Position numbers and translations under genes: made by a program
The notes under the pieces: generated by a model
What the model was told of the DNA's origin: nothing
The model's input: only the letters and a program-made list of their open reading frames with translations
Database searches by the model: none
Shown: positions 1 to 64,000 of the stretch, piece by piece
Layout of the letters: each line of letters begins with the position of its first letter
Position numbering within the stretch: the first letter of the stretch is position 1
DNA from: Giardia intestinalis
Taxonomy: Eukaryota
Length of the DNA stretch: 64,000 nt
NCBI GenBank assembly: GCA_000002435.2
Contig: CM018791.1
Reading direction: 5' to 3' (one strand)

Positions 1-885
1 AGAGATTTCTATAAGGTTGTCTTGTACAATCCACACTCAAAGAATGAGATAGTATCAGCTTCACTTTATATCATATCCGTAGGTGTATCTGGCACCTAAG
101 GGCTTTGAAAGACTCTTTGATTGTCAAAAATAATCATCTGACAATCACTTGACTATTGGAGCATGTAATTAGTGTAAATAGTGTATATTTCATTTTCATG
201 ATTTGAAAGGTATTTAGAATACGTTTTAAAGCAGCAACTCTTTTAAATTAGAAAGATATTTTGCTGATTTTGGTTTGACGTATATCACGACAGTCACTCT
301 GCTGTGCGCACTGTGAATTGCAAACCCCACAGCCTCGAAGCGTTCTGGAGACCAAAGCAGAATTACTCTCGCATTGGTAATAGGGGACCTTGGAGTCCCT
401 ATAGTAGTAAGCTTTCCTTTCAGAAGCCATCCCTTATGTTAATTAACTGTAATCAGCTACACTATGCATGTTTCAATACTCAACTGAGTCTTCATGTATG
501 ATCAGGTCAATCTCTGCAGTTAGATAGGCATTTAATAGCACCTGGTGTACTCTCAAGCTTTACACAATCTAATAGTTAATACCACAACATTTGTCAAGCC
601 TGTGAAAACATTGAAGAACCCACTTTTCATAGACGCTTTTCTACAACCGTTAATGATTTGATCAATACTCACTATAACGTCCCTCTACTACTGTACACCT
701 GCTGTAATATAAATTTAGTATGACAAAAGCTACCGATGAATGTTGTATATGAGTAGACATCCTCACTCCTTCACCACATCTTTTTTATTGGCAGAGGCTC
801 GGTCCTTAAGTGAGAGTACTAGTCTATTTCATCCTTGTTATAGAGAAAGTGTAAGCATTATTGCAAACCCAGAGATTGTAATTGA

Positions 886-3800
886 CAGGCATATACTACC
901 TCCATGTCTGCACTCTGGATGCAACAACCACAGCGCAGCTGCATCTCCGATCATTCTGTGCACGCCTTCTGGCACGGGCAGGTGCGCCGGAGGGGGTGTA
1001 CTGCCCACCGCCGAGAAATGGATGAGCTCCTGGTCGGCCCGCCCCGCCTGGAACTTAGAGACCGCCATTCACGGCCGTGAAGAGAGTTCTCGCAAGTAAA
1101 TCTCTCGGGTTGATTCACACGGCGGGTAACCATCCGGTAGAATTCCGTATTGAATTAACTCGCTTAATTAAAAAGTTAGTATCCACGACAATATGGTGAG
1201 GCCCTGCCTGACCGTGGAAAATCAGTCAAAGGTGCTGCGCTGGCTTGCCACAGAGATCATAAACGCAATCCATCCAGAGGAGACGGTGGAGGACCTTCTT
1301 GCAAACCCGTGTCTGCTCCACTCGTACATGCTCAAAACATCCGTGGACTGGCATTGGATCTCTAACGAGGTTGGCGTGGACGAGAAGAAGGTTTCTCGTT
1401 GGTACTATGAAACGCACCTGCGCCACATCCTAACTATAAAGATGACTAACGAAGACCGTGGAGAGATTCGCAAGATTATCATCAATTGGATCCGCTGCCA
1501 GCAAGTTCCAGACGAGCGGCTTTACCAAGCAATTCATGAGAAGTTTGGAAAGAAGTACTCGCGTCAAGAGCTACGGATGACGTACTACAATATGCTTAAC
1601 AGTCGTTGCATACGGGCCGTCCTTACTGAGTGCAATATTCAGCGTCCGACAAGGCGGAGAAGGCCTCCTGAAACAGAGCGTGCAGGGCTATCTTCCTCGA
1701 CCGTCCTTCACATACCCGGGTATGCTTCCGGTCCTCAACCAGCCCCCTTAGACCATAGAAAGTTGTCCCAGTCAAGTACTCACAAGTATTCTCCAGAAGC
1801 AGCCTCTTTCTCTCAGATTGACGTCAAGGCAGAAAGTGGACTGAATAACGATATTCCAGATGAACCCGTTACCTTTAGTCCTCTTGCATTCCAGAGCATT
1901 GCCCAACAGCAACCGTACATTAAGCTACTCAATCTACAGTCAGTCCCGCTCTCCCTCGATATTAACGGCCAATTAGCATGCATCCCCCTAATCATAGTTG
2001 AGCCAGGAGCCAACATCTGGTCCATTACTCCCAATGAGGAGCCAGTGGGAGGCGCTGGACAGTAGCGTTCTTTGGTATTGCTCTTCTAACTCATGATAAA
2101 GGATTTGCCGCCTTTTATCTTGCAGAAGACTAGACTTATCTGTACCCCACACTTGATTGCAGATGCAGCAGGACCATGTGCAGGCCATGAAGGTCACGCA
2201 TTGACAAAGCAAACTGGAATTATTCACAGAGGTGGTTTTTGGCAAACTTGTAATCTAGTGGCACGTCATCTTTGGGCTAAGTTGCCTAACTTCTAATCGT
2301 ATATCTACGGCTTCCCTATTTACGCGGTTCTTTGCAGGAGCTAGACCTACTGAAGCATACTTAGCACATAATTCCGCAGATGAGGATACGCGATAATATT
2401 ATCAGCATCCCAATCTCATTCTTGTCAATAACGAATGTATCGATCCACAGATGCTAGTTTCTATCAGCCGAATTAGACTCGCTTAGCAGCCCGTAGAGAT
2501 GATGTAGCTCACCACCGAAGTACTTCCACATCTGCTTTTTTCCGTTTTAGACATAAAGTTGGAACTCATTATTTACCCCGTCAATGATTTTCTGCGTTCA
2601 CTGATGGGTGTATATTATTCTATATTGTCAGTTATCTAGGGACCTCTTTCATAGGAGCGCCACATCAACCCCCTTTATGTTCCTCTTACATTTTATTATG
2701 TGCTTTACATCTTCTTGTCTATCAATATTCACACCCCCATGGATATGCCAGATACATATCTGTATCATATGCTACTGTGATCATAGGTTTGTTGTAAATA
2801 AGGGTGTGATCGGTACCACCACAGAACTCGTTAAACCCTGTCTGCCTTGAGAGTACGCTAATGGGACTACATGCTCAATCTGAGCAGATGTCTGTGGGCT
2901 TGTGTGCTAGCTGGAATAAGATAGGTGACTACTCTGTATGATCATCCTGTTATCATGATTAGGTAGCCGCGAAAGATTAGACGTCATTGCAGGAGCAGAC
3001 AAGGCACTAGGACAGCGATTTGCTTTCCAAGGATGACGTGGATTAATAGGTTAGTAGGCAGTTCTTGGATGCAGGAGTATTAGTGGATTTGTAGACTCGC
3101 GTAGTTATGCATACAGGTCATGGTAGGGGCTCTGGTAATTCTCTGATGGTGGCCCACTTTGGCAAGAGCTCAGCTGGGAAAGGCAAGGCGCTGGACGAGG
3201 ACGCGGAGAAAGTTCGGCACCCCGTGTTCCCACGACGTCTCCGATCGCAGTACTGGCGGGGCCTGACGGCGCTTCTCTTCTTAATTCGGAACGAGTTAAG
3301 GAGTTTCCGCCGTAGGATGGCCGAACTGGCGGCTGAGGGAGCTGTGCGATGTGTCAGAGATTGTTAGAGATTCATACTGTATATTGTGCAATGGCTAACG
3401 TGTATGGGTGTCCCACCGAAGACCCGGTGAAGGATGGCACCGGAGATGAGACAGGATGACCCCTGGTGGAGGAGACCACGGTGCGGGCTTGCCTGCAGAT
3501 GCCGTGGCTAAAATCTCAGCCCGTCCAGGAATCTAACAGAGATTATGCAGCCGGACACTGGGACCTACCGGAGAGCCGCATCGCCCCTGCACGAGCCAGC
3601 AAGCACTGCCTTCGACCCGACCACAGTTGGGAACGCTCATGTCCGTGGATGCCGTCGGTCAGGTCCCTGAAGACCACCCTGCTCACAGCCCCAGGGATCC
3701 CTCTGCAGACTCTGATTTCTATATCCCTGGGGTAGATGTTTGCGGATAGCGGCACAGGGCTCAGCAGAACCGCCAGAAGATCCGCAGCACACTGTCATTA

Positions 3801-4727
3801 ACTATAAACGTCTTGCGGTATTCATTCCATGGCTAAGCCACCAATAATGGCACTGGAACTGGAGTAAGACACTTCTAGGGTGCGACTACAGGACCGTGGA
3901 GGAGCTTCCTTCCCACGAAGGAGACCCTGCAGCTAGGGCGTGGTCCATCAACGCTTAGAACTGCACACCTTGGTAGAAGCAGAGCCAAGCCCACACTTAG
4001 AAATCGATGGCTGCCCTCTTGGACCCCGCACATGGTAATAGCTATAGAAAAGAGCTTGGGCAAGGAGATCACGCGGACCAGGTGTACCCGGACTGAGAAG
4101 CGTCTACTTCATCAAGTAACGGTAACCGGTCTATGCACACAGACCATGTTTGGCGGCAAGCTCCCCTGTAGCTCATGTATACACTGCGAACCGCTGCCTA
4201 GAGGCTTGCGTTGGAGATGCTGCAAGACACTAATGGTTGAAAGGTGTGACTAGCCGTTCTTCTAGATATCGTCTCTTTGGATGCGCCGGGTACCTAAGGC
4301 GATAGTCCAGCGCTGCACGCCTTGACTGCCACGGGCCTTGTGCATAGCCGACCAGGTGCCCGACACACGCCGCTTGGGAGTGCCCAGACCACACGGTGCC
4401 GTAATCGGGCTGCTAAGGTGCGAGAGATGGTGCACAGAGGCGCATATCAGAGCCAAGAGTCTGTGTGTCGCCTGCCTCTGGGTGGAATAGTTGTACAATA
4501 GTAGGGGGTGCTCATTGCCATACAGAAGCGGGCACGGCAAAACATGGAGGCGCGGTCCTACCGCAGGATTCGACGGATGCTCGGAGACAGGTGGTCCAAC
4601 GGTTTTATGGAATGACGGCGCAACGGCCATGGAGTGGGCAGGTGCAATAGGCGATGCGTTTACTACCTAAGTACACAGCTAAGTCTACGCCTTCCCCCTG
4701 CACAGGAACCACCAGCAGAGGAAGCCG
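886..4727. repeat. Left arm of a large inverted repeat, about 3.84 kb. It is the reverse complement of about 7763..11603. The inner end carries a VSP 3'-end remnant, and the arm contains one copy of a 290-aa Myb-like gene.
   Basis: Every six-frame ORF in 951..4650 reappears with identical translation on the opposite strand in 7839..11538, for example 1193..2065(+) = 10424..11296(-) and 4262..4630(-) = 7859..8227(+). Coordinate sums are constant at about 12489. The outer boundary was read at 886/11603, where the sequences diverge abruptly. One a/g mismatch was seen at 3925 versus 8564, giving V/I in the 65-aa ORFs. Confidence 0.85.
1193..2065 (+). CDS. Hypothetical protein with two tandem Myb/SANT-like repeats in the N-terminal 150 aa and a low-complexity C-terminal tail. 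This is the left-arm copy.
   Basis: A 290-aa ORF with an ATG start. The motifs ...DWHWISNEVGVDEKKVSRWYYETHL... and ...FGKKYSRQELRMTYYNMLN... resemble Myb repeats (W-x18-W and GKxxxQCRERWHNHLN-like with W replaced by Y). It is identical to 10424..11296(-) and about 40% identical over about 145 aa to the 12040..12849(-) paralog. Confidence 0.6.
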   Translation: MVRPCLTVENQSKVLRWLATEIINAIHPEETVEDLLANPCLLHSYMLKTSVDWHWISNEVGVDEKKVSRWYYETHLRHILTIKMTNEDRGEIRKIIINWIRCQQVPDERLYQAIHEKFGKKYSRQELRMTYYNMLNSRCIRAVLTECNIQRPTRRRRPPETERAGLSSSTVLHIPGYASGPQPAPLDHRKLSQSSTHKYSPEAASFSQIDVKAESGLNNDIPDEPVTFSPLAFQSIAQQQPYIKLLNLQSVPLSLDINGQLACIPLIIVEPGANIWSITPNEEPVGGAGQ

Positions 4728-4756
4728 ACGAGCACAGTGACAGCAATGTACAGGAA
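4685..4756 (-). pseudogene. VSP C-terminal remnant: a transmembrane-like segment plus the CRGKA tail and stop. It is oriented away from the intact VSP gene.
   Basis: The minus-strand ORF 4685..4906 ends ...FLYIAVTVLVGFLCWWFLCRGKA-stop. Only the last 23 codons or so are VSP-like, and the upstream part of the ORF has no VSP features such as CxxC. The last 14 codons, the stop and the AGTAAAC signal (reverse-complemented at 4658..4664) are identical to the intact VSP. The preceding LVG codons differ only at synonymous positions (ctc gtc ggc versus ctt gtg ggc). Confidence 0.7.
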
Positions 4757-4987
4757 TGCATCCCGAACAATCATTCCACAAGAGAGGTGCGGTCTGAGTC
4801 TAGCCTCAACTGGTCCTATTTCTATGGAAGTCAGGAGGAACTGCACTGTCAGCTGGCCTCCGGTGGGCGTACTCCTATCTCGTCCTTCTCCAGTCCAACT
4901 GATCAAGGAGAGTAAGAGCGGCTGTCTCTTACTGCTCGCGGTAACACATCAGCCTGACGGAAGAGCAGTGGCATACGAACCCGGCTA

Positions 4988-7804
4988 ATGTTGGTAGGAT
5001 TTCTCTTAGTTTTTGTGGTAACACAGGCCAACTGCGCACAAGAGCTGACCCAGGCAGGCTGCAAGACGTGTGTCGGGGCAGACGCCGCCCAGACGTGTAC
5101 GGAGTGCACAACTTCTGGACACAAGGTACAGCTCGATAAAAGAAGCTGCGGCCCCACCTGCCCGGCGCACTCCACGGCCAGCTCGAACGTCTGCGAGTGC
5201 GACCAGGGATACACGCCCAACGCCGGGAAGACCGCGTGCGAGCCCAATCCCAGCGCGGGATGCGCACAAGAGCTGACCCAGGCAGGCTGCAAGACGTGTG
5301 TCGGGGCAGACGCCGCCCAGACGTGTACGGAGTGCACAACTTCTGGACACAAGGTACAGCTCGATAAAAGAAGCTGCGGCCCCACCTGCCCGGCGCACTC
5401 CACGGCCAGCTCGAACGTCTGCGAGTGCGACCAGGGATACACGCCCAACGCCGGGAAGACCGCGTGCGAGCCCAATCCCAGCGCGGGATGCGCACAAGAG
5501 CTGACCCAGGCAGGCTGCAAGACGTGTGTCGGGGCAGACGCCGCCCAGACGTGTACGGAGTGCACAACTTCTGGACACAAGGTACAGCTCGATAAAAGAA
5601 GCTGCGGCCCCACCTGCCCGGCGCACTCCACGGCCAGCTCGAACGTCTGCGAGTGCGACCAGGGATACACGCCCAACGCCGGGAAGACCGCGTGCGAGCC
5701 CAATCCCAGCGCGGGATGCGCACAAGAGCTGACCCAGGCAGGCTGCAAGACGTGTGTCGGGGCAGACGCCGCCCAGACGTGTACGGAGTGCACAACTTCT
5801 GGACACAAGGTACAGCTCGATAAAAGAAGCTGCGGCCCCACCTGCCCGGCGCACTCCACGGCCAGCTCGAACGTCTGCGAGTGCGACCAGGGATACACGC
5901 CCAACGCCGGGAAGACCGCGTGCGAGCCCAATCCCAGCGCGGGATGCGCACAAGAGCTGACCCAGGCAGGCTGCAAGACGTGTGTCGGGGCAGACGCCGC
6001 CCAGACGTGTACGGAGTGCACAACTTCTGGACACAAGGTACAGCTCGATAAAAGAAGCTGCGGCCCCACCTGCCCGGCGCACTCCACGGCCAGCTCGAAC
6101 GTCTGCGAGTGCGACCAGGGATACACGCCCAACGCCGGGAAGACCGCGTGCGAGCCCAATCCCAGCGCGGGATGCGCACAAGAGCTGACCCAGGCAGGCT
6201 GCAAGACGTGTGTCGGGGCAGACGCCGCCCAGACGTGTACGGAGTGCACAACTTCTGGACACAAGGTACAGCTCGATAAAAGAAGCTGCGGCCCCACCTG
6301 CCCGGCGCACTCCACGGCCAGCTCGAACGTCTGCGAGTGCGACCAGGGATACACGCCCAACGCCGGGAAGACCGCGTGCGAGCCCAATCCCAGCGCGGGA
6401 TGCGCACAAGAGCTGACCCAGGCAGGCTGCAAGACGTGTGTCGGGGCAGACGCCGCCCAGACGTGTACGGAGTGCACAACTTCTGGACACAAGGTACAGC
6501 TCGATAAAAGAAGCTGCGGCCCCACCTGCCCGGCGCACTCCACGGCCAGCTCGAACGTCTGCGAGTGCGACCAGGGATACACGCCCAACGCCGGGAAGAC
6601 CGCGTGCGAGCCCAATCCCAGCGCGGGATGCGCACAAGAGCTGACCCAGGCAGGCTGCAAGACGTGTGTCGGGGCAGACGCCGCCCAGACGTGTACGGAG
6701 TGCACAACTTCTGGACACAAGGTACAGCTCGATAAAAGAAGCTGCGGCCCCACCTGCCCGGCGCACTCCACGGCCAGCTCGAACGTCTGCGAGTGCGACC
6801 AGGGATACACGCCCAACGCCGGGAAGACCGCGTGCGAGGTGGCCTCTAACACGCAGTGTAATACTCCCAACTGCAAGATCTGTGATAACCCCAAAACAGA
6901 CAATGAAATCTGCACTGAATGTAATGACGGCGACTACCTCACTCCAACAAAGCAGTGTACGCAAAGCTGCGGAGCAATAGGAAGCTACTACAACGGAGAC
7001 AAAGTGTGCGAGCCCTGTAATCCTAGCTGTGCTGCGTGCACCACAAAGGGACCAGCGAAGTGCACGCTGTGTCCTCCCGGGAAGAGGCTCCAGTACACAG
7101 ATGAGAACAGTCCATCAAGCGGTACTTGCGTAGATGAGTGCAAGCCCCAGAGTGGAGCTAGCGGATGCGAGACCTGCGGAGCCACCATCGGAGGGACAAA
7201 GTATTGCTCGAAGTGCAGCACATCCACGGAGGTCCCCGTCAACGGAGTCTGTACAGCAGACAATGCCCGCGCGCCCGTATGCTCGAAAAAGGACAATCAG
7301 GGAGGGTGCACTACGTGTGCCAGTGGGTACTTCCGCCAGGACAACGGCTGCTATAAGACTGACAGACAGCCAGGCAAACAGATATGTACACTAGCTGATA
7401 GCAATGGTGGATGTCAGGCGTGTGCCAATGGTCTTCCTCCTAGTTCTTCTGACGTATGCCCCTCGTGTCATTTCACCTGCAAGACATGCTCGACCGCAGA
7501 CACTGCAAATACTTGTACAACGTGTGCAACTGGGTACTATATGGTCGGATCAGCAGCTGGACCATGCACTTCGTGTGACAGCAACAGTGGAAGTGTCAAG
7601 GGAGTTGCTGGCTGCATGAGCTGCGCTCCTCCATCTAATAATCAAGGCTCCGTCCTTTGCTACCTCATAAAGGATACCGGTAGCACCAACAGGAGCGGCC
7701 TCTCCACGGGGGCCATCGTGGGGATCTTCGTCGCAGTCATCGTTGTTGTGGGGGGCCTTGTGGGCTTCCTCTGCTGGTGGTTCCTGTGCAGGGGGAAGGC
7801 GTAG
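4988..7804 (+). CDS. vsp: Variant-specific surface protein (VSP), 938 aa. It has an N-terminal signal peptide, eight identical 76-aa Cys-rich repeats, a CxxC-rich body, a transmembrane helix and the invariant CRGKA cytoplasmic tail.
   Basis: ATG at 4988. The N-terminus MLVGFLLVFVVTQANC is hydrophobic. The protein is about 12% Cys with many CxxC motifs. The C-terminus ...GAIVGIFVAVIVVVGGLVGFLCWWFLCRGKA is the hallmark of the Giardia VSP family. AGTAAAC follows 21 nt after the TAG stop. Confidence 0.95.
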   Translation: MLVGFLLVFVVTQANCAQELTQAGCKTCVGADAAQTCTECTTSGHKVQLDKRSCGPTCPAHSTASSNVCECDQGYTPNAGKTACEPNPSAGCAQELTQAGCKTCVGADAAQTCTECTTSGHKVQLDKRSCGPTCPAHSTASSNVCECDQGYTPNAGKTACEPNPSAGCAQELTQAGCKTCVGADAAQTCTECTTSGHKVQLDKRSCGPTCPAHSTASSNVCECDQGYTPNAGKTACEPNPSAGCAQELTQAGCKTCVGADAAQTCTECTTSGHKVQLDKRSCGPTCPAHSTASSNVCECDQGYTPNAGKTACEPNPSAGCAQELTQAGCKTCVGADAAQTCTECTTSGHKVQLDKRSCGPTCPAHSTASSNVCECDQGYTPNAGKTACEPNPSAGCAQELTQAGCKTCVGADAAQTCTECTTSGHKVQLDKRSCGPTCPAHSTASSNVCECDQGYTPNAGKTACEPNPSAGCAQELTQAGCKTCVGADAAQTCTECTTSGHKVQLDKRSCGPTCPAHSTASSNVCECDQGYTPNAGKTACEPNPSAGCAQELTQAGCKTCVGADAAQTCTECTTSGHKVQLDKRSCGPTCPAHSTASSNVCECDQGYTPNAGKTACEVASNTQCNTPNCKICDNPKTDNEICTECNDGDYLTPTKQCTQSCGAIGSYYNGDKVCEPCNPSCAACTTKGPAKCTLCPPGKRLQYTDENSPSSGTCVDECKPQSGASGCETCGATIGGTKYCSKCSTSTEVPVNGVCTADNARAPVCSKKDNQGGCTTCASGYFRQDNGCYKTDRQPGKQICTLADSNGGCQACANGLPPSSSDVCPSCHFTCKTCSTADTANTCTTCATGYYMVGSAAGPCTSCDSNSGSVKGVAGCMSCAPPSNNQGSVLCYLIKDTGSTNRSGLSTGAIVGIFVAVIVVVGGLVGFLCWWFLCRGKA
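5033..6838 (+). repeat. In-frame tandem array of 7.9 copies of a 228-bp unit inside the VSP gene. All full copies are identical at the nucleotide level.
   Basis: Alternate-frame ORFs recur at exactly 228-bp spacing (5070, 5298 ... 6666). The sequence lines at 5041-5100 and 6181-6240 (5 x 228 bp apart) are letter-for-letter identical. The unit encodes AGCAQELTQAGCKTCVGADAAQTCTECTTSGHKVQLDKRSCGPTCPAHSTASSNVCECDQGYTPNAGKTACEPNPS, with 10 Cys. The last copy diverges at ...KTACEVASNTQ. Confidence 0.95.
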
Positions 7805-7824
7805 ACTTAGCTGTGTACTTAGGT

Positions 7825-7831
7825 AGTAAAC
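7825..7831 (+). promoter_or_regulatory. Giardia polyadenylation signal AGTAAAC (consensus AGTPuAAPy) downstream of the VSP stop.
   Basis: agtaaac lies 21 nt 3' of the TAG at 7802..7804. A mirrored copy (gtttact) sits at 4658..4664 downstream of the remnant on the minus strand. Confidence 0.7.
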
Positions 7832-10423
7832 GCATCGCCTATTGCACCTGCCCACTCCATGGCCGTTGCGCCGTCATTCCATAAAACCGTTGGACCACCT
7901 GTCTCCGAGCATCCGTCGAATCCTGCGGTAGGACCGCGCCTCCATGTTTTGCCGTGCCCGCTTCTGTATGGCAATGAGCACCCCCTACTATTGTACAACT
8001 ATTCCACCCAGAGGCAGGCGACACACAGACTCTTGGCTCTGATATGCGCCTCTGTGCACCATCTCTCGCACCTTAGCAGCCCGATTACGGCACCGTGTGG
8101 TCTGGGCACTCCCAAGCGGCGTGTGTCGGGCACCTGGTCGGCTATGCACAAGGCCCGTGGCAGTCAAGGCGTGCAGCGCTGGACTATCGCCTTAGGTACC
8201 CGGCGCATCCAAAGAGACGATATCTAGAAGAACGGCTAGTCACACCTTTCAACCATTAGTGTCTTGCAGCATCTCCAACGCAAGCCTCTAGGCAGCGGTT
8301 CGCAGTGTATACATGAGCTACAGGGGAGCTTGCCGCCAAACATGGTCTGTGTGCATAGACCGGTTACCGTTACTTGATGAAGTAGACGCTTCTCAGTCCG
8401 GGTACACCTGGTCCGCGTGATCTCCTTGCCCAAGCTCTTTTCTATAGCTATTACCATGTGCGGGGTCCAAGAGGGCAGCCATCGATTTCTAAGTGTGGGC
8501 TTGGCTCTGCTTCTACCAAGGTGTGCAGTTCTAAGCGTTGATGGACCACGCCCTAGCTGCAGGATCTCCTTCGTGGGAAGGAAGCTCCTCCACGGTCCTG
8601 TAGTCGCACCCTAGAAGTGTCTTACTCCAGTTCCAGTGCCATTATTGGTGGCTTAGCCATGGAATGAATACCGCAAGACGTTTATAGTTAATGACAGTGT
8701 GCTGCGGATCTTCTGGCGGTTCTGCTGAGCCCTGTGCCGCTATCCGCAAACATCTACCCCAGGGATATAGAAATCAGAGTCTGCAGAGGGATCCCTGGGG
8801 CTGTGAGCAGGGTGGTCTTCAGGGACCTGACCGACGGCATCCACGGACATGAGCGTTCCCAACTGTGGTCGGGTCGAAGGCAGTGCTTGCTGGCTCGTGC
8901 AGGGGCGATGCGGCTCTCCGGTAGGTCCCAGTGTCCGGCTGCATAATCTCTGTTAGATTCCTGGACGGGCTGAGATTTTAGCCACGGCATCTGCAGGCAA
9001 GCCCGCACCGTGGTCTCCTCCACCAGGGGTCATCCTGTCTCATCTCCGGTGCCATCCTTCACCGGGTCTTCGGTGGGACACCCATACACGTTAGCCATTG
9101 CACAATATACAGTATGAATCTCTAACAATCTCTGACACATCGCACAGCTCCCTCAGCCGCCAGTTCGGCCATCCTACGGCGGAAACTCCTTAACTCGTTC
9201 CGAATTAAGAAGAGAAGCGCCGTCAGGCCCCGCCAGTACTGCGATCGGAGACGTCGTGGGAACACGGGGTGCCGAACTTTCTCCGCGTCCTCGTCCAGCG
9301 CCTTGCCTTTCCCAGCTGAGCTCTTGCCAAAGTGGGCCACCATCAGAGAATTACCAGAGCCCCTACCATGACCTGTATGCATAACTACGCGAGTCTACAA
9401 ATCCACTAATACTCCTGCATCCAAGAACTGCCTACTAACCTATTAATCCACGTCATCCTTGGAAAGCAAATCGCTGTCCTAGTGCCTTGTCTGCTCCTGC
9501 AATGACGTCTAATCTTTCGCGGCTACCTAATCATGATAACAGGATGATCATACAGAGTAGTCACCTATCTTATTCCAGCTAGCACACAAGCCCACAGACA
9601 TCTGCTCAGATTGAGCATGTAGTCCCATTAGCGTACTCTCAAGGCAGACAGGGTTTAACGAGTTCTGTGGTGGTACCGATCACACCCTTATTTACAACAA
9701 ACCTATGATCACAGTAGCATATGATACAGATATGTATCTGGCATATCCATGGGGGTGTGAATATTGATAGACAAGAAGATGTAAAGCACATAATAAAATG
9801 TAAGAGGAACATAAAGGGGGTTGATGTGGCGCTCCTATGAAAGAGGTCCCTAGATAACTGACAATATAGAATAATATACACCCATCAGTGAACGCAGAAA
9901 ATCATTGACGGGGTAAATAATGAGTTCCAACTTTATGTCTAAAACGGAAAAAAGCAGATGTGGAAGTACTTCGGTGGTGAGCTACATCATCTCTACGGGC
10001 TGCTAAGCGAGTCTAATTCGGCTGATAGAAACTAGCATCTGTGGATCGATACATTCGTTATTGACAAGAATGAGATTGGGATGCTGATAATATTATCGCG
10101 TATCCTCATCTGCGGAATTATGTGCTAAGTATGCTTCAGTAGGTCTAGCTCCTGCAAAGAACCGCGTAAATAGGGAAGCCGTAGATATACGATTAGAAGT
10201 TAGGCAACTTAGCCCAAAGATGACGTGCCACTAGATTACAAGTTTGCCAAAAACCACCTCTGTGAATAATTCCAGTTTGCTTTGTCAATGCGTGACCTTC
10301 ATGGCCTGCACATGGTCCTGCTGCATCTGCAATCAAGTGTGGGGTACAGATAAGTCTAGTCTTCTGCAAGATAAAAGGCGGCAAATCCTTTATCATGAGT
10401 TAGAAGAGCAATACCAAAGAACG

Positions 10424-11296
10424 CTACTGTCCAGCGCCTCCCACTGGCTCCTCATTGGGAGTAATGGACCAGATGTTGGCTCCTGGCTCAACTATGATTA
10501 GGGGGATGCATGCTAATTGGCCGTTAATATCGAGGGAGAGCGGGACTGACTGTAGATTGAGTAGCTTAATGTACGGTTGCTGTTGGGCAATGCTCTGGAA
10601 TGCAAGAGGACTAAAGGTAACGGGTTCATCTGGAATATCGTTATTCAGTCCACTTTCTGCCTTGACGTCAATCTGAGAGAAAGAGGCTGCTTCTGGAGAA
10701 TACTTGTGAGTACTTGACTGGGACAACTTTCTATGGTCTAAGGGGGCTGGTTGAGGACCGGAAGCATACCCGGGTATGTGAAGGACGGTCGAGGAAGATA
10801 GCCCTGCACGCTCTGTTTCAGGAGGCCTTCTCCGCCTTGTCGGACGCTGAATATTGCACTCAGTAAGGACGGCCCGTATGCAACGACTGTTAAGCATATT
10901 GTAGTACGTCATCCGTAGCTCTTGACGCGAGTACTTCTTTCCAAACTTCTCATGAATTGCTTGGTAAAGCCGCTCGTCTGGAACTTGCTGGCAGCGGATC
11001 CAATTGATGATAATCTTGCGAATCTCTCCACGGTCTTCGTTAGTCATCTTTATAGTTAGGATGTGGCGCAGGTGCGTTTCATAGTACCAACGAGAAACCT
11101 TCTTCTCGTCCACGCCAACCTCGTTAGAGATCCAATGCCAGTCCACGGATGTTTTGAGCATGTACGAGTGGAGCAGACACGGGTTTGCAAGAAGGTCCTC
11201 CACCGTCTCCTCTGGATGGATTGCGTTTATGATCTCTGTGGCAAGCCAGCGCAGCACCTTTGACTGATTTTCCACGGTCAGGCAGGGCCTCACCAT
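10424..11296 (-). CDS. Right-arm copy of the 290-aa Myb/SANT-like protein, identical to 1193..2065.
   Basis: Identical 290-aa translation in the ORF track. It lies within the inverted-repeat arm. Confidence 0.6.
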   Translation of the reverse strand: MVRPCLTVENQSKVLRWLATEIINAIHPEETVEDLLANPCLLHSYMLKTSVDWHWISNEVGVDEKKVSRWYYETHLRHILTIKMTNEDRGEIRKIIINWIRCQQVPDERLYQAIHEKFGKKYSRQELRMTYYNMLNSRCIRAVLTECNIQRPTRRRRPPETERAGLSSSTVLHIPGYASGPQPAPLDHRKLSQSSTHKYSPEAASFSQIDVKAESGLNNDIPDEPVTFSPLAFQSIAQQQPYIKLLNLQSVPLSLDINGQLACIPLIIVEPGANIWSITPNEEPVGGAGQ

Positions 11297-12039
11297 ATTG
11301 TCGTGGATACTAACTTTTTAATTAAGCGAGTTAATTCAATACGGAATTCTACCGGATGGTTACCCGCCGTGTGAATCAACCCGAGAGATTTACTTGCGAG
11401 AACTCTCTTCACGGCCGTGAATGGCGGTCTCTAAGTTCCAGGCGGGGCGGGCCGACCAGGAGCTCATCCATTTCTCGGCGGTGGGCAGTACACCCCCTCC
11501 GGCGCACCTGCCCGTGCCAGAAGGCGTGCACAGAATGATCGGAGATGCAGCTGCGCTGTGGTTGTTGCATCCAGAGTGCAGACATGGAGGTAGTATATGC
11601 CTGCCAAGACAGCACACGACTTCCCTACAGCTCCTTGGCGTGTCGGCGCGTGAAGACAGAGGGCCAGCCAGGGTGAATGTCGTGGCCGGCCAGCTGCACA
11701 TCAGCTTTAGCTCACGGCCCAGAGAGCATTCAGTCGCCTGTTACCGGACGGGCCTGTCTGGTAGATCGTTGGCCCAGACCGCGGTGTTCGAGTCGTCTGG
11801 GCACATGGGAGAGCCCTGCCTTCGTCTGCTGTGTGTGGTCTCTTCAACGATGCGCAGAATGTGGGTTGCGCGACATCCAGACCGTCGCAGCCTGCGTCTG
11901 GTGGGCCCTGCGCTGTGCCGTGGTTGAGCATGCTACACGCTCTAGACATGACGGTCTCGTCACTGACCAGGCTCCGGCCATTAGCTGCTCCTACCGACCA
12001 CTCTTCGCCAACCACCAAGCAAGCCGGGGTCTCCAGTCC

Positions 12040-12849
12040 TCAACCCTTACTGGGGCTCGCATCAGCGCACCCAGGCACGCCTCCGTAGCCCGCAGGGGGG
12101 AAGCATGGCACGCATGCGAATGCAACGGGCGACCCGAGGAGACCCTGGCCCGTCTGGAGCGGGAGGACGCCAGGCCCAGGAACGACCCCGGGCGGGAGGG
12201 CGAGGACGAGGCACCCCGGCGCGTGCGGGGGCAGAAGCGCAGAGACCGCGCCCGGGGCCACAAAGACCGGCCCCCCGACGGGCGGCACCAGCGGAGGCGC
12301 GGCGCAACCAAGAACGCAGGGGGGCGGGGGAGAGGCCGCCACAGGAGATGCCCCCTCCTCCTGCTTGGCCGCCCTCGGGCCGTATGTGCGGCGCGGCAGC
12401 ACCACCCCGTGCTCCTCCAGGGCGGCGCGGACGTCCTGGGTGCGGAGCGCGTTGTTGTACGTCATCCGCAGCTCCTGGCGCGGATACTTCGCCCCGAAGC
12501 GCTCGTGGACCCTGCGGTAGAAGTCCGGGCCCAGGATGCTCCGGTCCCTGACCCCGGCGATGATCATCGCCTTGATGGCCCTGCGGTCCTCGCCAGTCAT
12601 CTTCACGTTGAGGATGCTCCGCGAGTGCGTCTCGCGGTACCAGTGGTAGATCCTGCTCCGGTCCTCGGACAGGGCGCGGGCGATCTTCTTCCAGTCGATG
12701 GCCGTCCGGAGCACGTGCCGGTGGAGGAGCAGCGGCCGCCGCGCGAGGCTCTCGGCCGTCTCCCCCAGCCGCCGGGCAGCGACGACCTGCTTCGCGAGCT
12801 CGAGCAGAACGGAGGCGCGCGTCTCCGCCGTCATTGCCCCAGAGCCCAT
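12040..12849 (-). CDS. Diverged, GC-rich paralog (269 aa) of the 290-aa Myb/SANT-like protein found in the inverted-repeat arms.
   Basis: ATG confirmed (cat at 12847..12849 on the plus strand). The stretch ...LLHRHVLRTAIDWKKIARALSEDRSRIYHWYRETHSRSILNVKMTGEDRRAIKAMIIAGV...FYRRVHERFGAKYPRQELRMTYNNALR... aligns collinearly with LLHSYMLKTSVDWHWISNEVGVDEKKVSRWYYETHLRHILTIKMTNEDRGEIRKIIINWI...LYQAIHEKFGKKYSRQELRMTYYNMLN of the 290-aa protein. The C-terminal tail is Pro/Ala/Gly-rich and unrelated. Confidence 0.6.
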   Translation of the reverse strand: MGSGAMTAETRASVLLELAKQVVAARRLGETAESLARRPLLLHRHVLRTAIDWKKIARALSEDRSRIYHWYRETHSRSILNVKMTGEDRRAIKAMIIAGVRDRSILGPDFYRRVHERFGAKYPRQELRMTYNNALRTQDVRAALEEHGVVLPRRTYGPRAAKQEEGASPVAASPPPPCVLGCAAPPLVPPVGGPVFVAPGAVSALLPPHAPGCLVLALPPGVVPGPGVLPLQTGQGLLGSPVAFACVPCFPPAGYGGVPGCADASPSKG

Positions 12850-14260
12850 CCGATAGAAGCAGCGATAAAACTAAAAACAGACCAACGAATAATGTGAAAT
12901 TAAATATGTACAGGCCTTGCACAAAAGTTTTAGCGGGTGTTTGTTGCCTGCCTGCCCCGGTCCGTCGGGCGAGCAGGGCGCCCTCACCCGGGCCATCGCC
13001 GCAGTACGAGCTGGCTTAGGCCGCCACACAGAACAGACCGCTTTGCACACGGCGGCGTCGGGGTTGATGTATTGATCGGAGTTTTTTGGTATTGCCGGGA
13101 ACCCCCGCCCTCGGCCACCAGGGAGAGCCGCACTCTGCGCAGCCCCGGTTTGTCTGCATATGCCCAGAGCTCTGCGGAGGCGGGCAGGCTGGGACCGTCC
13201 TCCTCGTTCGGGGCATCGCCGACGACGAGCTGTTGCCTGCGGCCCGCGGGGTCTTCCGCTCTGAGAGGGGCCACCGAGTGTCGTGGGCCGCAGCGCTCTG
13301 CAAGGCCTGCACACGACCAGAGGCTGCCAAGTTTTTTGAGCAACTGGCTCTGGCGCGGATTCTGCGGACACCTGCTGCCGGCCCAGTCTACAGGGGCGCC
13401 CGCGTGTCTACTGTGGCCTGGCGTGCGTTTCTGCGCGTCCTCCTGCGGCGGCTCCCCTCGTGGCGCAGGAAGCCCTGCCTGTCCTCTCCCACCGGGTTCT
13501 CCCGACGTGCTCTCCACCGCACCCAGCCGAGGTTCCAGCGGACAAAGGAGCGGCATGACCCAATCAGTCGCCAGATTACATTGTGCTCTGGAGCTGCGAA
13601 TCTTGCTGGCATCTCATGCGACAGTGGCTCTGGGTGTGCCCGCTCAGCAGCAGCTACCTCATCCACAGAGTGCTGATGCAGATATTATGCGCTACGTATC
13701 AGTGACCACAAGGGCACCGATAGACAGGGTCTCAGCCTCAGTGCACAGCCAAGGTTGCCAAGCATAGCGAGGCTTACATACTGAGCATGGGTCCGTGCCC
13801 CGCGTGGTCTTCTTAAGAACTAGTGCATGAGTGCTCGTGAGACGACGCCCCATATGAGGCGGGCTATCCGTTGTACGCGAAGCACAGCACAGCAGAAGTG
13901 GGTGATGCAGGGACCAGAGGGGGTGCTTCAGCACATCAGTCGTCGGCCCCTCTGCCTTCTGTCGCGCCTGATGGACTCTCCTCTATTATCGCAACTCGGT
14001 CGCGGTTGTCTGAGGAGAGGACTAGGTACTCAGCAGACAATGGAATCGCGTGGCCTGGACGCGATTTCGTGATGGCCAACATGGGTTATCAGGCTGGCTG
14101 TGGTCTGGATATGTGGTACAGCTTCCTTCACTCAAGCAGGTACGTAGCATTTTCACTGGTGTATATTGCACAGCCCCTTGGCACCTGTACCCGAGGCCAA
14201 CACCGCACCAGCTTTCTGATCGCTAGGACTGCCCGGGTGCGGACAAGGTGCTTCGTTCAC

Positions 14261-14998
14261 TTAGAAGTATATCTCGGCACGACGCCTGCGCTGTCTTATT
14301 GCATTGAGGTGATGGCGGCCGCCGTATTGTGTCTGTAGAAGTAGACGCCTGCGCGCATTGCTATCGTCTATCTTCTGCAGCAGCGATGCGTCGAAGCTCC
14401 CGGTAATGTTCTCTGGCTTGGACACCATCTTGGCGACGCTCTTGACATCCTCTTCTGTTAGGTAGTTGAACCTCCGAGGCTTCTTGTCTGGGCTGTCAGA
14501 CTCAGCCACCGGCTTCTGGGTCTTCTCCACCCCATTGATGAAGCCGCTGCCACGCAAAAGAGTCACGGGATAGACAAGGCCGCGCAGTATCTCAAAGACC
14601 GTCCCGGCGCCCAGCGTGTTTATGGCTGTCTGGAGCAGGCGGAGGCAGCGCAGGAGCATCACGTTATTTTCGTAGAAGGAGCAGCCGCCGCGAACCCTAT
14701 CGACATTCTCAGTGGACCCGGTCTGCAGGATATTGATCAGCTCTATGACGACGGCCTCCAGGATGCGGCCCTTGATGTTGCTGATGCCCTCAATGCACTC
14801 CTCATAAAGGCCCGAAAGGACCCCAGGCATCGCCACAAAGCGGCGCATCACCTGCTCCAGGATGGTCTGGATGTACTTGCAGGTCTGGGGGTAGCGCTGC
14901 GACGTCCTGCCGGGGTCAGCAAGAGATCGGTGCGTGGCGCTTTTATTAAGACCGGAGATGGCAGACGTAGAGCGGGTGTCTTTGAAATAACAAATCAC
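14261..14998 (-). CDS. Hypothetical alpha-helical protein, 245 aa as drawn. The start is uncertain.
   Basis: Long ORF in a gene-dense context. The codon at 14996..14998 is GTG rather than ATG. The first in-frame ATG is M51, at about 14848. The 69-aa ORF 14946..15155(-) in another frame has a proper ATG and abuts this ORF. That pattern could mean a frameshift or that the true start is internal. Confidence 0.4.
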   Translation of the reverse strand: MICYFKDTRSTSAISGLNKSATHRSLADPGRTSQRYPQTCKYIQTILEQVMRRFVAMPGVLSGLYEECIEGISNIKGRILEAVVIELINILQTGSTENVDRVRGGCSFYENNVMLLRCLRLLQTAINTLGAGTVFEILRGLVYPVTLLRGSGFINGVEKTQKPVAESDSPDKKPRRFNYLTEEDVKSVAKMVSKPENITGSFDASLLQKIDDSNARRRLLLQTQYGGRHHLNAIRQRRRRAEIYF

Positions 14999-15710
14999 GT
15001 TGTAATTCTCCAGGATGATGGGCTACGTGCAGACAGGAGTCTATAGTAATTGTGCTAGGTCTATGTATTATGTACTTCACACTGATTGATAACAAAGATA
15101 ACGAGGAGAATTTTGATTGAAACCAGAAACTGGCTGCAATGATAGCAGTGCCCATTTTTCATCGGTAAAGGTCTAAAAGTCTTTGCTTCACCTCTATTTT
15201 ACTTAAGCGGATAATAAAAATGATATTCAACAATTATTTTGAAAATAAAGTTGCTAGTGTAGAAAAGATACATGCGTCTCTGGTTAAGACTGAAAATGTG
15301 TATGCGTGAGGTTGTTGTGCTAAGAGGAACTTTTTTGCGTTCTAAATGCTGGGACAAGTAGCTACCGACACAATATTTTTATACTCGTTAAGCATAGTAT
15401 TGCAAGTGCCAGCGACTCATCTGTTATAATAGTGCTATTTGAACAAGAATGCTAGCAAGATAATGCACACACTGCGGTATCTAAATAGTGTCCTAGTCTC
15501 TACACAGGTATGCCTGACGTTAAAAGTATGAAGATTGGAGGCGTATCTACGACAGTAAGAGTAAATGACATGGTAGGGCTCAACTATACAATGAGAAAGA
15601 TCATCTACGGTGTTGAGCCATGAGGCCAAACTCAGAACACGGAAATAAGTCCGTGTAGTAATTTGAATAGTTTCAAAATTCAAAACTCAGTTCTTGATAA
15701 TCTCCAGTCA

Positions 15711-18700
15711 ATGAGCTCTAAAACAGAGATCCCAATAATTACCGACGAGGGGGACTTTAGCGCTGAGTATGAAACGTTTTGTCAGGCAATGAACGGAGTT
15801 GCCGATGGAACATTCATCTGTGTGAGCGTTTTTGGACCACAGTCTTCCGGAAAGTCAACCCTTCTCAATGACCTTTTTGGGACTAGCTTCAAGACAATGG
15901 ACTTATCAGCGGGGCGAACTCAAACCACGAAAGGAATCATGGCACGTGCAGTAGACTTCCAAACGAAAGTCGCCCCTCGGGTTCTTATTCTAGATTGTGA
16001 AGGCTCAGATAGCCGCGAACGTAACCAGCAAGAGGCACAGAACATTGAAAGACACATAGGATGCTTTGCAGCTGCAGTGAGTGATCTGCTGATAATAAAT
16101 GTGTGGAACCACGATATAGGGCGCCACTCCGCTGCAAATTATAACATACTCTCTACCATCTTTGACATCTACTTTAGGTCCTTGCTTAAGGCACGTAGAA
16201 AATCAGGCAATCATAGGCCCTTAATTTTACTAATTGCAATCCGAGACGCCGAAGAGGACGGGGCAGAACTGACGCAAAGGACATTCGAGTCTGATGTTCA
16301 CCATATCTATGAGCAATCCGTTCCTAAGCAGTACCATGGCTCTTTCAGAGACTACTTCTGCCTGCGATTTTGGTTTATTCCTCACCGAAGATATATGAAA
16401 TCGTTGTACGATGAAAAGATTACGCAGCTAAAAACAGATATCAAGGAAATCTTCGATTCCTTACTCGGTGCTGAGACAGCAACCACTCTAATACCCCTTA
16501 CGGATTCGTCTATATACTATAACAACATCTGGGACATCGTTCGGACTGACAAAGACTTGGATATCCCAAGTCAGAGGGAGATAGTATCTAACATAAGATG
16601 CGAAGAATTCTATTTGGAGGCTATAGAGCAGTTTTCCTCGCAAGTCGGCAAAGTATTTGCAGATGTCACGGCAGCAATTCAGGTTTCCTTGGGTCAGCAA
16701 AGCTCAACCTTTTTGGAGCAGAGCCCGGACGCCGTTAAAGATTATCCTATAACAAAACTACATAACGCTTGCAATTCTTTCAAGCTAACAAAGGTTCTGA
16801 TGGATCTTTCACAAGAATGTGTCGCCTTGTATCGCAGAAAGACACGGCACTACATTCCCAAGGTGGTTACTCAATGGGCTACTAAGCTCAATGACGATGT
16901 TTTGGCCGGATTGAAGAAAGTGGCTCACAGCTTTGCAAAGGGCATCCGAGAGTCTACCTGCCAGGCACTAGGTGCTGTCACGGCTCCGTTTCGGGTACAG
17001 ATTACACAGTGGCTCGAGCGACACGAGTATAGCGATGACTACGCGTCCAATACTAATACGGTAGATATACTTGTACCAGATCTTATAAGCGACTTGACAT
17101 TCCCACAGAAGCGACTCACCGATCTTATGGGTTTGCTTGGTGCTGCGACAAGGGTGTTTCATAAGTGCATTTCTGTCAATTGGGCCCATGAGTATTCAGG
17201 TCTTTGTGATACCGGAATCCTCGTTAACCTACCACCAAATGATGTAGGGCCTAATTCTAATGTACGCATCGGTGACAACGCTATAGAAACGAATGCAGGC
17301 TCATCTGTCAGGTTGTCTGTCGGTTATGAGGCATCAGAGCCCATGGTGGACGCCCATATCGATGATTCTGGAGCCTTTTTCTCAGATATTAGGCAAACTG
17401 GAGTGTATTCGCCTCATCTTTATGCATTTCTGGAGAGTCTTTCGCTATCTACCTACGGGAAGGCGTTGTCGCTGCAGAAGTTGCCTGCCGCTCCTCCTGA
17501 TGTTGCCAACGCTTATGATGCTGTTTGCCTACTCCATACCATTATACTACTGTGGTACTGTGAAACAATGATGCCACTGAGTCTTATATATGACATCACA
17601 CCAGAGATAGACCACGTTATCCCAGAGTCCAATGCTCTCTTCTGCGAGACAATGGGCAGCATTTTGGCCGCCGTTGCGGAGGCTGTTTCCAGCCAGACAC
17701 GTACCATTACGGCGTCGATGACTCAAGCGACTGCACGCCTAATGGATGACAAACTCTACGTGACACTCGGATCTCTCCGAGGTGTTATTTATGAGTCAGC
17801 AAGAAAAACCCTTGAGCGCTCTTTCTTTTCGCTGCTCTCATCCGCCTTTGTCGCCCCCGATCACCAAGGACTGCTCTACTTGCAAACACGCCTCTCCAGC
17901 CCCTCAATTTACTTTGATCTTCACTTTGATTCCAGCTCCAGATCCAGCCCTACAGACTCTATTCTACCAGATACACAGAATCCTGTATATAAGCAGTATA
18001 CAGATATATATTTATTTTCGACGTTACCAGCTCTTCTCTCGCCGCTTCCACGAGCGTATAATACAGTAGGAACTCGTCTCTCGTCAGGGTCTAGCTCAAT
18101 CCAGTCGCTACTTCCTCGCTACAGAGCTGTCCCCATTGTAGCTGCTCTTGATATGTCTGCCTTTTACATTCCACAAGCAGCTTTGTCCTCGTTCATGGAT
18201 AGAGTTGACGCAGAGATAATAGAGTTAATTAATAAAAGTCTCGGGGAATTCTTCTCTAAGAGTTTTCCTCTAGTCCTGCAAAACAAGATACATACTAAGC
18301 TAGTATATGACGATCAAGGAGCACAGCGTTCTTACATTTCGGAGAATTCTATATTGACAGAGTTTCTTTCAGAGAAGAAAGGTCTCATATCTATGGCGCA
18401 GTTGTTTGAGGGAGGGACTCTTATAACAGAGAACCTGCATTCTGTGACAATAAAACCTACTTCGCAAGAAAAGATTGATGCTATGCTTCGGTGTGCTGAA
18501 GCAGAGTGGGATAAGACGTATCAAGAAGCCTTGGAAATATATCGTACCAACAAGCACAAGGATAAATATAAGTGGGTATGGTTAGGCCTGTGCGTTTTCC
18601 TTATGCTTACTCGCAAGTGGGTATATGCAGTTTTGCTAAGCAAGTACTGTCTCTGCATCACAATATTACTTCTTTCTGTTGGTCTTTTCGTTTATCAGCG

Positions 18701-18818
18701 AACGACTCCTGACGAGCGCAACGCGTCTTTTTCCATTGTAGCCACTAGCATTAGAGAGAGAGACGTTGGACAGTTTTGGGACGCTACTAAACGTTTGGCT
18801 CAAAAGGTCATCCATTGA
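15711..18818 (+). CDS. SEY1: Sey1/RHD3-type (atlastin-like) dynamin-superfamily GTPase of the ER, with two C-terminal transmembrane segments.
   Basis: It contains VSVFGPQSSGKSTLLNDLFGTSF...GRTQTTKGI and LILDCEGSDSRER, matching the RHD3/Sey1 G1-G3 region. The C-terminus has hydrophobic WVWLGLCVFLMLT...ITILLLSVGLFVY segments. The track ORF starts at TTG 15663, and the first ATG is M17 at 15711. Confidence 0.8.
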   Translation: MSSKTEIPIITDEGDFSAEYETFCQAMNGVADGTFICVSVFGPQSSGKSTLLNDLFGTSFKTMDLSAGRTQTTKGIMARAVDFQTKVAPRVLILDCEGSDSRERNQQEAQNIERHIGCFAAAVSDLLIINVWNHDIGRHSAANYNILSTIFDIYFRSLLKARRKSGNHRPLILLIAIRDAEEDGAELTQRTFESDVHHIYEQSVPKQYHGSFRDYFCLRFWFIPHRRYMKSLYDEKITQLKTDIKEIFDSLLGAETATTLIPLTDSSIYYNNIWDIVRTDKDLDIPSQREIVSNIRCEEFYLEAIEQFSSQVGKVFADVTAAIQVSLGQQSSTFLEQSPDAVKDYPITKLHNACNSFKLTKVLMDLSQECVALYRRKTRHYIPKVVTQWATKLNDDVLAGLKKVAHSFAKGIRESTCQALGAVTAPFRVQITQWLERHEYSDDYASNTNTVDILVPDLISDLTFPQKRLTDLMGLLGAATRVFHKCISVNWAHEYSGLCDTGILVNLPPNDVGPNSNVRIGDNAIETNAGSSVRLSVGYEASEPMVDAHIDDSGAFFSDIRQTGVYSPHLYAFLESLSLSTYGKALSLQKLPAAPPDVANAYDAVCLLHTIILLWYCETMMPLSLIYDITPEIDHVIPESNALFCETMGSILAAVAEAVSSQTRTITASMTQATARLMDDKLYVTLGSLRGVIYESARKTLERSFFSLLSSAFVAPDHQGLLYLQTRLSSPSIYFDLHFDSSSRSSPTDSILPDTQNPVYKQYTDIYLFSTLPALLSPLPRAYNTVGTRLSSGSSSIQSLLPRYRAVPIVAALDMSAFYIPQAALSSFMDRVDAEIIELINKSLGEFFSKSFPLVLQNKIHTKLVYDDQGAQRSYISENSILTEFLSEKKGLISMAQLFEGGTLITENLHSVTIKPTSQEKIDAMLRCAEAEWDKTYQEALEIYRTNKHKDKYKWVWLGLCVFLMLTRKWVYAVLLSKYCLCITILLLSVGLFVYQRTTPDERNASFSIVATSIRERDVGQFWDATKRLAQKVIH

Positions 18819-18826
18819 GCCATTGA

Positions 18827-21800
18827 TTAATTGCCTTCTATAAATGACTGTAGTGTTCTTCTTATCTCTTCATCGATAAGTATATAGAGGCATGCTCTCT
18901 GACGTTCGAGGTTACCGTGCTTCCGCTCGACGAAGGTTTGGGCATCGCGACCTTGTCCTAAGATATCAATTGCATTTTGTGATGCGCTGGAGTATACCTG
19001 CCACACGGATGGATCCAAATATTGCTGTAGAAGCAGCCCATTCGGAGAATTGGGAGCCTGCACGTCAAGGCTTTCATATGTCTCAAAAAGCTCCTTCATT
19101 GCCAGAACAGTCTTAGCCCATTGCTTCATATCCCCTTGCTCAATCGATACCCCATCATCATAAATCGATAGGCGCGCAGCGGCGCCTTCTATTGTTTCCT
19201 CCGGGGGGCATTCTCCTTGGCTCCATGGGTGGTACTTTGCAATAAACAACTTTAGAGTAGAGTGTACAACGTCAGTAATTTTCCTGTCATAGTATTTGCA
19301 AGAGAAGAATGAAAGAATATCCAGGACCGACGTGGGCGGTGCGGCTTCGGCAAAATCTTGGGAAATTTGTGCAAATAGACTTACAGATACATCAAGCAAT
19401 TTGACAAGGGCTTTATTTTTCTTTAGGCTGATCAAGATTTTTTGATCATATAGCCCCCCAGAGCGAACTAAAGAAAGCATATCAGCAAAGGATGCTTTGA
19501 AATTAGGATCCTCTGTTCTACATTGAAGCAAGTATAAGATATGGGGAGGTGGAAGAGCAGAGCAAGAAAGGAGCAAATAGCGTAACGTATTGCAAATGAT
19601 AGCCTTTTTAGAGCGCAAATATTCTGCATCGAGCTCAAACAGAGCCTCTGCAAATGATAGGCCCCCAATCAGGAGAAGGAGATCTTCTTGGGTGATAGCT
19701 GCTTGCTGGGCACGGAAGAGAAATGCATCGAAGCAGTTATGGAGAATGGTACGGGAAGCATCGTGTCCATTCCTGAACAGGGACAACCAATCTATATCGG
19801 CTGCCTGCAGACGTGTGTGTCCGTTCTCATCGACAAAGAGTGTCGAGGCTTTTATACACAAGGAGAGCAAGAGGTTGTATGTCTGGTCTTCTGCTCGTGG
19901 CTCATTGCTCTTGTAACCACGTGGCATCATAGCGTTGTGATAAGGGTCTATACGATATGCTAGCTTGTACGGAAGGGGGATTTGGGAGAGTGAAAAGAGC
20001 TGTAGGGCTGCCTTTATCTGTACATGAACCGTGCCAAACAGAGCAACCAACACTGCAGTGGCAGTATCCTGACTGTCTGAGGTGTCATTCAAGCCTCGTA
20101 TAAGGATAGGAAGGATCAGTGCAAGAGAGTCTCCAAAGGAGGATAGCGCAGACAGGTAGTGTGCAGAGAACTTGGCCCCAGGCTTACTCCAATCACTTAT
20201 CAAAAGTGCGTGACCAAAGGGTGTAAGAAGAGCAACATTCTCCCCGTCATTATATCTATTAAATCCCTCTTCAGTCAAGTCTTGCGGATAGTACATGGAA
20301 GAGAGCTCCTGACATAAGTCCAGGTTGGGATACTCCTGTAGCTGAGTATTCACAATCAGAATGATAGGATCCACAATTCGTCTGTGATATTCAACGATAG
20401 CCAAAAGTGATACATACAAACAGAAATTTGTCTGATTGAAGACTGAGCCTTCAATGGCTACAATCTTATTCCATCTACCTATAAGTGTGTCACGAACCCC
20501 CACAATAAGGGACAATGACGATATGGGTGCGTAATGCAGAGCTATTGTGAAAATAACCAAAAGAGACTTAATGGACAAATTTAGAGCATCCGTAGACAAA
20601 TGGAAAGCCTCAAAAAACGCCATGCTAACATACTCAATAGCTGCTGCAGAGTAGTCTTCCATGCTTTTACCGTATTGATGTTTCTTCGAGACAGAATGGC
20701 TATAGAATGTACACATTATCAATAATAAAGCCTTATCAGTTGATATTTCACTTGGATTTAACAGACTAGAAATCCATTCTATAATGCTATCTGCTAGTTC
20801 AACAAGAAATGGAACGGGATGGCAGTGGATGATGATATTAAAGCTATCTAGAAGTTCTTTAACAAGAGCTTCATGATCGGTGTAGTAAGTGTTGGAAATG
20901 AGTACGTTACCCAGAAAGATAGCTCGACTGAAAGTATCCTTGGCTGTTGCCTCAATAATTTGGGAAAACATGTGTATTGGCAGTGCTTTAGCTACAATCC
21001 GTATTATGTCTGCTAGCTGTGGTCGAATGGACCTAGTATCTGGACAGTGAGTGCATGCATGACACCCATGCATCAATGAATTATGTTCATACCAATATGG
21101 GTGAGCAATCACCTCTTCACAACTTAAGGTGCTGAGCTTGCTTGCAAGCCAGAGATAGACATCGCTTGTATAGAAGATGTTGGAGTAGACGTCTGTTTGC
21201 GCTAAAAGCTTAAAATATAGTAGAGCGAGAGTGATGGTATTAGGCTCACTCATCTCGTTAAGATTGAGCATAGCAAGTAGTGAATCAAGAAGGTAGTTTG
21301 TTAGTGGTTCCCGCAATACATTTGTGGGCACTTGCAAGTAGGTAAGCAAGGCATCAAAGTTCTCTCTTTTTAGCTCTAGCGTTTCCTGAGGTCTAGTAAG
21401 GGCTTTATCAGATGTTTCAATATTTAGAGTGGTTGTATTGTCCAACGCCTTTACAGTGGGTTGTACCAATCCATCAATCAGCATTCCAAAAAGATCGCAG
21501 AGACCAGGGTTTCCAGTGTCATAGAGAAGCTCGCCGAGGCAAAGGATCGTGTGTGCTGAGACTGACGGAGAGGAGAACACATGCTTCATCACCTGTGACA
21601 AGGCAGCATCCAGCTCTTTTTCTTTGAAGCATGGACGGGCCATAATAAGTACTCTAATCATAAGTTCTATGTTGATTTGCTTGGAAAAAATAGCCGAAAA
21701 GACGCTACGGTCTGAAGGTTCTTGGGTAAGTAAAGTACAATACAATTCAACAAGAAGTGTGTGCTCCTCGGAAGCATTAGAGTTGGTTGTCGTAGAATTG

Positions 21801-22297
21801 AGAATAAAATATTCCAATCTATCAGCTACAGATTGCAGTACTTGGGAAGGCATATAATTGGGTGAGAAGATTAGTCTACATGATAGCAAGGCCTGTAATA
21901 GTTCTTGACAATCTGGTGGCGCATTTGCTTTATCAGTTGGTGGTAGCTTAGTGAAAAGTTTGACAAATATGTCCGCGCACTCTTGAACTCTCAACTCAGA
22001 TGAATCGTTATCTAGAAGCTGCCCTAACCCCGCTAGCCCAAACGATATGACCACCTGCTTAGTAGCCAGGTTTCTAGTAACACTGAGGAGCCTGTCACAT
22101 AAGTCCAATACGTGTAAAGCGCCAATTTCAGTTCTATGGGCTGTTATCAAAGACAATAATGATTCCAGGGCATCGCGAAGACCCTGCCACTGCTCCTTCA
22201 CCGAAGCCTCATCTATAAGAGCGGGCTGGTTCTCTATAACCACGATCCTTCTACAAGCGCAGACTGCACGCTGAGTAGACTCTACAATGAATGCCAT
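18827..22297 (-). CDS. Large hypothetical alpha-helical protein, about 1150 aa, possibly HEAT/ARM-like. No family recognised.
   Basis: Uninterrupted ORF of more than 3.4 kb. The track start at 22309 is GTG, and the first ATG is M5 at about 22297. No catalytic motif was recognised. Confidence 0.5.
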   Translation of the reverse strand: MAFIVESTQRAVCACRRIVVIENQPALIDEASVKEQWQGLRDALESLLSLITAHRTEIGALHVLDLCDRLLSVTRNLATKQVVISFGLAGLGQLLDNDSSELRVQECADIFVKLFTKLPPTDKANAPPDCQELLQALLSCRLIFSPNYMPSQVLQSVADRLEYFILNSTTTNSNASEEHTLLVELYCTLLTQEPSDRSVFSAIFSKQINIELMIRVLIMARPCFKEKELDAALSQVMKHVFSSPSVSAHTILCLGELLYDTGNPGLCDLFGMLIDGLVQPTVKALDNTTTLNIETSDKALTRPQETLELKRENFDALLTYLQVPTNVLREPLTNYLLDSLLAMLNLNEMSEPNTITLALLYFKLLAQTDVYSNIFYTSDVYLWLASKLSTLSCEEVIAHPYWYEHNSLMHGCHACTHCPDTRSIRPQLADIIRIVAKALPIHMFSQIIEATAKDTFSRAIFLGNVLISNTYYTDHEALVKELLDSFNIIIHCHPVPFLVELADSIIEWISSLLNPSEISTDKALLLIMCTFYSHSVSKKHQYGKSMEDYSAAAIEYVSMAFFEAFHLSTDALNLSIKSLLVIFTIALHYAPISSLSLIVGVRDTLIGRWNKIVAIEGSVFNQTNFCLYVSLLAIVEYHRRIVDPIILIVNTQLQEYPNLDLCQELSSMYYPQDLTEEGFNRYNDGENVALLTPFGHALLISDWSKPGAKFSAHYLSALSSFGDSLALILPILIRGLNDTSDSQDTATAVLVALFGTVHVQIKAALQLFSLSQIPLPYKLAYRIDPYHNAMMPRGYKSNEPRAEDQTYNLLLSLCIKASTLFVDENGHTRLQAADIDWLSLFRNGHDASRTILHNCFDAFLFRAQQAAITQEDLLLLIGGLSFAEALFELDAEYLRSKKAIICNTLRYLLLSCSALPPPHILYLLQCRTEDPNFKASFADMLSLVRSGGLYDQKILISLKKNKALVKLLDVSVSLFAQISQDFAEAAPPTSVLDILSFFSCKYYDRKITDVVHSTLKLFIAKYHPWSQGECPPEETIEGAAARLSIYDDGVSIEQGDMKQWAKTVLAMKELFETYESLDVQAPNSPNGLLLQQYLDPSVWQVYSSASQNAIDILGQGRDAQTFVERKHGNLERQRACLYILIDEEIRRTLQSFIEGN

Positions 22298-22340
22298 TGC
22301 GAAAATCACACAAATGCGTAGCTAAACGACGCGTTAAGGG

Positions 22341-23549
22341 TTATTTATTACAAGGAAGAACAATTCCTGCGTCAGTAAGGGCCGTGAGAGCCCACTGGGG
22401 GACGCTATCAAGTGTCCCGTGCATCCTTAAGAGAAAGTTCAAGACGTAGGTATCCAGTGTCTCATTAAGAATACTCTCTCGAAGCCCTCGCATAAGCCGC
22501 AGAAGATACTGAACGTTATGGTCTGAAAGAAGTTGCCCGCAGACAGGACTCTTGGCCACATACAGAGCGTGCAGATACGCTTTAGAGTACTTGCATGCCT
22601 GACAAGGGCAGGTGCTGCTAATTGGAGAAAGATCGTCCTTGCACGTAGCACGATCTAGCCGGAGAACACCACCGTCAAAGAATGCGCCGCCCATACGAGC
22701 CACGCGCGTAGCGTAAACGCAATCAAACATGTCCACGCCAAGGCAGGTACACACAACTAAATCTAGAGGAAAGCCGACACCCATAAGGTATCTGGGTTTA
22801 TCCTTGGGGAGCTTCTCACAACAATATGCAACAACCCTGCAGAAATCCTCTTTTGCCTCACCGCCAGAGAGCCCTCCGATAGCAATCCCACCCATCTGAT
22901 CCTTGCGTGCGATAATGGCCTCGATGCACTGATCTCTAAACCCTCCAGGAGAGAGATCAAGATGGCCCTGGCATATTCCAAAGAGGGTTTGCGTGGGCGA
23001 CGTATGTGCAGCAATGCATCTGTCCAGCCAGCGTGTCGTGCGCTCAGTGGCCAGCTTGATCCGCTCATACTCCGTGCGGGGGTCCAGCAAAACATGAATA
23101 ACGTCGTCCAGGGCCATCATAATATCGGAGCCTATGGCCTGTTGTGTGCGGATAGACTCTTCGGGTGTAAGAAGCACCCTCTTGGAGTCTACTGGAGAAA
23201 TAAAACTCACTCCATCTTCTGTGACTTCTGACAAGTCCAAGAGAGAGACCATCTGATAGCCTCCTGAGTCTGTGAGGATGTTGTTGGGCCAGCCCATCAG
23301 CTTATGCAGTCCTCCCAATTCGTTAAGCTTCTGGATTCCGGGGCGGAGGTTGAGGAAGTATGTGTTAGACAGCATAATTTGAGCACCTGTCCGCTCTATT
23401 TGCTCAGTCGCAAAGCCCTTGAGTGTGCCCTGGGTCCCCACAGGCATATAGACAGGAGTAAGTATAGGGCCGTGTAGGAGGGTAACTGTTGCTGCTCTAG
23501 CACGTCTATACGTGCGCTGAATAGTGAACTTGAGCGGCCCGACACCCAT
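22341..23549 (-). CDS. QTRT1: Queuine tRNA-ribosyltransferase (tRNA-guanine transglycosylase catalytic subunit).
   Basis: ATG confirmed. The motifs TPVYMPVGTQGT, DSGGYQ, MALDDV, GIAIGGLSGGE, YLMGVGFPLDLV and DMFDCVYATR, plus the zinc cluster SSTCPCQACKYSKAYLH (CxCxxC...H), match the TGT family. Confidence 0.9.
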   Translation of the reverse strand: MGVGPLKFTIQRTYRRARAATVTLLHGPILTPVYMPVGTQGTLKGFATEQIERTGAQIMLSNTYFLNLRPGIQKLNELGGLHKLMGWPNNILTDSGGYQMVSLLDLSEVTEDGVSFISPVDSKRVLLTPEESIRTQQAIGSDIMMALDDVIHVLLDPRTEYERIKLATERTTRWLDRCIAAHTSPTQTLFGICQGHLDLSPGGFRDQCIEAIIARKDQMGGIAIGGLSGGEAKEDFCRVVAYCCEKLPKDKPRYLMGVGFPLDLVVCTCLGVDMFDCVYATRVARMGGAFFDGGVLRLDRATCKDDLSPISSTCPCQACKYSKAYLHALYVAKSPVCGQLLSDHNVQYLLRLMRGLRESILNETLDTYVLNFLLRMHGTLDSVPQWALTALTDAGIVLPCNK

Positions 23550-23644
23550 TTTTTATTAGAACGGGTATGGCTTCCAGATCCATGCAAAACAAGACACCAG
23601 CCAGCAGTACTACAGACAATTTAATGCTCTAGTGATGCTAGATA

Positions 23645-24328
23645 TTATTGGAAACTAGGGGGTGCGGAATACAGAGCGTTGTTAAGAATGTATTGCTGCA
23701 CAGAGTCTACACACATGGTCCCGGACCTTCGCCGAAGGGCCTCCTTAGCTGCAGTACTAGAGATTTCTGAGACGGACTTGTTCAAAATCAAGATTCGTCC
23801 ATTACGGTACGGTTCATCAAGGTAGGAGAGTTGTTTAACTTTGTCAATAACCTTCTTCTGAGACACTCCTCCTGCACCACCATCCCGAGGTACGATTACC
23901 GCAGACACCAATGAGTAGAGCCTTTTAACATTGGCGGGATTCCACGTCCTTTCATCGCATTGAGAATACAGCAGATCCATTCCTGCTACGATATAAATCT
24001 GAGCTCCATCGTAACGTTGCTTCAAATTTTCGACTATGGCATAGGTCGGTTGGTACCCTTGTGTGCACTCTGCTTCCCCTGTATCGACATCCATTATATG
24101 CGAGAGCTTGGACTCTGCAATAGCCAATCGTAACATCGCAACGCGATGAATACTTGGGGCCAGACGCTTATAGGGGTAGTTGTCGTGCGCAGGGCTGAAC
24201 AAAATACGTGTAATACTCCGCTTCTCATGCGCTAACCAGTCATGTGCATATTCCACGAGTAGAATGTGCGCACGGGTTACGGGGTCAAAACATCCCATAC
24301 ACACTAGAACGACCGGCGGACAGGGCAT
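23645..24328 (-). CDS. NMNAT: Nicotinamide/nicotinate mononucleotide adenylyltransferase (NMNAT).
   Basis: CMGCFDPVTRAH matches the GxFxPxTxxH nucleotidyltransferase motif, and ISSTAAKE matches the SxTxxR-like C-terminal motif. The track start is TTG at 24397, and the first ATG is M24 at about 24328. Confidence 0.7.
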   Translation of the reverse strand: MPCPPVVLVCMGCFDPVTRAHILLVEYAHDWLAHEKRSITRILFSPAHDNYPYKRLAPSIHRVAMLRLAIAESKLSHIMDVDTGEAECTQGYQPTYAIVENLKQRYDGAQIYIVAGMDLLYSQCDERTWNPANVKRLYSLVSAVIVPRDGGAGGVSQKKVIDKVKQLSYLDEPYRNGRILILNKSVSEISSTAAKEALRRRSGTMCVDSVQQYILNNALYSAPPSFQ

Positions 24329-24408
24329 CGCAGGTTTTTCTTTTCTGTTGTCGCGGAGACGAAAGTAAATGTCGCAAGTGTTTGGAATTACCTGCAAATC
24401 TGTTTACA

Positions 24409-27400
24409 TTATAGGCGGAGAAGAAGAGGGGCTCCGCTGCAAATATCGGTGGATATCTCCTCAACTCCATATGCATCACAGAGGGGACAGCTGCTGGCCA
24501 GCTTTCCTATCAACTTGTCAATAAGCCCAGTTGGCTTCATAGCTTCGGTATGCAGTGCAGCATCACACTCCCTGACTAGTTTATTTATCCGACTACTGAG
24601 AGGGGATAGGTAGAATGCAAGGCATGATGTGTGGAATACATGTCCACAAAAGAATACCGTATGGTTATGCGCTAAGAAACTGCAGCTATTCACTGCTAGT
24701 TCACGGATTCCAAGCCCACTTGCAAGACAGTGGCTGTTATCCAAATATTCTAAGCACACCCCGCATACTTTCTGGCCCTCATGAGCAACTGTGCGTTGGC
24801 GAGCTTCTTCCAAGTCGCACTTCTTCGCCATGATTTGGCTGACACACTTCTCAAGACTCTGCTTAACATCCACGCTTCGGTTCTGGTAATGCTTGAAAGC
24901 AAGATGTAGGCTGTCCGCAATGACGTTATATGGTGCTCCAGCAGATAATATCAAGTCCATGACCTCTGTGAGGGACACGAATGGAAAGTCGAACATGAGC
25001 TCTGTGGCCCGCAACAAAACCAATTGTCTAAACACTGCTTCAACAATGGCATATACCTGCGTTTTCGACAAGGATGGATTGAGAGTCAGCCATCCTCTAT
25101 CAGATAAGGAGTCTGTAGGATCGTGCAGCTCTATGCTGATAAGCCAAGTAACTAGTGTCTTTAAAAGCTGTCTCTTCTGTTCTACACGATGAGACTTATC
25201 AATCAAGTCTGCGGCGTCTAAAATAAGCACCTCGCTATCATTCGGAAGAGAGACCTGTAGTGACGAGACAGAATCGCAAGTATCCTCAGAACACATTCCG
25301 GCACTGGTAGAAAGAGATCTGGATAATAAGGCACCCTGAAGGTCTCCGTTCTTTATCATGTTCACAATGCAGGCTTCCTTTCGCCCGAAATCAAGTTCAG
25401 CCAGAGGTATCTTCGTATGGAGAGACAGCGAAAGCGATAACGCATCAAGTTGGTTCCCTGTCTTGGTAAGGCATTTGGCCTCACAATCCCTGAAGCCATA
25501 GCTTCTGCAAACGCTGGTAATGTCAGGGAGATTGAACTTCTTAACCGAGACATCGACAGAAAAATCCACTGGAATAATATCAATTGCCAGGCTCAACAGC
25601 TCCTCCTCACCGGCTTTAGCGAGAAACTCAAAAGCAAAGGTGTTGACAGACGGCTCAATGCTTCCCTCTTCGTCTAAAAGGAGCCATCGGAAGAAAGACA
25701 CTAGCTCACGCATAACTTCTGGGTCTCCTTTATTGAGAGCCTCCACAAAGCACTTTGTTAGTTTGCTCAGTGCAAAAACCTGATCTTTGACGTCACTGGG
25801 CTTTGCCCCATTAGCTTCTGCGGCTAACACAGCTACATGCTTGGTTTTCTTCTTCACAACATTTAGATAGTCGCGCGGAATGTGAGACAACAAAGTATTT
25901 GAGTAATAATAGAATAAATCCAAATCTTGGTCGGCCAAAATATGCAGGGCGTCTTTGTACTTGTGGGTCAATAAGTAGCTGGTGAATAGTGTCCTGTTGT
26001 CCTTTTTATATTTAGAAAACTCTACCAAAATGTCGTCAAGTCCATGGTCAAGGAGGGATGACCGTAAGACGGATAGGTCCAGGGCAGATACATAGTCTGG
26101 GTTGGTAAGGAACGTCTTCAACTTAATCTTGTATACATCCACTTGGTCCTCGGCTTGGAGCACCGCTAAGTAAGCGCCTTCTTCGTTTTTCTCCAGCAGC
26201 ACCTTGTATGTTTCCACGGCACGCCTCCGTGCATCTATCTCTAAGATCATGGCCTCAATCAACATGTGGATCACGAGCTTTCGGGCCACACAGTAGTTAG
26301 CTTGGTCTGCTTGCTCTTTAGTCACACCAAGACATCCCAGAAGAGCCCCTGTCCCGCCCTTTTCTGTCAAGCTGTCAAGGTCAGCTACACGTATGGTGTT
26401 GGCTGCCCTGGCCAATGCAGCATTATGAGCAGGCATCTTTTGGAGCTTTTCTTGCAGATATAAGACAGCTGCTTCATATTTATGGATACCGATGAGGTCA
26501 CGGTAGACATCAAGGAGCGGAAGGTCAGTCTGGGACAACAAACGGGCACCCTGGAGAACCTTGTTGTTTGCAAGACATTGTTTTGCATACTCTTCCCGGA
26601 TGACTTTCCGAGTGCTTTCTACGGGGCAGTACTGAAGAGCTTTGTCGTACTCATGGAGGGCGTAGTAGATAAACCACATGCTGCCGGCTTCATCTTGAAC
26701 GTTCAGACTCACCGACCCGATAGACGACGGGGTAGTGCCCGTCCTTGACAGTTTCCCATAGGACAGGAGGATGTAGAAGTGCAAGACAGTCGAAAGGTCC
26801 ACAACGCCGGTATCAGTGATGGTGGGAAACGTCTGTCTTAGTTCTGCGCCAGAGTAAATGAATTGACTCTGGAGAAGCATGTGTAGCTTAGATAGATGAG
26901 TGGCATCAAGACCTTGCAGGTTGAGAAGCACATCATTGTAGGCAACAGGATTGGGAAGCATCGTTACCTGTGACCGCGAGATGGAATTGAACACAGAGAG
27001 TCTATTAGCCAATACGATAACACTATGATAATTATAAGTGGCTGCTCCTAACAGCGCGCCAGGTGAAGTAGTTTGCTTGCTACTAGTATTACCGTTATCA
27101 GTATCATCCAAGCAAACTAGGACAGGGTCGCGAGGGTCGAAGCCTTGAATTCGGGTCACATCAATGGCAAAATTGACAAACGAAGATGCATCACACCTCT
27201 TTAGTAATGCCTTTAGTTCTGCATACCCTGCTCCAGCATCAGAATCTTGGTCTTGGTAATCGATCTTAAGTAGTGCAGAAATCCTAGTGCGCAGAACAGA
27301 TTCGAAGATTTTGCGGAAAGAGATGCTGTACTGATATACAAGGAGATTGGATGACCCAATGGACTGAGAGATAATCTGATATGTCAGTCCCGACCCCGTT

Positions 27401-28329
27401 GCAGAGTAGAAAAAGTCAGCAACAGTATTGAGGATTGGACCCCTTTGTAGAACCTCTGCATCTGTCAAATCAAAGCGGGCCAGTTCTGCCCTAGAAGAGA
27501 AGACTATGTCGAATAGGGAGTGCACAGTATGAAGATAGGCCTTAATCAGTCCGCGAGAGCAAACTAGAGTCAGCATAACACTAAGTGCTTTATATGCGGG
27601 AAGATCAGACACAGCCGACGACATATCTGCGCTCGGTGCGCTGTATTGATCATAGTTCTGCATACCTACTTTCCGAGCAGCGTCAATCGTAGCGTGATTA
27701 ATGGGAATGGTATGCAATTGAAGCACAGCACCTTTGGACAGTGAGACGACCTTTGTTTTGCGCACAACCTTGGCCTCATTCTTCACGATCTGCCCTACGT
27801 TCAAACAGTTGTCCGACGTCGCAAACAGAAACTCTGGACTGTGAACACCCTCAATATCCTCATTAGCAAGCGATGCTGTTGTGCTAGGTTCATCGAGAAC
27901 GCTCGGAAGCTTCCAAATTGGATGATGTGGACAAACAAAGGTCAAAGCAGTTATCGGGATTTCAATCCCGCGGATTTTGAAAACGCGTAACTTCTGCTTC
28001 TTAGAGACAACACCAACAGCGTATATCTCCGCTGTAAGCTGCCGCTCATCACACAGAGACACCACAGCATAATTCCCACTAGGAGAACACCATACATTTG
28101 CATTTGTGTGGATTGTTGTAATGATAGCAGAGCCCTTCTTCTCCGCTGTCACTGATGGCTCTGCAGGGGCTTTTAGAGTGTATGCAAGAACGGTTACTTC
28201 CTGTCCCCCCGACTTGGAAACGACATAAAGGGATGAGCCACATTGCCGCAGTGCAAGAATGCTCGCGGGTTGGACCCCTTTGAGGAAAGAGGACGCAAGT
28301 GAAGATGTGCTAAAAGGAGAGGCGTACAT
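24409..28329 (-). CDS. HOPS/CORVET-class tethering subunit (Vps8/11/18/41-like). It has an N-terminal beta-propeller-like region, an alpha-solenoid and a C-terminal RING-H2 finger.
   Basis: ATG confirmed. The 1306-aa protein has a C-terminal CGVCLEYLDNSHC...FFCGHVFHTSCL...CPLCDAYG pattern (C3H2C3 RING-H2). Overall length and architecture fit Vps11/18/41/8, but which paralog it is cannot be decided by eye. Confidence 0.45.
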   Translation of the reverse strand: MYASPFSTSSLASSFLKGVQPASILALRQCGSSLYVVSKSGGQEVTVLAYTLKAPAEPSVTAEKKGSAIITTIHTNANVWCSPSGNYAVVSLCDERQLTAEIYAVGVVSKKQKLRVFKIRGIEIPITALTFVCPHHPIWKLPSVLDEPSTTASLANEDIEGVHSPEFLFATSDNCLNVGQIVKNEAKVVRKTKVVSLSKGAVLQLHTIPINHATIDAARKVGMQNYDQYSAPSADMSSAVSDLPAYKALSVMLTLVCSRGLIKAYLHTVHSLFDIVFSSRAELARFDLTDAEVLQRGPILNTVADFFYSATGSGLTYQIISQSIGSSNLLVYQYSISFRKIFESVLRTRISALLKIDYQDQDSDAGAGYAELKALLKRCDASSFVNFAIDVTRIQGFDPRDPVLVCLDDTDNGNTSSKQTTSPGALLGAATYNYHSVIVLANRLSVFNSISRSQVTMLPNPVAYNDVLLNLQGLDATHLSKLHMLLQSQFIYSGAELRQTFPTITDTGVVDLSTVLHFYILLSYGKLSRTGTTPSSIGSVSLNVQDEAGSMWFIYYALHEYDKALQYCPVESTRKVIREEYAKQCLANNKVLQGARLLSQTDLPLLDVYRDLIGIHKYEAAVLYLQEKLQKMPAHNAALARAANTIRVADLDSLTEKGGTGALLGCLGVTKEQADQANYCVARKLVIHMLIEAMILEIDARRRAVETYKVLLEKNEEGAYLAVLQAEDQVDVYKIKLKTFLTNPDYVSALDLSVLRSSLLDHGLDDILVEFSKYKKDNRTLFTSYLLTHKYKDALHILADQDLDLFYYYSNTLLSHIPRDYLNVVKKKTKHVAVLAAEANGAKPSDVKDQVFALSKLTKCFVEALNKGDPEVMRELVSFFRWLLLDEEGSIEPSVNTFAFEFLAKAGEEELLSLAIDIIPVDFSVDVSVKKFNLPDITSVCRSYGFRDCEAKCLTKTGNQLDALSLSLSLHTKIPLAELDFGRKEACIVNMIKNGDLQGALLSRSLSTSAGMCSEDTCDSVSSLQVSLPNDSEVLILDAADLIDKSHRVEQKRQLLKTLVTWLISIELHDPTDSLSDRGWLTLNPSLSKTQVYAIVEAVFRQLVLLRATELMFDFPFVSLTEVMDLILSAGAPYNVIADSLHLAFKHYQNRSVDVKQSLEKCVSQIMAKKCDLEEARQRTVAHEGQKVCGVCLEYLDNSHCLASGLGIRELAVNSCSFLAHNHTVFFCGHVFHTSCLAFYLSPLSSRINKLVRECDAALHTEAMKPTGLIDKLIGKLASSCPLCDAYGVEEISTDICSGAPLLLRL

Positions 28330-28580
28330 GCTGTTTTTTATGGTTTCGTGTTAAGGCTTTTTGACCACCACCTCAGTGGCCTTGCACCAGTTGCTAGGGA
28401 ATCTTATTTGCCACACATGTAGAAAGCTTAGTCTTCATTAAATTTACAAGCCCTGGAACCGTCTAGGAAAATTGAAGAAAAGGAGCTTGGAGGTTTGTAG
28501 AGAATTGGTAGTAAGCATGGAGGCCTCAGCTTTAGAAGGAATTTTGTGAAAGGTTCCATTGAATCCATTATTGCGTGCTC

Positions 28581-30239
28581 CTACATATGCTTTAATCCGT
28601 AGATTAGGGGAAGATATGTATCTATCGAATGATCTGAACCAGTATCGGCAGCCGCCAAATCATCAGTACATCCATCCTGCTCGGGTGCTAACATATGAGC
28701 AATATCCAGCTGTCCACACCGAAGAGCATATTGCAGTCCAACACCCGGCTCAGCACCAACCCCTAGGTCTCGGAATAGCTGGATAGCATAGATGTTTCCG
28801 TTTGCTATAGCACTTGTGTATGGTGTATCCCCTTCATTGTTAGCCTCCAGCTCTTCAGTGTGGATCGCTAGCTTGTTTGCAATAACATCAAAGTCGGGAT
28901 AAGTAGGAAAGAGCACAAGGTAGTTCAGGGCAGTCATGCCACTAAGGTCTCTATAACCGTACTCCAGTCCAGCTAGGTACTGGCTAGCCTCTTTGGAGTG
29001 GTTGAGTATTGAATACATGAGTGCCGTCTGCCCCGAGGCATCCTGAACTCCTAACTCGTACTCCCCCGTGGCTAGAATCTTTACACACTCAACATGGTTC
29101 TGGGTGGCCGCTATCATCATGGCAGTCTTTCCATTGGGAAGGACGATTCTCCGCTCGCTATCACGCAGAAGCAGCACGGCCTCTGACTGATTATACACGC
29201 ATCCAAGCATCATAGCACTGAAGCCAGAAGGTGTGACAAGTGTTGCCTCAGTAGGTGCAAGCTCTTTTACCAGATCGATCCAGCCGTAGGTCACGGCCAG
29301 CATCAACCCTGTGTAGCCATTTCTATCACGAACGTTGCGCATCTCTTCTTTGTGGTTTCGCACGTATAGTAGGTCACCGGTCTTAATGGCGCTAAGATAC
29401 CGTCGCTCTTCCTGTGTGTCACAGCACATGTACGCTGCCTTAGGGAATGCTCCCAGCAGCAGTGTTTCTAATATCTCTTTTAGACCTGCAGAATAATAGT
29501 CTGGAAACGTACCTATTCTTCTGTCACCATCATTGCTCCGTAAAGAGCAGAATGGAAGGCTTACTAGTTGATACTTGTAAATGGAATAGTGTGCAATTGA
29601 TCCAATATTCCACGCCAGCATGGAGTTGCTTAGTATTATGTTGTCTGTGGCCACTGAGCCGTTGTCTGACTGCTCAATTTTATTTAGATAATTTAGTGGC
29701 ATATAACAGCATTGTAAGGGAGTTACTAGATCTAAACAGCGGAACCCAGACAGGAGGCCAAGGTAATCCATCACCAGATGCACAGAAAAGCTATCTGAAT
29801 CTAGCTCACCGTCTATGAAGATATTCTGCGGGGTGAAAAAGAGGGGGCAGCAGTTGTTTGCCTTTTCAGTGTATTCGTTGGAGATGGTAATTAGTGTTTT
29901 CACCAGCCGCTTGATAAAAGGCTCTGGAAGAGGCTTCATCGAGAACGTACTTGCTGTAACTATCGAGTAGAGAGAAGATCCCGCGGGCATACGAAAGACA
30001 AAAAAAGCATGATTCGCTGAATGGCACTCGAGGCACTCCATAAATCCAGTAGCCTCTGCAACAGCAGGCGATCGGAAGACATTGAAGAGGTCCTCCAAGG
30101 ACTCTGCATTGTCCGCCATGACTAGTCGCGCACACCGATACAACCCACCTTCCTTCTTCTCCTCTATGATGTAGTATGATAGAGACGGGGCTTCTGAGAT
30201 AGTTTCTCGCACGGCGTACTTGTCCTGGAAGAACGGCAT
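28581..30239 (-). CDS. Ankyrin-repeat protein (Protein 21.1 family) with a degenerate N-terminal domain that has no kinase motifs.
   Basis: The C-terminal half has repeated G(Y/F)TxLMxA...G...V motifs (NGYTGLMLAV, GFSAMMLGCV, GKTAMMIAAT, GQTALMYSIL, GMTALNYLVL). The track start is TTG at 30257, and the first ATG is M7 at about 30239. Confidence 0.6.
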   Translation of the reverse strand: MPFFQDKYAVRETISEAPSLSYYIIEEKKEGGLYRCARLVMADNAESLEDLFNVFRSPAVAEATGFMECLECHSANHAFFVFRMPAGSSLYSIVTASTFSMKPLPEPFIKRLVKTLITISNEYTEKANNCCPLFFTPQNIFIDGELDSDSFSVHLVMDYLGLLSGFRCLDLVTPLQCCYMPLNYLNKIEQSDNGSVATDNIILSNSMLAWNIGSIAHYSIYKYQLVSLPFCSLRSNDGDRRIGTFPDYYSAGLKEILETLLLGAFPKAAYMCCDTQEERRYLSAIKTGDLLYVRNHKEEMRNVRDRNGYTGLMLAVTYGWIDLVKELAPTEATLVTPSGFSAMMLGCVYNQSEAVLLLRDSERRIVLPNGKTAMMIAATQNHVECVKILATGEYELGVQDASGQTALMYSILNHSKEASQYLAGLEYGYRDLSGMTALNYLVLFPTYPDFDVIANKLAIHTEELEANNEGDTPYTSAIANGNIYAIQLFRDLGVGAEPGVGLQYALRCGQLDIAHMLAPEQDGCTDDLAAADTGSDHSIDTYLPLIYGLKHM

Positions 30240-30307
30240 AGGAATCTGCAAAATCAAAATTTTAGAACTCTACTGAAGCCATTTACCAGAAGAACTACCA
30301 TAGAGCC

Positions 30308-33300
30308 TCATATATAAGAGAATATTATCTCTGTAATGTCCCTACTTCCCGTCTGTTTTGCTATATCTAGGACGGTCCTATCATCGTACATGTTGAGGTC
30401 ATACTCATCCTTCACAAGCTCCTGGACGGCCTCAGGCCTGCTCCACCTGATGGCACGGATAAGGGCAGTCTCTCCATCGAGCTTCTGCATGCGTTTCTCG
30501 GATGGAAGCAACAAGCGCACTGCCTCGATGCAATTGCTTTGAGCGGCGCACATCAACGCTGTAGTACCATCAGTGCGCTTCATCCGTCCCTCTTTAGGAA
30601 GAAGTAGTGATACTAGTGGGAGATGACCGGCCTCTGCAGCACACATTAGTGCAGTCTTACCGTCATAACGGGTCTGGCACGCTTCCACGGGAAGGAGGAT
30701 TCGCGCCACATTCACTGCTCCTGACTTTGCAGCCTTCATGAGAGCAGTCTCGTCATACTTATCTCGCATGTTCGCTTCATGATTAACTAAGATCCTTGCT
30801 GCTTCCACATTTGAGTTGGTGGCACATGACATAAGCGCAGTCCAGCCGGCCGATGTTGCGACTCCCGCCTCCGAGTTGGCCAAGAGTGCAGCTATTTTAG
30901 AATTATTACATTGAATGGCAATCATCAAGGCGGTGTAGCCATCTTTGTTCTGTAGTTTAGACTCAAACCCTAGCAGCTCCTTCACTATATCAACATGCCC
31001 TAGCTTTGCGGCTCGCATCATAGCGGTTTCACGAGAAGCAGAGAATTTCTTACTTTCGTATGTCTTCAGAAAATTAACAATGTCGACATTGCCAAATTCT
31101 GCTGCAATCATAAGGGCAGTCAGTCCTGCGCTATTGACCTTATTGTGTTCTGCTTCTACAAGCTCCTTCACTGCCTCCAATTTTCCAAAGTGAGCTGCGT
31201 ACATGAGCGCTGTCATGCCGTCCTTGTCCTGCATTCGGCCTTCCTTTGGTATTAAGAGCTTTACAGACCGCACATGGCCAGCAGATGCAGCCATCATCAG
31301 CGCGGTGATGCCCTTTGTTGTAGTTTCGCCACCATGCATTGGCAAAAGAAACCTGACCTGGTCCACATTATCTGCCGAAGCCGCAACCATGAGGGGAGTG
31401 CTATCGTTTGCAACCATGTCGTTGTGCGTCTTGATCGTCATCTCAATGTCACTTTCTATTCTCTCCTGATTACGGAGCTCCTCCTCTGCTCGCATTTGCT
31501 CGTCATCCAGAATACGTATCTCCTCTAGCTTGTCTCCTTCTGCATTAGGGCGAGTTATTATGGTGTTTCCGAGGGCGCTAACAGTGCCATTAATAATCTG
31601 AGATGCCCGTGGGTCTGCATATGCATTATGGATCTCCAACTCTTCTTCGTTATATTCATTATCCTGCAGCCTAGCGTTGCAGCAAGCAGCCGATTTTTGC
31701 CTGGACTTAGCACGGCCACGGGGCTGTTTGGTCTTTCCAGAAGACTTCGAGCGCTTCCGGTTTGAGTTCGCTGCCACATTAGACGCAGTTTCAAGACAGC
31801 TCTGAACGTCGTTCTCGATTGTGCGAAGCGTGTGGTCACCTGTAAGATGAGGCTCATATGACTCCTTCTCACGTGACTGCTTATAGCGATCTCTGGCCCG
31901 TGACTCAGAGGAATTGCTGAGCCGATAGGCATACGGCTCGAGCCTCTCATCGAGCTCTTTTTTCATCATTAATAAGTCCACTATATCGTTTGGAGAGTGG
32001 CGTCTTATGTCTCGTTGGACATCTGGGGCTTCTGGATCCAGATCGGCCTTATCGGCATTCACTATCTTGCCAGGAACAACATTGAAAATTCTATCGACTA
32101 GATGCTCCTTATCTACCTGGACCCCGTAGCGCATAGTAAGAAAATCAGACATGATCTCGTTGACAACAATAGGCGCAACCTCCTCCATGTCTGTCGTCTT
32201 CTTTGTGTACTTTTGTGTAGCAAGCCTGTCGTTAATGGGCTCAGTTATGCGTCTGCTCTGCAGTATCTGAGTCGCAACATCATCTTTCATAACCGCAGAG
32301 TCCCCTCCCATCTTCGCGGCATTGGCTACAATCGCAGAATAATCTGCTACGTTTAGTTGGCTGGCGGTCATGCCTGTCATACCGTGGGAGCCTGCAAAGC
32401 TCTTGGTTATTGGATCGGGACCTTGATTAGCTGGAATCATTCCCGGAGAGTTCACGGCCGATGCTGTCATAGAATTTCCTAACTGTCCAGAGCGCATCAG
32501 CGCGCTTTTCCATGAGATATTTGGGACAGCATGATGAAACTCCTGACCACCAACAGCTGAAGACAAAGGCCGTGTGGTCGGGTCTCCAATAAATCTGTCC
32601 CGGGCATCCTGGATCTCCTTGCTCATCGTCTGTCTCGATGACTGTGTTGCAGATGTCTTGCCATACGTGGCATTGAGTCTGTTCAAAAGGTCTGTGGTAC
32701 TTTGACGGAGATCATCTCCTGACTCTACGTTTCCTCGGATCGTTGCCATGAGCTGGGAGTTCGTGCGGGCAGGAATACCAGACACAAGTGTGGCCACTGT
32801 TTGCATTTCTGGCCACAAGAGAATTTCGTGCGATGAGATGCGCTCTTTCTCATTGAAGGTAAGCATCTTGTTAACAAGCGCTTCGAGAGAAGTAGAGTAG
32901 TTCGGCAAGCTGATATGCTTTCCAGAGCCGTCAAGAGACTGTCTGATGACCTCTGATGACGGGATTTTAGTGAATAGGGTCAGCGTGCATAGCTCATAGG
33001 CGACACATCCCAGAGACCAAACGTCCGCCTTATCAGTGTACTTCTCTCGGCGTAGAATCTCAGGCGCCATATAGACTAGATGAGAAGCAGGGGACTCTGA
33101 AATGCTACGAATATCAAGCAGGGTGAAGAGATCTGGGAAGCGGAGCTTAGTAAGCATGGATGTATTCTCTCCTATCAAAATCGAGAAGCTACTGACGTGT
33201 CTGTGTACCAATTTGGGGACCTTGGGACAATTGTGCTTGCTGTTGGAGTGGCAGTATGAAAGCCCGGCGCACACACTATAGAGGATTGCCCATATTTGCT

Positions 33301-33637
33301 CCTCGGGAATTAGCGTGCCCGATGACTTATAATTTGTGATTAAATCTGCTAGCTCATGTGAAGGAGATCGCTCGGTTATGACTACTACCTTACGGGCTGG
33401 TTTGTTGTGGTAAACATCCAAGATGTTTAGAAGACATGGATGCCTCAGCTGCATATACCTCTCAAGCGCTATAAAATCTGGCTCTTGTGGATGAACAAGG
33501 AGCTTTTCATAGCAGATGTTGTGATAATCAACCAGCTCTCCCGTCTCCTTATTCTTTGCAAGGCTCACTTGAATGTGCGGCTCCACGGAGTATGGCTCAA
33601 GAATGTGGTACCGAGAGGAGATATGGTGTGCAGACAT
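30308..33637 (-). CDS. NEK-family kinase-like protein with C-terminal ankyrin repeats. It is predicted to be a pseudokinase.
   Basis: The N-terminal kinase fold (...LVHRHVSSFSILIG...LVYMAPE...DVWSLGCVAYEL) has HRH in place of HRD, and no DFG motif was identified. More than 10 ankyrin repeats follow (GITALMMAASAGH, GMTALMYAAHFGK and others). The track start is TTG 33649, and the first ATG is M5 at about 33637. Confidence 0.7.
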   Translation of the reverse strand: MSAHHISSRYHILEPYSVEPHIQVSLAKNKETGELVDYHNICYEKLLVHPQEPDFIALERYMQLRHPCLLNILDVYHNKPARKVVVITERSPSHELADLITNYKSSGTLIPEEQIWAILYSVCAGLSYCHSNSKHNCPKVPKLVHRHVSSFSILIGENTSMLTKLRFPDLFTLLDIRSISESPASHLVYMAPEILRREKYTDKADVWSLGCVAYELCTLTLFTKIPSSEVIRQSLDGSGKHISLPNYSTSLEALVNKMLTFNEKERISSHEILLWPEMQTVATLVSGIPARTNSQLMATIRGNVESGDDLRQSTTDLLNRLNATYGKTSATQSSRQTMSKEIQDARDRFIGDPTTRPLSSAVGGQEFHHAVPNISWKSALMRSGQLGNSMTASAVNSPGMIPANQGPDPITKSFAGSHGMTGMTASQLNVADYSAIVANAAKMGGDSAVMKDDVATQILQSRRITEPINDRLATQKYTKKTTDMEEVAPIVVNEIMSDFLTMRYGVQVDKEHLVDRIFNVVPGKIVNADKADLDPEAPDVQRDIRRHSPNDIVDLLMMKKELDERLEPYAYRLSNSSESRARDRYKQSREKESYEPHLTGDHTLRTIENDVQSCLETASNVAANSNRKRSKSSGKTKQPRGRAKSRQKSAACCNARLQDNEYNEEELEIHNAYADPRASQIINGTVSALGNTIITRPNAEGDKLEEIRILDDEQMRAEEELRNQERIESDIEMTIKTHNDMVANDSTPLMVAASADNVDQVRFLLPMHGGETTTKGITALMMAASAGHVRSVKLLIPKEGRMQDKDGMTALMYAAHFGKLEAVKELVEAEHNKVNSAGLTALMIAAEFGNVDIVNFLKTYESKKFSASRETAMMRAAKLGHVDIVKELLGFESKLQNKDGYTALMIAIQCNNSKIAALLANSEAGVATSAGWTALMSCATNSNVEAARILVNHEANMRDKYDETALMKAAKSGAVNVARILLPVEACQTRYDGKTALMCAAEAGHLPLVSLLLPKEGRMKRTDGTTALMCAAQSNCIEAVRLLLPSEKRMQKLDGETALIRAIRWSRPEAVQELVKDEYDLNMYDDRTVLDIAKQTGSRDITEIIFSYI

Positions 33638-33831
33638 CTTCCAAGGCAATTTTATTTAAGGCGGTATCGCGCAACACCCTTCGTGAAAAGTAATTGGAAT
33701 TAAAGTGCACCCCCAACAAGCATTTACTTACAGAAAAGACGTGCCCTGCCTTATATACGCAGAGTATAAACTATTTCATTAGACGCAATCTTTTGTTTCT
33801 GTTGTCGACAGCTATGTACTTTCCCCACGCT

Positions 33832-34890
33832 CTAAATGTTAAGCTCGGAACTGGCTAACCGCTGGAAATTTGGGGGAAGCGAAGAAAGCGCCCAGGAAAG
33901 CTGATCATCATTGATCGTGCCAGTATTTTCGTAAAGCTTGCTTGCTGTGCTAAGGCCGAGAGACTTCATGCTAGAGAGGCTGCCTGATGGGAGGACAGCT
34001 GATGTAGAGGTAGGCCCCATAAGCCCCTTACACATCTGCACCAAGCCGTCTGTCTCCTTTATCTGGACCTTTATCAGGTTTAGTTGTTTCCTCAACTCGT
34101 GCTTCTTAGCTCGCAACTTCTGGAATTTCCGCTGTGCAGAAAAGTGGAAATGGGTCTCGTGCTCAATCTTAAGAAGGCTGCGAATTTGCTCGCGGTACAT
34201 TAGTTCCAATTTCACAAGAATATCTAGCGACGCTGTGAGGTCATCATGCGCGCATTGGAGCTTTCTATTCTTAAAATGGTGCTTGCCGAGAAAGAAGCGG
34301 CAGGCTCCTATTTCTGCACACACAGGGTTTCGAACACGCAAGTATAGACCCATGGCAATCGTTAACCAGTCTTCAACCTCAGGGCGTCCGTATATCAACG
34401 CTGTCTCGCCCATGCTCTGGTAAATCTCTGCTTCTGTTAAAAGCGTGTTGGCAGAGCTCCGTATCGATGGCGGGGATACGTTGATGCACTCGAGCGCACG
34501 AGTAAACTTCTCCAGGATTATGTCGAAGGGTGTACGGAGAGTCTTCGTTGCAGTGGTTGCCTTAGCATCAGCACTGTCTACTGACTCTGACCCGGAGCTT
34601 TTGTCCAAATCTGTATTTGTGCTATGGGACTGAGAACGCGCGTCTTCTGAGGCGCTAGCCAGGGTCTCTTCTGAATCTGAGCCTGGAATAGGGTTCTGAG
34701 AGATACGGAGGAGGGCGCGCCCGAGTTTGCAGTAGAAGATGGCAAGCTTGTAGTGGACGGGGGAGCCGTACGCATCGGCCAGCATGTCGATGCAGCGGTC
34801 GAGGTGCCGCACGGCGCGCCGGTAGTCTCCGCGGAGGGCGGCTGTGTGAGCGCGGTCGTAGTGCTCGCGGACGCTTCTCCAGAGGGCCAT
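33832..34890 (-). CDS. Hypothetical TPR-like protein with an acidic Ser-rich insertion and a C-terminal coiled coil. Architecture resembles SHNi-TPR/NASP, assigned at low confidence.
   Basis: ATG confirmed. An N-terminal TPR-like helical pair (YRRAVRHLDRCIDMLADAYG...YKLAIFYCKLGRALL) is interrupted by GSDSEETLASASEDARSQSHSTNTDLDKSSGSESVDSAD, followed by further helical repeats. Confidence 0.3.
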   Translation of the reverse strand: MALWRSVREHYDRAHTAALRGDYRRAVRHLDRCIDMLADAYGSPVHYKLAIFYCKLGRALLRISQNPIPGSDSEETLASASEDARSQSHSTNTDLDKSSGSESVDSADAKATTATKTLRTPFDIILEKFTRALECINVSPPSIRSSANTLLTEAEIYQSMGETALIYGRPEVEDWLTIAMGLYLRVRNPVCAEIGACRFFLGKHHFKNRKLQCAHDDLTASLDILVKLELMYREQIRSLLKIEHETHFHFSAQRKFQKLRAKKHELRKQLNLIKVQIKETDGLVQMCKGLMGPTSTSAVLPSGSLSSMKSLGLSTASKLYENTGTINDDQLSWALSSLPPNFQRLASSELNI

Positions 34891-34953
34891 TTCTTTTTCC
34901 GCGTCTCCTGCACAAAGCGGTTTCGCGCATCTTGTGGCTCGAGCGGTCCGTGC

Positions 34954-35035
34954 GACAGTTTGGCCGAGTGGTTAAGGCGCTTGCCTGCTAAGCAAGTGTG
35001 CTCCGCACGCGTGGGTTCGAATCCCACAGCTGTCG
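34954..35035 (+). tRNA. tRNA-Ser(GCU), class II with a long variable arm.
   Basis: GACAGTT-TG-GCCGAGTGGTTAAGGCG-CTTGC-CTGCTAA-GCAAG-TGTGCTCCGCACGCG-TGGGTTCGAATCCCAC-AGCTGTC-G folds as a cloverleaf. The acceptor stem is 7 bp including one G-U pair. Box A is TGGCCGAGTGG and box B is GGTTCGAATCC. The anticodon is GCT. No CCA is encoded. It is nearly identical to eukaryotic tRNA-Ser(GCU) outside the acceptor and anticodon stems. Confidence 0.9.
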
Positions 35036-35037
35036 GT

Positions 35038-35814
35038 TTACTCGCCGCTCCCCCTCGTCTCTCCGTCCTCCTTCGTCTCCTCACTCCTCGCCTTTGCCTC
35101 CTCCCGCGCCTTCCTGAGCTGGAGCATGGCGGTGCGGCCGTGCTCCTTGACCCGCGACCCGCGCCGCGCGACAAAGAAGACAAAGAAGTTCCCCTGCGTG
35201 ATACGAAAGACCTCGTGCTTTCCGAGCTTCCGAAAGAGGTACCCGCAATTGTAGTTCCGCGGAAGCTTGAGGACTGCGAGCTTCATCGATAAGTGGGCCT
35301 CGAACGCCCTGTTAACGACATCCTCGACCGCGAGAGAACCCAGCGTGAGCTGTATGTCTGTCTGGGACCGGTAGTCGACTCCGCCCCACGGGGGATCGAG
35401 GTAGAGCGAGAACGTCGCAACAGCTCCAATTAACGTCCAGAACTGCGGGATGAGCGCGGCGGTGTCTCCAGAGATCGTCTTCGCGTCAACCCCCCAAGTG
35501 GTCAGATTATCCTGGAGAAGCGCATACGTCTCGGGATCCCTCTCAATGGCGACAGTCATATCAAAGTGCTTAGCCAACAGCCTGGTGTCTCCGCCTACAC
35601 AGGCGGTTCCATCAATCACTGCGTAGGGCGGCTTGCCCAGCAAAGCAAGCACAGTGCGCATCATTCTAGCGACTTCATCTGCGTACACCGCCGGAGTGAC
35701 CGAGAAAAAAGCGACCTCGTTCATCTTAATCATGACGCGCTTCTCTTCCGGCAAGTCGCTGAAAAGCCACTTCATCCGCTCGACACATTTGCTGTCGAGT
35801 AGCCATGTGGACAT
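35038..35814 (-). CDS. TGS2: RNA cap guanine-N2 methyltransferase (Tgs2/TGS1 family), 258 aa.
   Basis: ATG confirmed. VIDGTACVGGDTRLLA is the SAM-binding motif I, and LYLDPPWGGVDY is the TGS1 signature (D/S)PPWGG. The 258-aa length matches the biochemically characterised Giardia Tgs2. Confidence 0.75.
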   Translation of the reverse strand: MSTWLLDSKCVERMKWLFSDLPEEKRVMIKMNEVAFFSVTPAVYADEVARMMRTVLALLGKPPYAVIDGTACVGGDTRLLAKHFDMTVAIERDPETYALLQDNLTTWGVDAKTISGDTAALIPQFWTLIGAVATFSLYLDPPWGGVDYRSQTDIQLTLGSLAVEDVVNRAFEAHLSMKLAVLKLPRNYNCGYLFRKLGKHEVFRITQGNFFVFFVARRGSRVKEHGRTAMLQLRKAREEAKARSEETKEDGETRGSGE

Positions 35815-35886
35815 ATCGAAGAACTCAACCTCATGTGCAAAATAATAACCTCGGTAAATAATTTACAAGGTATAAAATTATACAAG

Positions 35887-36501
35887 CTAAGCATCCGCAC
35901 TCACAAGGTGACTGTTGTAGAACGTCACTAGTTCAAGCCGCTTCGCCTCGTCAAGCTTCAGCCACTCGGCAGCCCAGGCGTCCCGCTCGGCAGCAGACAG
36001 ACTGTCGTATCGATCGGAGAGAACCTTACGGACCCGCTTGTCATTCGGGATCGGCCGACCGTTGTGGCGCTCTGCATACTTCAGAACATAGCCCACAATA
36101 AAGAAGATCCTCAGGTTATTGGGCGCGTCTGCACCTAGGTTTGGGCCCTGGTCCTGCGAAGGAGACGCGTCTTCATTGTCAACAGCAGCCGTAGGCTTCT
36201 TACGGCGTTCTCTTGTATCTACGTCACGTTTCGCAGGCTTTTCCTTAGCTGCACCCGGCCGATCCTCTGGATGCTCCTCCAGCCACTTCTTCATGGCCTC
36301 CTTGTATAGGCGCGTCTGTTCTTCGTAGCTATCTGTGTATTGTTTGCGGGTCTTCTCATCGAGCTCCTTCCACCGCCGGCCAAGTACTTTAGTCCTCTCT
36401 TTGGGCACCACGTCCCTGTACTCGTCAAGATGATCGTGCATAAATGCAAAGTAAGGTGTAAAGGGCTTTGTTGGCTTTGTTTGGGGCGCGTCCTCCTCCA
36501 T
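35887..36501 (-). CDS. HMG-box DNA-binding protein.
   Basis: KPFTPYFAFMHDHLDEYRDVVPKERTKVLGRRWKELDEKTRKQYTDSYEEQTRLYKEAMKKW matches the HMG-box consensus (P.SAY..F........P......+..G..W+.L...EK..Y...A...+..Y...). The track start is TTG at 36522, and the first ATG is M8 at about 36501. Confidence 0.65.
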   Translation of the reverse strand: MEEDAPQTKPTKPFTPYFAFMHDHLDEYRDVVPKERTKVLGRRWKELDEKTRKQYTDSYEEQTRLYKEAMKKWLEEHPEDRPGAAKEKPAKRDVDTRERRKKPTAAVDNEDASPSQDQGPNLGADAPNNLRIFFIVGYVLKYAERHNGRPIPNDKRVRKVLSDRYDSLSAAERDAWAAEWLKLDEAKRLELVTFYNSHLVSADA

Positions 36502-36607
36502 CGTAAATGTAAAGGCAAACAAAAGTGTACTGATTTCTTTAAACGTTCACAAAATCTGAATTTGTACATAATCAAAAATCTAAAATTCAAAGGACTACCC
36601 CTGAGTC

Positions 36608-37660
36608 ATGCTCCCGCAGAAGCTTCCTGAGCTTTTCCAGGATTCCACGGCGACATGCCCACAGTCTACAGACGGTCCTGAAATTACATTTACGACGATG
36701 CGAACCATCGGATCGGGCTCCTTCGGGGTTGTCTTCATTGCAAAGACAAGCACGGGCGAGCTCATTGCAATCAAGAAGGTCTTCCAGGATCGGAAGTATC
36801 GCAACCGCGAGCTCTCCATCATGCAGGAGCTAGGTCAGCATCCGTGCATTATACGTCTTATCAACTCCTACATCTCCGTGGCAACAAACCAAACGAATGG
36901 GGATTTCTTGAATATTCTAATGGACTACTACCAGGAAAATGGGTATCAAATCTATAAGAGTTACATCAGGGCTGGGATAAAGATGCCCATGTTTCACATA
37001 AAGTTATATACGTTCCAGTTTCTGCGCGGCTTGGCATACATGCATTCCTTTAATATCGCAAACCGCGACCTTAAGCCCCAGAATACCCTCGTGAACCGCG
37101 AGTCTGGTCGTGCGGTTCTCTGCGATCTGGGGTCTGCGAAGAAGTTGAATCCTGCAGAGCCCAACATAGCGTACATCTGCAGTCGCTACTATCGCGCCCC
37201 CGAGCTCATCTTCGGTTCGCGCTACTACACCACAGTCATCGATATTTGGTCTTTTGGTTGCGTTGTCGCTGAGATGATAATCGGTAAGCCGATCTACGCT
37301 GGGTCTTCGCCACTGGATCAGATTATCGAGATTATCAAAATACTCGGACCACCAAGCCTCAAGGAGCTTAAGGAGATGAACCCAACTTTAAAGGAATACG
37401 CCTTCCCAACGATAAGGACCACACCAATGTCAGATGTTCTTGGAACAAAGGACCCCGTAGTCTTAGACTTCTTTGCCCGCTGCTTTAAGTACTCTCCCAA
37501 CGAGCGCATAACGGCCTATGAGGCCCTTGCCCACCCATTCTATGACGACCTGCGTGCTCGCGACGCTCCAATATCCAAAGACCTGAAGTTGTTTGAGTTT
37601 AGTGAATACGAGCGCAAGGCCATGTCCCCCGAGCTTCTCTCTAAGATCCGTCCCCAGTAG
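36608..37660 (+). CDS. GSK3: Glycogen synthase kinase-3 (GSK3) homolog.
   Basis: ATG confirmed. GSGSFGVVF...AIKKVFQDRKYRNRELSIMQEL...DLKPQNTLV...CDLGSAKKL...PNIAYICSRYYRAPELIFG...DIWSFGCV is collinear with GSK3 (KVLQDKRFKNRELQIM...VSYICSRYYRAPELIFGA). The catalytic loop reads NRDLKPQN, with H replaced by N in HRD. AGTAAAC (37663..37669) follows 3 nt after the stop. Confidence 0.85.
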   Translation: MLPQKLPELFQDSTATCPQSTDGPEITFTTMRTIGSGSFGVVFIAKTSTGELIAIKKVFQDRKYRNRELSIMQELGQHPCIIRLINSYISVATNQTNGDFLNILMDYYQENGYQIYKSYIRAGIKMPMFHIKLYTFQFLRGLAYMHSFNIANRDLKPQNTLVNRESGRAVLCDLGSAKKLNPAEPNIAYICSRYYRAPELIFGSRYYTTVIDIWSFGCVVAEMIIGKPIYAGSSPLDQIIEIIKILGPPSLKELKEMNPTLKEYAFPTIRTTPMSDVLGTKDPVVLDFFARCFKYSPNERITAYEALAHPFYDDLRARDAPISKDLKLFEFSEYERKAMSPELLSKIRPQ

Positions 37661-37682
37661 TTAGTAAACGGTAAGTGTGTGC

Positions 37683-40600
37683 TCATTCGCGCTGAGTCAG
37701 TAAGTACTCAATACAGCTAGATAGGTTGGGAATGAGTCTCTCCATTTCGTAGTTTTCATTGTCGTACTCATTGACACTCGGACCCTCCCTTGATGACATC
37801 TCAACCAGCTCAGAGAGGTGTGCAGACAGTTCTCCGACCAGATTGAAATTGTTTCTTATTAGGACAGGGTATTCGCGCAAATAAAGGAGCTTTACGCATT
37901 CAAGGTGCCCTTGGATCCCTGCTAGAAAGAGCGCGGTGACTCCATCATTGGCCAATAACCCACCTTCATGTTCCAGAAGGATGCGGACAGCCTCCAGCCT
38001 TCCATTGCTTGCTGCATACATGAGGGCAGTAGACCCCCGTGCATCGCGCATCCCGGCTTCTGCTGGTATCAGCTTCTTAATGCACTCTGTCGCGTCCGTC
38101 GCTGCTGCAAACATAAGTGCCGTCATGCCCTTGTCTGTTGTTTTTCTCAAGTCGTTTGTTTTAAGCATTAATATCTCCACGCATTCAGGTCTGTTAGCGT
38201 CTGCTGCCTTCATCAGGGCTGTTTCCCAATTCACATCTATAGAGTCAGTGAAGAGGCCAGCCTCCACCATTCTCGAAACAAATAACGTAGAACCACCCGC
38301 AGCTGCAGCCATAAGCGGTGTCTGCTGCTTATTATCGCAAATCTTGTGCTCCTTAGGATAGAGGATTTCTGCACATGCATCGTATCCATTGAGCAGCGCC
38401 CAAAAAAGAGCTGTGCGGCCCGTTGTGGTAGCGCAACCAGCCTCTGTTTCTGCAAGAAGTTTGACGCAGTCTGTGTGTCCATTACGGGCGGCATAAATAA
38501 GGGCTGTATAGTCAAACCCTGCCCGTCGACCTGCCTCATCGAGGTAGTTCTTAACCTGCTCGATGTCTCCAACTGCAGCATAAATCATCAGCCACGTCAT
38601 GCCAGAGATCTCCTTCTCAAAGATGAAGTATCTAATTACGTCCCAATTGGCCAACAGGCATGCGTCTTGCAAGGCAGTGAAGTTGTCCATGGAATGTATT
38701 CCCATGTTACATAACAGATACTTGTATAGATCAGTTGCCACCACGTTGGCGTTGGCAGCCATGAGGGCGCTCCTACACCCTGTTTCAGAGTTCCAGAGAA
38801 TATTAAAGCTATTGTATGGATGGTTCTGAGAGACATCGGTGGTCCTTAGCTCGAGCACCTTTTCTTTATCTCTCTTGGTGACTGCATTTATAAACTGGGT
38901 CTTAGTCGAGCTGGTGAAGCCCTCGCGAGATTTGACGCTGGAACGAATGTTATGCTTTAATAGATAATCGCATATTATCTGCATCGAATTATGGGCCAAA
39001 TATGAAATCCCATGATTAAGTAGAGCAGAGCCGCAATCCACCGACAACAGATCTGGCAATAAAGCTAGAATTGCAGATAGCCCCACAGCATTGTCAACCT
39101 CTATGGCTGCCATGAGCACTGATCGTCCAAAGTGATCTGTTACTGCTGTAATCGAAAGGTTAGTGTCCCTCTTACACATTTCTTTTAAAACTTTGCACGC
39201 AAGGTCTGTGATGTGTCTAGACAACGCCCCAAAGAGAATAGCTATTTGCTGCTCGTGTGAGTAATCATCTAACTTAAACTGTGGAGACGGCGACTTTTGC
39301 TGATCTGCTGTGGCTGCCAATTCCAGGAACTTAAGTACAGCAATAGCGCTCTTTATGTGCTTTGAAGAGAAATAAGTAAAAAGCTCTGAATCTAATGGTG
39401 GAATAATGCCGTGATCAATGATGGAAAATAGTAGTTTGGCAGCGCCATTGACTCTAGAAGAAAACAGTTGCAAAAGAAGTAGTGGATAGCAAAGGCTACG
39501 CCGTTTCAGCGAAAGCAGAAATACCTTGTCAAAGGAGATCCGACCTAAAAGGTCACGCTCTTTGCAGAATGCATAAACAAACTCAATGATCTTCTTGCTG
39601 CATGACATCACTGCAATTTCGAACACAGAGTCCCCAGATAACGAGTGGTACTCCCACTCGTGTTGAAGAAGCAGCTGCACTGCTTTAAAGTGGTTAAGAA
39701 ACAGCGCTATGATAAGCGCCGTGTTTCCGTGACGGTCATACATCCCCAGCTCCGACTTATTTGGACAATGATTGCTCGAAAGGTCAAGTATTTCTTCCAA
39801 AATGTCGTATTGCTGCGCGCTGACGGCATGCATCGTTGCCGTCCAGAGATTGCTATCTACCATCTGTGCCTCTAGAGGAAAAAGTGAAGAAATATACTTA
39901 CCTTTCCCATTTATTACTGCATGCATGAGCGCAGTGTTATTACCGCTATCTTGCAAGCATGCCTCACTAAGCAGTGGCTGTAGGCTTTTGAGCTGGCCCG
40001 AGATAACCGCTCGAATCAGCGCAGTTTGGCCTGTTTTTGGTTTGATACCTTTTTCGTAGTTTATAAGTGCCATGATGATATCTGTATAGCCGCCTTGGGC
40101 AGCATACATCAATGCAGTCATACCAGTACTGCTAATCATAGTGGACTCAGAAGGAGCCAGAGCCACCACCACATCCAGATGATTTGTTTGCGCAGCCAGC
40201 ATCAAGGCCGTTTGGCCTGCGCTATTGGTCATCTTCGCCTCCTTATCCTTCAGTAGCTCAACCACGTTAACAAAGCCTCGAGACGCGGCCGTCATTAATG
40301 CAGTTACCCCAGTTCCATCTTGGAGCCCTGCTAGTATCATTAGAGGCTGTGCTGTCTCAAGCTGACCTGAGAGGGCGGCTGACATCAAGGGGGTTGTTTT
40401 GACGTACTTGTAGAACCCTATTTCAAGCAATAACTGGTCTAGGTACTCGGAAATGCCCGTCATCGCCGCTATGTTGATACTCATGGTATTGAGGTACTTT
40501 ATTCCGATGTCGTCTGCATTCTCCTTTATATAGTTCACGATTGGCTCGGACAAAAGGTTAGTATGTGGGACCTTCAGCAGGCAAGTCATAAGATTGGTTG

Positions 40601-41606
40601 CAAGGTTCGTCTCTTGGGGATGTACGGGGTACGATGGTGGCGGGTGTCCAAGCTCTGTCATATGCCTGATGATGGTTCTTCCAAGGTCGATGTTTCGAGC
40701 CTTATATGCCATAAACATAGCATAATTGGCAATGGAATAATCTCCCAACCAAGAGATATAGCCTTGAAACGCTTCGTTGCGATGTTGAAGAATGCATGCA
40801 ATCATACTATCTAACTGTAGGTTCAATGTCGTTTTAACAATAGCAGGTAGTGGTGCATTGCCTATACCAGGAGCAGTGACTCGAGGCTGCAGGAGCTCTA
40901 CATCATTGAGCTCTGGTGTCTCCACCGTCAACGAATGCTGCTTGCTGAATGCCAATAGGCCAAGTATCCCTATGTCTGGGCGCTTAGTTGGATCGCACGT
41001 TAAGCACAATTTAATGAGGCTATTGAGATAGGAGGAGTAGGTGTGAGAGCAGATGAGCTCTGGATTGATAAAAGAATGCTGCTGTGCAAATGAAGTAAGA
41101 TTATCCAGAATATCTTTTGGCTCCTTTAGCAAGCACAGAGACGACAGGAAAAGGCCAAGACACCAGGTTAAGTCCGAACTGGAAAAGGTTTCCTCTGAGA
41201 GAGTAAAATCGAGCAACTCTTGCTTAACAGTATGACGAAATGCTAGGTATGCAGAGGGAGGTCCATAAGTATCAAACCAGGGGAGCCCATCTACCATGCA
41301 AAGGCTTTGAACATGAACCCATAGAGACAGATTTTTCCTATGGGCGTGAAAACTGAGCCAGTTTATGGCCCTAATGAATTGCCGAGCAGCACCCCATATG
41401 TGAGACTCGTCGATGGTTGTGTTGTGTGCTCTGCAATCTTTGATGTAAGCCGCAAGCGTTTTGCCTTTCTTTGCCCCAGCTAGCGTAAAAACATTGATTG
41501 AACCACCAGAGCGCCTTCTCTTTCTAAGAGAAATACCTTGCGGCGGAGTTAGCCCAGGAATAATGTCTGTAAGCAAAACCGAGTTAGAGAGGAGGGAGCT
41601 AGACAT
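37683..41606 (-). CDS. Large ankyrin-repeat protein of the Giardia Protein 21.1 family, 1307 aa.
   Basis: ATG confirmed. More than 20 ankyrin repeats with the Giardia-typical G(Q/M/V)TALM(L/Y)AA...GH...V..L signature. No kinase domain was seen. Confidence 0.75.
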   Translation of the reverse strand: MSSSLLSNSVLLTDIIPGLTPPQGISLRKRRRSGGSINVFTLAGAKKGKTLAAYIKDCRAHNTTIDESHIWGAARQFIRAINWLSFHAHRKNLSLWVHVQSLCMVDGLPWFDTYGPPSAYLAFRHTVKQELLDFTLSEETFSSSDLTWCLGLFLSSLCLLKEPKDILDNLTSFAQQHSFINPELICSHTYSSYLNSLIKLCLTCDPTKRPDIGILGLLAFSKQHSLTVETPELNDVELLQPRVTAPGIGNAPLPAIVKTTLNLQLDSMIACILQHRNEAFQGYISWLGDYSIANYAMFMAYKARNIDLGRTIIRHMTELGHPPPSYPVHPQETNLATNLMTCLLKVPHTNLLSEPIVNYIKENADDIGIKYLNTMSINIAAMTGISEYLDQLLLEIGFYKYVKTTPLMSAALSGQLETAQPLMILAGLQDGTGVTALMTAASRGFVNVVELLKDKEAKMTNSAGQTALMLAAQTNHLDVVVALAPSESTMISSTGMTALMYAAQGGYTDIIMALINYEKGIKPKTGQTALIRAVISGQLKSLQPLLSEACLQDSGNNTALMHAVINGKGKYISSLFPLEAQMVDSNLWTATMHAVSAQQYDILEEILDLSSNHCPNKSELGMYDRHGNTALIIALFLNHFKAVQLLLQHEWEYHSLSGDSVFEIAVMSCSKKIIEFVYAFCKERDLLGRISFDKVFLLSLKRRSLCYPLLLLQLFSSRVNGAAKLLFSIIDHGIIPPLDSELFTYFSSKHIKSAIAVLKFLELAATADQQKSPSPQFKLDDYSHEQQIAILFGALSRHITDLACKVLKEMCKRDTNLSITAVTDHFGRSVLMAAIEVDNAVGLSAILALLPDLLSVDCGSALLNHGISYLAHNSMQIICDYLLKHNIRSSVKSREGFTSSTKTQFINAVTKRDKEKVLELRTTDVSQNHPYNSFNILWNSETGCRSALMAANANVVATDLYKYLLCNMGIHSMDNFTALQDACLLANWDVIRYFIFEKEISGMTWLMIYAAVGDIEQVKNYLDEAGRRAGFDYTALIYAARNGHTDCVKLLAETEAGCATTTGRTALFWALLNGYDACAEILYPKEHKICDNKQQTPLMAAAAGGSTLFVSRMVEAGLFTDSIDVNWETALMKAADANRPECVEILMLKTNDLRKTTDKGMTALMFAAATDATECIKKLIPAEAGMRDARGSTALMYAASNGRLEAVRILLEHEGGLLANDGVTALFLAGIQGHLECVKLLYLREYPVLIRNNFNLVGELSAHLSELVEMSSREGPSVNEYDNENYEMERLIPNLSSCIEYLLTQRE

Positions 41607-41612
41607 TTAAAA

Positions 41613-42209
41613 ATGGAGAATATTGATGGTTTACTCTACCGCAAGGAAACAGCCAAAGCCTTGCTTGAACGCCTTGCTTCTATGCCTCTGGATAATGTCA
41701 ATCCCAATGAAGTCATCTCTGCCACATTTTTCGCCTATTTATTCGATGAAGACTTCAGCCATGCCCAGGCGGTGTTTACCGGGCTGAAGCCGGCAGACTT
41801 GGTTTCTAAGCCGGGATTAGCTGCAGCAGGTATTTTACTGCTCGTGGTTCTGGCTGAGTCAGCCACCACGAGCTGGGATAGTACAAAGCTTTTGTGTGAG
41901 GCAACAGCCTATGCTACCGAGCTCTACGTGCGTGATTCAAGTTGCAGTACGTTTGAACATCTTCATGACTCTATGGTCTTATTCGGTTCGGGAGCTATTT
42001 CCCTGTTTATAGCTGAGCTCGACAAACTGTCTGAGGCTCACTCAGTGGAGCTAGCACCGCTCCTTCCTGCTCTTCAGGAATGCACTAATGATAGAGGTAG
42101 ACGAGCGCTGAGCCTCCTGCGCTCTGCAAAGGGTCAGGTTGAGGAGCCATTTATGCGAAAGCTTGCCGAATTGAGGGGGCTGGATGCATCCCATGGGAAA
42201 ATAGTGTAA
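41613..42209 (+). CDS. Hypothetical protein, 198 aa.
   Basis: ATG at 41613. It is expressed divergently from the ankyrin gene, with only 6 bp (ttaaaa) between the two start codons. No domain was recognised. Confidence 0.4.
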   Translation: MENIDGLLYRKETAKALLERLASMPLDNVNPNEVISATFFAYLFDEDFSHAQAVFTGLKPADLVSKPGLAAAGILLLVVLAESATTSWDSTKLLCEATAYATELYVRDSSCSTFEHLHDSMVLFGSGAISLFIAELDKLSEAHSVELAPLLPALQECTNDRGRRALSLLRSAKGQVEEPFMRKLAELRGLDASHGKIV

Positions 42210-42213
42210 ACAA

Positions 42214-43695
42214 TTATAGAGTGCCCTCCTTTATTATCGAGTTAATTTCTGCTAGAAGCTCCTGGGGGGAACTTGGATTGAAAAGCTCAAATGTTGCAAG
42301 AAAGTTGGATATGACGTCTGCGCGTTTCTGAATCACATTTTGCAGAGCTGTACGTGCTGTACGTGCTGAGCGTTGAGTATTTGGGTGAGAAAGGATGCAC
42401 ATAGCTTTGGTTTCTAGTGCACACGTATATCCAATGAGGACAGGGTTTCGCTGAGCTGCTGGTACCGTGCGGATGCTTTGTGCTAAAGAAATAGATTCAG
42501 TTGGGGCCGAAGCAAGAAGTGCTCGAGCTAAGTGATAGGCTACCTTTACGTATATGTCTGGATATCGAACAGAAAGCTTCAGCAGATTCCGCAGCCCCTC
42601 AACGCTTGTGGTGTTCCCTAAAGATAATAGTGCACAGTGCTGTATTAATTGTGCAATCAAGCTAATGCGTGGATTTAAGGTGCTGCGTCTTTTCAGAAGT
42701 ACATTACAACGTTGGATAGCAATGCCTGGCCTCTGGGCTTCAACGGCCTTCATAATGTCACGTAGATCATGAGGAATGGAGTTCTGCAGTCGTGCTGACC
42801 CACTCCGGGATAGTGGTGAGAGGGGCTGACTCACCGTTCGCATGCTGGCCGCCTTAGGAGCACTAATAGACCGGGGATTTTTCGCTGCCCAAAAGGTATC
42901 TCTCTGCGTTGCGAATTCTAAGCCGCTAGATACCAGATCTCGAACACAGTTGACGTCACTCAAAGATTCGAAGAAAGCTATATCGCTGGAGATGAAGCTC
43001 TTGCTTACAGGAGTGTAACGAGTCTTCAGTGTAGCTGGTTCAGGATTAGGAGAACTTACTGACAAGGCCGGGGAGTCATCCTCGACGGATGGGGTTTCTC
43101 TAACAGAAGGAATCTGCCACAAACGAAACTGAGGAGTAGACAAGTCCATTGGATCAGCATGATCCGCAATTGTACTAGCATCAATTATGATACCGCGTTC
43201 CAAAAGGTCTAAGAGAAGATTCATGTCATGTGTGTTAAACCTGCAACTGTCACGGAGAGCCTCCTCGGAGCGCTTGATGCCATACAGATAGGATTTGATA
43301 TCTGGACGCAGCTCGATACAGCGATAAAGACTAACGCAAGATTGCTCAAACTCTGCAGCTTGGAATAGGGCCTCCGAGAGACAAAAATGAGCACGATGGT
43401 TGAAAGGCTCAGCTTGTAGTACACAACGTGTGTCTTCGATAGACTCAGGTATGCGGCCTGCAAGCATGTTACAACGCGCCCGTAAAAGTCTCACATTAAC
43501 ATTATCCGCATCCAGCTCCAAGGCATGTTTGCAAGCAGCGATCGCTTTAGGATAATCATGCAGCGCGCAGCAGCGTTGCGCCTCAGATACAAAAGTCCCC
43601 ATCTGTGGGTGCTGTAACGGGTCCTTGGCAATCATGAAAGTGCAATTAATATTTGGAGAATGCCTGGCATTGTTCGTATCTTGGCCATCCCCCAT
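42214..43695 (-). CDS. Hypothetical TPR-containing protein, 493 aa.
   Basis: ATG confirmed. The N-terminal three TPR-like units are AQRCCALHDYPKAIAACKHALELDADNV, NVRLLRARCNMLAGRIPESIEDTRCVLQAEPFN and HRAHFCLSEALFQAAEFEQSCVSLYRCIELRP. Confidence 0.45.
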   Translation of the reverse strand: MGDGQDTNNARHSPNINCTFMIAKDPLQHPQMGTFVSEAQRCCALHDYPKAIAACKHALELDADNVNVRLLRARCNMLAGRIPESIEDTRCVLQAEPFNHRAHFCLSEALFQAAEFEQSCVSLYRCIELRPDIKSYLYGIKRSEEALRDSCRFNTHDMNLLLDLLERGIIIDASTIADHADPMDLSTPQFRLWQIPSVRETPSVEDDSPALSVSSPNPEPATLKTRYTPVSKSFISSDIAFFESLSDVNCVRDLVSSGLEFATQRDTFWAAKNPRSISAPKAASMRTVSQPLSPLSRSGSARLQNSIPHDLRDIMKAVEAQRPGIAIQRCNVLLKRRSTLNPRISLIAQLIQHCALLSLGNTTSVEGLRNLLKLSVRYPDIYVKVAYHLARALLASAPTESISLAQSIRTVPAAQRNPVLIGYTCALETKAMCILSHPNTQRSARTARTALQNVIQKRADVISNFLATFELFNPSSPQELLAEINSIIKEGTL

Positions 43696-44253
43696 TGTGC
43701 CACCCCGGCAGCCATACGGCAGCTATTATCGCACCACGGGACCATAGATAGAATATACCTCAAGCCCGAGAACAACGCTAATGCAGTGGCCCGAGCCGCA
43801 GGAGCGAACGAACCTGTTCACACAAGGTACATAGATGGGTACGTGGAGTTTGCAGATGCATCCCAAGCTAAATTCGTCTGTCAAATACTTAACGGAAGGT
43901 CAATGTCTTACGGACTTGCACGCGAAAAGAAATCCCGCTTTTCAAGATATGTTTGGCGGCTGGCACACATGCCAAACATGGAATGGACAGACATTAACTA
44001 TGAGCATTCGTGTTTGTCACGGTCACGGGAGGCCATAATAAAGGCAGAGCTGGCCACCAGATCAAAGAATCTCGGAGATTATTTGTTACGCTTGCAGCGG
44101 ACTCGAGCCAGGAGAAATATGAGCAGTAGTGAAGAAGAGAGCTCAAGCAGTACTGAGGAAGACGGGCCAGGTTATCGCAGGCACCCTGTCATCCGCCAAC
44201 GGGGGATTCGAAGTGAAAAAGGGCGAATTGATTGTCTACTTGGATTGCTGTGA
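43660..44253 (+). CDS. Esf2/ABT1-like pre-rRNA processing factor (RRM-like).
   Basis: ATG confirmed. GIVRILAIPHCATPAAIRQLLSHHGTIDRIYLKPE...YIDGYVEFADASQAKFVCQILNGRSM...YVWRLAHMPNMEWTDINYE...AELATRSKNL... follows the Esf2/ABT1 pattern (GIVYLSRIP..M.P..LR..LS.YGEI.RIYL...Y.EGWVEF..K..A..LN...IG.....W...YL..F.W..L.EQ). The acidic Ser/Glu tail is also typical. The 5' end overlaps the upstream minus-strand gene by 36 bp. Confidence 0.55.
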   Translation: MPGIVRILAIPHCATPAAIRQLLSHHGTIDRIYLKPENNANAVARAAGANEPVHTRYIDGYVEFADASQAKFVCQILNGRSMSYGLAREKKSRFSRYVWRLAHMPNMEWTDINYEHSCLSRSREAIIKAELATRSKNLGDYLLRLQRTRARRNMSSSEEESSSSTEEDGPGYRRHPVIRQRGIRSEKGRIDCLLGLL

Positions 44254-44264
44254 GTAGGGTTACT

Positions 44265-44271
44265 AGTAAAC
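44265..44271 (+). promoter_or_regulatory. Poly(A) signal AGTAAAC after the Esf2-like gene.
   Basis: agtaaac lies 12 nt after the TGA at 44251..44253. Confidence 0.6.
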
Positions 44272-44332
44272 AGTAAGCGTATTCTCGGTTGCAAGCCCAG
44301 AGTCACGGAATGTCACGGAGGCTTTTAGAAAT

Positions 44333-45454
44333 ATGCAATCGAGTTTTCTAGGTCCAGATGAAAGCGCGGACATAGCAGGTTCCAGGCTTTGCGCGGCACG
44401 GAATGGATACTACTACATACACCTTTCCAAGCCATACTCTGGTGCCTCGATGGAGCTGTGGTACATCTTGGCAACAATGAAGGAGTTGGAAATCTTCAAG
44501 AGACCAGTGTTTGGGGTTGAGCTGCGATCTATCGATCCCCACGGGATACGCCTTACAGAGATGCATGGGAGCTTGGTACTATCCCTATTATCTAGAGACA
44601 CAGACTCTCTACAGTTCTACTTTTTGGACATAGACAGTGCCACTGCCTTACCCGTCATGCTTAGAGGTTCTAAGATTTCTCACCGCATCAATTACAGCAT
44701 GATTCACATCGCCTGCCAGCGCATCCTTCTGGTAGGCGGATCTTCTCCAACAGGGGTCTATTACTCAAGCCTTTTTGTCCTCGATTTTGCAACGGGAGAG
44801 TCACGAAAGATGCGTCCTTTGACACACGGTCTCGACGGGTTCACCCTTACTCATTTGGGGCCCGGTCGTGTAGGCCTTTTCGGAGGCTACTCTAAAATAT
44901 CCTGTGAAAACATGATTTACCTTGTCAACAAAGACCAGTGGAGCGCAGTTTGTCCAAATGATGAAGTTGATGAGCTAGTTGCGAAGCGGTGGAAACCCTG
45001 TCTTCATAAGCTTACGGACACCCTTATCTTGATATTTGGGGGGTACAATGGCCGCGTGCTTAATGATCTTTATGTATACAGCACGTCATCCAATGCATAT
45101 GCAACGATATATCCTAGAGGCACAAGTCCCCTTGCACCGCGAGAAGACGGCGCGTACATTCTAACAAAAGATAAAGCCAATCTTGTCCTCATCGGGGGTG
45201 GAACCAAGCGCTGTGATGTGCTAGACATAGAAACACTTCGAACCAGCGCTATGGCAATCCTCGCAGACGCCCTTCTGAAGCGCGATCTTACTGGTCAACA
45301 ATTAGGTGCCCCGCAATTAGTTTCGTCGGAACATCACACTGCTGAAGAGAAGGACTCCGTAGGGTCCCGGATAGTGGATGAGATAAAGGCCAAGGTCGCT
45401 GCCAGCGGACAGACTACAGAGCTACTCGACATTGTTTGGCCTAAGAAACGTTAA
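44333..45454 (+). CDS. Hypothetical protein with a kelch-like beta-propeller.
   Basis: ATG confirmed. Repeated hydrophobic-GG blades (LLVGGSS, GLFGGYS, LIFGGYNG, VLIGGGT) are spaced about 50 aa apart. Confidence 0.4.
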   Translation: MQSSFLGPDESADIAGSRLCAARNGYYYIHLSKPYSGASMELWYILATMKELEIFKRPVFGVELRSIDPHGIRLTEMHGSLVLSLLSRDTDSLQFYFLDIDSATALPVMLRGSKISHRINYSMIHIACQRILLVGGSSPTGVYYSSLFVLDFATGESRKMRPLTHGLDGFTLTHLGPGRVGLFGGYSKISCENMIYLVNKDQWSAVCPNDEVDELVAKRWKPCLHKLTDTLILIFGGYNGRVLNDLYVYSTSSNAYATIYPRGTSPLAPREDGAYILTKDKANLVLIGGGTKRCDVLDIETLRTSAMAILADALLKRDLTGQQLGAPQLVSSEHHTAEEKDSVGSRIVDEIKAKVAASGQTTELLDIVWPKKR

Positions 45455-45483
45455 CACCCACCTATTCACTCGAGGGCTTACCA

Positions 45484-47448
45484 TCAGTTGGTCACGGCAG
45501 GAGAGCTGGATCCAGGAGGCACAGCGATGCGATTAGTTCTTAGGATAGCCCCTGGAGACGTCCCAGACGGTAAATGAGCAGACGGTCCTCCCGACTTGGG
45601 TTGTTCTGACCCACCCACCTGGCGTGCATGTGGAGACGCAACCGTTTGAGAGGGTGGAGAGGACCTGACCTGCGGTTGAGACGCCTCACGCGAGCGTGAG
45701 GAGCGATCCTGTCTGTCAGCCTTGGGTGATGTTGCCGACTCGACTGGGCCAGTGGGAATCGGTGGTGCAATGATTGGTGCAGGTGTGGGCACAGCCTTTT
45801 TTAGCCCGTCTACCCCCTTAACAACGTGTGCCATGACGTGGTTTGACCCTCGTCTGACAGTTCCTATGGTATTGACAGGATGCTCTGTCGAGCTAACTAG
45901 GAACGACCCGAAGATGACGACGATGTCGTCTCCAGAGGCTGCAATGCCGTTCTTGATAACGTACTCATCGCATACCTTTGTCGCATCCTCAATGTCAGTG
46001 AACCTGTGACACACGTTGACTGTGACGCCCCAGAGCAAATTCATCCACCTCGCAGTGGACTCTGCAGCGGTCATAACTACAACCGGTACTGTGGGCCGCT
46101 GCCTCATCAAGCGAATCAGCCCGCCCCCATGGATGGAGAAGATGCAAATGCACTTTGCATCAAGAATGGAGGCAAGGCTGATAGCAGAGACACTGATACT
46201 GTCAGGAAGTCGGTGCTGTGAATCCGTCTTGAGCGGTTGCTTGCGCGTTGTGCCACTAAACAGAACCTTCGATCTGTAAGAGACGTCAAGAGGATCATTC
46301 TCGACTGCAACAATGATTTCCACGAGGTACTTAACAGTGGCAACCGAGTGGTGCCCCGTGGACGTCTCAGCACAAAGAACAAACCCATCACACCCATCTC
46401 CGAGACAGTTAGTAACGTCGGAGACCTCGGCACGTGTCGGTATCACATTTTCAGACATGGACTCACACACATTCGTTGCTATATAGCACATCTTACCGGA
46501 GTCACGAGCAATCTGAATGATGGACTTCTGAATGGACGGAAGGTAGCTGAAGTCCATCTCATCTCCGAGTGCCCCGCGCGCTATCATGATCCCATCAACG
46601 TGAGTTACTATCTGCTTAAGGTTGAGCACCGCCAGAGGGGTCTCCACCTTCGTCATTAGCATCGGTCTGAAGTCAGGGTACTTTTTGCTTAAGAAGTCGG
46701 TGTAATTCTCTATGTGCTTAATGTCTGACTCTGTGTTGATATGGGAGTAACAGATCCAGTCAACCGGCATCTTTTCGGCGAGGAGATGTAAATGCTCATA
46801 TTCCAAGGATGTGAGGGGTGCTATGGACGACAGCTTAGATGGAATGCGCAGAGAGCTTCCACCGTAGAGTTTTGTAGAGCCACGAGTGGTCACCACAGCT
46901 TTGACGTTTGTCTTGTCCGGACTAACACTTGTAACCTTTGCAATAAGCGGTCCATTCTTGAAAACTACCTCGTCACCGACCTCGATGACCGTGAATATTT
47001 CTGACTCGTTAACAAAAACTGTATTGGGTGCGTCGCATTCCATTGCCTTGTTGAACATGATATTGAGCTCGGAGCCCTCTTGAAGGGTGATGGAATTCGT
47101 CGTATTCCTGAACCGCGTGACACGGAACTTCGGTCCCTGAAGCGAGGCGATAATGCTGATGTGCTTTTTCTGGTCTGCTGCACACTTGCGGACCAAATTG
47201 TAAAGCCTGATGTTCTCCTCGTTGCTTGCCTTGGCCATAACGATGCGGAACGCATCTGCTCCGTGACGGATCATCTGAGCAATGGATCCCTCTGTATTGC
47301 AGCTGGGCCCAAGGGATGCAATAACCTTGGCACGGCGGTAGCGCGAGTCTCCTGGTTTGGGTGTCATTGGTGAGCGTATAAGGTCGTCAGCGACCAGATT
47401 CGCAACGATTCCGCTGGCTTGTCTACGCTGCACGGCGTCAGAGAACAT
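45484..47448 (-). CDS. PYK: Pyruvate kinase with a C-terminal Pro/Ser-rich low-complexity extension of about 110 aa.
   Basis: ATG confirmed. RRAKVIASLGP (K-T/I-K-I-V-x-T-L-GP), MIRHGADAFRIVMAKAS, MTKVETPLAV, MIARGALGDEM (MVARGDLG.E) and DGCDGFVLCAETSTGHHSVATV (DG.D..MLSGETA.G.YP.E.V) are collinear with pyruvate kinase. The tail ...PTPAPIIAPPIPTGPVESATSPKADRQDRSSRSREASQ... has no counterpart in canonical PK. Confidence 0.85.
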   Translation of the reverse strand: MFSDAVQRRQASGIVANLVADDLIRSPMTPKPGDSRYRRAKVIASLGPSCNTEGSIAQMIRHGADAFRIVMAKASNEENIRLYNLVRKCAADQKKHISIIASLQGPKFRVTRFRNTTNSITLQEGSELNIMFNKAMECDAPNTVFVNESEIFTVIEVGDEVVFKNGPLIAKVTSVSPDKTNVKAVVTTRGSTKLYGGSSLRIPSKLSSIAPLTSLEYEHLHLLAEKMPVDWICYSHINTESDIKHIENYTDFLSKKYPDFRPMLMTKVETPLAVLNLKQIVTHVDGIMIARGALGDEMDFSYLPSIQKSIIQIARDSGKMCYIATNVCESMSENVIPTRAEVSDVTNCLGDGCDGFVLCAETSTGHHSVATVKYLVEIIVAVENDPLDVSYRSKVLFSGTTRKQPLKTDSQHRLPDSISVSAISLASILDAKCICIFSIHGGGLIRLMRQRPTVPVVVMTAAESTARWMNLLWGVTVNVCHRFTDIEDATKVCDEYVIKNGIAASGDDIVVIFGSFLVSSTEHPVNTIGTVRRGSNHVMAHVVKGVDGLKKAVPTPAPIIAPPIPTGPVESATSPKADRQDRSSRSREASQPQVRSSPPSQTVASPHARQVGGSEQPKSGGPSAHLPSGTSPGAILRTNRIAVPPGSSSPAVTN

Positions 47449-47794
47449 TCCTGTCTCCCCGAAATGGAAAATTTACAAAAGCCATTTTAAATTCCTCGGT
47501 TTTTAAAGCCAGTTGTAGTAGGGCGAGTTGCCCGGTGCACGCATCAGAGCGAATGACGTGACCGCGGCGGACGTTGCAAGGACACCCACACATGTCGACA
47601 CTCCCCCATTAGCGACGTCACTCCGCTACTACTGTGCGGACAAAAGGCTCGGTCTGGCGCAGAGGTAGCACGGACCTGGGGGCAACAAGAGGTTTACTGA
47701 CTGGATCGGCAGACCACTTCACTTTTTCAGTCAACTCCAGTAGAACCAGCTTTCGATCACCAGGACAAGCATACATACTGTAAAACCGACAACA

Positions 47795-50700
47795 TTACGG
47801 TTCAAACCGTTCAAGGAGCTGCACACAGGCTGCGTGTCCCTTACTCAGAGCAATAATTCGCGCCGTTACCCCATCGTTTCGTCGCGCTCCAGCTTCATGA
47901 GGGGCAAGCAGTTCAACAATCGTGTGATGCCCTGCACGGGCTGCCATCATGAGCGCGGTTGTGCCGTCCTGCGTGCGTAGACATTGCTCCTTTTTGAGCA
48001 AGAGGGAGCAAACCTCTATAGCACCGGCTTGAGCTGCTAACATCAAGGCGCTGTGCCCCACCCCTGACTGCCTACCAGCTTCAGAGTTCAAAAGGAGAGA
48101 GGCTATCTCTGTATTGCCAGCCCTTGCTGCAAACATAAGGGCGGTAGAGCCGTTGTTTGTCATGATTCCCCGTTCACATGGCTCCAGCATTTGACAGATA
48201 GCGACAGATCCATTTTCAGAAGCCATCATGAGTGCGGTCGCTCCCTGGCAATTTGTCATCGCTGCCTCTGTGCTCAGCAGCAATTTTACTGCCGCTAGTC
48301 GCTTGTTTTGTGCAGCCAACATGAGCGCCGTTGAGCCATTGACGTTTTGCATTTTTCCTTCATAGCTCTTGAGGAGTTCCACTGCGTCGAGGAAGCCATT
48401 TTGGGCTGCCATCATCAGCGCAGTCCACCCGTTATCTAGACGCCTTCCAGCTTCATAGTCAGCCAAGATACGTACGCAGCTGGTGTGCCTATTCTGTATC
48501 GCATACATCAAGGCAGTTGCCCCGTTGCTGCGCGTGTAGTTGGCCTCGTGTGGCGCTAAAATCTCAACAATTTCTGTATACCCGCGCTTTGCAGCAAGCA
48601 TGAGGGCCGTGTAGTAGTTTGCATTCCTCAAGCCAGCTTCCAGGGGGGCCAGCCGAGAGACGACCTCTATGTGACCTAGTTCCGTTGCAATCATTAGCGC
48701 AGACATTGATCTGTGATTGAGCAATCCAGCCTCCTTTTTCATCAAAATAGAAACACAATCTACATGGTTGTGTACTGCAGCCCGCATGAGTGCAGTCCAA
48801 CCAGAGGTGGTGGCCTGACCTGCCTCACGGGGCTCCAGCAGGCGAACAATCTCTGTATTGCCCCTATCAGCAGCCACTATGAGTGCAGTTTTCTTGGACT
48901 TACCGAACTGAGCACCGGAATAGTTAAGATTTCTTGCCGAGGCGGCTACATCATTCGTCAAGACCGCAGAGAGCAGAGGATTGCAACCAGGTTTATCCAC
49001 GGGGATCATCTTTGCCTGTTGCGCATCGGCTGTCTTCTGGATAGCAAACTCCTCACAGGATAAGTCGGCCATATCCATTCCGGGGCTCTGAACCCTTGTT
49101 GCGTCCGGAAAATCGCTTGATACGGAGTCCATTTCCAGCGACAGCGTTGTAAAGTCAATGGTTGTTGCCCCCCATGGGTTAGCTGTCGGGACAGGTTTTG
49201 TAGGAACGGCTGAGATGGGCCGTTTCGGTAGTCTGGCACTACTTCGTCGAGCCTCCGGCTCATATCCATCATACCTCTTGTCCATTTCAATAGTACGTCG
49301 AAGCGAATTAAAGGATTTGTTACCCGTAGATCCATTGGAAAGAACGCTTGTATTTGCAGATCTAGCAGTTGGTGGCGACCGTATTGGTTTCAGAAGCTCT
49401 GTGGATGATGAGAAAGAACATATAGTACCTGCATGAGTAGCGGTCCTTTCCATCGAAACTAGTGCTTGTGGTGTTGCTGTGACCATATGTGATAAGTGCT
49501 CATTTCTAGGGGAAAGAGTATGTGGTTGGCTTTCTTCTTTAATGACACCAATTGAAAGTCTGTCCTCCCCAGAATTTTGATAGCCCGTTATCAAAACACT
49601 GCTTCGATGTATTTGGTCTGTGTCGGCTGCTTGGGTTTTGTTGAGTGATTGTGACTCCTTTGTGAATAGATCTATTTCGGCTCCCTCATCTAATAGCTTA
49701 ATAACCTCTATTTCGTTGAGCCTACGCGCATAGTCAACTGCTTTCTGGTTAGTTTCATCGACTAGGTGGCCCTCTTCTAATAAGAACGGAATAACCTGCT
49801 TGTTTCCTACGAGCACAGCGATCATAAGAGCGGTGAGGCTGCTTTTAGTCTGCCTGCTAACATCACGAAACAGGCATTTCCTTGCTATTGTCATGTTGAA
49901 AGACGCTACTGCAATCATAAGCTCAGTGAATCCATCGTTGTAAAGAAGCTCCAGTTCGTGTGGGACAAGAAGCTCCAGTAGGGCCCGATTTCCTTGCAGG
50001 ATTGCTTGTCTTGATGCATAATTGCCGGAAAGATCGGTATACTTTGTCTCTAGCGGAATAAGCAGCTTGGCGATCGCTGGAAGCTCGTATCTGAGTGCTT
50101 TGATGAGCGCTGTTTCGCCAGATGAGTCTCGTGCCCCCGCTTCCATGGTTGCTAGCATTGCAGCGGCTGTAATATTTCCGGATTCTATTGCGTGCATGAG
50201 AGCTGTCTTTCCCTCGTTATCAGCTTTTCGGGCTTGAGATTGTAATAAGGGTATAGCCTGTGAAAAGCCCTCAAGTGCAGCACGCATCAAGGCTGTTTTG
50301 CCGGAGGCATCTGCCAGTGTCCCCTCAAACTTTGCCAAGAGCCGCACTGCAGGCTCCTTTCTAGCACGAATGGCGTGCATGAGAGCTGTATCGCCTTTCT
50401 CATCTCTAATTCCTGCTTCATGCTTGACCAATTCATGCAGTATATCGAGGTTTTCTGAGCAGTGCACCGCTACCATCATGGCAGTCAGGCCCCTCTTTGT
50501 ACGCATTGCTTTGTAGCGTTGCAATTGAGATGAAATAGACGCCTTGCCATCCAACGCTGCAGAAATCATCAACGGTGTGAAGCCGTCTCCTTTCAAAAGA
50601 CCCGACTCCTTAATGTAAAGCGCCTTAAACACAACAGGATTGTTGTGCAAGATAGAAAAGAGTGTTGCATACACTCCACTACTATCAACTAGACCGTGCT

Positions 50701-52408
50701 CAGAGCGAGCAAGGAGACACGCCACCTCCGAGTGTCCATGTTCAATTGCATGCATAAGAGCAGTCTTTCCTTGTGCGTCCTGGAAGCGTGCATAAAAAGG
50801 GATCAAAGAGTATACACCAATCAAGTCATTAGCCATTGCTGCGCTAATAAGTGGTGTGCGATCGTCGCCGTAGATAAACGCACGCTCTTGATTACGTACA
50901 ACTGACTCAGAGAAGGTGTCGTCATTGACTGCAACTCCCTCTATATTCAACAACATATCTGCAATCTGATAATTCCTATGCAGCAATGCATAGTAGAGGG
51001 CAGTTTCCCCTGTTTTCAGTGCACAGCCTGCTTCATCATTAATAGAAAGCCTAGCAAGATCCTCGTCACCGGCAATGGCTGCTTTCATGAGCGTCGTAGG
51101 GGTGTCAACAATCTGATATGACGGTTTCTTAATGAACGGATAATTTGCAAGGTACTCGAACTGCCGATGTTCCCTCTTGGGGTGCGGTGGAGAAGAAGCA
51201 GATCTCTTAGATTCGTCTAGGTATTGGCGAGGAAGGATGGGAGTTAGTTGACCCGTGTCCACAAGGATCCGTGACGGACTTGCGGGCCGTGCTGATTTTG
51301 GTGCCAAGGTAGATACCGGTTCTGGGGTAGATTTGGCGTTCCTATTTACTGAAAGCGATTCAATAGGAGCCGTAAAGATATTATGGAGATCCACGCTTCC
51401 CCTATCAATGCCTTGCGGAGTGGTGTCCTCGGCAGCAAGGGAGCAATCCGAAGCATTATGCTTTAGAGCAGAGAGATACGAGGGCCCACGTGTTAGAAAA
51501 CTCTCACAATCAGTGTTATATCGAGAGCTGATCAGCTCAGTCTGCTGATTAAGGGACTCTGCAACCTCAGCGGCAAAAGTTGGATGAACGTCGCGAATTT
51601 GGGGCATGTCGATTAAATCAGAGAGTCCCAAGCGTGGCTTCTTGGTTATGTCAAGCAAGCTTTTACATAGCGTGCACAGTTCGCGGGTATGTAGAGGAAA
51701 AAAGACCTGCTCTGCAGGACAGGATGGCCATGGGCCAATAGGCGAATAATAGTTGTATGGAGTAAGAAGACACAGTTCATATATAAGGAGACCGATTAGA
51801 TAGAGATTACGCTGTTCTATGGTACTAAATGATGCCCCTGGGACATAGCAGTCGTAGAGTGAGGTCTTTTCCACTATCTGTTCTGGCCCATCATTCCGAG
51901 CATACGTAAAGGATCTGACGTATAGCTTTTTGCTCTTGTCCACCATTATTTCTCGTGGATCTAGAGAAATAAAGTCAATGTGCTCATCATCCGCAAAGTA
52001 TTGCTTGTGCGGCAAAAGGATGAACTGCAACAGATCTAAAAGGTCAGCTATAAAGCCCCAGATAGTCTTTTCCTCAATATGTGTACCCCGTTCACGTGCA
52101 TCGCTGATAAGACAGGCGAGTGTTTCCGATTGTACATAAGCTGTAATAACATACATAATTTTCGAATCGTTGGAGAAGCGGATCTCCTTGTAGGCAGGAA
52201 CATTAGGGTGCGAGATTTTCTGCAAGATAGAGATCTCGTTGTCCACTGCGAGGCGCTCTGTGGGCCCCAACAGGAAGAGCAGGAATTTACGGGCTGCAAC
52301 AGTCTTGCCGTCGCTTTTCCGACGCGCGGTGTAGGTGGTGGACACGTCATCACGAAAAACTAGGTGCCGCACATCGTAGTTGTTTTCAAAGGAGGTCCAA
52401 GTGTTCAT
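47795..52408 (-). CDS. NEK-like kinase plus a long ankyrin-repeat array, 1537 aa. It is predicted to be a pseudokinase.
   Basis: ATG confirmed. The N-terminal about 280 aa have a kinase fold (VAARKF..., ISHPNV, ...), but the catalytic loop is degenerate (ISLDPREIM in place of HRDLKPxN). More than 25 ankyrin repeats with the (G/S)xTALM.AA signature follow, with a Ser/Thr-rich linker. Confidence 0.7.
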   Translation of the reverse strand: MNTWTSFENNYDVRHLVFRDDVSTTYTARRKSDGKTVAARKFLLFLLGPTERLAVDNEISILQKISHPNVPAYKEIRFSNDSKIMYVITAYVQSETLACLISDARERGTHIEEKTIWGFIADLLDLLQFILLPHKQYFADDEHIDFISLDPREIMVDKSKKLYVRSFTYARNDGPEQIVEKTSLYDCYVPGASFSTIEQRNLYLIGLLIYELCLLTPYNYYSPIGPWPSCPAEQVFFPLHTRELCTLCKSLLDITKKPRLGLSDLIDMPQIRDVHPTFAAEVAESLNQQTELISSRYNTDCESFLTRGPSYLSALKHNASDCSLAAEDTTPQGIDRGSVDLHNIFTAPIESLSVNRNAKSTPEPVSTLAPKSARPASPSRILVDTGQLTPILPRQYLDESKRSASSPPHPKREHRQFEYLANYPFIKKPSYQIVDTPTTLMKAAIAGDEDLARLSINDEAGCALKTGETALYYALLHRNYQIADMLLNIEGVAVNDDTFSESVVRNQERAFIYGDDRTPLISAAMANDLIGVYSLIPFYARFQDAQGKTALMHAIEHGHSEVACLLARSEHGLVDSSGVYATLFSILHNNPVVFKALYIKESGLLKGDGFTPLMISAALDGKASISSQLQRYKAMRTKRGLTAMMVAVHCSENLDILHELVKHEAGIRDEKGDTALMHAIRARKEPAVRLLAKFEGTLADASGKTALMRAALEGFSQAIPLLQSQARKADNEGKTALMHAIESGNITAAAMLATMEAGARDSSGETALIKALRYELPAIAKLLIPLETKYTDLSGNYASRQAILQGNRALLELLVPHELELLYNDGFTELMIAVASFNMTIARKCLFRDVSRQTKSSLTALMIAVLVGNKQVIPFLLEEGHLVDETNQKAVDYARRLNEIEVIKLLDEGAEIDLFTKESQSLNKTQAADTDQIHRSSVLITGYQNSGEDRLSIGVIKEESQPHTLSPRNEHLSHMVTATPQALVSMERTATHAGTICSFSSSTELLKPIRSPPTARSANTSVLSNGSTGNKSFNSLRRTIEMDKRYDGYEPEARRSSARLPKRPISAVPTKPVPTANPWGATTIDFTTLSLEMDSVSSDFPDATRVQSPGMDMADLSCEEFAIQKTADAQQAKMIPVDKPGCNPLLSAVLTNDVAASARNLNYSGAQFGKSKKTALIVAADRGNTEIVRLLEPREAGQATTSGWTALMRAAVHNHVDCVSILMKKEAGLLNHRSMSALMIATELGHIEVVSRLAPLEAGLRNANYYTALMLAAKRGYTEIVEILAPHEANYTRSNGATALMYAIQNRHTSCVRILADYEAGRRLDNGWTALMMAAQNGFLDAVELLKSYEGKMQNVNGSTALMLAAQNKRLAAVKLLLSTEAAMTNCQGATALMMASENGSVAICQMLEPCERGIMTNNGSTALMFAARAGNTEIASLLLNSEAGRQSGVGHSALMLAAQAGAIEVCSLLLKKEQCLRTQDGTTALMMAARAGHHTIVELLAPHEAGARRNDGVTARIIALSKGHAACVQLLERFEP

Positions 52409-52433
52409 TGCTTCCTAAAGCAAGTTGAGTTTT

Positions 52434-53777
52434 TTAAAGTTCCGCGAGGGGAGGCAGGAGGAATGGAAACCAGAAAGGAATATGGCACCCGTTCAGAGAG
52501 GAGTCCTTAAGCACCAGTGCAAACAAGACTCTAGAGGCGTCCTGCCAGAAAACCACAAGACTATATTTAATGCTCGAAAAGTTTATAAACAAGCTTGCGC
52601 ACCCGTCCTCAATCCTCCCTCCCAGTGTCTGCTCGGTCGTCATCATTGTTGTTATAACGTCTGAAAGGCAGCAATAAAAGTCTTTGCTCAGAATATCTGG
52701 GTCACTGCAAAGTCCCATCTCCAAATAAGCTTTGATAACGCGGTAGGAGTAATTGTTTGGCTGCCTAGTGTTGGCTTCTGCGTATGCCTGTGCTGTGGAT
52801 GCAGTGCTTTTTCTTACTACTTTGCTTCTTCTTGGAGTCTTCTGGATTGAGTACCGATAGCCAGGGCTCTCTCTAGTTAATATTGGAGTGTTGAAATACA
52901 CTATATTTGTGCTCTTTTGTTCTATCGGGGGGACTTCTCCTCGTGGAGTAGCCTTGGCCAATGTTGCAGGCTCTTGAGCCACTAGTTCCGTTTGACAGAA
53001 ATAAGGCTCGTTGGAACTGGGCATAGTATCCTTATGAGTATGACACTTTAGTACAAGCAGCTGTGCAGTCCCTGTGGGACACATTACAAGCATTATGCTA
53101 CGGAGAATATACTGACCAAACCAATCTGCTAGTATGCTAGGTAAAACTGATTCAAATCTCATGAAGCGGGACTTTATGTTAGTGCTGCATTTCTGGAGCG
53201 TCTTGTCAAAAGCCGTAGTGAAGCCAGTTCCCAGGCGCCGTACAAGGGCTAGGGCATGAAAAACGTAGTCATCTGCGTGTTCCACTAATCGGTAATCATC
53301 AACAGCACTCTCTATCCTAGATGTACCATTGATGCTGGACTCGTCAAGTGTGTCGTTGGCATCAGTGGCGTATATCGACGTTTGAAAGAGTGCATCTACA
53401 TCCTTGCTGTCGCTCAATTCGTCTTTATGAAGACATCCAACAACTAACGAGAGGTGGGCCATAGGAACCCCAAACACACCGACCGCTAGAATGGAGTGTG
53501 GACAATAAGCAAAGACAACAAGCGCATCATTGGTCACATAGTAGGTGTCTTCGTAGACGTCGGCATCCATCATATTCAGGTATAGTGACCAGTAGAGCTG
53601 TGGGGCAGACACGTTGCCAAGGAGTGCATTATGATTCCTCAACGGCGAGAATGTAAATGCTCTTGCAGGGGTCAGCACAGGCTCTAACGCTTCTTCATTC
53701 TGAGGGTGATCATCGGAAAATTCCTTTGCGAAGAGAAGAGTGCCTGAAATACGGCTTATGATGTAGAAGGCCTGCAT
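52434..53777 (-). CDS. Hypothetical protein, 447 aa.
   Basis: ATG confirmed. It is a continuous ORF packed 25 bp from the preceding gene. No motif was recognised. Confidence 0.4.
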   Translation of the reverse strand: MQAFYIISRISGTLLFAKEFSDDHPQNEEALEPVLTPARAFTFSPLRNHNALLGNVSAPQLYWSLYLNMMDADVYEDTYYVTNDALVVFAYCPHSILAVGVFGVPMAHLSLVVGCLHKDELSDSKDVDALFQTSIYATDANDTLDESSINGTSRIESAVDDYRLVEHADDYVFHALALVRRLGTGFTTAFDKTLQKCSTNIKSRFMRFESVLPSILADWFGQYILRSIMLVMCPTGTAQLLVLKCHTHKDTMPSSNEPYFCQTELVAQEPATLAKATPRGEVPPIEQKSTNIVYFNTPILTRESPGYRYSIQKTPRRSKVVRKSTASTAQAYAEANTRQPNNYSYRVIKAYLEMGLCSDPDILSKDFYCCLSDVITTMMTTEQTLGGRIEDGCASLFINFSSIKYSLVVFWQDASRVLFALVLKDSSLNGCHIPFWFPFLLPPLAEL

Positions 53778-53993
53778 GGGCCTTAAGTGAAGGAAAAATT
53801 AAAAGGGTACGGTAGCAGGTCTGAGAGCACTGCCCCGTGACCAGTGCCAGCGCGGTATGCGCAGCACCAGCCTGGCCCGAACACTGGCTCGTCGCCACCC
53901 TTGAGGTAAGTTAAAATTACCTTCAATTTTTGACCTGCTCAATTTCGTCCCAAAAATTGCGCAGGAGAGTCCTTCAGAAGAAGGTGCAGCCAA

Positions 53994-54929
53994 ATGGCGT
54001 GGCAAATACCCGGAACTACTATGCGCTACAACCCATCGTGGGTTCAGAAGATTACCCGAGAACTTGATGAGGTATCAGATGGAGCCTTTTCTGCTTTAAC
54101 CAGCCATGTTAAGGAGCAGTTGGTATTCGAAAGGTTTCTGCTTTCATCTACTGCACATTCCATTAGCCCCGATGCGTGGCAGCACATTTCCAAGAAGCTG
54201 GGAGAGGGTGGCTGTCTGCAACTATTAGGAAACAAAAGCAATGTAGTGGACCTGCTCTCGCTGGAGGAAGGATGTGACACCATTAAGAAGACATTTGCAT
54301 CGGTCGCGTACACCACACCAATAATTGTCGAAGTAGCGTCATGCGTGCCATATTATCTCTTAGGGACCACTCTACAGACGATTGACGACCCTAACATATT
54401 CGTCTACATTGGCGGTATACGTACTAGAATGCTGCTCAGGTTGCAAAGGGCCGCACATAATGGGAGGTTTAATGCGGCGTTTCTGGCTGTGGGCGCGAAG
54501 ATCTGTGTTAAGAGGTATCAAGTTAACTCGTTCCAGACGCAAAGTCTCTTCTGCCGTCGCCCGGATTGTTCTTGGATAGATGCACATTTGACTGATTGTA
54601 TTTTAATGGGCGGATATGATCGCTGGAAGGTCACATCATTGCTTAAAAATAAGGACGTTCTTTCCTTCTTAGTAGATGAGCACTTGCTTCAGATTAATCG
54701 GCTCGTTAAGAGATGTAAGAGGGCTTTGAAGAAGGGGCATGCGGGCTCTATTGCAACATATCAAATGATCAAGAACATTGCCTTCCAGGATACCATCTCC
54801 TTTCACCCTGTTCACATTACTTTGGAAGAGTTTCAAGCACGGCTACTTTCTAACGCCGACGAATCACCCGACAAAGGGACACCCACCCCCAGCACCTATA
54901 CAGATAGCAGCACCTGTACAGTCGATTAG
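53994..54929 (+). CDS. Hypothetical protein, 311 aa.
   Basis: ATG confirmed. No motif was recognised. Confidence 0.4.
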   Translation: MAWQIPGTTMRYNPSWVQKITRELDEVSDGAFSALTSHVKEQLVFERFLLSSTAHSISPDAWQHISKKLGEGGCLQLLGNKSNVVDLLSLEEGCDTIKKTFASVAYTTPIIVEVASCVPYYLLGTTLQTIDDPNIFVYIGGIRTRMLLRLQRAAHNGRFNAAFLAVGAKICVKRYQVNSFQTQSLFCRRPDCSWIDAHLTDCILMGGYDRWKVTSLLKNKDVLSFLVDEHLLQINRLVKRCKRALKKGHAGSIATYQMIKNIAFQDTISFHPVHITLEEFQARLLSNADESPDKGTPTPSTYTDSSTCTVD

Positions 54930-54947
54930 AGACACCTGCCATCACGT

Positions 54948-57305
54948 TTACATATTCTTAGGCCTATATCGCCCCGAGGCATTCATAGGAAGACCGTGTG
55001 AGCTGCTCACCTGCAGTTCTGACCCATATACACTTCCAGACGGAGACATGTAATATGAGCTGAACGAGGGAATGTGCTGCGATTGTGGTTGTGCGTGTAC
55101 ATAACTCACAGGATGCGGGCATCCTGATTGAAGGACAACAGGCTGGTACTGGCAGACCGGTTGCGGTTGCTGCACATACATTTGCTGGGGCGTGTTGGTT
55201 GCTGGATAGAACACTTGCCGAGGGGTGGAGTTGTATATAGAATTCTGTAAGAGAGAGGTATTGTGGGAAGATTGATTGTCGAGTGGAGGCGTTACATAGC
55301 TGCTCTGCTGAAATCCGGAGACATTGAGACTTGAGTTGAAAGCAGGCCTATCAATCGGGGCCTTCAGAGTAGGGGTTGCAGTTTTCCGAGGCATGTCTCC
55401 ATATTGCAGCGCCCGTAGACGTATGTCTTGGACTCCTGGGGATAGCACTCTGATTTCACTTTCTGTTGGCTGATAGTTATATGCGGGCTGGGGATAGTGC
55501 ACGGATTGTTCCTGAAGAGATGAGTTCTGCGTCGGTGTATTGGTCATGGGTGTTCCGATGTCCCTTCCGTGTCCTTTGATCATCCCCTCACGAAAAGAAC
55601 TCTGTGCATTGTGCTGATAATTTTCTCCTGCTAGTACGCCCTGAGCATTAGCGCTAGTTTTTATGTTTGTTGTTAATGTGCTGGTTGGCGGAGGAACCGA
55701 TCCGTCAACAGTAAATTCTTGTAAGTTGCCGGTTGGATGCAAGTAGCCAGTAGGTAGGCGATTGCCTGGCAGAAGGTTACCCTCGTTCAACGTGGCTCCT
55801 TGTGTGGTAACAATGCCTTCGTATGTTGGCTTTGTCACTGTAGTGACTTCCTGTCTCAAAACACTGGGCGCATCTAAGACACAAGACTCATCGACAAAGA
55901 CATCAGATGTTTGATTAGGCCTCCGTCCGCAGCACCCACCAACTGCTGTATTGCTTCGCGAGCGTGCACTGCGGCTAGCAGCCTTAGTGGATCCTTTAGA
56001 TGTGGCACGTGATGTACTCCGGGAGTTAGCTCGGGACCTCTTTTTGCGAGAAGAGGCTCTACTGTCCTCGGTGTCAGTATCTTCGGCGCCAAAGATTGTT
56101 GGATTCTTCCCTGACTTTGTCTTAGACTTGGGGGCCTTTTTGGCCGACTTCATGGATTTTCTAGATTTGCTAGTAGACGCGGTTAGCGTGCTCTCCACAT
56201 CCTCTGGATCTTTCAGCTCATCTCCGGGCTCAACCTTGCTGACCTCCATGAGGACATCTAATTGGTTGAGGACTGTGGGGACAATCCCCGTCCCTCCGCA
56301 TTGCTGGCAGTCGCAACCAGTCCCATTGCATGCTGGACAAGGTGCGCTGCCAGCTATCTGTTGCTGAGTTTCAGTTGCACAGTTGAAGTGAAGGGTCCCG
56401 GCGTTCTCTGTGGCTTCCTTGGTGTCGACATTGACGCCAACGTCGAGGTAACCTCTATACATCTGCCACATTCGTTCAACAGTTGGATGCTGTAAAATCT
56501 GAAGTGCAGAGGGGCGCCTGTCTGGAGAGTACTCAAGCATAGCAGAGACTATCTTACCCAGCTCCTCTGTATATCCTGGAAGCATGTAAGGACCAATATT
56601 TGTCCGTAGTTCTCGCAGAACCTCTGGAGCGTCTACTCCTTTGAATAGAGGCTCTCCAACACATACTTCGTAGATGGTGCACCCAAGGGCCCAGATATCA
56701 GCTTTTTCGTCGTATGCACGATTAGAGAGCATCTCGGGAGACATGTAGTTGGCCACTCCAATGCGTGTTGCTGCTACAGCCTTCCTTCCGAGAGGTTCGG
56801 CCATGCTGAATCCCCCTAAGACTACAGTGCCATCGTCTTTCAAGTAAACGGAGTCTGGATTGACATTTCGATGTAGGACGACTCCCAATTCCGGAAAGTA
56901 GGACTTGTCAGGTGTGTGACAGAAGGAGAGCACATCTGCTAGCTGCGCAATGATCATCCAGACGCTATCCTCGTCCATCCTCATGCCCTTCTCGCGCCTG
57001 GCTTTGCAATAAGCAGAAAGATTGCTGTGCTTAAAGTAGTCCGCTACTACGTACAGTATTTGAGACGCCTCATCATGTAGAATTTCATAGTATTTGATAA
57101 TGTTTGGATGCTCTAACTGGCGCGTAAGTTGAACCTCCCGTTCCACGATGGGCTGGATCTCAACAGCGACGTTGCCATAATCAATCTTCTTGCACGCAAA
57201 AAGGCCATTTGTGTTTAGATCCCTCGCCAGATACACACGGCTGTGAGATCCAACGCCTATCTGCTCTGTTAACTCATAGCGATCCGAAAGAACAATCCTG
57301 CTCAT
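54948..57305 (-). CDS. NEK-like kinase, predicted catalytically impaired, with a Cys-rich insert and a long Ser/Thr/Gln/Pro-rich C-terminal tail.
   Basis: ATG confirmed. The kinase fold is visible in YELTEQIGVGSHSRVYLARD...ACKKI...VLHRNVNPDSVYL...GGFSMAEP...YMSPE...DIWALGCTIYE. The glycine loop is GVGSHSRV, HRN replaces HRD, and GFS replaces DFG. The motif CPACNGTGCDCQQCGGTG follows the kinase domain. Confidence 0.7.
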   Translation of the reverse strand: MSRIVLSDRYELTEQIGVGSHSRVYLARDLNTNGLFACKKIDYGNVAVEIQPIVEREVQLTRQLEHPNIIKYYEILHDEASQILYVVADYFKHSNLSAYCKARREKGMRMDEDSVWMIIAQLADVLSFCHTPDKSYFPELGVVLHRNVNPDSVYLKDDGTVVLGGFSMAEPLGRKAVAATRIGVANYMSPEMLSNRAYDEKADIWALGCTIYEVCVGEPLFKGVDAPEVLRELRTNIGPYMLPGYTEELGKIVSAMLEYSPDRRPSALQILQHPTVERMWQMYRGYLDVGVNVDTKEATENAGTLHFNCATETQQQIAGSAPCPACNGTGCDCQQCGGTGIVPTVLNQLDVLMEVSKVEPGDELKDPEDVESTLTASTSKSRKSMKSAKKAPKSKTKSGKNPTIFGAEDTDTEDSRASSRKKRSRANSRSTSRATSKGSTKAASRSARSRSNTAVGGCCGRRPNQTSDVFVDESCVLDAPSVLRQEVTTVTKPTYEGIVTTQGATLNEGNLLPGNRLPTGYLHPTGNLQEFTVDGSVPPPTSTLTTNIKTSANAQGVLAGENYQHNAQSSFREGMIKGHGRDIGTPMTNTPTQNSSLQEQSVHYPQPAYNYQPTESEIRVLSPGVQDIRLRALQYGDMPRKTATPTLKAPIDRPAFNSSLNVSGFQQSSYVTPPLDNQSSHNTSLLQNSIYNSTPRQVFYPATNTPQQMYVQQPQPVCQYQPVVLQSGCPHPVSYVHAQPQSQHIPSFSSYYMSPSGSVYGSELQVSSSHGLPMNASGRYRPKNM

Positions 57306-57458
57306 ATCCTTGTCTCGCTCAAATTTTGGCAGGACTTTTTGAACAATATTCTAGTACAAAAATCACTAAATCGCCGCAATGTGAAATTCTTCCACTACTA
57401 TTTTTCCACTACTTGTGTATCGCCTTCGCCTTGGGTCCTCGTACGGCCTTTTGTCTTT

Positions 57459-59819
57459 ATGAGAGGCCAGCCCTCATTGCCTTCTCAGCAGCACCATGAG
57501 CCTTCTGGAGGTCTTGTGGCTAGCGGGACGCAAGTCTCCGAAGAGGTAGCTAAGCAAGTCGGCCCATCGGTAGACATAGCTATGTTATTCCGCAGCAATC
57601 CGACAGACGTCGATGCTCTCCTGGCGCGTGTCATCCAGCTTATGAATGCAAACGAAATGCTAACACTATTTTCTCTCCTGAAGTACTACATATCCCTTGT
57701 TGAGAATCGAACCGAGATTCCTCTATTGGCCGTCCTCAGCCTGGCCCGAGCTTATTCAAGCATCGACGAACACAAGCTAGCGGTTGAAATCCTTCAGCTC
57801 TATCTCGAAGACGACGCCTACGTTACGGCACGCGCTAAAATCGAGGGCTATGAGACCCCCTTCTCATGTAAAATGGTTCTTCTCCTGCCATTTGTAATCG
57901 AAACGCACCTCCTCTATAGCATGAGTTCTCCTCTCGTCTATGCAAGCTCGATCTTTGAAGCCAACGATCGGGTTTATATGGAGAAATTCTCGATTTTGTT
58001 TCTATGCATTACAGACATCTTCAAGTTATACGCGGATGCAGACACGCTGCTGGAAACAGACACCCTTTTTGCGCGAGTTGTTACTGACGTAGCAACTGTT
58101 CACAACGTTTTGACAATCAAAATATCTGCTACTCTGGGTCAATCTGAACCCACCAAAGATCCGGATTGTCTTCGCCAAAAAATATATGTGCTCAGGAAAC
58201 ACCTTGGTATTCTTATCCCTATGATAAATGCGTCCGCCTTCAGCTCTATCTCTCTAATCGCTAAGTGCATTCTCTGCTTTATTGAGCTTATCGGAGACTA
58301 TCGTCTTATTTTAAGGGAAGGTTTGGCAGAGTTGATCTTCGGTAAGGGAACCTCTCAGAAGGTGCAGGAAGAGCTTACTCAACTTATCAAGAAGTCCCAC
58401 ATATTGGTACTCAAATCGATGACCCTATATGCTGAGCAGCAAGTAACTACTGCAGTTATAGCATCTGATCCTGCGGAATCGGCGCATGATGCCTCCTTTT
58501 CAGCAACAGACGCCAGGGAGACCATCGTGGTTACTACCCCGCGTGTGTGCATGCAGGATGATAGTACCACGTCTTCCTGCACTCCCACTCGTTCTATAGA
58601 CGGTGTCTCCAAAATCAAGGAGCTTCTGTCTGGTCCTTCACGGCCCCTTTCCTCTGTGCAGACTCTTGGCCCGAGCGGTACCAACGGCTTTACAGAATTC
58701 AGCAAGCCCCGTGTGCTTCCAACCGTGAACCCACACATACAGTTGCGTTCATTCTTTATCGGGCATGAGGTACTTGACATTCACACTCCTAGGATAAAGG
58801 AAAGCAACGATAAACTTACTACCGCTAAAGGAAGAGACTCTACTTGGACCGCAAGCACCTGTACCAGTGGCATTGATGAGTTATCAGGTTCTCATGCAGA
58901 GCCGAGCACACAGATGAAAGCCCAGCGTGCGCTGGACATCTGGTATGAGAAGACACTTCAGTCTAGGATCACCTTCCAGATGTTGCTGAACCTAGCAAAC
59001 GTCCTTAAAATAAGCCAGTTTAACACAATATCAGAGTACGACGAGATCGTCTATTTTATGTCTGTTATCCTCAGCGACTTTGAAAGTCACATCACTAGTA
59101 CTCGAAAGCTTGCTGATTTCCTTGTTCTTGTCTTTGAAATAATTCGGATGCTGATAGGAATAAGCGATCAGTTGGTCCGAAAGTATAGCACTGTGGCCTA
59201 CATTCTCTACTCTTATGCCATTAAGGTCTCCACCGTGTACTGTGACATTGAGCGAAAGGTAGCTCTTCGATTTAATATGGATGAGCAATACAAGGCTTAC
59301 ACAGGACCCTTGCAGGAAATTCTAAGGGAGCTTTCCATCATATTACCCTCTCAGAAGCTTAAGGCGCGTTATAGTATAGACATTGCTTATGAAAACGGGG
59401 ACATGTTCTTCCTTGAGATTCTAGATGGTAACTTGACCCGAGCATTATGTTTTGAGCATGACTATTCCATTTCGGAGCTGTCCCGTTTGGCAGCGCGTCG
59501 TATAGCCATCATCGAGTTCACATTGAGCCTAGCGTTGTTTAATGCAAGGCTCTATCTGGATGCCGCCCTCTGGCTCGAGCGCGCAACCTTGCACTGCAAT
59601 CAGCTAGAGGAAGCGTGGATCTTGCTTGCTCGAACATACCTGAATATAGGAGAGCGGGAAAAGAGTATTCAGGCTGCGTCCGTGTGCTATCGTCTCAACC
59701 CATCTAATTCGCAGGCAAAACGATATTGCGAGAGCGCGCTTCCAGAAATAGGGATTCATATAGAGCTAGCGGTCTCCTCCTCTTGTGAACCAGGGGTCCA
59801 CATAAAGGATGTTAGTTGA
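57459..59819 (+). CDS. Hypothetical alpha-helical protein with TPR-like repeats at the C-terminus. The start is uncertain.
   Basis: The track ORF begins at TTG 57339. The first ATG is M41 at about 57459. The C-terminal segment ALWLERATLHCNQLEEAWILLARTYLNIGEREKSIQAASVCYRLNPSNSQAKRYCESAL is TPR-like. Confidence 0.4.
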   Translation: MRGQPSLPSQQHHEPSGGLVASGTQVSEEVAKQVGPSVDIAMLFRSNPTDVDALLARVIQLMNANEMLTLFSLLKYYISLVENRTEIPLLAVLSLARAYSSIDEHKLAVEILQLYLEDDAYVTARAKIEGYETPFSCKMVLLLPFVIETHLLYSMSSPLVYASSIFEANDRVYMEKFSILFLCITDIFKLYADADTLLETDTLFARVVTDVATVHNVLTIKISATLGQSEPTKDPDCLRQKIYVLRKHLGILIPMINASAFSSISLIAKCILCFIELIGDYRLILREGLAELIFGKGTSQKVQEELTQLIKKSHILVLKSMTLYAEQQVTTAVIASDPAESAHDASFSATDARETIVVTTPRVCMQDDSTTSSCTPTRSIDGVSKIKELLSGPSRPLSSVQTLGPSGTNGFTEFSKPRVLPTVNPHIQLRSFFIGHEVLDIHTPRIKESNDKLTTAKGRDSTWTASTCTSGIDELSGSHAEPSTQMKAQRALDIWYEKTLQSRITFQMLLNLANVLKISQFNTISEYDEIVYFMSVILSDFESHITSTRKLADFLVLVFEIIRMLIGISDQLVRKYSTVAYILYSYAIKVSTVYCDIERKVALRFNMDEQYKAYTGPLQEILRELSIILPSQKLKARYSIDIAYENGDMFFLEILDGNLTRALCFEHDYSISELSRLAARRIAIIEFTLSLALFNARLYLDAALWLERATLHCNQLEEAWILLARTYLNIGEREKSIQAASVCYRLNPSNSQAKRYCESALPEIGIHIELAVSSSCEPGVHIKDVS

Positions 59820-59907
59820 GAAGTGAGCGACACTATTTCAACCAACAATTCAAAAATGAATTCAAGTGTGTATTTATTGGGTTTCTTGGAATTAAGTTTC
59901 GGACTCC

Positions 59908-61473
59908 ATGGCGCCCTACAATGTCTTTGACCTTACCACAATTTCTCAGGCCGTCCTCCAGGCAGAGTACGCGGTTCGTGGGACGGTCCCTCTGCGTGCG
60001 ATAGAGATAGAGGACGAGCTGAAGACCCCCGACGGAGCCAAAAAGTACCCCTTTAACCGTATCATCTACAGCAACATCGGGAACCCGATGGTTATGGGGC
60101 TTAAGTATTCCACATTTCTCCGAAATCTGCTCGCCTTGGTGACGGCCCCGCATGTCCTCTCAAAGCCAGACACCGAAATTTGCGCCCTGTTGAACTGCAA
60201 CCAAGAGTGTGTGGATCGCGCCAGAGCGTTCGTGAAGGAGAATCCGTCTGGTGTTGGGGCATACACCCACTCACAAGGGTACTTGTCTGTCCGCAAGGAG
60301 GTTGCGGCGTTTATCCAGCAGCGGGACGGCTTCCCGTCTGATCCCTCAAACATTTATCTCTCCGACGGGGCGTCTGTTAGCGTGAAGACTATCCTGCAGC
60401 TTCTGGCTGGTCCCAACCCCGGAGATGGTGCCTTTCTTCTTCCAATCCCGCAGTACCCCCTGTACAGTGCCGCCATCGCCCTTAATAATGCAGTCGCCGT
60501 GAAATACTACCTCTTGGAAGACGACGGTTGGTCCATTGATCTCAAGAGTCTTCGAGAGGCCATCGAGACACATAGGAAGACGGCCAAGTCGACAATCAGG
60601 GCACTTATTCTGGTGAACCCTGGTAACCCTTCCGGGTCTGTTTTCTCGAGAGAGACGCTACGGGCTGCGATCGATATCTGCGACGAATATGGGATTTCCA
60701 TAATGAGCGACGAGGTCTATCAGCTCAACACCTATGCAGAGGCGCCAGGGAAGCAGAGGCCTGTCTTCCACTCGATGAAAAAGGTGCTCTGCGAGTGGGA
60801 AAAGGATAAAGGAAGAAAGGGACCTGCTCTCTTCAGCTTCCATTCGGTCTCAAAGGGACTCCTTGGTGAGTGTGGGCTTCGAGGAGGGTACCTGGAGTGC
60901 TACAATGTTCCGAAAGAGATCACAGCGCAAATCTATAAGTGCTTTAGCGTGTGTCTCTGCAGCAACACAATAGGCCAGGTTGTTGTCTCCTATATGGTCA
61001 ATCCTCCAAAGAGCGACGACGAGGACAAGAAACACTTGAAGACAGTTTTCGAGTCCATGGAGCGCAAGGCACAGATACTCACAGAGGGTCTGAACAAGGT
61101 ACCGTATATGACATGCGAGGTGGTTTCCGGGGCCATGTATGCATTCCCTAGACTTTACCTCCCCAAGAGGTTTGTAGAGGAGGCAGAAGCAGGGAAGATG
61201 GCAGCGGACACTCTCTACTGTCTCAAACTCCTTGAAACGACGGGTGTGTGCGGAGTCCCTGGAAACGGGTTCCAGCAACGTGAGAACACATTCCACATGC
61301 GCATCACAATCTTGGAGGATGAGAAGTTCTTCCACGAGTTTGTGGAGAAGATATCGACGTTCCATAAAGATCTTTGGAAGAAGTATGGGTCAGACAGTGA
61401 ACGTGCAGCCTACCGCAAAGAGATAGAGGAGCGCTTTGCTACTATGAGGAAGGCCTGTCATGCGGAGTGGTAG
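59908..61473 (+). CDS. ALT: Alanine aminotransferase, a PLP-dependent class I aminotransferase.
   Basis: ATG confirmed. NIGNPMVMGL, YTHSQGYLSVRKEVAAFIQQRDGFPSDPSNIYLSDGAS, PIPQYPLYSA, LVNPGNPSGSV, SVSKGLLGECGLRGGYLE (K = PLP lysine) and NTIGQV are collinear with ALT/GPT. AGTGAAT lies at 61500..61506. Confidence 0.9.
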   Translation: MAPYNVFDLTTISQAVLQAEYAVRGTVPLRAIEIEDELKTPDGAKKYPFNRIIYSNIGNPMVMGLKYSTFLRNLLALVTAPHVLSKPDTEICALLNCNQECVDRARAFVKENPSGVGAYTHSQGYLSVRKEVAAFIQQRDGFPSDPSNIYLSDGASVSVKTILQLLAGPNPGDGAFLLPIPQYPLYSAAIALNNAVAVKYYLLEDDGWSIDLKSLREAIETHRKTAKSTIRALILVNPGNPSGSVFSRETLRAAIDICDEYGISIMSDEVYQLNTYAEAPGKQRPVFHSMKKVLCEWEKDKGRKGPALFSFHSVSKGLLGECGLRGGYLECYNVPKEITAQIYKCFSVCLCSNTIGQVVVSYMVNPPKSDDEDKKHLKTVFESMERKAQILTEGLNKVPYMTCEVVSGAMYAFPRLYLPKRFVEEAEAGKMAADTLYCLKLLETTGVCGVPGNGFQQRENTFHMRITILEDEKFFHEFVEKISTFHKDLWKKYGSDSERAAYRKEIEERFATMRKACHAEW

Positions 61474-61499
61474 GCGAGGATAATCGGTATACTGAGTGG

Positions 61500-61506
61500 A
61501 GTGAAT
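61500..61506 (+). promoter_or_regulatory. Poly(A) signal AGTGAAT (AGTPuAAPy) after the ALT gene.
   Basis: It lies 27 nt after the TAG at 61471..61473. Confidence 0.5.
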
Positions 61507-61530
61507 GCTTTGGATTTACTAGTCACTAAA

Positions 61531-62574
61531 TCATCCTGTTGTCTGCTGGTAGCGATCGAGGATGTGGCGTGAGACAGTATAATACGCCTCTATCAAGCGT
61601 GCGCAATTCTCTGTGCAGACAACACTCAGATTGAAATAGAGCTCCTGTCCTTGTGGCATGGAAAAGTAGAGCGATAAATAATCTGAGTAATAGAAAAGTC
61701 GCCGCAGGCTTGGCACAGGGATAGATTCAATAATCTGCATGCTATCCCTACTGGCCAAACAGATGTACTCCCGAGTCAATAATAGATAACAATAGATAGA
61801 CTTTGCTGTATCCGGCCTGTCCACCATCTTAACTGTCTGGCCTCCACCTTTATTAATCAAATCACCAATCCAGACGGCCGGAATTGATAGCGAATCATAG
61901 AGCGCCAACTTCGAGAAACAGTACAGAAAGTCTGATAATATTGCCTCCTGCGATGAATACTTGAGAAGAGACCTAGCATCCCTATAAATTTCTTGCATTG
62001 CAGACTCAGTAAGAGCCTCGGGGTCCCAGGCAGTCTGCTCCAAAGCCTGGGATACTTCGAGGGGGATTATATGCTGATTCAGCTCAAGTATTAGTGCACC
62101 ATACTTGACTGCGATAAAGTAGCAGCAAAGATCAGAGGTGTTCTCAAGAAGACGGTCGCTGTGAGCAAGAACATGGCCCCGATGAATCTTGTCCAATGCG
62201 TGGTGAATGAGCATTCCCTTGTATACGGCAGAACACTCCGAATAATAGTCTGGGATGCTGCACTTTGCCCTCAGCTTGGAGTCCTCTACTACAGCACGAA
62301 CACCACTCACATCTGGGACGATAAGGGTAAATAGAAGACACTTAATGAGTTTGTTTCTTGGAGAGTAGATATCCACAAGCATAGTGTCTTCACTTACGAA
62401 GATGTCAAGACCCTGTGCGCTAATCTGAAAGAATCCGCAGGTAGCTGCCTCCAGAGGCCGCAAGCAGAGGCGGGCAACCACAGCTGCTTTGAGATCTCTG
62501 ACTAGCATACTTTGCGTTGCTGGGACAGTCAAGTGGCTCCCATCGAGCATATGGACAGTGACAGCGACATCCAT
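61531..62574 (-). CDS. Hypothetical protein, 347 aa, with a possible ubiquitin-like/FERM-like N-terminal fold.
   Basis: ATG confirmed. The weak call rests only on N-terminal beta-grasp-like periodicity (VAVTVHMLDGSHLTVPATQSMLVRDLKAAV). Confidence 0.3.
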   Translation of the reverse strand: MDVAVTVHMLDGSHLTVPATQSMLVRDLKAAVVARLCLRPLEAATCGFFQISAQGLDIFVSEDTMLVDIYSPRNKLIKCLLFTLIVPDVSGVRAVVEDSKLRAKCSIPDYYSECSAVYKGMLIHHALDKIHRGHVLAHSDRLLENTSDLCCYFIAVKYGALILELNQHIIPLEVSQALEQTAWDPEALTESAMQEIYRDARSLLKYSSQEAILSDFLYCFSKLALYDSLSIPAVWIGDLINKGGGQTVKMVDRPDTAKSIYCYLLLTREYICLASRDSMQIIESIPVPSLRRLFYYSDYLSLYFSMPQGQELYFNLSVVCTENCARLIEAYYTVSRHILDRYQQTTG

Positions 62575-62759
62575 GCATGGGAGTCCGAGCTTATGCTTTT
62601 TATTAAACGTACAGATATCGACCTCTGCTCCTCTTTCCAGTACTCTATGCAGCTAGTTTTCATTGTCTACATAGTCATTGCTTTATATATGATTTCACAG
62701 AACAATTTACCGGATATTCGGGACACAAGTCGATGGATCGGATACAGGCCAAATAGGAT

Positions 62760-63764
62760 TCATTCACCTTTGGAACGTGCTTCTAGATCACTTAACCTTT
62801 TTTCTAGCCTGGCTCTTTCTTCGGCAGAGATACGGTTTTCCTCTTTTAAGAAAGCCACTTCCTCTCGAAGAGCGTGGAGCTCTTGTTTAAAAGAGGCCAA
62901 GATAGAGTCGATTCCATCATACGATGGTGAAAGACATGAATTATCCAACAATGCTAGAAACTGTTTCGCCGTTGGTCTTTTTGCTGGATCTTTGTCAAGA
63001 AGGGACTCAATGAGGGTCATGAGTCTTTGGTTGCAGAGATTCGATAGATCGCTGATGTTGTATGACTCTTTATGGAACAACTTCCCAGTTAGTAGCTCAT
63101 ATGCAATGACCCCTAGGCTCCACATATCTGAAGAAAAGGTGTACGCTTCACCACCACTGTCCATATCCACCTCTGGAGCCACGTACTGTGATTCCTTAGT
63201 ACTGCTAATAGCAGCGGTTTTCCAGTACCTGCAATGAATCCCAAAGTCAGTGACGATCACTTGCTCTTTTGAAGAATTAAACATGATATTGCTCGGCTTT
63301 AGGTTATAATGGGGAGTAGGAGAGCCTCCATTATTTAAGGTATGAAGGTGCTCTAATGCTTTACCGACTTGCCGAAGTATGCCCAATGCCTCTTGTAAGG
63401 GAAGTTCTCGTTTATCTCTCTGGCGCTTGCGCATCTCATTGTGAAGTGAATTGGTATACGCTGGTATTTTGATGAGGAGAAGCTTTGAATTTGTGCCGAA
63501 CATTATAATCCTCGCTAAATTAGGATGATTTATCCTTTTAAGCTCATCTAGCTTATCAAGTAGCTTATCAAGTTGATCAGATGTCAGCAAATCAACAGTC
63601 ATTTCCTTTGCAACTTCCTTCTCAGTGCTCAGCAATCTGTAAACATTTCCGTGTGGCCCAAATATTCTGTCCACATTCTTATCAGGGTTATTGTCTATAT
63701 CATCTCTAATATAAGAGAAATCCTCTTGTAATAAACTCGTTCGTTCTTTTCTGAGTGAAAACAT
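62760..63764 (-). CDS. Short NEK-like protein kinase homolog with a C-terminal coiled coil. It is predicted to be a pseudokinase.
   Basis: ATG confirmed. Kinase landmarks are degenerate: the glycine loop is IFGPHGNVY, the catalytic loop is HYNLKPSN (HRD replaced by HYN), DFG is kept as TDFGIH, APE is kept as VAPEV, and DMWSLGVIAYELLTG is present. The C-terminus is a heptad coiled coil (LHALREEVAFLKEENRISAEERARLEKRLSDLEAR). Confidence 0.65.
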   Translation of the reverse strand: MFSLRKERTSLLQEDFSYIRDDIDNNPDKNVDRIFGPHGNVYRLLSTEKEVAKEMTVDLLTSDQLDKLLDKLDELKRINHPNLARIIMFGTNSKLLLIKIPAYTNSLHNEMRKRQRDKRELPLQEALGILRQVGKALEHLHTLNNGGSPTPHYNLKPSNIMFNSSKEQVIVTDFGIHCRYWKTAAISSTKESQYVAPEVDMDSGGEAYTFSSDMWSLGVIAYELLTGKLFHKESYNISDLSNLCNQRLMTLIESLLDKDPAKRPTAKQFLALLDNSCLSPSYDGIDSILASFKQELHALREEVAFLKEENRISAEERARLEKRLSDLEARSKGE

Positions 63765-64000
63765 ACGCTTGACAACCAGTCTTTTTCATTTTAGCAAATA
63801 ATCAGCAGGGATTACGATCTTTCGCCTCTCCTCTGTGACCCTGACCCACTTGTTGAGGGTCCGGCGATTCAGGAACTACCGAGCCTGACTGATCATGTGT
63901 TCTAACATGCTTCTTTCTGCAATTAATGGATCTGCAGCCACTGTCGTGACCACAACACCAGCAGGCCCCGTCCTCTGCACCAGGGGCTTGCGGGCCCCTC

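Follow-up and report, generated by a model that had tools for sequence, protein, structure and literature searches.

Duplicated VSP genes of Giardia are known to occur as identical inverted pairs, arranged head-to-head or tail-to-tail (Adam et al., 2010, PMC2996952; Xu et al., 2020, PMC7000408; Rodriguez-Walker et al., 2022, preprint). The locus described here, which lies in a window of 64 kb (the whole stretch of DNA that was analysed) from the genome of Giardia intestinalis WB, is a variant of these VSP-linked inverted duplications. As in the published pairs, DNA around a VSP is duplicated in inverted orientation, and the two arms are ~100% identical up to abrupt points of divergence. A unique spacer of similar size separates the arms (2190-3847 nt in the published pairs and 2513-3846 nt in most of them, vs. 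3024 nt here and 2.6 kb in isolate P15), adjoining hypothetical genes are duplicated as well, and pseudogene remnants are found between or beside the members. Unlike in the pairs, the intact VSP has no complete and identical partner facing the other way. Instead, a single VSP occupies the spacer, only its last 13-15 codons and 3′ UTR are duplicated, and the arms are 3.85 kb of non-VSP sequence with a 5S rRNA gene and the gene GL50803_00116968 (hereafter 116968). In addition, the duplicated VSPs in the preprint of Rodriguez-Walker et al. (2022) are all without tandem repeats, whereas the VSP in this core has 7.9 copies. Conservation across sub-assemblages together with concerted evolution, which the comparisons below show for this locus, does not appear among the properties given for the VSP pairs in the cited works.

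A repeat search of the window returned a single inverted pair, 882-4732 and 7757-11607, with 3851 nt per arm and 3024 nt between the arms; no other inverted repeats of at least 60 nt were found in the window. The features of the locus are as follows.

882..4732, no strand: left arm, 3851 nt, differing at 4 positions from the right arm read in reverse complement
1193..2065, + strand: left copy of GL50803_00116968, 290 aa
3209..3328, - strand: 5S rRNA gene of the left arm (Rfam RF00001, 88.3 bits, full length)
4658..4664, - strand: left-arm copy of AGTAAAC, downstream of the stub
4685..4786, - strand: VSP pseudogene stub, a decayed transmembrane region followed by GFLCWWFLCRGKA and a stop; last 48 nt in the left arm
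4733..7756, no strand: unique core, 3024 nt, with the part of the stub outside the arm and the upstream region and body of the intact VSP
4986..4992, + strand: VSP start motif TAATGTT, the putative initiator of Adam et al. (2010, PMC2996952)
4988..7804, + strand: intact VSP, 938 aa (Pfam VSP, E = 8e-94); last 13-15 codons and stop in the right arm
5033..6838, + strand: VSP tandem repeats, 7.9 perfect copies of a 228-bp (76-aa) unit
7757..11607, no strand: right arm, with derived bases at 11604 and 8564
7825..7831, + strand: AGTAAAC, the poly(A) signal of the VSP, 21 nt beyond its stop and 68 nt from the inner edge of the right arm
9161..9280, + strand: 5S rRNA gene of the right arm
10424..11296, - strand: right copy of GL50803_00116968

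Base-by-base comparison of the arms identified four mismatches (885/11604, 3925/8564, 4727/7762, and 4730/7759), of which only 3925/8564 is not at an edge. The initial annotation had described near-perfect arms of ~3.84 kb with one mismatch, and indeed 886-4726 differs from its partner at 3925 alone. It had also correctly placed an arm edge inside the VSP ORF, where 7763-7804 codes for GFLCWWFLCRGKA and the stop, and a 290-aa ORF in the left arm. The 5S rRNA gene of each arm, the decayed VSP at the left inner junction, and the occurrence of the palindrome beyond WB were absent from it. When polarity was assigned against all AII-type sequences, the derived bases at 885/11604 and 3925/8564 were both found in the right arm. 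Arm identity drops abruptly, within ~5 nt at 882-886 and within ~7 nt at 4726-4733, and the palindrome lies between distinct, syntenic flanks. In the 2.6 kb of non-coding sequence in each arm, Pfam gave no match and revealed no reverse-transcriptase remnant. Likewise, no Pfam family was assigned to the arm ORFs or to the flanking ORFs at 11677-12897 and 12937-13767, and none of these ORFs is recombinase-like.

The only part of the VSP present in both arms is 7757-7804 (15 codons and the stop). The VSP pseudogene stub at the left junction accounts for the position of the arm edge within the conserved VSP 3′ end. The stub comprises 34 codons, is head-to-head with the intact VSP, matches the Pfam VSP profile at positions 364-397 of 397 (5.7e-8), and is conserved at 67 of 68 positions between WB and DH. 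Neither exact look-ups nor homology searches with the whole protein and its 391-aa tail recovered a WB database entry for the 938-aa VSP, and its best homologues were found in an AII-type contig (85%) and in DH (81%). Length arithmetic excluded vsp3/GL50803_137740 as the core VSP; vsp173/GL50803_98058 and 'Girep-4' fit that arithmetic and are candidates for its identity. If a VSP of DH (P0084) were the orthologue, DH would be without a left arm. This candidate was rejected, as its first 550 nt and 3′ flank are unrelated, it contains no more than 120 nt of the repeat unit, and its gene neighbourhood is a different one.

Both arm genes are intact. 116968 has been described as a nuclear protein restricted to diplomonads (PMC13322205), and its two copies are present in the protein records (KAE8302796.1/KAE8302798.1 and XP_001704500.1/XP_001706333.1). 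The ORF is intact and preceded by 311 nt of upstream sequence in both arms. A predicted model of the protein contains a confident helical N-terminal domain with no fold match in the PDB (best E = 0.48), and a JGI metagenome scan gave no match to it. The 5S rRNA gene is 100% conserved between WB and DH. The WB genome has ten 5S genes (PMC7000408, Table 1), two of which are supplied by this palindrome along with the duplicate nuclear-protein gene.

Absence of the arms from sister isolates had been proposed as the mark of a recent neutral duplication. On the contrary, AII-type isolates were found to have arms with the same outer edge, and a related palindrome is present in assemblage E. The junction of arm and left flank occurs in three AII-type contigs and that of arm and right flank in two, one of them from DH, with the edge at 882 as in WB. 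Three independent assemblies yield contigs that consist of the arm alone, with 882 as one limit and 4672 or 4723 as the other, and one assembly contains a core-only contig with inverted arm ends. The inner edge varies; in one AII-type sample, whose stub has FICRGKA where the VSP has FLCRGKA, perfect identity stops ~8 codons closer to the stop than in WB. At the same site in P15, a pig isolate of assemblage E, there is a smaller palindrome in which 116968 is followed by arms of 1.2 kb; the right arm may be longer, since the right-flank contig ends ~775 bp before the expected arm edge. Each P15 arm has a 5S gene, the arms are 96-100% identical, and the core of 2572 nt holds the whole VSP. P15 arms that ended within the VSP 5′ end were also considered, but the annotated start is over-extended and the true start, Met119 at CAATGTT, is in the core. 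In GS (assemblage B), the order is 116968(+), 5S(-), VSP(-), VSP(-). These gene orders suggest that the unit 116968(+)/5S rRNA(-)/VSP(-) is old and common to Giardia assemblages A, B, and E. Since identity between the P15 arms is as low as 96% and their edges do not coincide with those of WB, the palindromes of E and A themselves could be independent events.

Within WB, the arms differ at 4 of 3851 positions (~0.1%). The right arm of DH and the ERR15315897 left arm differ at none of 2356 positions, a figure that concerns collapsed contigs and two different samples rather than the two separate arms of one genome. Between lineages, the arms diverge by 1.2-3.6%, which is typical of the regional flanks (93.6-98.7% identity). 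As judged from these alignments, the arms are shown to undergo concerted evolution, because they differ by 0.1% or less within WB vs. 1.2-3.6% between lineages. They appear to be kept identical by arm-to-arm gene conversion, the probable mechanism, and gene conversion around Giardia VSPs has already been reported (PMC12669663). We consider it probable that the locus is a segmental palindrome on the old 116968/5S/VSP unit, with arms homogenised by gene conversion and no role in RNA silencing needed. It may have started from two head-to-head VSP genes with inverted homologous 3′ ends, one of which has since been reduced to the 34-codon stub. Repair or replication would then have copied the 3.85 kb downstream of one VSP to the far side of the other; judging from the position of the junction, this probably happened by break-induced copying or by a template switch at the inverted VSP tails. 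If so, the inner arm edge would be the point at which the two VSP tails cease to match. Crossover between the arms would invert the 3-kb core, and such a flip should be silent, because the same VSP is rebuilt and its surroundings are unchanged for 3.85 kb on each side.

A very young duplication confined to WB would also give near-perfect arms, as would an assembly artefact, whether through collapse, a chimeric read, or PacBio fold-back. This explanation is already contradicted, and we regard it as extremely unlikely. Two copies of 116968 occur in the independent WB assemblies of 2007 (Sanger) and 2020 (PacBio), the 3-kb spacer is unique and holds an intact gene between distinct, syntenic flanks, AII-type assemblies of unrelated samples have identical arm edges and junctions to both flanks, and P15 has a related palindrome. 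Moreover, the WB PacBio reads (N50 12.7 kb, 200x coverage; no misassembly seen and no structural variation reported) have an N50 exceeding the 10.7-kb structure. Assembly collapse, a concern of the initial annotation, is effectively excluded, because the arm gene is two-copy in both WB assemblies and contigs of independent short-read assemblies join the arms to both flanks. The supplement of a nanopore structural-variant paper holds no entry for the gene numbers of the locus. A different explanation is that the arrangement is selected, either for doubled dosage of 5S rRNA and 116968 or because outward-facing Pol III genes bracketing a VSP would insulate its chromatin. The retention of a full-length 5S gene and an intact 116968 ORF in both arms is in keeping with this, as are the small number of 5S genes in WB and the P15 5S genes, which lie on each side of the central VSP, ~1.3 kb from either end of its ORF. 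Nevertheless, gene conversion without selection predicts the conservation of both arms just as well, and the 7.8 kb available for GS contain a 5S gene on just one side. Pol III genes are known to act as insulators in yeast and mammals but are not known to do so in Giardia, and we consider a selected arrangement unlikely.

Two further explanations assign a function to the inverted geometry itself. In bacterial phase variation, switches of the Hin and FimB/E type rely on short repeats, a dedicated site-specific recombinase, and an inversion point that splits promoter from gene. Here, too, inverted repeats surround a surface-antigen segment and core orientation appears to vary among isolates, so that a core flip could be imagined to toggle the VSP on and off. 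The VSP direction in WB is opposite to that in P15, GS and, by implication, the DH contig: the VSP tail is at the right arm in WB and beside the left unit in P15 and GS, while the DH contig runs from right flank through arm and stub to VSP head, along a path across a 3.85-kb two-copy repeat that may be an arbitrary choice of the assembler. These opposite orientations are compatible with an arm-mediated flip, and the flip-flop isomer of the initial annotation is plausible to that extent. A switch is nonetheless barely credible. The inversion boundary does not split promoter from gene, as 255 nt of upstream sequence, the start motif, and all but the last 13-15 codons share the core, and either arm supplies the same tail and poly(A) signal, so the isomers are identical for 3.85 kb on each side. 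As the core carries the start region with almost all of the ORF, and the arms do not differ from one another, a core flip would be no switch. The short repeats, dedicated recombinase, and split promoter of the bacterial systems are all absent, with no recombinase-like ORF in or beside the arms, and the WB PacBio data are without reported structural variation. Hairpin-RNA loci that yield endo-siRNAs in animals, plants, and trypanosomes each form one transcription unit, have a short loop, and give rise to abundant small RNAs. The palindrome shares with them a genomic inverted repeat that could form dsRNA if transcribed as one unit; its loop, however, is a 3-kb coding gene with its own poly(A) signal, and its arms hold Pol III and protein genes. 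Two-arm or convergent transcripts might in principle give long dsRNA that includes the pan-VSP 3′ end, on which Dicer and Argonaute would act to limit VSPs. In favor of such a source, the arms are perfectly complementary and take in the last 13-15 VSP codons and the 3′ UTR, and the + strand has no canonical AGTRAAY between 1095 and 7825, which makes read-through from the left 116968 conceivable. According to PMC2817412, moreover, Giardia VSPs and VSP-like 222-228-nt arrays ('Gireps') are transcribed on both strands and small RNAs map there, although the published small-RNA counts that were found concern the 228-nt repeat arrays and not the palindrome arms. We nevertheless find a built-in dsRNA source highly improbable. 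The canonical AGTAAAC at 7825 is inside the right arm and speaks against a signal-free two-arm transcript; a normal 3′ end would take in just ~70-90 nt of that arm. The ~3.8-kb hairpin RNA of the initial annotation is unsupported; it would require a transcript of >10 kb that runs on past the poly(A) signal of the VSP and reads through both 5S genes, the left one head-on. Nor is the VSP tail a conserved anchor, because in P15 the tail and its poly(A) signal belong to the core rather than to the arms. The inner edge also moves between A lineages. Published models invoke RdRP-made antisense RNA (PMC2817412) and snoRNA-derived miRNAs (PMC3937270) without a genomic hairpin, and with ~340 VSP and pseudo-VSP tails genome-wide (PMC7000408) the stub is no special source of antisense. 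In a more speculative form, low-level transcription of the palindrome, by 116968 read-through or pairing of arm transcripts, would yield dsRNA of the pan-VSP 3′ end as a hard-wired Dicer/Argonaute trigger, with core flips changing the strand that is read; this we consider very improbable.

A segmental palindrome homogenised by gene conversion would have several uses and consequences. It could serve as a clean natural reporter of mitotic recombination in Giardia, where the existence of sex is under debate, with the ratio of core orientations in long reads reporting crossover and arm identity reporting gene conversion. The VSP cassette can change fast between sub-assemblages (71-97% identity by segment) while the arms around it change slowly and stay identical, which bears on the turnover of the VSP repertoire. 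In practice, any read, small RNA, or variant from 882-4732 or 7757-11607 has two mapping positions, and core orientation is beyond phasing by short-read assemblies. The palindromes of the human Y chromosome and the plastid inverted repeat, which exists as flip-flop isomers, likewise have arms homogenised by gene conversion. The Giardia locus resembles them in its long, near-identical arms, its unique spacer, and an arm divergence far below that between lineages; varying spacer orientation is expected of such structures and is possibly seen here, between isolates. It differs from them in its much smaller scale and in its host, a tetraploid, binucleate protist.

The arms of the palindrome (882-4732 and 7757-11607) measure 3851 nt each and enclose a spacer of 3024 nt. 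A repeat search found no other inverted repeat of at least 60 nt in the 64-kb window, and together with a base-by-base comparison it confirmed the palindrome at the position claimed by the initial annotation. The base-by-base comparison located four arm mismatches, at 885, 3925, 4727, and 4730; inside 886-4726 only 3925/8564 differs, in agreement with the single mismatch originally counted. At 885 and 3925, the derived base sits in the right arm, with all sequences of type AII (another sub-assemblage of assemblage A; WB is of type AI) as reference. Exact protein look-ups matched the neighbouring proteins in the window to KAE83028xx entries of the 2020 assembly and so assigned the window to Giardia intestinalis WB. 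From outer to inner end, each arm contains the following:

1193-2065 (+) and 10424-11296 (-): 116968 gene (GL50803_00116968), 290 aa, with 311 nt of upstream sequence included in the arm
Each arm, between 116968 and the 5S gene: ORF-free stretch of 1.1 kb
3209-3328 (-) and 9161-9280 (+): full-length 5S rRNA gene (88 bits)
Each arm, between the 5S gene and the VSP 3' UTR: stretch of 1.36 kb without recognisable ORFs
Inner end of each arm: 3' UTR of the variant surface antigen gene (VSP) with AGTAAAC, stop codon, and last 13-15 VSP codons

The 5S gene, which the initial annotation overlooked, points away from the core in both arms. 5S genes are dispersed repeats, ten of them in WB (PMC7000408 Table 1), and two of these ten thus lie inside the palindrome. 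Linkage of 5S and VSP was also found in P15, an assemblage E pig isolate (both sides), and in GS of assemblage B (one side). In GS-B contig AHHH01000245.1 (2743-3262), four tandem 110-nt units, each including ~67 nt of 5S rRNA, stand beside a complete 5S gene; this region appears liable to rearrangement. The 116968 protein is reported to be nuclear and confined to diplomonads (PMC13322205). Its model has a confident all-helical domain at residues 1-153 (pLDDT 83-95) and a disordered remainder, with no significant match to PDB folds; its paralogues DHA2_153000 and GLP15_4189 share 44-47% identity. Elsewhere in the window are the Giardia U1 spliceosomal RNA at 53791-53911 (-) (Rfam 149 bits), a tRNA-Ser(GCU) at 34953-35036 (+), and the ORF of a TPR/dynein docking-complex protein at 42214-43695 (-). 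The last has 493 aa in the window and in numerous short-read assemblies vs. 473 aa as annotated in the WB 2020 proteome, which looks like a choice of start codon.

The core VSP is intact (4988-7804, 938 aa; Pfam E = 8e-94); its start motif is TAATGTT, and it contains a 228-bp repeat in 7.9 perfect copies. It was not found in the protein collections searched, where the best matches (85 and 81%) both came from AII-type sources, and its gene number is therefore uncertain; vsp173/GL50803_98058 is a candidate that fits by length and cysteine arithmetic (543 aa = 2 repeats + 391-aa tail). The 2020 annotation has exactly one protein accession between the two 116968 copies. The repeat array (5033-6838) spans 1806 nt, and its copies are 100% identical to each other. 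In size alone it is like the "Girep-4" non-coding RNA locus, which comprised 8 x 228 (1810 nt) at an old scaffold's start, with small-RNA matches to both strands (Chen et al., 2009, PMC2817412). Gireps may perhaps be just VSP repeat arrays truncated at assembly breaks. At the left junction, the minus strand reads ...SCGMIVRDAFLYIAVTVLVGFLCWWFLCRGKA followed by a stop codon, which matches the VSP profile at its final 34 positions (Pfam, E = 5.7e-8). This match indicates that the left arm ends in a decayed VSP pseudogene, more than a 14-codon copy; this stub (4685-4786, -) has a transmembrane part unlike that of the intact VSP and lies head-to-head with it, 255 nt apart.

Several observations argue against an assembly artefact. 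Two 116968 protein accessions exist in both the 2007 Sanger and the 2020 PacBio assembly of WB. PacBio coverage was 200x with a read N50 of 12.7 kb, and split alignments gave the authors no sign of misassembly. WB-type short-read contigs match both arms at 100% and break off inside the 5S gene. Nine such contigs share nearly the same start, 1001 in eight and 1025 in one. Position 1001 (mirror 11488) lies 119 nt inside the arm edge, and AII-type contigs read straight through it. None of the repeated 21-mers in the window accounts for these starts; a possible cause is polymorphism among the tetraploid's eight arm copies or a short repeat in another part of the genome. The comparison with other isolates that had been proposed revealed every element of the WB structure among AII-type sequences. 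In three contigs (L011, L013, and L014), the left flank (MFS transporter, ankyrin protein, kinase) continues into the arm, and in DH contig AHGT01000059 the right flank (RHD3-type GTPase) does so. Left- and right-flank contigs converge to identity exactly at the WB edge, TTGACAGG, 882. Arm-only contigs from three independent metagenome assemblies (L015-L017) run from 882 to 4672 or 4723, the signature expected of a collapsed two-copy repeat. A further contig (L020), from the same sample as one of these, is 1661 nt long and consists of the core bounded on either side by ~90 nt of inverted arm. K-mer coverage in that sample (arm contig 27.95 vs. core contig 18.86) fits two arm copies when the core contig's collapsed tandem repeat is taken into account, but it is not decisive.

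Between lineages the arms diverge by 1.2-3.6%, in line with their flanks (98.2-98.7% identity in coding and 93.6-97.2% in non-coding DNA). Within lineages, divergence is 0.1% between the two WB arms, and across 2356 nt no difference separates the DH right arm from its left counterpart in a different sample, ERR15315897. Divergence between lineages combined with identity within them indicates that the palindrome is older than the AI/AII split and that its arms evolve in concert, as judged by sequence comparison in which the AII arms are known from collapsed contigs or different samples. WB vs. DH identity is uneven along the palindrome:

116968 coding sequence: 99.4%
5S gene: 100%
3329-4684, between 5S gene and VSP tail: 93.1%, with 24 gap columns
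Stub: 98.5%
VSP upstream region: 86%
Signal-peptide region of the VSP: 71%

Segment 3329-4684 is far more diverged than the remainder of the arm (98.3-99.4%).

In P15, the orthologous 116968 has the same left flank, and an inverted repeat of ~1.2 kb comes after it. Its arms (12271-13505 and 16078-17315 in ACVC01000096.1) are 96-100% identical, each begins with the 5S gene, and the enclosed core is 2572 nt. The annotated 855-aa VSP (13682-16249) begins in a GC-rich, non-VSP extension; the true start is Met119 (MLFAVLYLALGTLAAPC) at 15895, preceded by CAATGTT, and the corrected gene model places the whole VSP inside the core, leaving 182 nt before it and 177 nt after it. On its right-hand side, the P15 palindrome is bordered by DNA that is not syntenic with the WB window. 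In GS-B the order is 116968(+), 5S(-), VSP(-), VSP(-), with no inverted repeat within the 7.8 kb covered. These two gene orders mark the 116968/5S/VSP-tail unit as ancestral. A VSP between inverted 5S-bearing arms occurs in both A and E; since the arm edges differ, this may reflect either common descent or recurrence.

The inner edge also varies. Perfect arm identity in WB extends through GFLCWWFLCRGKA, while in the AII-type core contig it ends ~8 codons closer to the stop (stub FICRGKA vs. VSP FLCRGKA), and in P15 the VSP tail is wholly outside the arms. These shifts argue against an edge designed as an anchor on the family-wide VSP 3' end. A paralogous DH VSP has no more in common with the palindrome locus than the tail and ~28 nt of 3' UTR. 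On this sequence evidence, the inner edge is apparently the point where two inverted, different VSP genes become too dissimilar for copying to go on. A head-to-head VSP pair could have given rise to the duplication, through break-induced copying or template switching from one of its inverted 3' ends to the other, and arm identity would be kept by arm-to-arm gene conversion. Gene-conversion tracts in Giardia are reported to have a median of ~3.3 kb and to be enriched at VSPs (PMC12669663). A crossover between the arms would flip the core, as the initial annotation proposed, and such a flip is plausible. The VSP tail is at the right arm in WB and next to the left unit in P15 and GS, and the DH contig, in the order right flank, arm, stub, VSP head, has the flipped arrangement. 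The WB orientation is reliable because of its long reads, and that of P15 thanks to the 4% difference between its arms, but the DH contig crosses a two-copy repeat, so its path may be the assembler's arbitrary choice. A flip would be functionally silent, since the start motif, upstream region, and ORF move together and either arm completes the VSP with an identical tail, stop codon, and poly(A) signal.

It had also been suggested that a plus-strand RNA through both arms folds into a 3.8-kb stem and serves as a source of dsRNA. From its stop to 7825, the left 116968 copy has no canonical AGTRAAY on its own strand (2066-7824), and Giardia transcribes VSPs and VSP-like 222-228-nt repeat arrays from both strands (PMC2817412). 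However, such a stem requires RNA from before 882 to beyond 11607, whereas transcripts would ordinarily end ~70-90 nt into the right arm because of the canonical VSP poly(A) signal at 7825, and the RNA must pass both 5S genes, the left one head-on. Moreover, the key feature of the hypothesis, a VSP tail inside the arms, is absent in P15 and changes position among assemblage A sequences, and the published silencing models work without a genomic hairpin (PMC2817412; PMC3937270). The hairpin is thus unsupported, and we consider it very improbable.

Giardia WB has 14-20 identical, inverted VSP pairs, most with spacers of 2.2-3.8 kb, with duplicated hypothetical genes nearby and pseudogenes or retroelement relics between (PMC2996952; PMC7000408). 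Our locus resembles these in inverted geometry, spacer size, and abrupt edges, but it lacks their defining feature, two identical VSP ORFs; its VSP is in the spacer, and non-VSP DNA that includes a 5S gene makes up its arms. To the initial annotation, our analysis adds the 5S genes, a stub accounting for the junction, conservation in AI and AII with concerted evolution, the related palindrome in assemblage E, and the difference in core orientation. In the features tested, the locus is unlike hairpin-RNA loci and invertible promoter switches; in its behaviour, it is like large palindromes homogenised by gene conversion.

Follow-up and report, generated by a model that had tools for sequence, protein, structure and literature searches.

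The window analysed here is a stretch of 64,000 nucleotides from Giardia intestinalis WB (GCA_000002435.2, contig CM018791.1), in which a repeat search detected an inverted repeat around a VSP gene, with arms of 3851 nt that are 100% complementary and a loop of 3024 nt. The features at the locus are the following:

882..4732, unstranded, left arm of the perfect inverted repeat (repeat search)
882..1030, also 11459-11607, unstranded, shared module of ~150 nt (six-way alignment and blastn)
1193..2065, plus strand, left copy of the family gene, GL50803_00116968, 290 aa (ORF; identity to KAE8302796.1/KAE8302798.1)
1280..1438, plus strand, first three-helix unit of the protein, aa ~30-82, with W53..IA..G..KKVSRWYYETHLR; Myb/SANT/homeodomain-like helix-turn-helix
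1439..1630, plus strand, second helical unit of the protein, aa 83-146, with ..FGKKYSRQELRMTYYNML..; four-helix bundle
3209..3328, minus strand, 5S rRNA gene of the left arm (Rfam RF00001, 88.3 bits, full length)
4685..4795, minus strand, VSP C-terminus relic at the inner end of the left arm (within ORF 4685..4906; tblastn)
4988..7804, plus strand, VSP gene in the loop (ORF, 938 aa)
7757..11607, unstranded, right arm of the inverted repeat (repeat search)
9161..9280, plus strand, 5S rRNA gene of the right arm (Rfam RF00001)
10424..11296, minus strand, right copy of the family gene, identical to the left (ORF)
11459..13612, minus strand, dispersed GC-rich repeat unit with the paralog (93.9% identity over 2155 nt to locus L005; 94.6% to L018)
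12040..12849, minus strand, GC-rich paralog, GL50803_0061066, 269 aa (ORF, BLASTP homology)

Read from its outer to its inner end, the left arm contains the 150-nt module, a promoter, the family gene, the 5S rRNA gene and VSP 3' tail sequence, while the VSP ORF has its true 3' end in the innermost 48 nt of the right arm. The VSP gene in the loop carries eight tandem repeats of 228 nt and its protein terminates in CRGKA. The VSP C-terminal relic of the left arm ends in FLCWWFLCRGKA, extends 63 nt past the perfect arm and aligns by tblastn with 60% identity over 40 aa; tblastn of the 2.6-kb arm spacer found no other remnants of VSP-like coding sequence. Assemblages A and E share the arrangement of a VSP between inverted 5S rRNA genes, and the orientation of the loop relative to its flanks differs between WB and P15, and possibly in DHA2. 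Our literature search found no work linking 5S rRNA genes to VSP loci.

The two arm copies are identical, as the original prediction had it, both ORFs encoding one 290-aa protein inside the 100% complementary inverted repeat. An AT-rich initiator, TTAATTAAAAAG, lies 17-28 nt before the arm-gene ATG and reads directly as promoter-like sequence. The dN/dS of the arm gene between WB and P15 is 0.108 overall, 0.028 in the domain and 0.207 in the tail, which indicates that the gene is real and, as judged from these ratios, under strong purifying selection. Short-read contigs with the arm gene are all ~2.2 kb and hold no neighbourhood information. A search of the literature with the gene IDs of the family found a single paper, a 2026 localisation atlas, in which GL50803_00116968-GFP is seen in both nuclei and the gene is annotated as 'nuclear diplomonad conserved protein' (PMC13322205).

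The arm protein and its neighbour had been described as a three-member family, but this count holds only within the window, as at least 11 members are present in the WB genome. Exhaustive searching with an HMMER profile recovered 67 clusters at E<1e-3, and the named members came from Giardia, Spironucleus salmonicida, Hexamita inflata and Trepomonas PC1 only. Judged from these profile matches, the family is diplomonad-only and lineage-specific.

The conserved N-terminal domain of ~150 aa opens with a long helix, continues with a three-helix helix-turn-helix and closes with a second helical bundle; it is followed by a basic stretch (likely a nuclear localisation signal) and then by a fast-evolving low-complexity tail. 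An AF2 model has nine helices and a pLDDT of 84.7, and its first unit is a three-helix bundle with helix-turn-helix geometry and a Myb/SANT/homeodomain-like fold. The structural matches of the first unit were not recovered when the second unit was searched alone, and the likeness of the second unit to Myb/homeodomain folds is ambiguous. W53 and W70 are nearly invariant in the first unit, with no conserved aromatic at the first position, and of the regularly spaced core aromatics of a Myb repeat the second unit has Y111 and Y131 only. The two Myb-like repeats that had been proposed have no profile match, with structural support confined to the first unit; the motif quoted as Myb-like, GK..RQELRMTYYN, sits in the second, which is the less Myb-like of the two, and the units were not recognised as tandem repeats of one type (R2R3-like).

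Membership in a Pfam Myb/SANT family was not borne out by profile searches, since no Pfam family matched either window protein at E<=10 and their relatives remained below threshold. Sub-threshold HTH-clan matches among 51 relatives were to HTH_23 (n=16), Myb_DNA-bind_8 (n=7), HTH_28 (n=6) and Myb_DNA-bind_6 (n=4), and every match that was located falls in the first unit. The best Myb/SANT score among the 51 relatives (Myb_DNA-bind_6, 16.7 bits) lies below the gathering cut-off of 22.9, and HTH_23, matched by 16 of the 51 at E<=1 with a best E of 6.7e-4, stayed under its 24.6-bit cut-off in the members inspected, so that homeodomain (PF00046) or HTH_23 membership is also placed under threshold by profile score. 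A PDB search with the protein and the 51-sequence profile returned noise only, besides the DUX4 homeodomain at E=1.4; Foldseek of the whole-domain model against the PDB gave a best E of 0.79, and when the family profile was compared by hhalign with single sequences of c-Myb, Antp, En, Pax6, TRF1 and Tc3, the probabilities were <6%.

The family resembles Myb/SANT domains (PF00249 etc., e.g. c-Myb R2R3, WER, CPC, Ada2 SANT, Cdc5/CEF1) in the three-helix helix-turn-helix of its first unit, in the core aromatics of helix 2 and helix 3 (W53 in 'W..IA', W70 in 'RWYYE') and in the nuclear location of the arm protein (PMC13322205). However, its profile matches all lie under the curated cut-offs, the first tryptophan of the Myb triad is missing, the turn from helix 2 to helix 3 has 3 residues, as in homeodomains, instead of the ~5 of Myb, no Myb likeness is recognisable in the second unit, and the first unit has an additional long N-terminal helix before it. 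The short turn and the pattern 'IA..lG......V..W[FY]....R' are shared with homeodomain/transposase-type HTHs (HTH_23, HTH_28, Tc3, paired), the pattern weakly recalling DUX4 helices 2-3; HTH_23 was the commonest of the sub-threshold matches, and the layout of two helical units is bipartite, like that of Tc3/paired domains. The family differs from homeodomain-like HTHs in that all matches are sub-threshold and hhalign probabilities are low, from homeodomains in having no N-terminal arm, and from transposases in having no catalytic domain.

The suggestion that these are putative DNA-binding proteins is plausible because the first unit has a three-helix, Myb/SANT/homeodomain-like fold and the GFP fusion is nuclear (PMC13322205). 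The family proteins probably bind DNA, and they are likely to act as chromatin- or DNA-binding factors whose domain would bind nucleic acid and whose tail would recruit partners. SANT-type and Cdc5-type domains can bind histones or RNA rather than DNA, and it is conceivable, though we think it rather unlikely, that the family is nuclear but not a sequence-specific DNA binder, making SANT/Cdc5-type contacts with histone tails, chromatin enzymes or RNA. The second unit without a clear DNA-reading homolog and the canonical Myb tryptophan triad, incomplete on direct sequence reading, are consistent with such contacts, whereas the helix-2/turn/helix-3 segment (IA..G....V.RWYYETH.R), which is basic and looks like the recognition helices of homeodomain/transposase-type HTHs, and the weak DUX4 homeodomain and HTH_23 matches argue for DNA binding.

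The paralog lies 432 nt past the right-arm end in the orientation of the right-arm copy and is homologous to the arm protein, with 42% identity over arm-protein aa 6-154 (149 aa, gapless, E=6e-41). BLASTP similarity is absent between the two C-terminal tails, in agreement with their earlier description as unrelated, and the two proteins may share, close to their C-termini, a short motif, [FL]AC[IV]P. The reported GC shift was also confirmed, with GC 0.72 and GC3 0.874 (0.955 in the N-terminal domain) in the paralog vs GC 0.50 and GC3 0.557 in the arm gene; the GC3 of 22 other long ORFs in the window is 0.40-0.75, which makes the paralog an outlier. It does not appear to have drifted to this composition on its own, as had been thought, but is instead a member of a multi-copy subfamily that is homogenised and carried by a dispersed repeat unit. 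This GC-rich unit is 2 kb or more in length and is made up of ~760 nt upstream, the paralog gene and ~580 nt downstream, its final 149 nt overlapping the outer end of the right arm. The subfamily comprises at least 7 genes that share 90% or more protein identity and are spread over at least 4 of the WB chromosome-scale sequences; four other paralog copies have intact ORFs and an almost invariant domain, and dS between assemblages A and E is low in the GC-rich domain (0.10) vs the arm gene (0.40). Ectopic gene conversion with GC bias would best account for both the extreme GC3 and the uniformity of the copies; codon selection could be an alternative. A second palindrome is suspected around GL50803_0060974/d60974.

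Dispersed near-identical copies plus flanks would also be accounted for if the GC-rich unit were a mobile element, or if the family descended from the DNA-binding domain of a domesticated transposase. Unlinked copies, including the upstream and downstream flanks, are 93-96% identical, and weak HTH_23, HTH_28 and HTH_Tnp_1 matches point in the same direction. However, terminal inverted repeats are absent (window 11300-13800; L018 9100-13700), Pfam places no transposase catalytic domain in the paralog protein, one GC-rich copy occupies an orthologous position in DHA2 and P15, and the ends of the copies vary between loci, as is expected under segmental duplication or conversion. We consider a mobile or transposase origin highly improbable.

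The module of ~150 nt is found upstream of the arm gene and, at other loci, in the flanking sequence 3' of GC-rich units, as observed by six-way alignment and blastn, and the palindrome has its outer boundary at the edge of this module. In assemblage E (P15), whose assembly may be incomplete right of the palindrome, the arm-gene ortholog is single and lies in the left flank, outside an inverted repeat of 1.2 kb that starts exactly at two inverted 5S rRNA genes; the WB arms enclose these same 5S genes. The arm gene is convergent on the VSP, with ~2.6 kb between stop codons, in WB, DHA2 and P15. The idea that the palindrome formed across one member of a pre-existing tandem pair stands insofar as the pair of arm gene and paralog is kept in assemblage A2 (DHA2), but the single gene outside the repeat in assemblage E and the arm edge at the ~150-nt module speak against it. 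The alternative raised at the same time, that the gene is a passenger of a duplicating unit, fits best with the P15 ortholog, with the 5S genes contained in the WB arms and with the boundary at the module.

We propose that an older inverted repeat, with two inverted 5S rRNA genes bracketing a VSP, would predate the split of assemblages A and E, and that in assemblage A the identical tract may have spread outward across the neighbouring family gene, to be halted at the ~150-nt module that is also found at the 3' end of the adjoining GC-rich unit. The VSP adjacency looks like a by-product of local duplication and not a dedicated regulatory link, and we favour, with some reserve, the reading that the two arm-gene copies here are a structural and not a functional duplication. 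Inverted VSP pairs of Giardia WB have been described previously (Xu et al. 2020, Table 2; PMC7000408), and the present locus is like them in its perfect inverted duplication at a VSP locus, its ~2.6 kb spacing past the VSP stop codon and its gene-poor neighbourhood. Unlike those pairs, the VSP here is single and in the loop, and it is the flanking family gene and 5S rRNA gene that are duplicated, not the VSP (PMC7000408).

The association with VSP genes was tallied over six distinct family loci from several isolates, counting VSPs within ~10 kb. A VSP is near two of the six, the window locus (WB, DHA2, P15) and L005. No VSP was found within ~10 kb at L001/L022, L018, L019 (two members) and L020, the absence at L020 being judged from Pfam matches on called genes, with no tblastn there. 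The tie of the whole family to VSP genes that had been predicted is not upheld by these figures: with four of the six loci lacking a nearby VSP, the members are in part scattered without VSP association.

The gene might owe its place in the palindrome to a regulatory role, its product binding the enclosed VSP, or the 5S genes beside it, and controlling them in cis-proximity. Such a role could be read from the conserved gene-VSP adjacency in WB, DHA2 and P15, from a VSP 3' end lying ~3 kb downstream of a GC-rich copy elsewhere and from the nuclear arm protein (PMC13322205). However, relatives occur in diplomonads beyond Giardia, four other loci have no VSP within ~10 kb, and the P15 gene is outside the inverted repeat. 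Eukaryotic trans-acting factors need not be encoded beside their targets. Regulation of this particular locus is very unlikely in our view. We give equally little credence to the more specific proposal that these are previously unrecognised diplomonad-specific, sequence-specific DNA-binding regulators, with the palindrome copy acting on the 5S-VSP-5S locus, e.g. by marking an invertible or silenced VSP cassette.

The family is thus, in the reading that we find the more probable, a diplomonad-specific, divergent homeodomain-like nuclear protein family that was duplicated at a VSP locus as a passenger. For VSP biology the outcome is mainly negative, the VSP link being one of local duplication history and not a property of the family; the 5S-bracketed VSP and the differing loop orientations may be of more interest to researchers of VSP-locus dynamics. 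To our knowledge, few Giardia transcription factors are recognisable by sequence. About 40% of the Giardia proteome is functionally uncharacterised (PMC13322205), and a fold-level assignment (homeodomain-like/Myb-like HTH) for a family that is nuclear, strongly conserved and found across diplomonads, with 11 or more genes in WB, offers concrete candidates for missing regulators. A GFP-tagged GL50803_00116968 strain exists already (PMC13322205) and is usable for the mapping of binding sites.

The window is from the WB isolate of Giardia intestinalis. The 290-aa product of the arm gene, one copy of which lies in each inverted-repeat arm, is a 100% match to GL50803_00116968, listed under two accessions (KAE8302796.1 and KAE8302798.1), and the 269-aa product of the GC-rich paralog just outside the right arm is 100% identical to GL50803_0061066. 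Both genes map to a 1.97-Mb chromosome sequence. The features of the locus are:

882-4732 and 7757-11607, no strand, inverted repeat arms (3851 nt, 100% complementary, both arm-gene copies inside)
1193..2065, plus strand, arm gene, left copy (ORF; protein same as right copy)
10424..11296, minus strand, arm gene, right copy (ORF; protein same as left copy)
12040..12849, minus strand, GC-rich paralog (ORF)
3209-3328, minus strand, full-length 5S rRNA gene, left arm
9161-9280, plus strand, full-length 5S rRNA gene, right arm

The two arm ORFs encode the same protein, as originally noted, and sit in perfectly complementary sequence; the homology of the paralog to the arm protein was also confirmed (42% identity over aa 6-154, gap-free, E=6e-41). 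The 3024-nt loop (4733-7756) contains a 938-aa VSP with the C-terminus CRGKA and eight head-to-tail 228-nt (76-aa) repeats (5033-6928), seven at 100% identity and the final one at 78%; the strand opposite these repeats has long spurious ORFs. The window also contains a tRNA gene (34954-35035, plus strand) and the Giardia U1 spliceosomal snRNA gene (53791-53911, minus strand; Rfam RF02491, 149 bits).

The conserved N-terminal domain had been read as two Myb-like repeats. The Pfam HMM search returned no family at E<=10 for the window proteins, PDB sequence and profile searches gave no significant match, and hhalign against single reference sequences gave probabilities all below 6%, so Myb/SANT family membership is not demonstrable. 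Recurrent sub-threshold Pfam matches in 51 relatives all belonged to the HTH clan (HTH_23, 16; Myb_DNA-bind_8, 7; HTH_28, 6; Myb_DNA-bind_6, 4), and those located fell at aa ~30-85. The source of the Myb/SANT signal is the first three-helix unit (unit 1, aa ~30-82). The sequence of unit 1 (WHWISNEVGVDEKKVSRWYYETHLR), read directly, follows homeodomain-like HTHs in its helix-2/short-turn/helix-3 pattern. Nine helices are present in the AF2 model of aa 1-157 (pLDDT 84.7), for which Foldseek returned no match; as modelled, structural support extends to one unit only. An R2R3-type pair was rejected, this support being confined to unit 1, and the motif cited originally lies in unit 2 (aa 83-146). 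The Myb/SANT resemblance thus stands at fold level for unit 1, but not for unit 2 nor for any sequence-profile match, and the domain is predicted to consist of a homeodomain-like/Myb-like HTH of divergent sequence and, after it, a second helical bundle.

The sequence observation was sound, but its framing as a three-member family was too narrow. Although tblastn found no further member in the 64-kb window, an exhaustive search with the family profile, covering 1.84 billion representatives, recovered 67 clusters at E<1e-3, with named relatives only in Giardia, Spironucleus salmonicida, Hexamita inflata and Trepomonas PC1, all annotated as hypothetical. W53, Y68, W70, T74 and R77 are near-invariant among 51 diverse members. 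The GC-rich paralog clusters at >=90% identity with GL50803_0060974, d60974, 00103981, 00137682, 00114778 and 00112150, spread over four WB chromosome-scale sequences; more distant WB members are the 639-aa GL50803_0038275 and GL50803_0010241, which shares 47% identity with the arm protein. Between WB and its ortholog in P15 (assemblage E) the arm gene has a dN/dS of 0.108 (0.028 in the N-terminal 155 codons, 0.207 in the tail). In five copies of the GC-rich gene (four loci, three isolates) ORFs are intact and domains near-invariant, with tails changing faster and carrying indels, and both gene types have AT-rich initiator-like sequence directly upstream of the ATG. Family members tend to pair (window, L001, L019). 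Outside the window, GL50803_0060974 and d60974 (KAE8302586.1 and KAE8302588.1) are identical GC-rich genes bracketing one gene on the same chromosome, as the arm copies do here, a hint of a further palindrome built like this one.

The GC shift of the paralog was confirmed (GC 0.72, GC3 0.874, domain 0.955, vs GC 0.50 and GC3 0.557 in the arm gene and GC3 of 0.40-0.75 in 22 other long window ORFs). The gene belongs to a dispersed unit: window 11459-13612 matches L005, where the neighbours are annexin and RING genes, at 93.9% identity, and 12078-13659 matches L018 at 94.6%. In other GC-rich copies homology runs up to about 3 kb downstream. A 5'-truncated unit in DHA2 (assemblage A2; L001 11149-14097 vs L018 10515-13559, about 90% identity) comprises the C-terminal coding part and ~3 kb downstream, directly following a GL50803_0010241-type gene; a reverse-transcriptase (RVT_1) gene lies close by. 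No terminal inverted repeats of the unit were found. DHA2 and P15 share one orthologous copy, and comparing assemblage A with E gives a dS of only 0.10 for the GC-rich domain vs 0.40 for the arm gene. Simple drift to extreme GC, as first proposed, would not fit these findings; segmental duplication with GC-biased ectopic conversion, or strong codon selection, would.

In P15 (L017) the left flank is syntenic with WB and the arm-gene ortholog is single-copy (91% aa identity), followed after 2.6 kb by a VSP on the other strand. The inverted repeat that borders this VSP is shorter (about 1.2 kb, 96% complementary); its outer ends are exactly two inverted 5S genes (12272-12391, minus; 17195-17314, plus), and the family gene lies outside it. 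The 5S-VSP-5S inverted structure is conserved across assemblages A and E; the literature search turned up no report of a link between 5S genes and VSP loci. In DHA2 the GC-rich paralog and the arm gene again stand in tandem, and both flank contigs terminate within the arms. Most parsimoniously, an ancestral 5S-VSP-5S inverted repeat had its identical tract grow outward in assemblage A, taking in the family gene. The proposal that the palindrome formed across one member of a tandem pair is supported as to the pair; its splitting is possible, but not required.

VSP loop orientation relative to the flanks varies by isolate (window 4733-7756, L017 13682-16249, L014 13517-14071): VSP and left family gene share a strand in WB but lie on opposite strands in P15, and in a DHA2 contig (L014) the right flank runs into the VSP 5' end, inverted vs WB, possibly through assembly ambiguity. 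These differences are compatible with flip-flop inversion between arms. VSP-end relics occupy the inner ends of the repeats: in WB (4685-4795, minus) a diverged VSP C-terminal tail (…FLCWWFLCRGKA) adjoins the real VSP 5' region, and in P15 (L017 13335-13493, plus) a copy of the N-terminal 56 aa adjoins the real 3' end. P15 also has a gene for a 578-aa cysteine-rich VSP-like protein on the far side of the family gene (L017 6843-8579, minus); the DHA2-like left flank (L015) has nothing corresponding to it.

On the outside, the arms end (882 / 11607) right at the edge of a module that lies upstream of the arm gene in WB, A2 and P15 and also flanks GC-rich units on their 3' side at the unrelated loci L005 and L018:

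882-1030 and 11459-11607; L005 11210-11359; L018 ~11436-11565; L017 ~9865-10013, ~150-nt module

It occurs in two sequence variants and had no Rfam match. The coincidence suggests a homology-mediated junction.

A family-wide association with VSP genes was not upheld at the loci examined. A VSP 3' end lies about 3 kb downstream of the GC-rich copy at L005, but none was found within about 10 kb of L001, L018 (DHA2_153281) or L019 (two P15 members, 6.8 kb apart) by tblastn, nor of L022 by Pfam matches of called genes; L001 and L022 are loci of GL50803_0010241 orthologs. No called gene at a further family locus, L020, has a VSP Pfam match. The VSP association is local duplication history, and the occurrence of relatives in diplomonads other than Giardia speaks against a role specific to VSPs. 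The annotation and localisation of the arm gene were already in the literature; the fold assignment, family census and locus history are new here. GFP-tagged GL50803_00116968 was seen in both nuclei in a 2026 localisation atlas, which re-annotated it as a 'nuclear diplomonad conserved protein' (PMC13322205). The family is diplomonad-wide, nuclear and HTH-like, and the nuclear signal is compatible with a putative chromatin or DNA-binding role.

Follow-up and report, generated by a model that had tools for sequence, protein, structure and literature searches.

VSP genes with internal tandem repeats are a known subclass in Giardia, as the first-pass annotation of the present sequence had remarked: 30 of the 228 complete vsp genes of WB carry repeats (PMC2996952), and another count gives 36 of 136 (bioRxiv 10.1101/2022.03.07.483299). 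In this subclass, in-frame units of 105–516 bp are present in near-identical copies after a leader of 66–99 bp (PMC2996952), and the VSP C-terminus is conserved as a TM segment and CRGKA (PMC2996952; PMC7000408). Among the described members, vspA6 has an immunodominant repeat, and the copy number of both vspA6 and vspC5 differs between alleles (PMC2996952). The window analysed here is a stretch of 64,000 nt of Giardia intestinalis DNA, and one VSP gene in it agrees with the subclass as defined by Adam et al. 2010: its array starts 45 bp past the ATG and consists of a 228-bp unit in 7.92 perfect copies, the leader being slightly shorter than those of the three VSPs figured in PMC2996952. The array is that of an ordinary, already known repeat-bearing VSP, whose unit and copy number are given in a published supplement. 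The features of the gene are as follows.

4988..7804, plus strand: complete VSP gene, 938 aa plus stop (ORF and translation)
4986..4992, plus strand: Inr motif TAATGTT, lying across the ATG (read off the sequence)
4988..5032, plus strand: predicted signal peptide MLVGFLLVFVVTQAN, 15 aa (translation; a hydrophobic N-terminus typical of VSPs)
5033..6838, plus strand: perfect 228-bp tandem array, 7.92 copies, eight 76-aa 10-Cys modules (repeat finder and base check)
6839..7708, plus strand: non-repeated Cys-rich ectodomain, about 90% identical to the AS7-like WB paralogue P0001 (BLASTP)
7709..7804, plus strand: TM segment (about aa 908–933), cytoplasmic CRGKA and stop codon (translation)
7816..7835, plus strand: TACTTAGGTAGTAAACGCAT, the conserved VSP 3' motif including the AGTAAA polyadenylation signal

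The window belongs to chromosome 3 of Giardia WB (NC_051858.1), because nine neighbouring proteins are identical to WB reference proteins; nine of the ten neighbouring ORFs have exact matches (KAE8302796-820) on the 1.97-Mb chromosome 3 contig. Judged from its sequence, the gene at 4988..7804 is GL50803_0050289 (XP_001704497.2). Its 2817 nt encode 938 aa with 120 Cys, 8 CXC, 30 CXXC and 12 CXXXC, and the bioRxiv 10.1101/2022.03.07.483299 supplement has a row for GL50803_0050289 with the same length, Cys, CXC, CXXC and CXXXC counts. The supplement also enters 'taatgtt' and the TACTTAGGTAGTAAACGCAT motif (at +15..34) for this gene, reports a low RNA-seq value (logCPM 3.8), and prints, as entry 20 of the tandem-repeat table, a 228-nt consensus for GL50803_50289 that equals positions 5033-5260 of the window in every letter. 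When the two were compared via length, motif counts, repeat consensus and the displayed part of the sequence, no difference was found; beyond that part, the identity is judged from length and motif counts. The first-pass annotation could not tell from the letters whether the unit corresponds to a described one, and had itself named a hit to an already named repeat VSP with a known copy number as a refutation; gene, repeat and copy number 8 are all tabulated, and the array is thus not new.

The assignment to the VSPs made in the first-pass annotation holds. The Pfam VSP profile PF03302 matches with 315 bits against a gathering score of 31.4 (E=8.1e-94), the Cys content is 12.8% (120/938) with 30 CXXC motifs, VSPs having about 11–13% Cys, and the protein ends in GAIVGIFVAVIVVVGGLVGFLCWWFLCRGKA before the stop codon, a TM segment being followed by CRGKA. 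A leader with a signal peptide predicted from sequence, an Inr at the ATG and a 3' polyadenylation motif are all present, and vsp genes have been tabulated with a TAATGTT motif class (PMC2996952). Fourteen of the 30 CXXC motifs lie in the non-repeated ectodomain.

Tandem Repeats Finder reported the array at 5033..6838 with period 228, 7.9 copies, 100% matches, 0 indels and a score of 3612, and this was the sole tandem array within the 64-kb window. In a base-by-base check, each nucleotide equalled that 228 positions further on with zero exceptions from 5033 to 6838 (1806 bp); exact periodicity over 1.8 kb cannot be produced by chance. The array had been described as eight letter-perfect copies, and this is accurate for the seven full copies (5033-6628), which are the same at all 228 positions; in the eighth, the first 210 nt agree and 13 mismatches fall within the final 18 positions, its module keeping 10 of 10 Cys. 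The unit, CAQELTQAGCKTCVGADAAQTCTECTTSGHKVQLDKRSCGPTCPAHSTASSNVCECDQGYTPNAGKTACEPNPSAG, has the 76 aa, 10 Cys and two CxxC (CKTC and CTEC) attributed to it, and the observation that sequence lines 1140 bp apart repeat verbatim is trivially true, 1140 being 5 × 228 and 19 × 60. The array begins at codon 16, directly after the signal peptide, and the protein ends in the TM segment and CRGKA, so that the placement of the array at the membrane-distal N-terminus also stands. The eight serial modules make up the outer, membrane-distal portion of the ectodomain. They give a longer protein, in which the same epitopes would be shown eight times, and an antigenic role of the repeats is suggested.

Each 228-bp copy encodes a 76-aa 10-Cys module, which would be made of small disulfide-rich hairpins of the EGF/furin-like type. 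For two units, AlphaFold2 gave a pLDDT of 89.2, and the best PDB matches by Foldseek were Pfs25, NELL2 EGF1-6 and RSPO Fu1-Fu2, with E-values from 1.5e-4 to 1e-2 and a globally weak TM of only about 0.2. Pfam hEGF reached a summed E of 7.9e-13 without any individually significant stretch; a single unit had no match in Pfam, and a sequence search of PDB had none. The modules are predicted to fold through disulfide bonds.

We are highly confident that the array is an internal repeat of an intact WB VSP and that its identity can best be put down to recent expansion and ongoing homogenisation within the array. This interpretation, proposed in the first-pass annotation, is supported because the copies match at synonymous sites too. 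A recombination mechanism probably underlies the array, for which unequal exchange between sister chromatids or homologues, replication slippage and gene conversion would be the routes; the identity most probably arose by recent unequal recombination or slippage, and the same process has already been inferred for other repeat VSPs, vspA6 and vspC5 (PMC2996952). Copy number is therefore expected to differ between alleles, clones and isolates.

Such polymorphism had been predicted, and relatives from assemblage A2 fit the prediction, as does the published allelic variation of vspA6 and vspC5 (PMC2996952). The A2 set consists of the DH contig AHGT01000059.1 (L013) and two ENA metagenome contigs (L012 and L019), and at the DNA level the A2 unit is 97% identical to the WB unit. 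L012 and L019 have one unit with the exit codon GTG, and in the DH contig another unit follows the first (codon 70 GAG-CC), giving at least two. Copy number thus appears to differ between isolates (one, at least two, and eight in WB), although the single unit in the metagenome contigs could reflect short-read collapse. L012 and the DH contig resemble WB in having an upstream module with an inverted VSP tail and the same kind of arm adjoining (see the inverted repeat below). The A2 relatives differ from WB in a 37-nt partial unit and another signal-peptide end ahead of the first unit, and their non-repeat parts are merely 85–89% identical to WB. In L019 the sequence on the upstream side of the arm boundary differs, and this contig may represent a paralogue.

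It is quite unlikely that the copy number and/or the perfect identity arose during assembly or polishing and that the real locus has another number of copies or slightly divergent ones. PacBio reads are expected to be long enough to cross such an array easily. The reference assembly was made from reads of this type (PMC7000408), near-perfect arrays are usual in Sanger-sequenced repeat VSPs (PMC2996952), and the first unit of P0001 keeps a single-residue difference in this assembly, showing that polishing spares some inter-copy differences. The first-pass warning about mis-assembled copy number is nevertheless legitimate: short reads cannot place perfect 228-bp copies, the copy number of eight is taken from one long-read assembly, and the 2010 catalogue of the Sanger assembly cautions that repeat numbers were possibly condensed (PMC2996952) and contains no paralogue array that comes close to P0001 with its 11.8 copies in the 2020 assembly. 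When a layout of 330+76n aa was sought among the entries of that vsp catalogue, none fitted the window gene, and the full gene was not found in an independent assembly: neither the 938-aa protein nor any synthetic version of it with 1–7 units had an exact counterpart in a 15-billion-protein collection. The locus does not occur in the displayed part of the structural-variant tables of PMC7048089.

It is highly improbable that the copies are identical through selection acting directly on DNA or RNA, for instance on a structural or regulatory element or an antisense gene, and not through recent duplication of coding modules. Three long antisense ORFs (592–670 aa) do run across the array, but we rejected them as by-products: the unit has no stop codon in any of its three antisense frames, and therefore any array of it gives long antisense ORFs. 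The sense frame is part of a complete VSP and encodes a 10-Cys skeleton that is conserved in other VSP units, and the codon differences between the WB and A2 units are mostly nonsynonymous (4 against 1 synonymous), which fits an antigen and not a constrained nucleic-acid element.

Apart from the array, 3.85-kb inverted repeats, 99.9% identical, flank the VSP body and include the last 48 nt of the gene.

882..4732, unstranded: left arm of the 3851-nt inverted repeat (4 mismatches in 3851 between the arms)
7757..11607, unstranded: right arm, whose first 48 nt are the 3' end of the VSP gene
1193-2065: 290-aa ORF (GL50803_00116967/8) in the left arm, which also has a 122-aa ORF
10424-11296, minus strand: second 290-aa ORF, in the right arm
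4685-4732, minus strand: inverted copy of the VSP 3' end (LVGFLCWWFLCRGKA and stop), the inner 48 nt of the left arm

Two WB accessions, KAE8302796 and KAE8302798, correspond to the 290-aa protein. The inverted VSP tail lies 256 bp upstream of the VSP ATG, and the spacer of the inverted repeat, at 4733-7756, is the VSP promoter and body. DH (A2) seems flipped relative to WB. Recombination between the arms would invert the whole expression cassette and leave the gene undamaged; that the locus is such a flip-flop antigen cassette, with possible dsRNA, we consider unlikely. Coexistence of both orientations in populations would make the locus a flip-flop cassette in a eukaryote, enclosing an antigen gene. 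A transcript crossing both arms, or the inverted tail, could then give dsRNA against the conserved VSP 3' end, and such dsRNA would supply the silencing of RNAi type that has been put forward for VSP switching. Should long-read data show both orientations, the flanking inverted repeat would be the more interesting lead.

The array itself adds little, since the annotation and the literature already cover the gene, its repeat in eight copies and the way repeat VSPs behave in general. Caution is needed in that copy number in such arrays varies with the assembly and probably with the allele, and this bears on antigen size, mass spectrometry, serology and read mapping. The array also exemplifies a copy number that appears to differ between sub-assemblages while the unit remains nearly the same, and the locus could therefore be typed by simple PCR as a marker of how such arrays change.

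Comparison with other VSPs places the unit in a family of 74–83-aa 10-Cys modules that is confined to Giardia. These modules form near-perfect arrays in other VSPs too, whose units are 26–58% identical to the present one. WB paralogues with 74–76-aa units are P0001, P0002, P0003, vsp3/GL50803_137740 (P0137) and O97448, a 'cysteine-rich protein' (P0008). Their arrays are also N-terminal, and they share with the window unit the skeleton C-x8-C-x2-C-x6-8-C-x2-C-x12-13-C-x3-C-x10-C-x-C-x12-C; the units are only 44–58% identical to it (47% for vsp3), and each paralogue has its own homogenised unit and its own copy number from 4 to 16 (homologous-unit arrays of 11.8 in P0001, 16.3 in P0002, 13.1 in P0003 and 4.2 in P0008). 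Being near-perfect within arrays yet divergent between genes, the units present what would be the pattern of concerted evolution. A word-indexed homologue search with a two-unit query returned two fragments only and missed obvious relatives. The 2010 catalogue lists three TR228 genes, vsp3, vsp27/CRP65 and vsp173. The window gene is not vsp3, which has another unit, and vsp173 instead fits P0004 by length and motif counts; CRP65/vsp27, likened through its 2010 catalogue entry, has an equal unit length (228 bp × 4). The units of vspA6 (CRP170), vspC5 and CRP136 are 195, 105 and 120 bp long in about 22–25 copies, against 228 bp here, and in sequence they are unrelated to the window unit or distant relatives only, while the three genes resemble the window VSP in their short leader, near-identical in-frame repeats and conserved C-terminus (PMC2996952).

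The 64-kb window holds a single tandem array, the 228-bp repeat at 5033..6838, for which Tandem Repeats Finder gave a period of 228 and 7.9 copies, with 100% matches and zero indels. In a direct comparison, every position in 5033-6610 carried the same base as the position 228 nt further on, and copies 1–7 were identical at 228/228 positions; the eighth was identical for 210 nt and then mismatched at 13 of the final 18 positions. The first-pass annotation had described eight letter-perfect copies: at the DNA level there are 7.92, and eight modules is the correct count for the protein because the eighth retains all ten cysteines. The array is in frame with the 938-aa ORF, and translation bore out the reported 76 aa, 10 Cys and two CxxC motifs per unit, the latter being CKTC and CTEC. 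Three antisense ORFs of 592–670 aa (4903-6964, minus strand) also overlap the array; they were rejected as genes, such long ORFs being by-products of the repeat because the unit is free of stops in all three antisense frames.

Features of the gene carrying the array
4988..7804, plus strand: VSP gene, ORF of 938 aa
Protein N-terminus, plus strand: hydrophobic leader MLVGFLLVFVVTQAN (translation)
Spanning the ATG, plus strand: TAATGTT initiator (sequence)
Protein C-terminus, plus strand: transmembrane segment and CRGKA (translation)
12 nt past the stop, plus strand: polyadenylation motif TACTTAGGTAGTAAACGCAT (sequence)

Counted from the window, the protein has 120 Cys and 30 CXXC motifs, and it matches the Pfam VSP family (PF03302) at E=8e-94. 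Of ten neighbouring ORFs, nine match exactly WB C6 proteins (KAE8302796-KAE8302820) of chromosome 3, which is a 1,973,847-bp contig in the 2020 PacBio reference (PMC7000408). In the accessible part of the supplement to bioRxiv 10.1101/2022.03.07.483299, GL50803_0050289 is listed as XP_001704497.2 (NC_051858.1, chromosome 3) with 2817 nt, 938 aa, Inr taatgtt, 120 Cys, 8 CXC, 30 CXXC and 12 CXXXC, and the values computed from the window agree with these exactly. The tandem-repeat table in that part gives for GL50803_50289 a consensus equal to window 5033-5260, and its row contains entries of 8. On these entries, therefore, the array is the repeat of an annotated VSP gene, already catalogued and not new. 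The first-pass annotation had named database hits to an already named repeat VSP of known copy number among the results that would refute it; with gene and repeat both tabulated in that source, novelty is withdrawn, while the observation itself is real and its interpretation sound. XP_001704497.2 was not found in the 15-billion-protein collection, where all neighbouring WB proteins are present; since this entry itself is missing, the absence of any WB VSP from that collection is uninformative.

Homologue searches found related units of 74-83 aa with 10 Cys in a set of Giardia VSPs.

Homologous repeat units in related VSPs
P0001 (AS7-like WB paralogue): 75 aa x 11.8; C-terminal region ~90% identical to the WB VSP gene product
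P0002: 74 aa x 16.3
P0003: 74 aa x 13.1
P0006, AS7: 75 aa x 5
P0008: 76 aa x 4.2
P0004 and others: homologous 10-Cys units within the 74-83 aa range

The cysteine skeleton is invariant across the aligned units, the 76-aa unit being only 26-58% identical to the others, and copies inside each gene are identical or nearly so; arrays alike within genes but diverged between genes are the signature of concerted evolution. The module has a narrow distribution: an HMMER search run exhaustively over 1.84 billion representative proteins yielded just 23 clusters at E<=1e-3. Among these, P0137 (451 aa) agrees with vsp3 / GL50803_137740 of the old annotation in both length and number of repeats. The 228-bp repeat of P0137 encodes a different unit, 47% identical to the 76-aa unit of GL50803_0050289. 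None of the three TR228 genes of the 2010 catalogue (vsp3, vsp27/CRP65, vsp173) fits the 330+76n-aa layout of the present gene. It was probably the long-read assembly that first resolved this gene with its eight copies.

Synonymous positions are also identical between copies, and protein-level selection therefore cannot explain the identity. The simplest reading is that the array expanded recently and that ongoing unequal exchange, slippage or conversion would keep its copies alike, which is the accepted reading for the repeat-VSP class. Its main rival, that assembly or polishing shaped the copy number or the identity, could draw on the 2010 catalogue, based on the Sanger assembly, which cautions that repeat numbers may be condensed and in which no array approaches the 11.8 copies of P0001 (PMC2996952). 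Against it, the reference was assembled from PacBio data (PMC7000408), and there the first P0001 unit still differs by one residue. We regard this explanation as quite improbable.

Recent expansion with continuing exchange had led to a prediction of copy-number polymorphism, and the isolates agree with it at face value: one unit in L012 and L019 (ENA metagenome contigs, assemblage A2 relatives), at least two in DH and eight in WB. The A2 unit is 97% identical to the WB unit in DNA, with four nonsynonymous and one synonymous codon changes. L012 and L019 read from a 37-nt partial unit through one full unit into the exit sequence (codon 70 GTG, ...ACVAASNTQCNTPNCK), and their single unit may represent short-read collapse. 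In the DH contig L013 (AHGT01000059.1), codon 70 reads GAG and CC comes next, which is the inter-unit junction; the contig breaks off there, so DH has at least two units. Unlike the A2 genes, the WB gene has no partial unit at the front, and its signal peptide ends in FVVTQAN, like the DH paralogue P0009, instead of CATVLAKYSGKTACEPNPSAG. Between WB and A2, identity in the non-repeat coding parts (4988-5032 and 6839-7756 against L012/L013) is no higher than 85-89%, against ~97% for the unit, the inverted-repeat arms and the right flank; this points to a mosaic gene formed by exchange among vsp genes.

Inverted-repeat comparison placed the VSP cassette between two arms.

Arms of the inverted repeat
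882-4732: left arm, 3851 nt
7757-11607: right arm, 3851 nt

The arms are 99.9% identical, with four mismatches only (885, 3925, 4727, 4730), and flank a 3024-nt spacer (4733-7756) holding the VSP promoter and body; each contains a 290-aa ORF (GL50803_00116967/8, both annotated in WB) and a 122-aa ORF. On the side that faces the spacer, the last 48 nt of both arms are the VSP 3' end, and thus the left arm carries there, at 4685-4732 (minus strand), an inverted ...LVGFLCWWFLCRGKA copy with its stop, which lies 256 bp upstream of the start codon of the VSP gene. Arm–arm recombination would flip the cassette and leave the gene intact, so that the cassette is possibly invertible, the sole lead with some potential for novelty. 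When window 882-4676 was compared with L013, L014 and L016-L018 (further sequences), the A2 arms, left-flank (L014) against right-flank (DH L013), were ~99% identical to each other but only ~96.8% identical to the WB arms, which indicates concerted evolution of the arms through gene conversion. The DH right-flank arm leads to the 5' part of the VSP with its repeat (L013 9444-14071 against window 11852-7757 and 4733-5244), whereas that of WB runs into the VSP 3' end; either the sub-assemblages differ by an inversion, or the assembly took an arbitrary path through the inverted repeat. Many intra-isolate inversions, VSP-enriched, have been predicted in WB by Nanopore (PMC7048089), and the present locus was not found in the accessible part of its structural-variant tables. 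Degenerate inverted VSP tails with the poly(A) motif lie upstream of paralogues (L011:9870-9950, L019), and the N-terminal extension of P0137 shares sequence adjacent to the inverted tail, on its upstream side; from these remnants the upstream module appears to be old, ancestral to the VSP subfamily of GL50803_0050289.

Two units were modelled with AlphaFold2 from a nine-row alignment of unit pairs; the model is a confident one (mean pLDDT 89.2), made up of short beta-hairpins and one short helix per unit. A PDB sequence search found no relative of the unit; the best Foldseek PDB matches were Pfs25 (four EGF-like domains), NELL2 EGF repeats and R-spondin furin-like repeats (E 1.5e-4 to 1e-2, global TM ~0.2), the low global TM-scores being what a flexibly jointed string of beads should give. 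We infer that each unit may be a disulfide-rich EGF/furin-like double module, and the array a repetitive, extended, membrane-distal stalk that would multiply the same epitopes. The repeats of vspA6 are immunodominant and variable in copy number between alleles (PMC2996952).

What the first reader, a model, noticed from the sequence alone, without database searches (positions are those of the whole stretch)
11604..13800. A sharply bounded GC-rich island abutting the right arm, with ORFs open on both strands and in several frames
Immediately outside the arm boundary the composition jumps, by eye to roughly two-thirds G+C. The window is otherwise near 50%. Overlapping ORFs of 150-400 aa appear on both strands (11677..12897+, 12040..12849-, 12062..12922-, 12871..13371-, 12937..13767+, 12984..13556-). 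Only one of these (12040..12849-) has independent support, from homology to the arm gene. The remaining 0.9 kb (12900..13800) is unexplained. It could hold a real GC-rich gene, a decayed paralog, or non-coding repeat. The abrupt compositional boundary coincides exactly with the palindrome edge, which suggests the junction of two different sequence domains.
Basis: seen in the sequence. Interest (0 to 1): 0.5.

Follow-up and report, generated by a model that had tools for sequence, protein, structure and literature searches.

The report
GC-rich multicopy Giardia gene segment
The GC-rich island is one copy of a roughly 2.2 kb segment repeated at least seven times in the Giardia WB genome; it holds one real gene for a helical, probably DNA-binding protein, and the other open reading frames are most likely by-products of the high G+C content, so the finding is largely ordinary.

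Summary
The window is Giardia duodenalis WB. The island is real: about 0.68 G+C against about 0.47 to its left. Its left edge lies near 11412, which is 160-215 nt inside the palindrome arm and not at the arm edge (11607). On the right, G+C steps down to 0.56 near 13542 and reaches baseline only at 14981. All six listed ORFs exist.

Only 12040..12849(-) is a gene. It is GL50803_0061066, and its GC3 is 0.87 overall and 0.96 in the N-terminal domain. The gene occurs in at least seven near-identical copies on four WB chromosomes. Its N-terminal 150 aa form a confident all-helical fold with weak Myb/homeodomain-like similarity. Homologues occur in Giardia and Hexamita.

The two long ORFs that overlap this gene have their first codon position on its third position, so stop codons are almost excluded there.

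The stretch 12900-13612 is the non-coding 5' flank of the repeated segment. It shows flat codon-position G+C and frameshifting indels in the P15 copy, and the GS copy has no counterpart. I found no RNA family match and no excess folding energy. The stretch 13613-13800 is locus-specific spacer.

Copies are mosaics, 93-100% identical in the 5' flank and N-terminal CDS but 60-81% in the 3' flank. This points to partial gene conversion. GC-biased conversion is a plausible but untested cause of the flank composition.

The parts
11459..13612 (-). The repeated GC-rich segment as present in this window (about 2.15 kb): 3' flank, gene and 5' flank. It is truncated at 11459 relative to other copies.
   Evidence: L001 aligns only to window 11459..13612 at 94% and has unrelated flanks. 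The P15 copy starts aligning at 13613, and L004/L005/L007 end at 11459. Past the 11459 equivalent, the other copies still match one another but not this window.
12040..12849 (-). Real gene GL50803_0061066 (269 aa). Residues 1-150 (12400-12849) form a helical Myb/homeodomain-like domain. Residues 151-269 (12040-12399) form a Pro/Gly/Ala-rich tail predicted to be disordered.
   Evidence: Exact match to the NCBI protein. GC1/2/3 is 0.73/0.56/0.87, and GC3 in the N-terminal domain is 0.96. There are no indels in the N-terminal domain in the compared copies from assemblages A, E and B. AlphaFold pLDDT is above 90 for most of residues 11-150 and below 50 from residue 156.
12850..12960 (-). Conserved AT-rich proximal upstream block, the presumed core promoter of the gene.
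   Evidence: 90-98% identical between WB and the P15 copy while the rest of the flank is 56-82%. Partly conserved even in assemblage B (GS).
12961..13612 (.). Non-coding distal 5' flank of the repeated segment.
   Evidence: GC1/2/3 is flat in all ORFs. The P15 copy has 15 indels, 14 of them not multiples of 3, and substitutions are spread evenly over codon phases. Amino-acid identity to P15 is 34-49% in every frame against about 77% nucleotide identity. The GS copy has no counterpart. RNA folding z-scores are 0.49 and 0.18. Rfam gives no hit. The family profile finds no match here.
11459..12039 (.). Non-coding 3' flank of the repeated segment. It is much more diverged between copies than the 5' part.
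   Evidence: 81% identical to L004/L005 with 1-nt and 10-nt indels, and about 60% to L007 with large indels. GC1/2/3 is flat in its ORFs. Its stop-free runs fall within the shuffled range.
11459..11607 (.). Outermost 149 nt of the right palindrome arm. It belongs to the segment's 3' flank and is mirrored at 882-1030.
   Evidence: The arms are 882-4732 and 7757-11607 at 100% complementarity. L001, L004 and L005 match both 11459-11607 and 882-1030. The sequence left of 882 is unrelated and AT-rich.
13613..14260 (.). Locus-specific spacer (G+C 0.57) between the repeated segment and the next gene. It contains the withdrawn ORF GL50803_98638 (13555..13767+).
   Evidence: Shared only with the syntenic loci L005/L006 at about 92%, with a 2-nt indel. 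Absent from L001. The 70-aa ORF appears only under an old-annotation identifier.
14261..14998 (-). Neighbouring real gene with no recognised domain. It forms the GC-elevated shoulder (G+C 0.57, GC3 0.73) that ends at the 14981 drop.
   Evidence: Substitutions between WB and L005 fall 3/0/14 on codon positions 1/2/3. GC1/2/3 is 0.55/0.41/0.73. No Pfam hit.
10424..11296 (-). Arm gene GL50803_116968 (290 aa), a distant paralogue of the island gene with ordinary composition. Its mirror copy is at 1193..2065(+).
   Evidence: 42% identity over the N-terminal 144 aa. G+C 0.50 and GC3 0.56. Exact match to the NCBI protein.

Best explanation
The island is one member of a dispersed, multicopy segment of about 2.2 kb in Giardia duodenalis. 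It contains one real gene on the minus strand (12040..12849, GL50803_0061066). On either side lie about 760 nt of non-coding 5' flank and about 580 nt of non-coding 3' flank that were duplicated together with the gene.

The gene encodes a 150-residue all-helical N-terminal domain with a Myb/homeodomain-like fold, so it is probably a DNA-binding protein. A proline-rich tail predicted to be disordered follows. The domain family occurs in Giardia and Hexamita, and the palindrome-arm gene is a distant member.

The high G+C has three layers:
- G or C at nearly every third codon position (shown). In Giardia this is the signature of optimal codons and high expression; high expression of this particular gene is inferred.
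- A Gly/Ala/Pro-rich tail (shown).
- Flanks of 0.62-0.65 G+C (shown).

Copies are kept almost identical across the 5' flank and N-terminal coding region by ectopic gene conversion, while the 3' part diverges. The mosaic pattern is shown; conversion is inferred from it. GC-biased conversion is a plausible driver of the flank composition, but this is inferred and untested.

The ORFs on both strands are by-products. Inside the gene, the two longest have their first codon position on the gene's third position, where T and A are almost absent, so stop codons cannot form. In the flanks, stop codons are simply rare at 0.67 G+C.

The palindrome edge is the breakpoint of a later inverted duplication that copied the last 149 nt of this segment into the left arm (inferred).
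For: Organism and gene identity.

Multicopy status: seven WB locus tags on chromosomes of 1.54, 1.97, 2.76 and 4.02 Mb, with 148-150 of 150 identical residues in the N-terminal domain.

The same segment in four different gene neighbourhoods. The copy next to the kinesin gene is orthologous between assemblages A2 and E.

Coding signal only in 12040..12849(-).

Flanks non-coding.

Near-neutral divergence of the 5' flank between syntenic loci: 43 substitutions in 678 nt, against 52 in 648 nt of neighbouring spacer and 14 third-position changes in the neighbouring gene.

Mosaic identity: 5' flank plus N-terminal CDS 93-100%, 3' part 60-81%.

Overlapping-ORF phase.

Literature context: all Giardia optimal codons end in G or C (PMC8393687). 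6.9% of the WB genome is duplicated, mostly in stretches holding one gene, and the old annotation over-called small overlapping ORFs (PMC7000408). Giardia genes involved in gene conversion have higher G+C, median 0.541 against 0.488 (PMC12669663).
Against: DNA of the other six WB copies could not be fetched, so the copy number rests on protein records and the segment boundaries rest on other isolates.

The 5' flank has about half the expected stop trinucleotides on both strands, and one frame is open for 277 codons, beyond all 500 shuffles. This model does not fully explain that.

Flank G+C (0.62-0.65) is well below the gene's GC3 (0.87-0.96). If biased conversion acts, it cannot be the only force.

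My periodicity control had little power. Even the real CDS shows no third-position excess of substitutions between WB and GS (26/23/26 on positions 1/2/3).

The Myb-like assignment is weak. Foldseek found nothing with E below 0.3, the protein itself has no Pfam hit, and a profile search of PDB sequences found nothing.

No expression data were examined.
Confidence: 0.75

Rival explanations
1. A second protein-coding gene lies in 12900-13800, for example 12937..13767(+) or 12984..13556(-), perhaps transcribed divergently from the shared AT-rich block.
For: The stop-free runs exceed the dinucleotide shuffles, and stop trinucleotides are depleted about two-fold on both strands. Gene callers placed ORFs here in related contigs. 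The old WB annotation had GL50803_98638 at 13555..13767(+).
Against: G+C is flat across codon positions. The P15 copy has 14 frameshifting indels. Amino-acid identity to P15 is 34-49% in all frames, below the 77% nucleotide identity, and matches switch frame. The callers chose different strands and frames in different contigs. The full-length ATG-start ORF 12984..13556(-) is not in the protein collection, and the only match in this stretch is the withdrawn 70-aa GL50803_98638. The flank is absent from the GS copy. No Pfam hit.
Confidence: 0.04
2. The 5' flank encodes a non-coding RNA transcribed away from the gene from the conserved AT-rich block at 12850-12960.
For: About 110 nt next to the start codon are 90-98% conserved between assemblages A and E and partly conserved in B, which is longer than a minimal Giardia promoter. 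T6 runs lie on the plus strand at about 13083-13088 and 13332-13337. Bidirectional transcription is common in Giardia (my own knowledge, not checked here).
Against: Rfam gives no match at E up to 0.1. Folding energy does not differ from shuffles on either strand (z 0.49 and 0.18). Divergence between syntenic loci is at the neutral level. The Giardia ncRNA 3'-end motif CCTTYNHTHAA does not occur in 11300-13800. The GS copy has no counterpart beyond about -110.
Confidence: 0.08
3. The segment is a mobile element or its decayed remnant, and the HTH protein derives from a transposase DNA-binding domain.
Against: There are no terminal inverted or direct repeats and no target-site duplication at the boundaries. 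No catalytic domain was found in the protein or in three frames of the 2.7 kb downstream of a longer copy. The kinesin-side copy sits at the same position in assemblages A2 and E, so it has been stable for a long time. The 3' boundary at 11459 is a truncation specific to this locus and not an element end.
Confidence: 0.07
4. The island is foreign or rDNA-derived sequence placed next to the palindrome.
For: Its composition differs strongly from its surroundings. Giardia rDNA is very GC-rich (my own knowledge). 5S rRNA genes lie nearby in the arms.
Against: No rRNA family other than 5S matches in 1-20000. The gene belongs to a family found in Giardia and Hexamita inflata. Its composition is within the published range for Giardia genes, 39-81% G+C with GC3s up to 99% (PMC8393687).
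Confidence: 0.02

Closest known systems
One-gene segmental duplications of the Giardia WB genome (Xu et al. 2020, PMC7000408)
   Same: A short stretch holding a single gene is present in several nearly identical copies on different chromosomes. The locus tags carry the 'd' and '006xxxx' forms introduced for duplicated and new genes in that assembly.
   Different: I did not find this particular family or its GC-rich flanks in the passages of that paper returned by my term search. Full-text searches for six of the family's locus tags found no paper. Here the copies are mosaics, with the 5' part homogenised and the 3' part diverged.
Myb/SANT tandem-repeat DNA-binding domains (for example SNAPc4, c-Myb R2R3, Reb1)
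   Different: No sequence-level membership: the protein has no Pfam hit and no profile match to PDB sequences, and Foldseek found nothing significant. The domain has nine helices in 150 residues, more than two canonical Myb repeats would give.
Bipartite HTH domains of Tc1/mariner and pogo transposases (Tc3, CENP-B type)
   Different: There is no DDE domain, no terminal repeats and no target-site duplication.
Multicopy gene families homogenised by gene conversion, with raised G+C
   Same: Paralogues within a lineage are far more alike (93-99%) than the cross-assemblage (A to E) comparison of the same non-coding flank (about 77-78%). The homogenised tract ends abruptly inside the segment. In Giardia, genes in conversion events have higher G+C (PMC12669663).
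   Different: The direction of the substitutions (AT to GC or the reverse) was not measured. The gene's GC3 is far above the flank G+C, so codon selection is also needed to explain it.

Membership tests
Protein-coding gene in 12900-13800 | Codon-position asymmetry of composition (GC3 different from GC2) | tested here: not met
   GC1/2/3 of the candidate ORFs is flat, for example 0.64/0.67/0.64 and 0.73/0.61/0.68. The real gene gives 0.73/0.56/0.87.
Protein-coding gene in 12900-13800 | Reading frame preserved in diverged copies | tested here: not met
   The P15 copy has 15 indels, 14 of them not multiples of three. tblastn matches switch frame, and amino-acid identity (34-49%) is below the nucleotide identity.
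Protein-coding gene in 12900-13800 | Homologues or domains in protein databases | tested here: not met
   No Pfam hit. The ATG-start ORF 12984..13556(-) is absent from the protein collection, and only the withdrawn 70-aa GL50803_98638 is found. The family profile finds nothing in six frames of the flanks. I ran no further search on these ORFs.
Structured non-coding RNA in the flanks | Match to a curated RNA family | tested here: not met
   Only 5S rRNA matched in 1-20000 at E up to 0.1.
Structured non-coding RNA in the flanks | Folding energy beyond composition, or covariation | tested here: not met
   z-scores are 0.49 and 0.18 for the two strands of 12935-13612. Covariation was not tested: the close copies are too similar, and P15 is the only diverged one.
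Giardia ncRNA gene (Hudson et al. 2012, PMC3510501) | 12-nt 3'-end processing motif CCTTYNHTHAA downstream of an AT-rich initiator | tested here: not met
   There is no match in 11300-13800. The nearest is at 14125-14135(+), outside the finding.
Transposable element | Terminal inverted or direct repeats and target-site duplication | tested here: not met
   Repeats within 11350-13750 are all 24 nt or shorter and none is terminal. The flanking sequences of five copies show no duplicated target.
Transposable element | Transposase, integrase or reverse-transcriptase domain | tested here: not met
   No Pfam domain in the protein or in three frames of the 2.7 kb downstream of the L007 copy.
Transposable element | Presence/absence polymorphism at a site | tested here: inconclusive
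   The segment occurs in four different neighbourhoods, but no empty site was available for comparison. One site is occupied in both assemblages A2 and E.
Myb/SANT DNA-binding domain | Sequence passes the family model's threshold | tested here: not met
   The protein has no Pfam hit even at E up to 5. Among 40 homologues the best Myb_DNA-bind_8 hit is E 0.017 and the best Myb_DNA-bind_6 hit is E 0.0086, which I read as sub-threshold.
Myb/SANT DNA-binding domain | Three-helix bundle repeats superposable on solved Myb domains | tested here: inconclusive
Myb/SANT DNA-binding domain | Sequence-specific DNA binding | not testable with these tools
   This needs EMSA, DAP-seq or ChIP.
Multicopy segment homogenised by gene conversion | Several copies in one genome | tested here: met
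   Seven WB locus tags on four chromosomes encode proteins at least 90% identical. Two copies (L001 and L005) come from one metagenome sample, which could still be a mixed infection.
Multicopy segment homogenised by gene conversion | Mosaic identity between the same pair of copies, with a homogenised tract next to a diverged tract | tested here: met
   Window against L007: 93-99% over the 5' flank and N-terminal CDS, about 60% with large indels over the 3' flank. Window against L005: 94-100% against 70-92%. L001 against L005: 98.8% against 77%.
Multicopy segment homogenised by gene conversion | GC bias of the converted changes | not tested
   This needs DNA of all WB copies and an outgroup to polarise substitutions. 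The WB genome could not be fetched.

The most novel reading that the evidence does not exclude
The segment may be more than a passive duplicate. It could be a previously undescribed dispersed genetic unit of Giardia in which an HTH/Myb-like protein and its conserved GC-rich flanks act together. The protein might bind its own flanks and promote recombination or spread of the unit. Alternatively, the flank might produce a divergent transcript from the invariant AT-rich block. This reading would account for three things left unexplained: the two-fold depletion of stop trinucleotides on both strands of the 5' flank, the sharp shared 5' boundary, and the strong conservation of synonymous sites in the N-terminal domain across assemblages A, E and B.
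Probability: 0.1. Interest if true: 0.55.

Novelty: new member of a known kind. Interest (0 to 1): 0.25.

Why it matters
The main value is corrective.

- It shows why high-GC stretches of Giardia produce long ORFs on both strands, and which one is real. This supports the pruning of overlapping ORFs in the 2020 WB annotation.
- It shows that the palindrome edge is a duplication breakpoint inside an older repeated segment. This suggests the direction of the inverted duplication: right arm original, left arm copy.
- It flags an uncharacterised gene family, found in Giardia and Hexamita, with a confident helical and probably DNA-binding fold. The family is present in at least seven near-identical copies with extreme codon bias, which predicts an abundant nuclear protein of unknown role.
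- The mosaic identity between copies offers a small, tractable case for measuring ectopic gene conversion and its GC bias in an organism whose sexuality is debated.

Tried and rejected
- Pfam scans of all six ORFs and the neighbouring gene gave nothing.
- Rfam at a permissive E-value found only the 5S genes.
- RNA folding of both strands of the 5' flank showed no signal.
- Foldseek against the PDB and a profile search of PDB sequences gave nothing significant. The afdb50 structure library was unavailable.
- The DNA of the WB paralogues was not on record, so I used other isolates and metagenome contigs.
- Substitution periodicity as a coding test was flat in the flanks, but it was also flat in the real CDS between WB and GS. 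I therefore rely on indels, composition and protein-level identity instead.
- A six-frame profile search for a decayed paralogue in the flanks found none.
- A search for a decayed transposase downstream of a longer copy found none.
- Searches for terminal repeats and target duplications found none.
- The bacterial-type promoter and terminator scan is not applicable to Giardia and I ignored it.
- Full-text literature searches for the locus tags gave no hits.
Full report
**Organism and setting.** The window has closely packed intron-free ORFs that include ankyrin-repeat proteins and ankyrin-repeat kinases. ORF 12040..12849(-) is 100% identical to hypothetical protein GL50803_0061066 of Giardia duodenalis WB. 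The first 12 kb hold a perfect palindrome with arms at 882-4732 and 7757-11607. Each arm carries a 5S rRNA gene and a copy of a 290-aa gene, GL50803_116968.

**Which ORF is a gene?** Only 12040..12849(-) has a coding composition, with GC1/2/3 of 0.73/0.56/0.87. Every other ORF in 11400-13800 is flat across codon positions. The gene's N-terminal 150 codons have GC3 of 0.96 here and 0.93-0.97 in copies from assemblages A, E and B. This region has no indels in any compared copy.

The two long ORFs that overlap the gene, 11677..12897(+) and 12062..12922(-), both have their first codon position on the gene's third position. Only 8 A and 26 T occur there among 270 codons. A stop codon needs T at its first position, so stops are nearly impossible in those two frames. 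These ORFs are by-products of the real gene.

**What is 12900-13800?** Related loci answer this.
- A metagenome-derived Giardia contig (L001) matches the window only over 11459..13612, at 94%, and has unrelated genes on both sides.
- The P15 (assemblage E) copy and the DH (assemblage A2) copy lie next to a kinesin gene. Their similarity to the window begins at 13613 and 13659 respectively.
- L004, L005 and L006 share the gene at 14261..14998 or the 5S gene with the window, so they appear syntenic. They align from 14977 down to 11459.

So 12900-13612 is the 5' flank of a repeated segment, and 13613-13800 is locus-specific spacer.

The flank is not coding.
- The P15 copy differs by 15 indels, 14 of them frameshifting, and substitutions fall evenly on the three phases.
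- Translated comparisons give 34-49% identity in all frames, against about 77% at the nucleotide level, and the matches switch frame.
- Gene callers picked different strands and frames in different contigs.
- Of the candidate ORFs looked up, the ATG-start ORF 12984..13556(-) is not in the protein collection. Only a 70-aa ORF that carries an old-annotation identifier alone (GL50803_98638) is found. Xu et al. 2020 state that the first annotation over-called small overlapping ORFs (PMC7000408).
- The assemblage B (GS) copy has no counterpart of the flank beyond about 110 nt upstream of the start codon.

The flank is not a decayed paralogue, because a family profile searched against six-frame translations finds only the three known copies in the window. 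It shows no sign of a structured RNA: Rfam gives nothing, folding z-scores are 0.49 and 0.18, and the Giardia ncRNA 3'-end motif is absent (motif from PMC3510501).

Between the syntenic loci (WB and L005) the flank has diverged about as much as neighbouring spacer and synonymous sites: 43 substitutions in 678 nt, against 52 in 648 nt and 14 third-position changes in 717 nt of gene. Only the 110 nt next to the start codon are clearly constrained. I take this block to be the promoter.

**One residue remains unexplained.** In 12935-13612, stop trinucleotides are about half the number expected from dinucleotide shuffles, on both strands (p 0.019 and 0.004). One frame stays open for 277 codons, beyond all 500 shuffles. 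Uneven G+C within the region may contribute, but I did not resolve this.

**The segment is multicopy.** The WB proteome holds seven locus tags for this protein on chromosomes of 1.54, 1.97, 2.76 and 4.02 Mb. They share 148-150 of 150 identical residues in the N-terminal domain. This fits the report that 6.9% of the WB genome is duplicated, mostly in one-gene stretches (PMC7000408).

The copies are mosaics. Window against the DH copy is 93-99% over the 5' flank and N-terminal CDS, but about 60% with large indels over the 3' flank. L001 against L005, which come from one sample, is 98.8% against 77%. In contrast, the orthologous A2 and E copies are only 78% identical over the flank and gene, while the surrounding genes are 86.5% identical. 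Paralogues within a lineage are thus more alike than the cross-assemblage comparison of the same flank, and the similar tract ends abruptly. I take this as evidence for partial gene conversion.

Giardia genes involved in conversion events are reported to be more GC-rich (PMC12669663). GC-biased conversion is therefore a reasonable contributor to the 0.62-0.65 G+C of the flanks, but I could not measure the direction of the changes. The much higher GC3 of the gene fits the known Giardia rule that optimal codons end in G or C (PMC8393687), which predicts high expression. That prediction is an inference.

**The arm junction.** Past the 11459 equivalent, the other copies still resemble one another but not this window. 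The copy here is therefore truncated at 11459. The stretch 11459-11607 belongs both to the segment and to the right arm, and it is mirrored at 882-1030, beyond which the sequence is unrelated and AT-rich. The simplest reading is that the right arm is the original and the inverted duplication copied 149 nt of the segment's 3' flank into the left arm.

A profile search of 1.8 billion representative proteins finds 80 relatives. The named ones I looked up are from Giardia and Hexamita inflata. Among 40 relatives, 10 give weak HTH_23 hits, 7 give Myb_DNA-bind_8 and 4 give Myb_DNA-bind_6.

I conclude that it works like a helix-turn-helix DNA-binding protein, but it is not a demonstrated member of the Myb family. 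I found no support for a mobile element: there are no terminal repeats, no target duplications and no catalytic domain, and one copy is at the same site in two assemblages.

**Verdict.** The island is real but ordinary. It is one copy of a repeated one-gene segment with non-coding GC-rich flanks, and the ORFs on both strands are most likely by-products of composition. Interest is low. The stop depletion in the flank, the conservation of synonymous sites and the uncharacterised protein family are the only points worth further work.

Noticed in passing
window 5033-6928 (inside ORF 4988..7804 +): Eight tandem copies of a 228-nt unit, seven of them 100% identical, fill the centre of the palindrome. 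The ORF's 3' end matches the 3' end of a VSP gene in the GS isolate (L003 1672-1780, 81%). The unit length and copy number match the 'Girep' tandem repeats (Girep-3 has 7 x 228 nt and Girep-4 has 8 x 228 nt), which are reported as transcribed on both strands and similar to VSP genes (PMC2817412).
   Followed up: partly
window 3209-3328 (-) and 9161-9280 (+): A full-length 5S rRNA gene (88 bits, E 5e-18) sits in each palindrome arm. A related Giardia contig (L004) also has the 5S region downstream of the GC-rich segment, but it is separated by about 1.4 kb of different sequence that lacks the arm gene.
   Followed up: partly
window 14124-14135 (+): TCCTTCACTCAA is an exact match to the 12-nt Giardia ncRNA 3'-end processing motif (PMC3510501). 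It lies in a fully conserved block (about 14085-14139, WB against L005/L006) within otherwise roughly 92%-identical spacer. It could mark an unannotated small RNA ending here. Rfam gave no hit, and about 2.4 motif matches per window are expected by chance.
   Followed up: partly
window 882-1030 and 11459-11607: The outer 149 nt of both palindrome arms are a fragment of the repeated segment's 3' flank. This implies that the right arm is the original and the left arm is the copy.
   Followed up: yes
window 12400-12849 (-): Synonymous sites of the N-terminal domain are unusually conserved. WB against GS shows 26 third-position differences in 150 codons, against 49 at first and second positions combined. 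Genome-wide coding identity between WB and GS is about 77% (PMC3510501). Nucleotide identity to the P15 copy is 88-100% per 50-nt bin. No cause was established.
   Followed up: partly
window 12935-13612: Stop trinucleotides are depleted about two-fold on both strands relative to dinucleotide shuffles, although every other test indicates non-coding sequence.
   Followed up: partly
window 14261-14998 (-): This is a real gene with no recognisable domain: substitutions against L005 fall 3/0/14 on codon positions 1/2/3. The version starting at the first ATG (14848) is not in the protein collection, so its annotated start probably differs.
   Followed up: partly
L004 and L005 (equivalent to window 12190-12400): In this related lineage the syntenic copy lacks about 211 nt of the low-complexity C-terminal coding region. 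This gives a 191-aa product, so the tail tolerates large deletions.
   Followed up: no
window 882-4732 / 7757-11607: The 3,851-nt arms are 100% identical. This means either a very recent duplication, ongoing arm-to-arm conversion, or an assembly effect. I could not distinguish these here.
   Followed up: no
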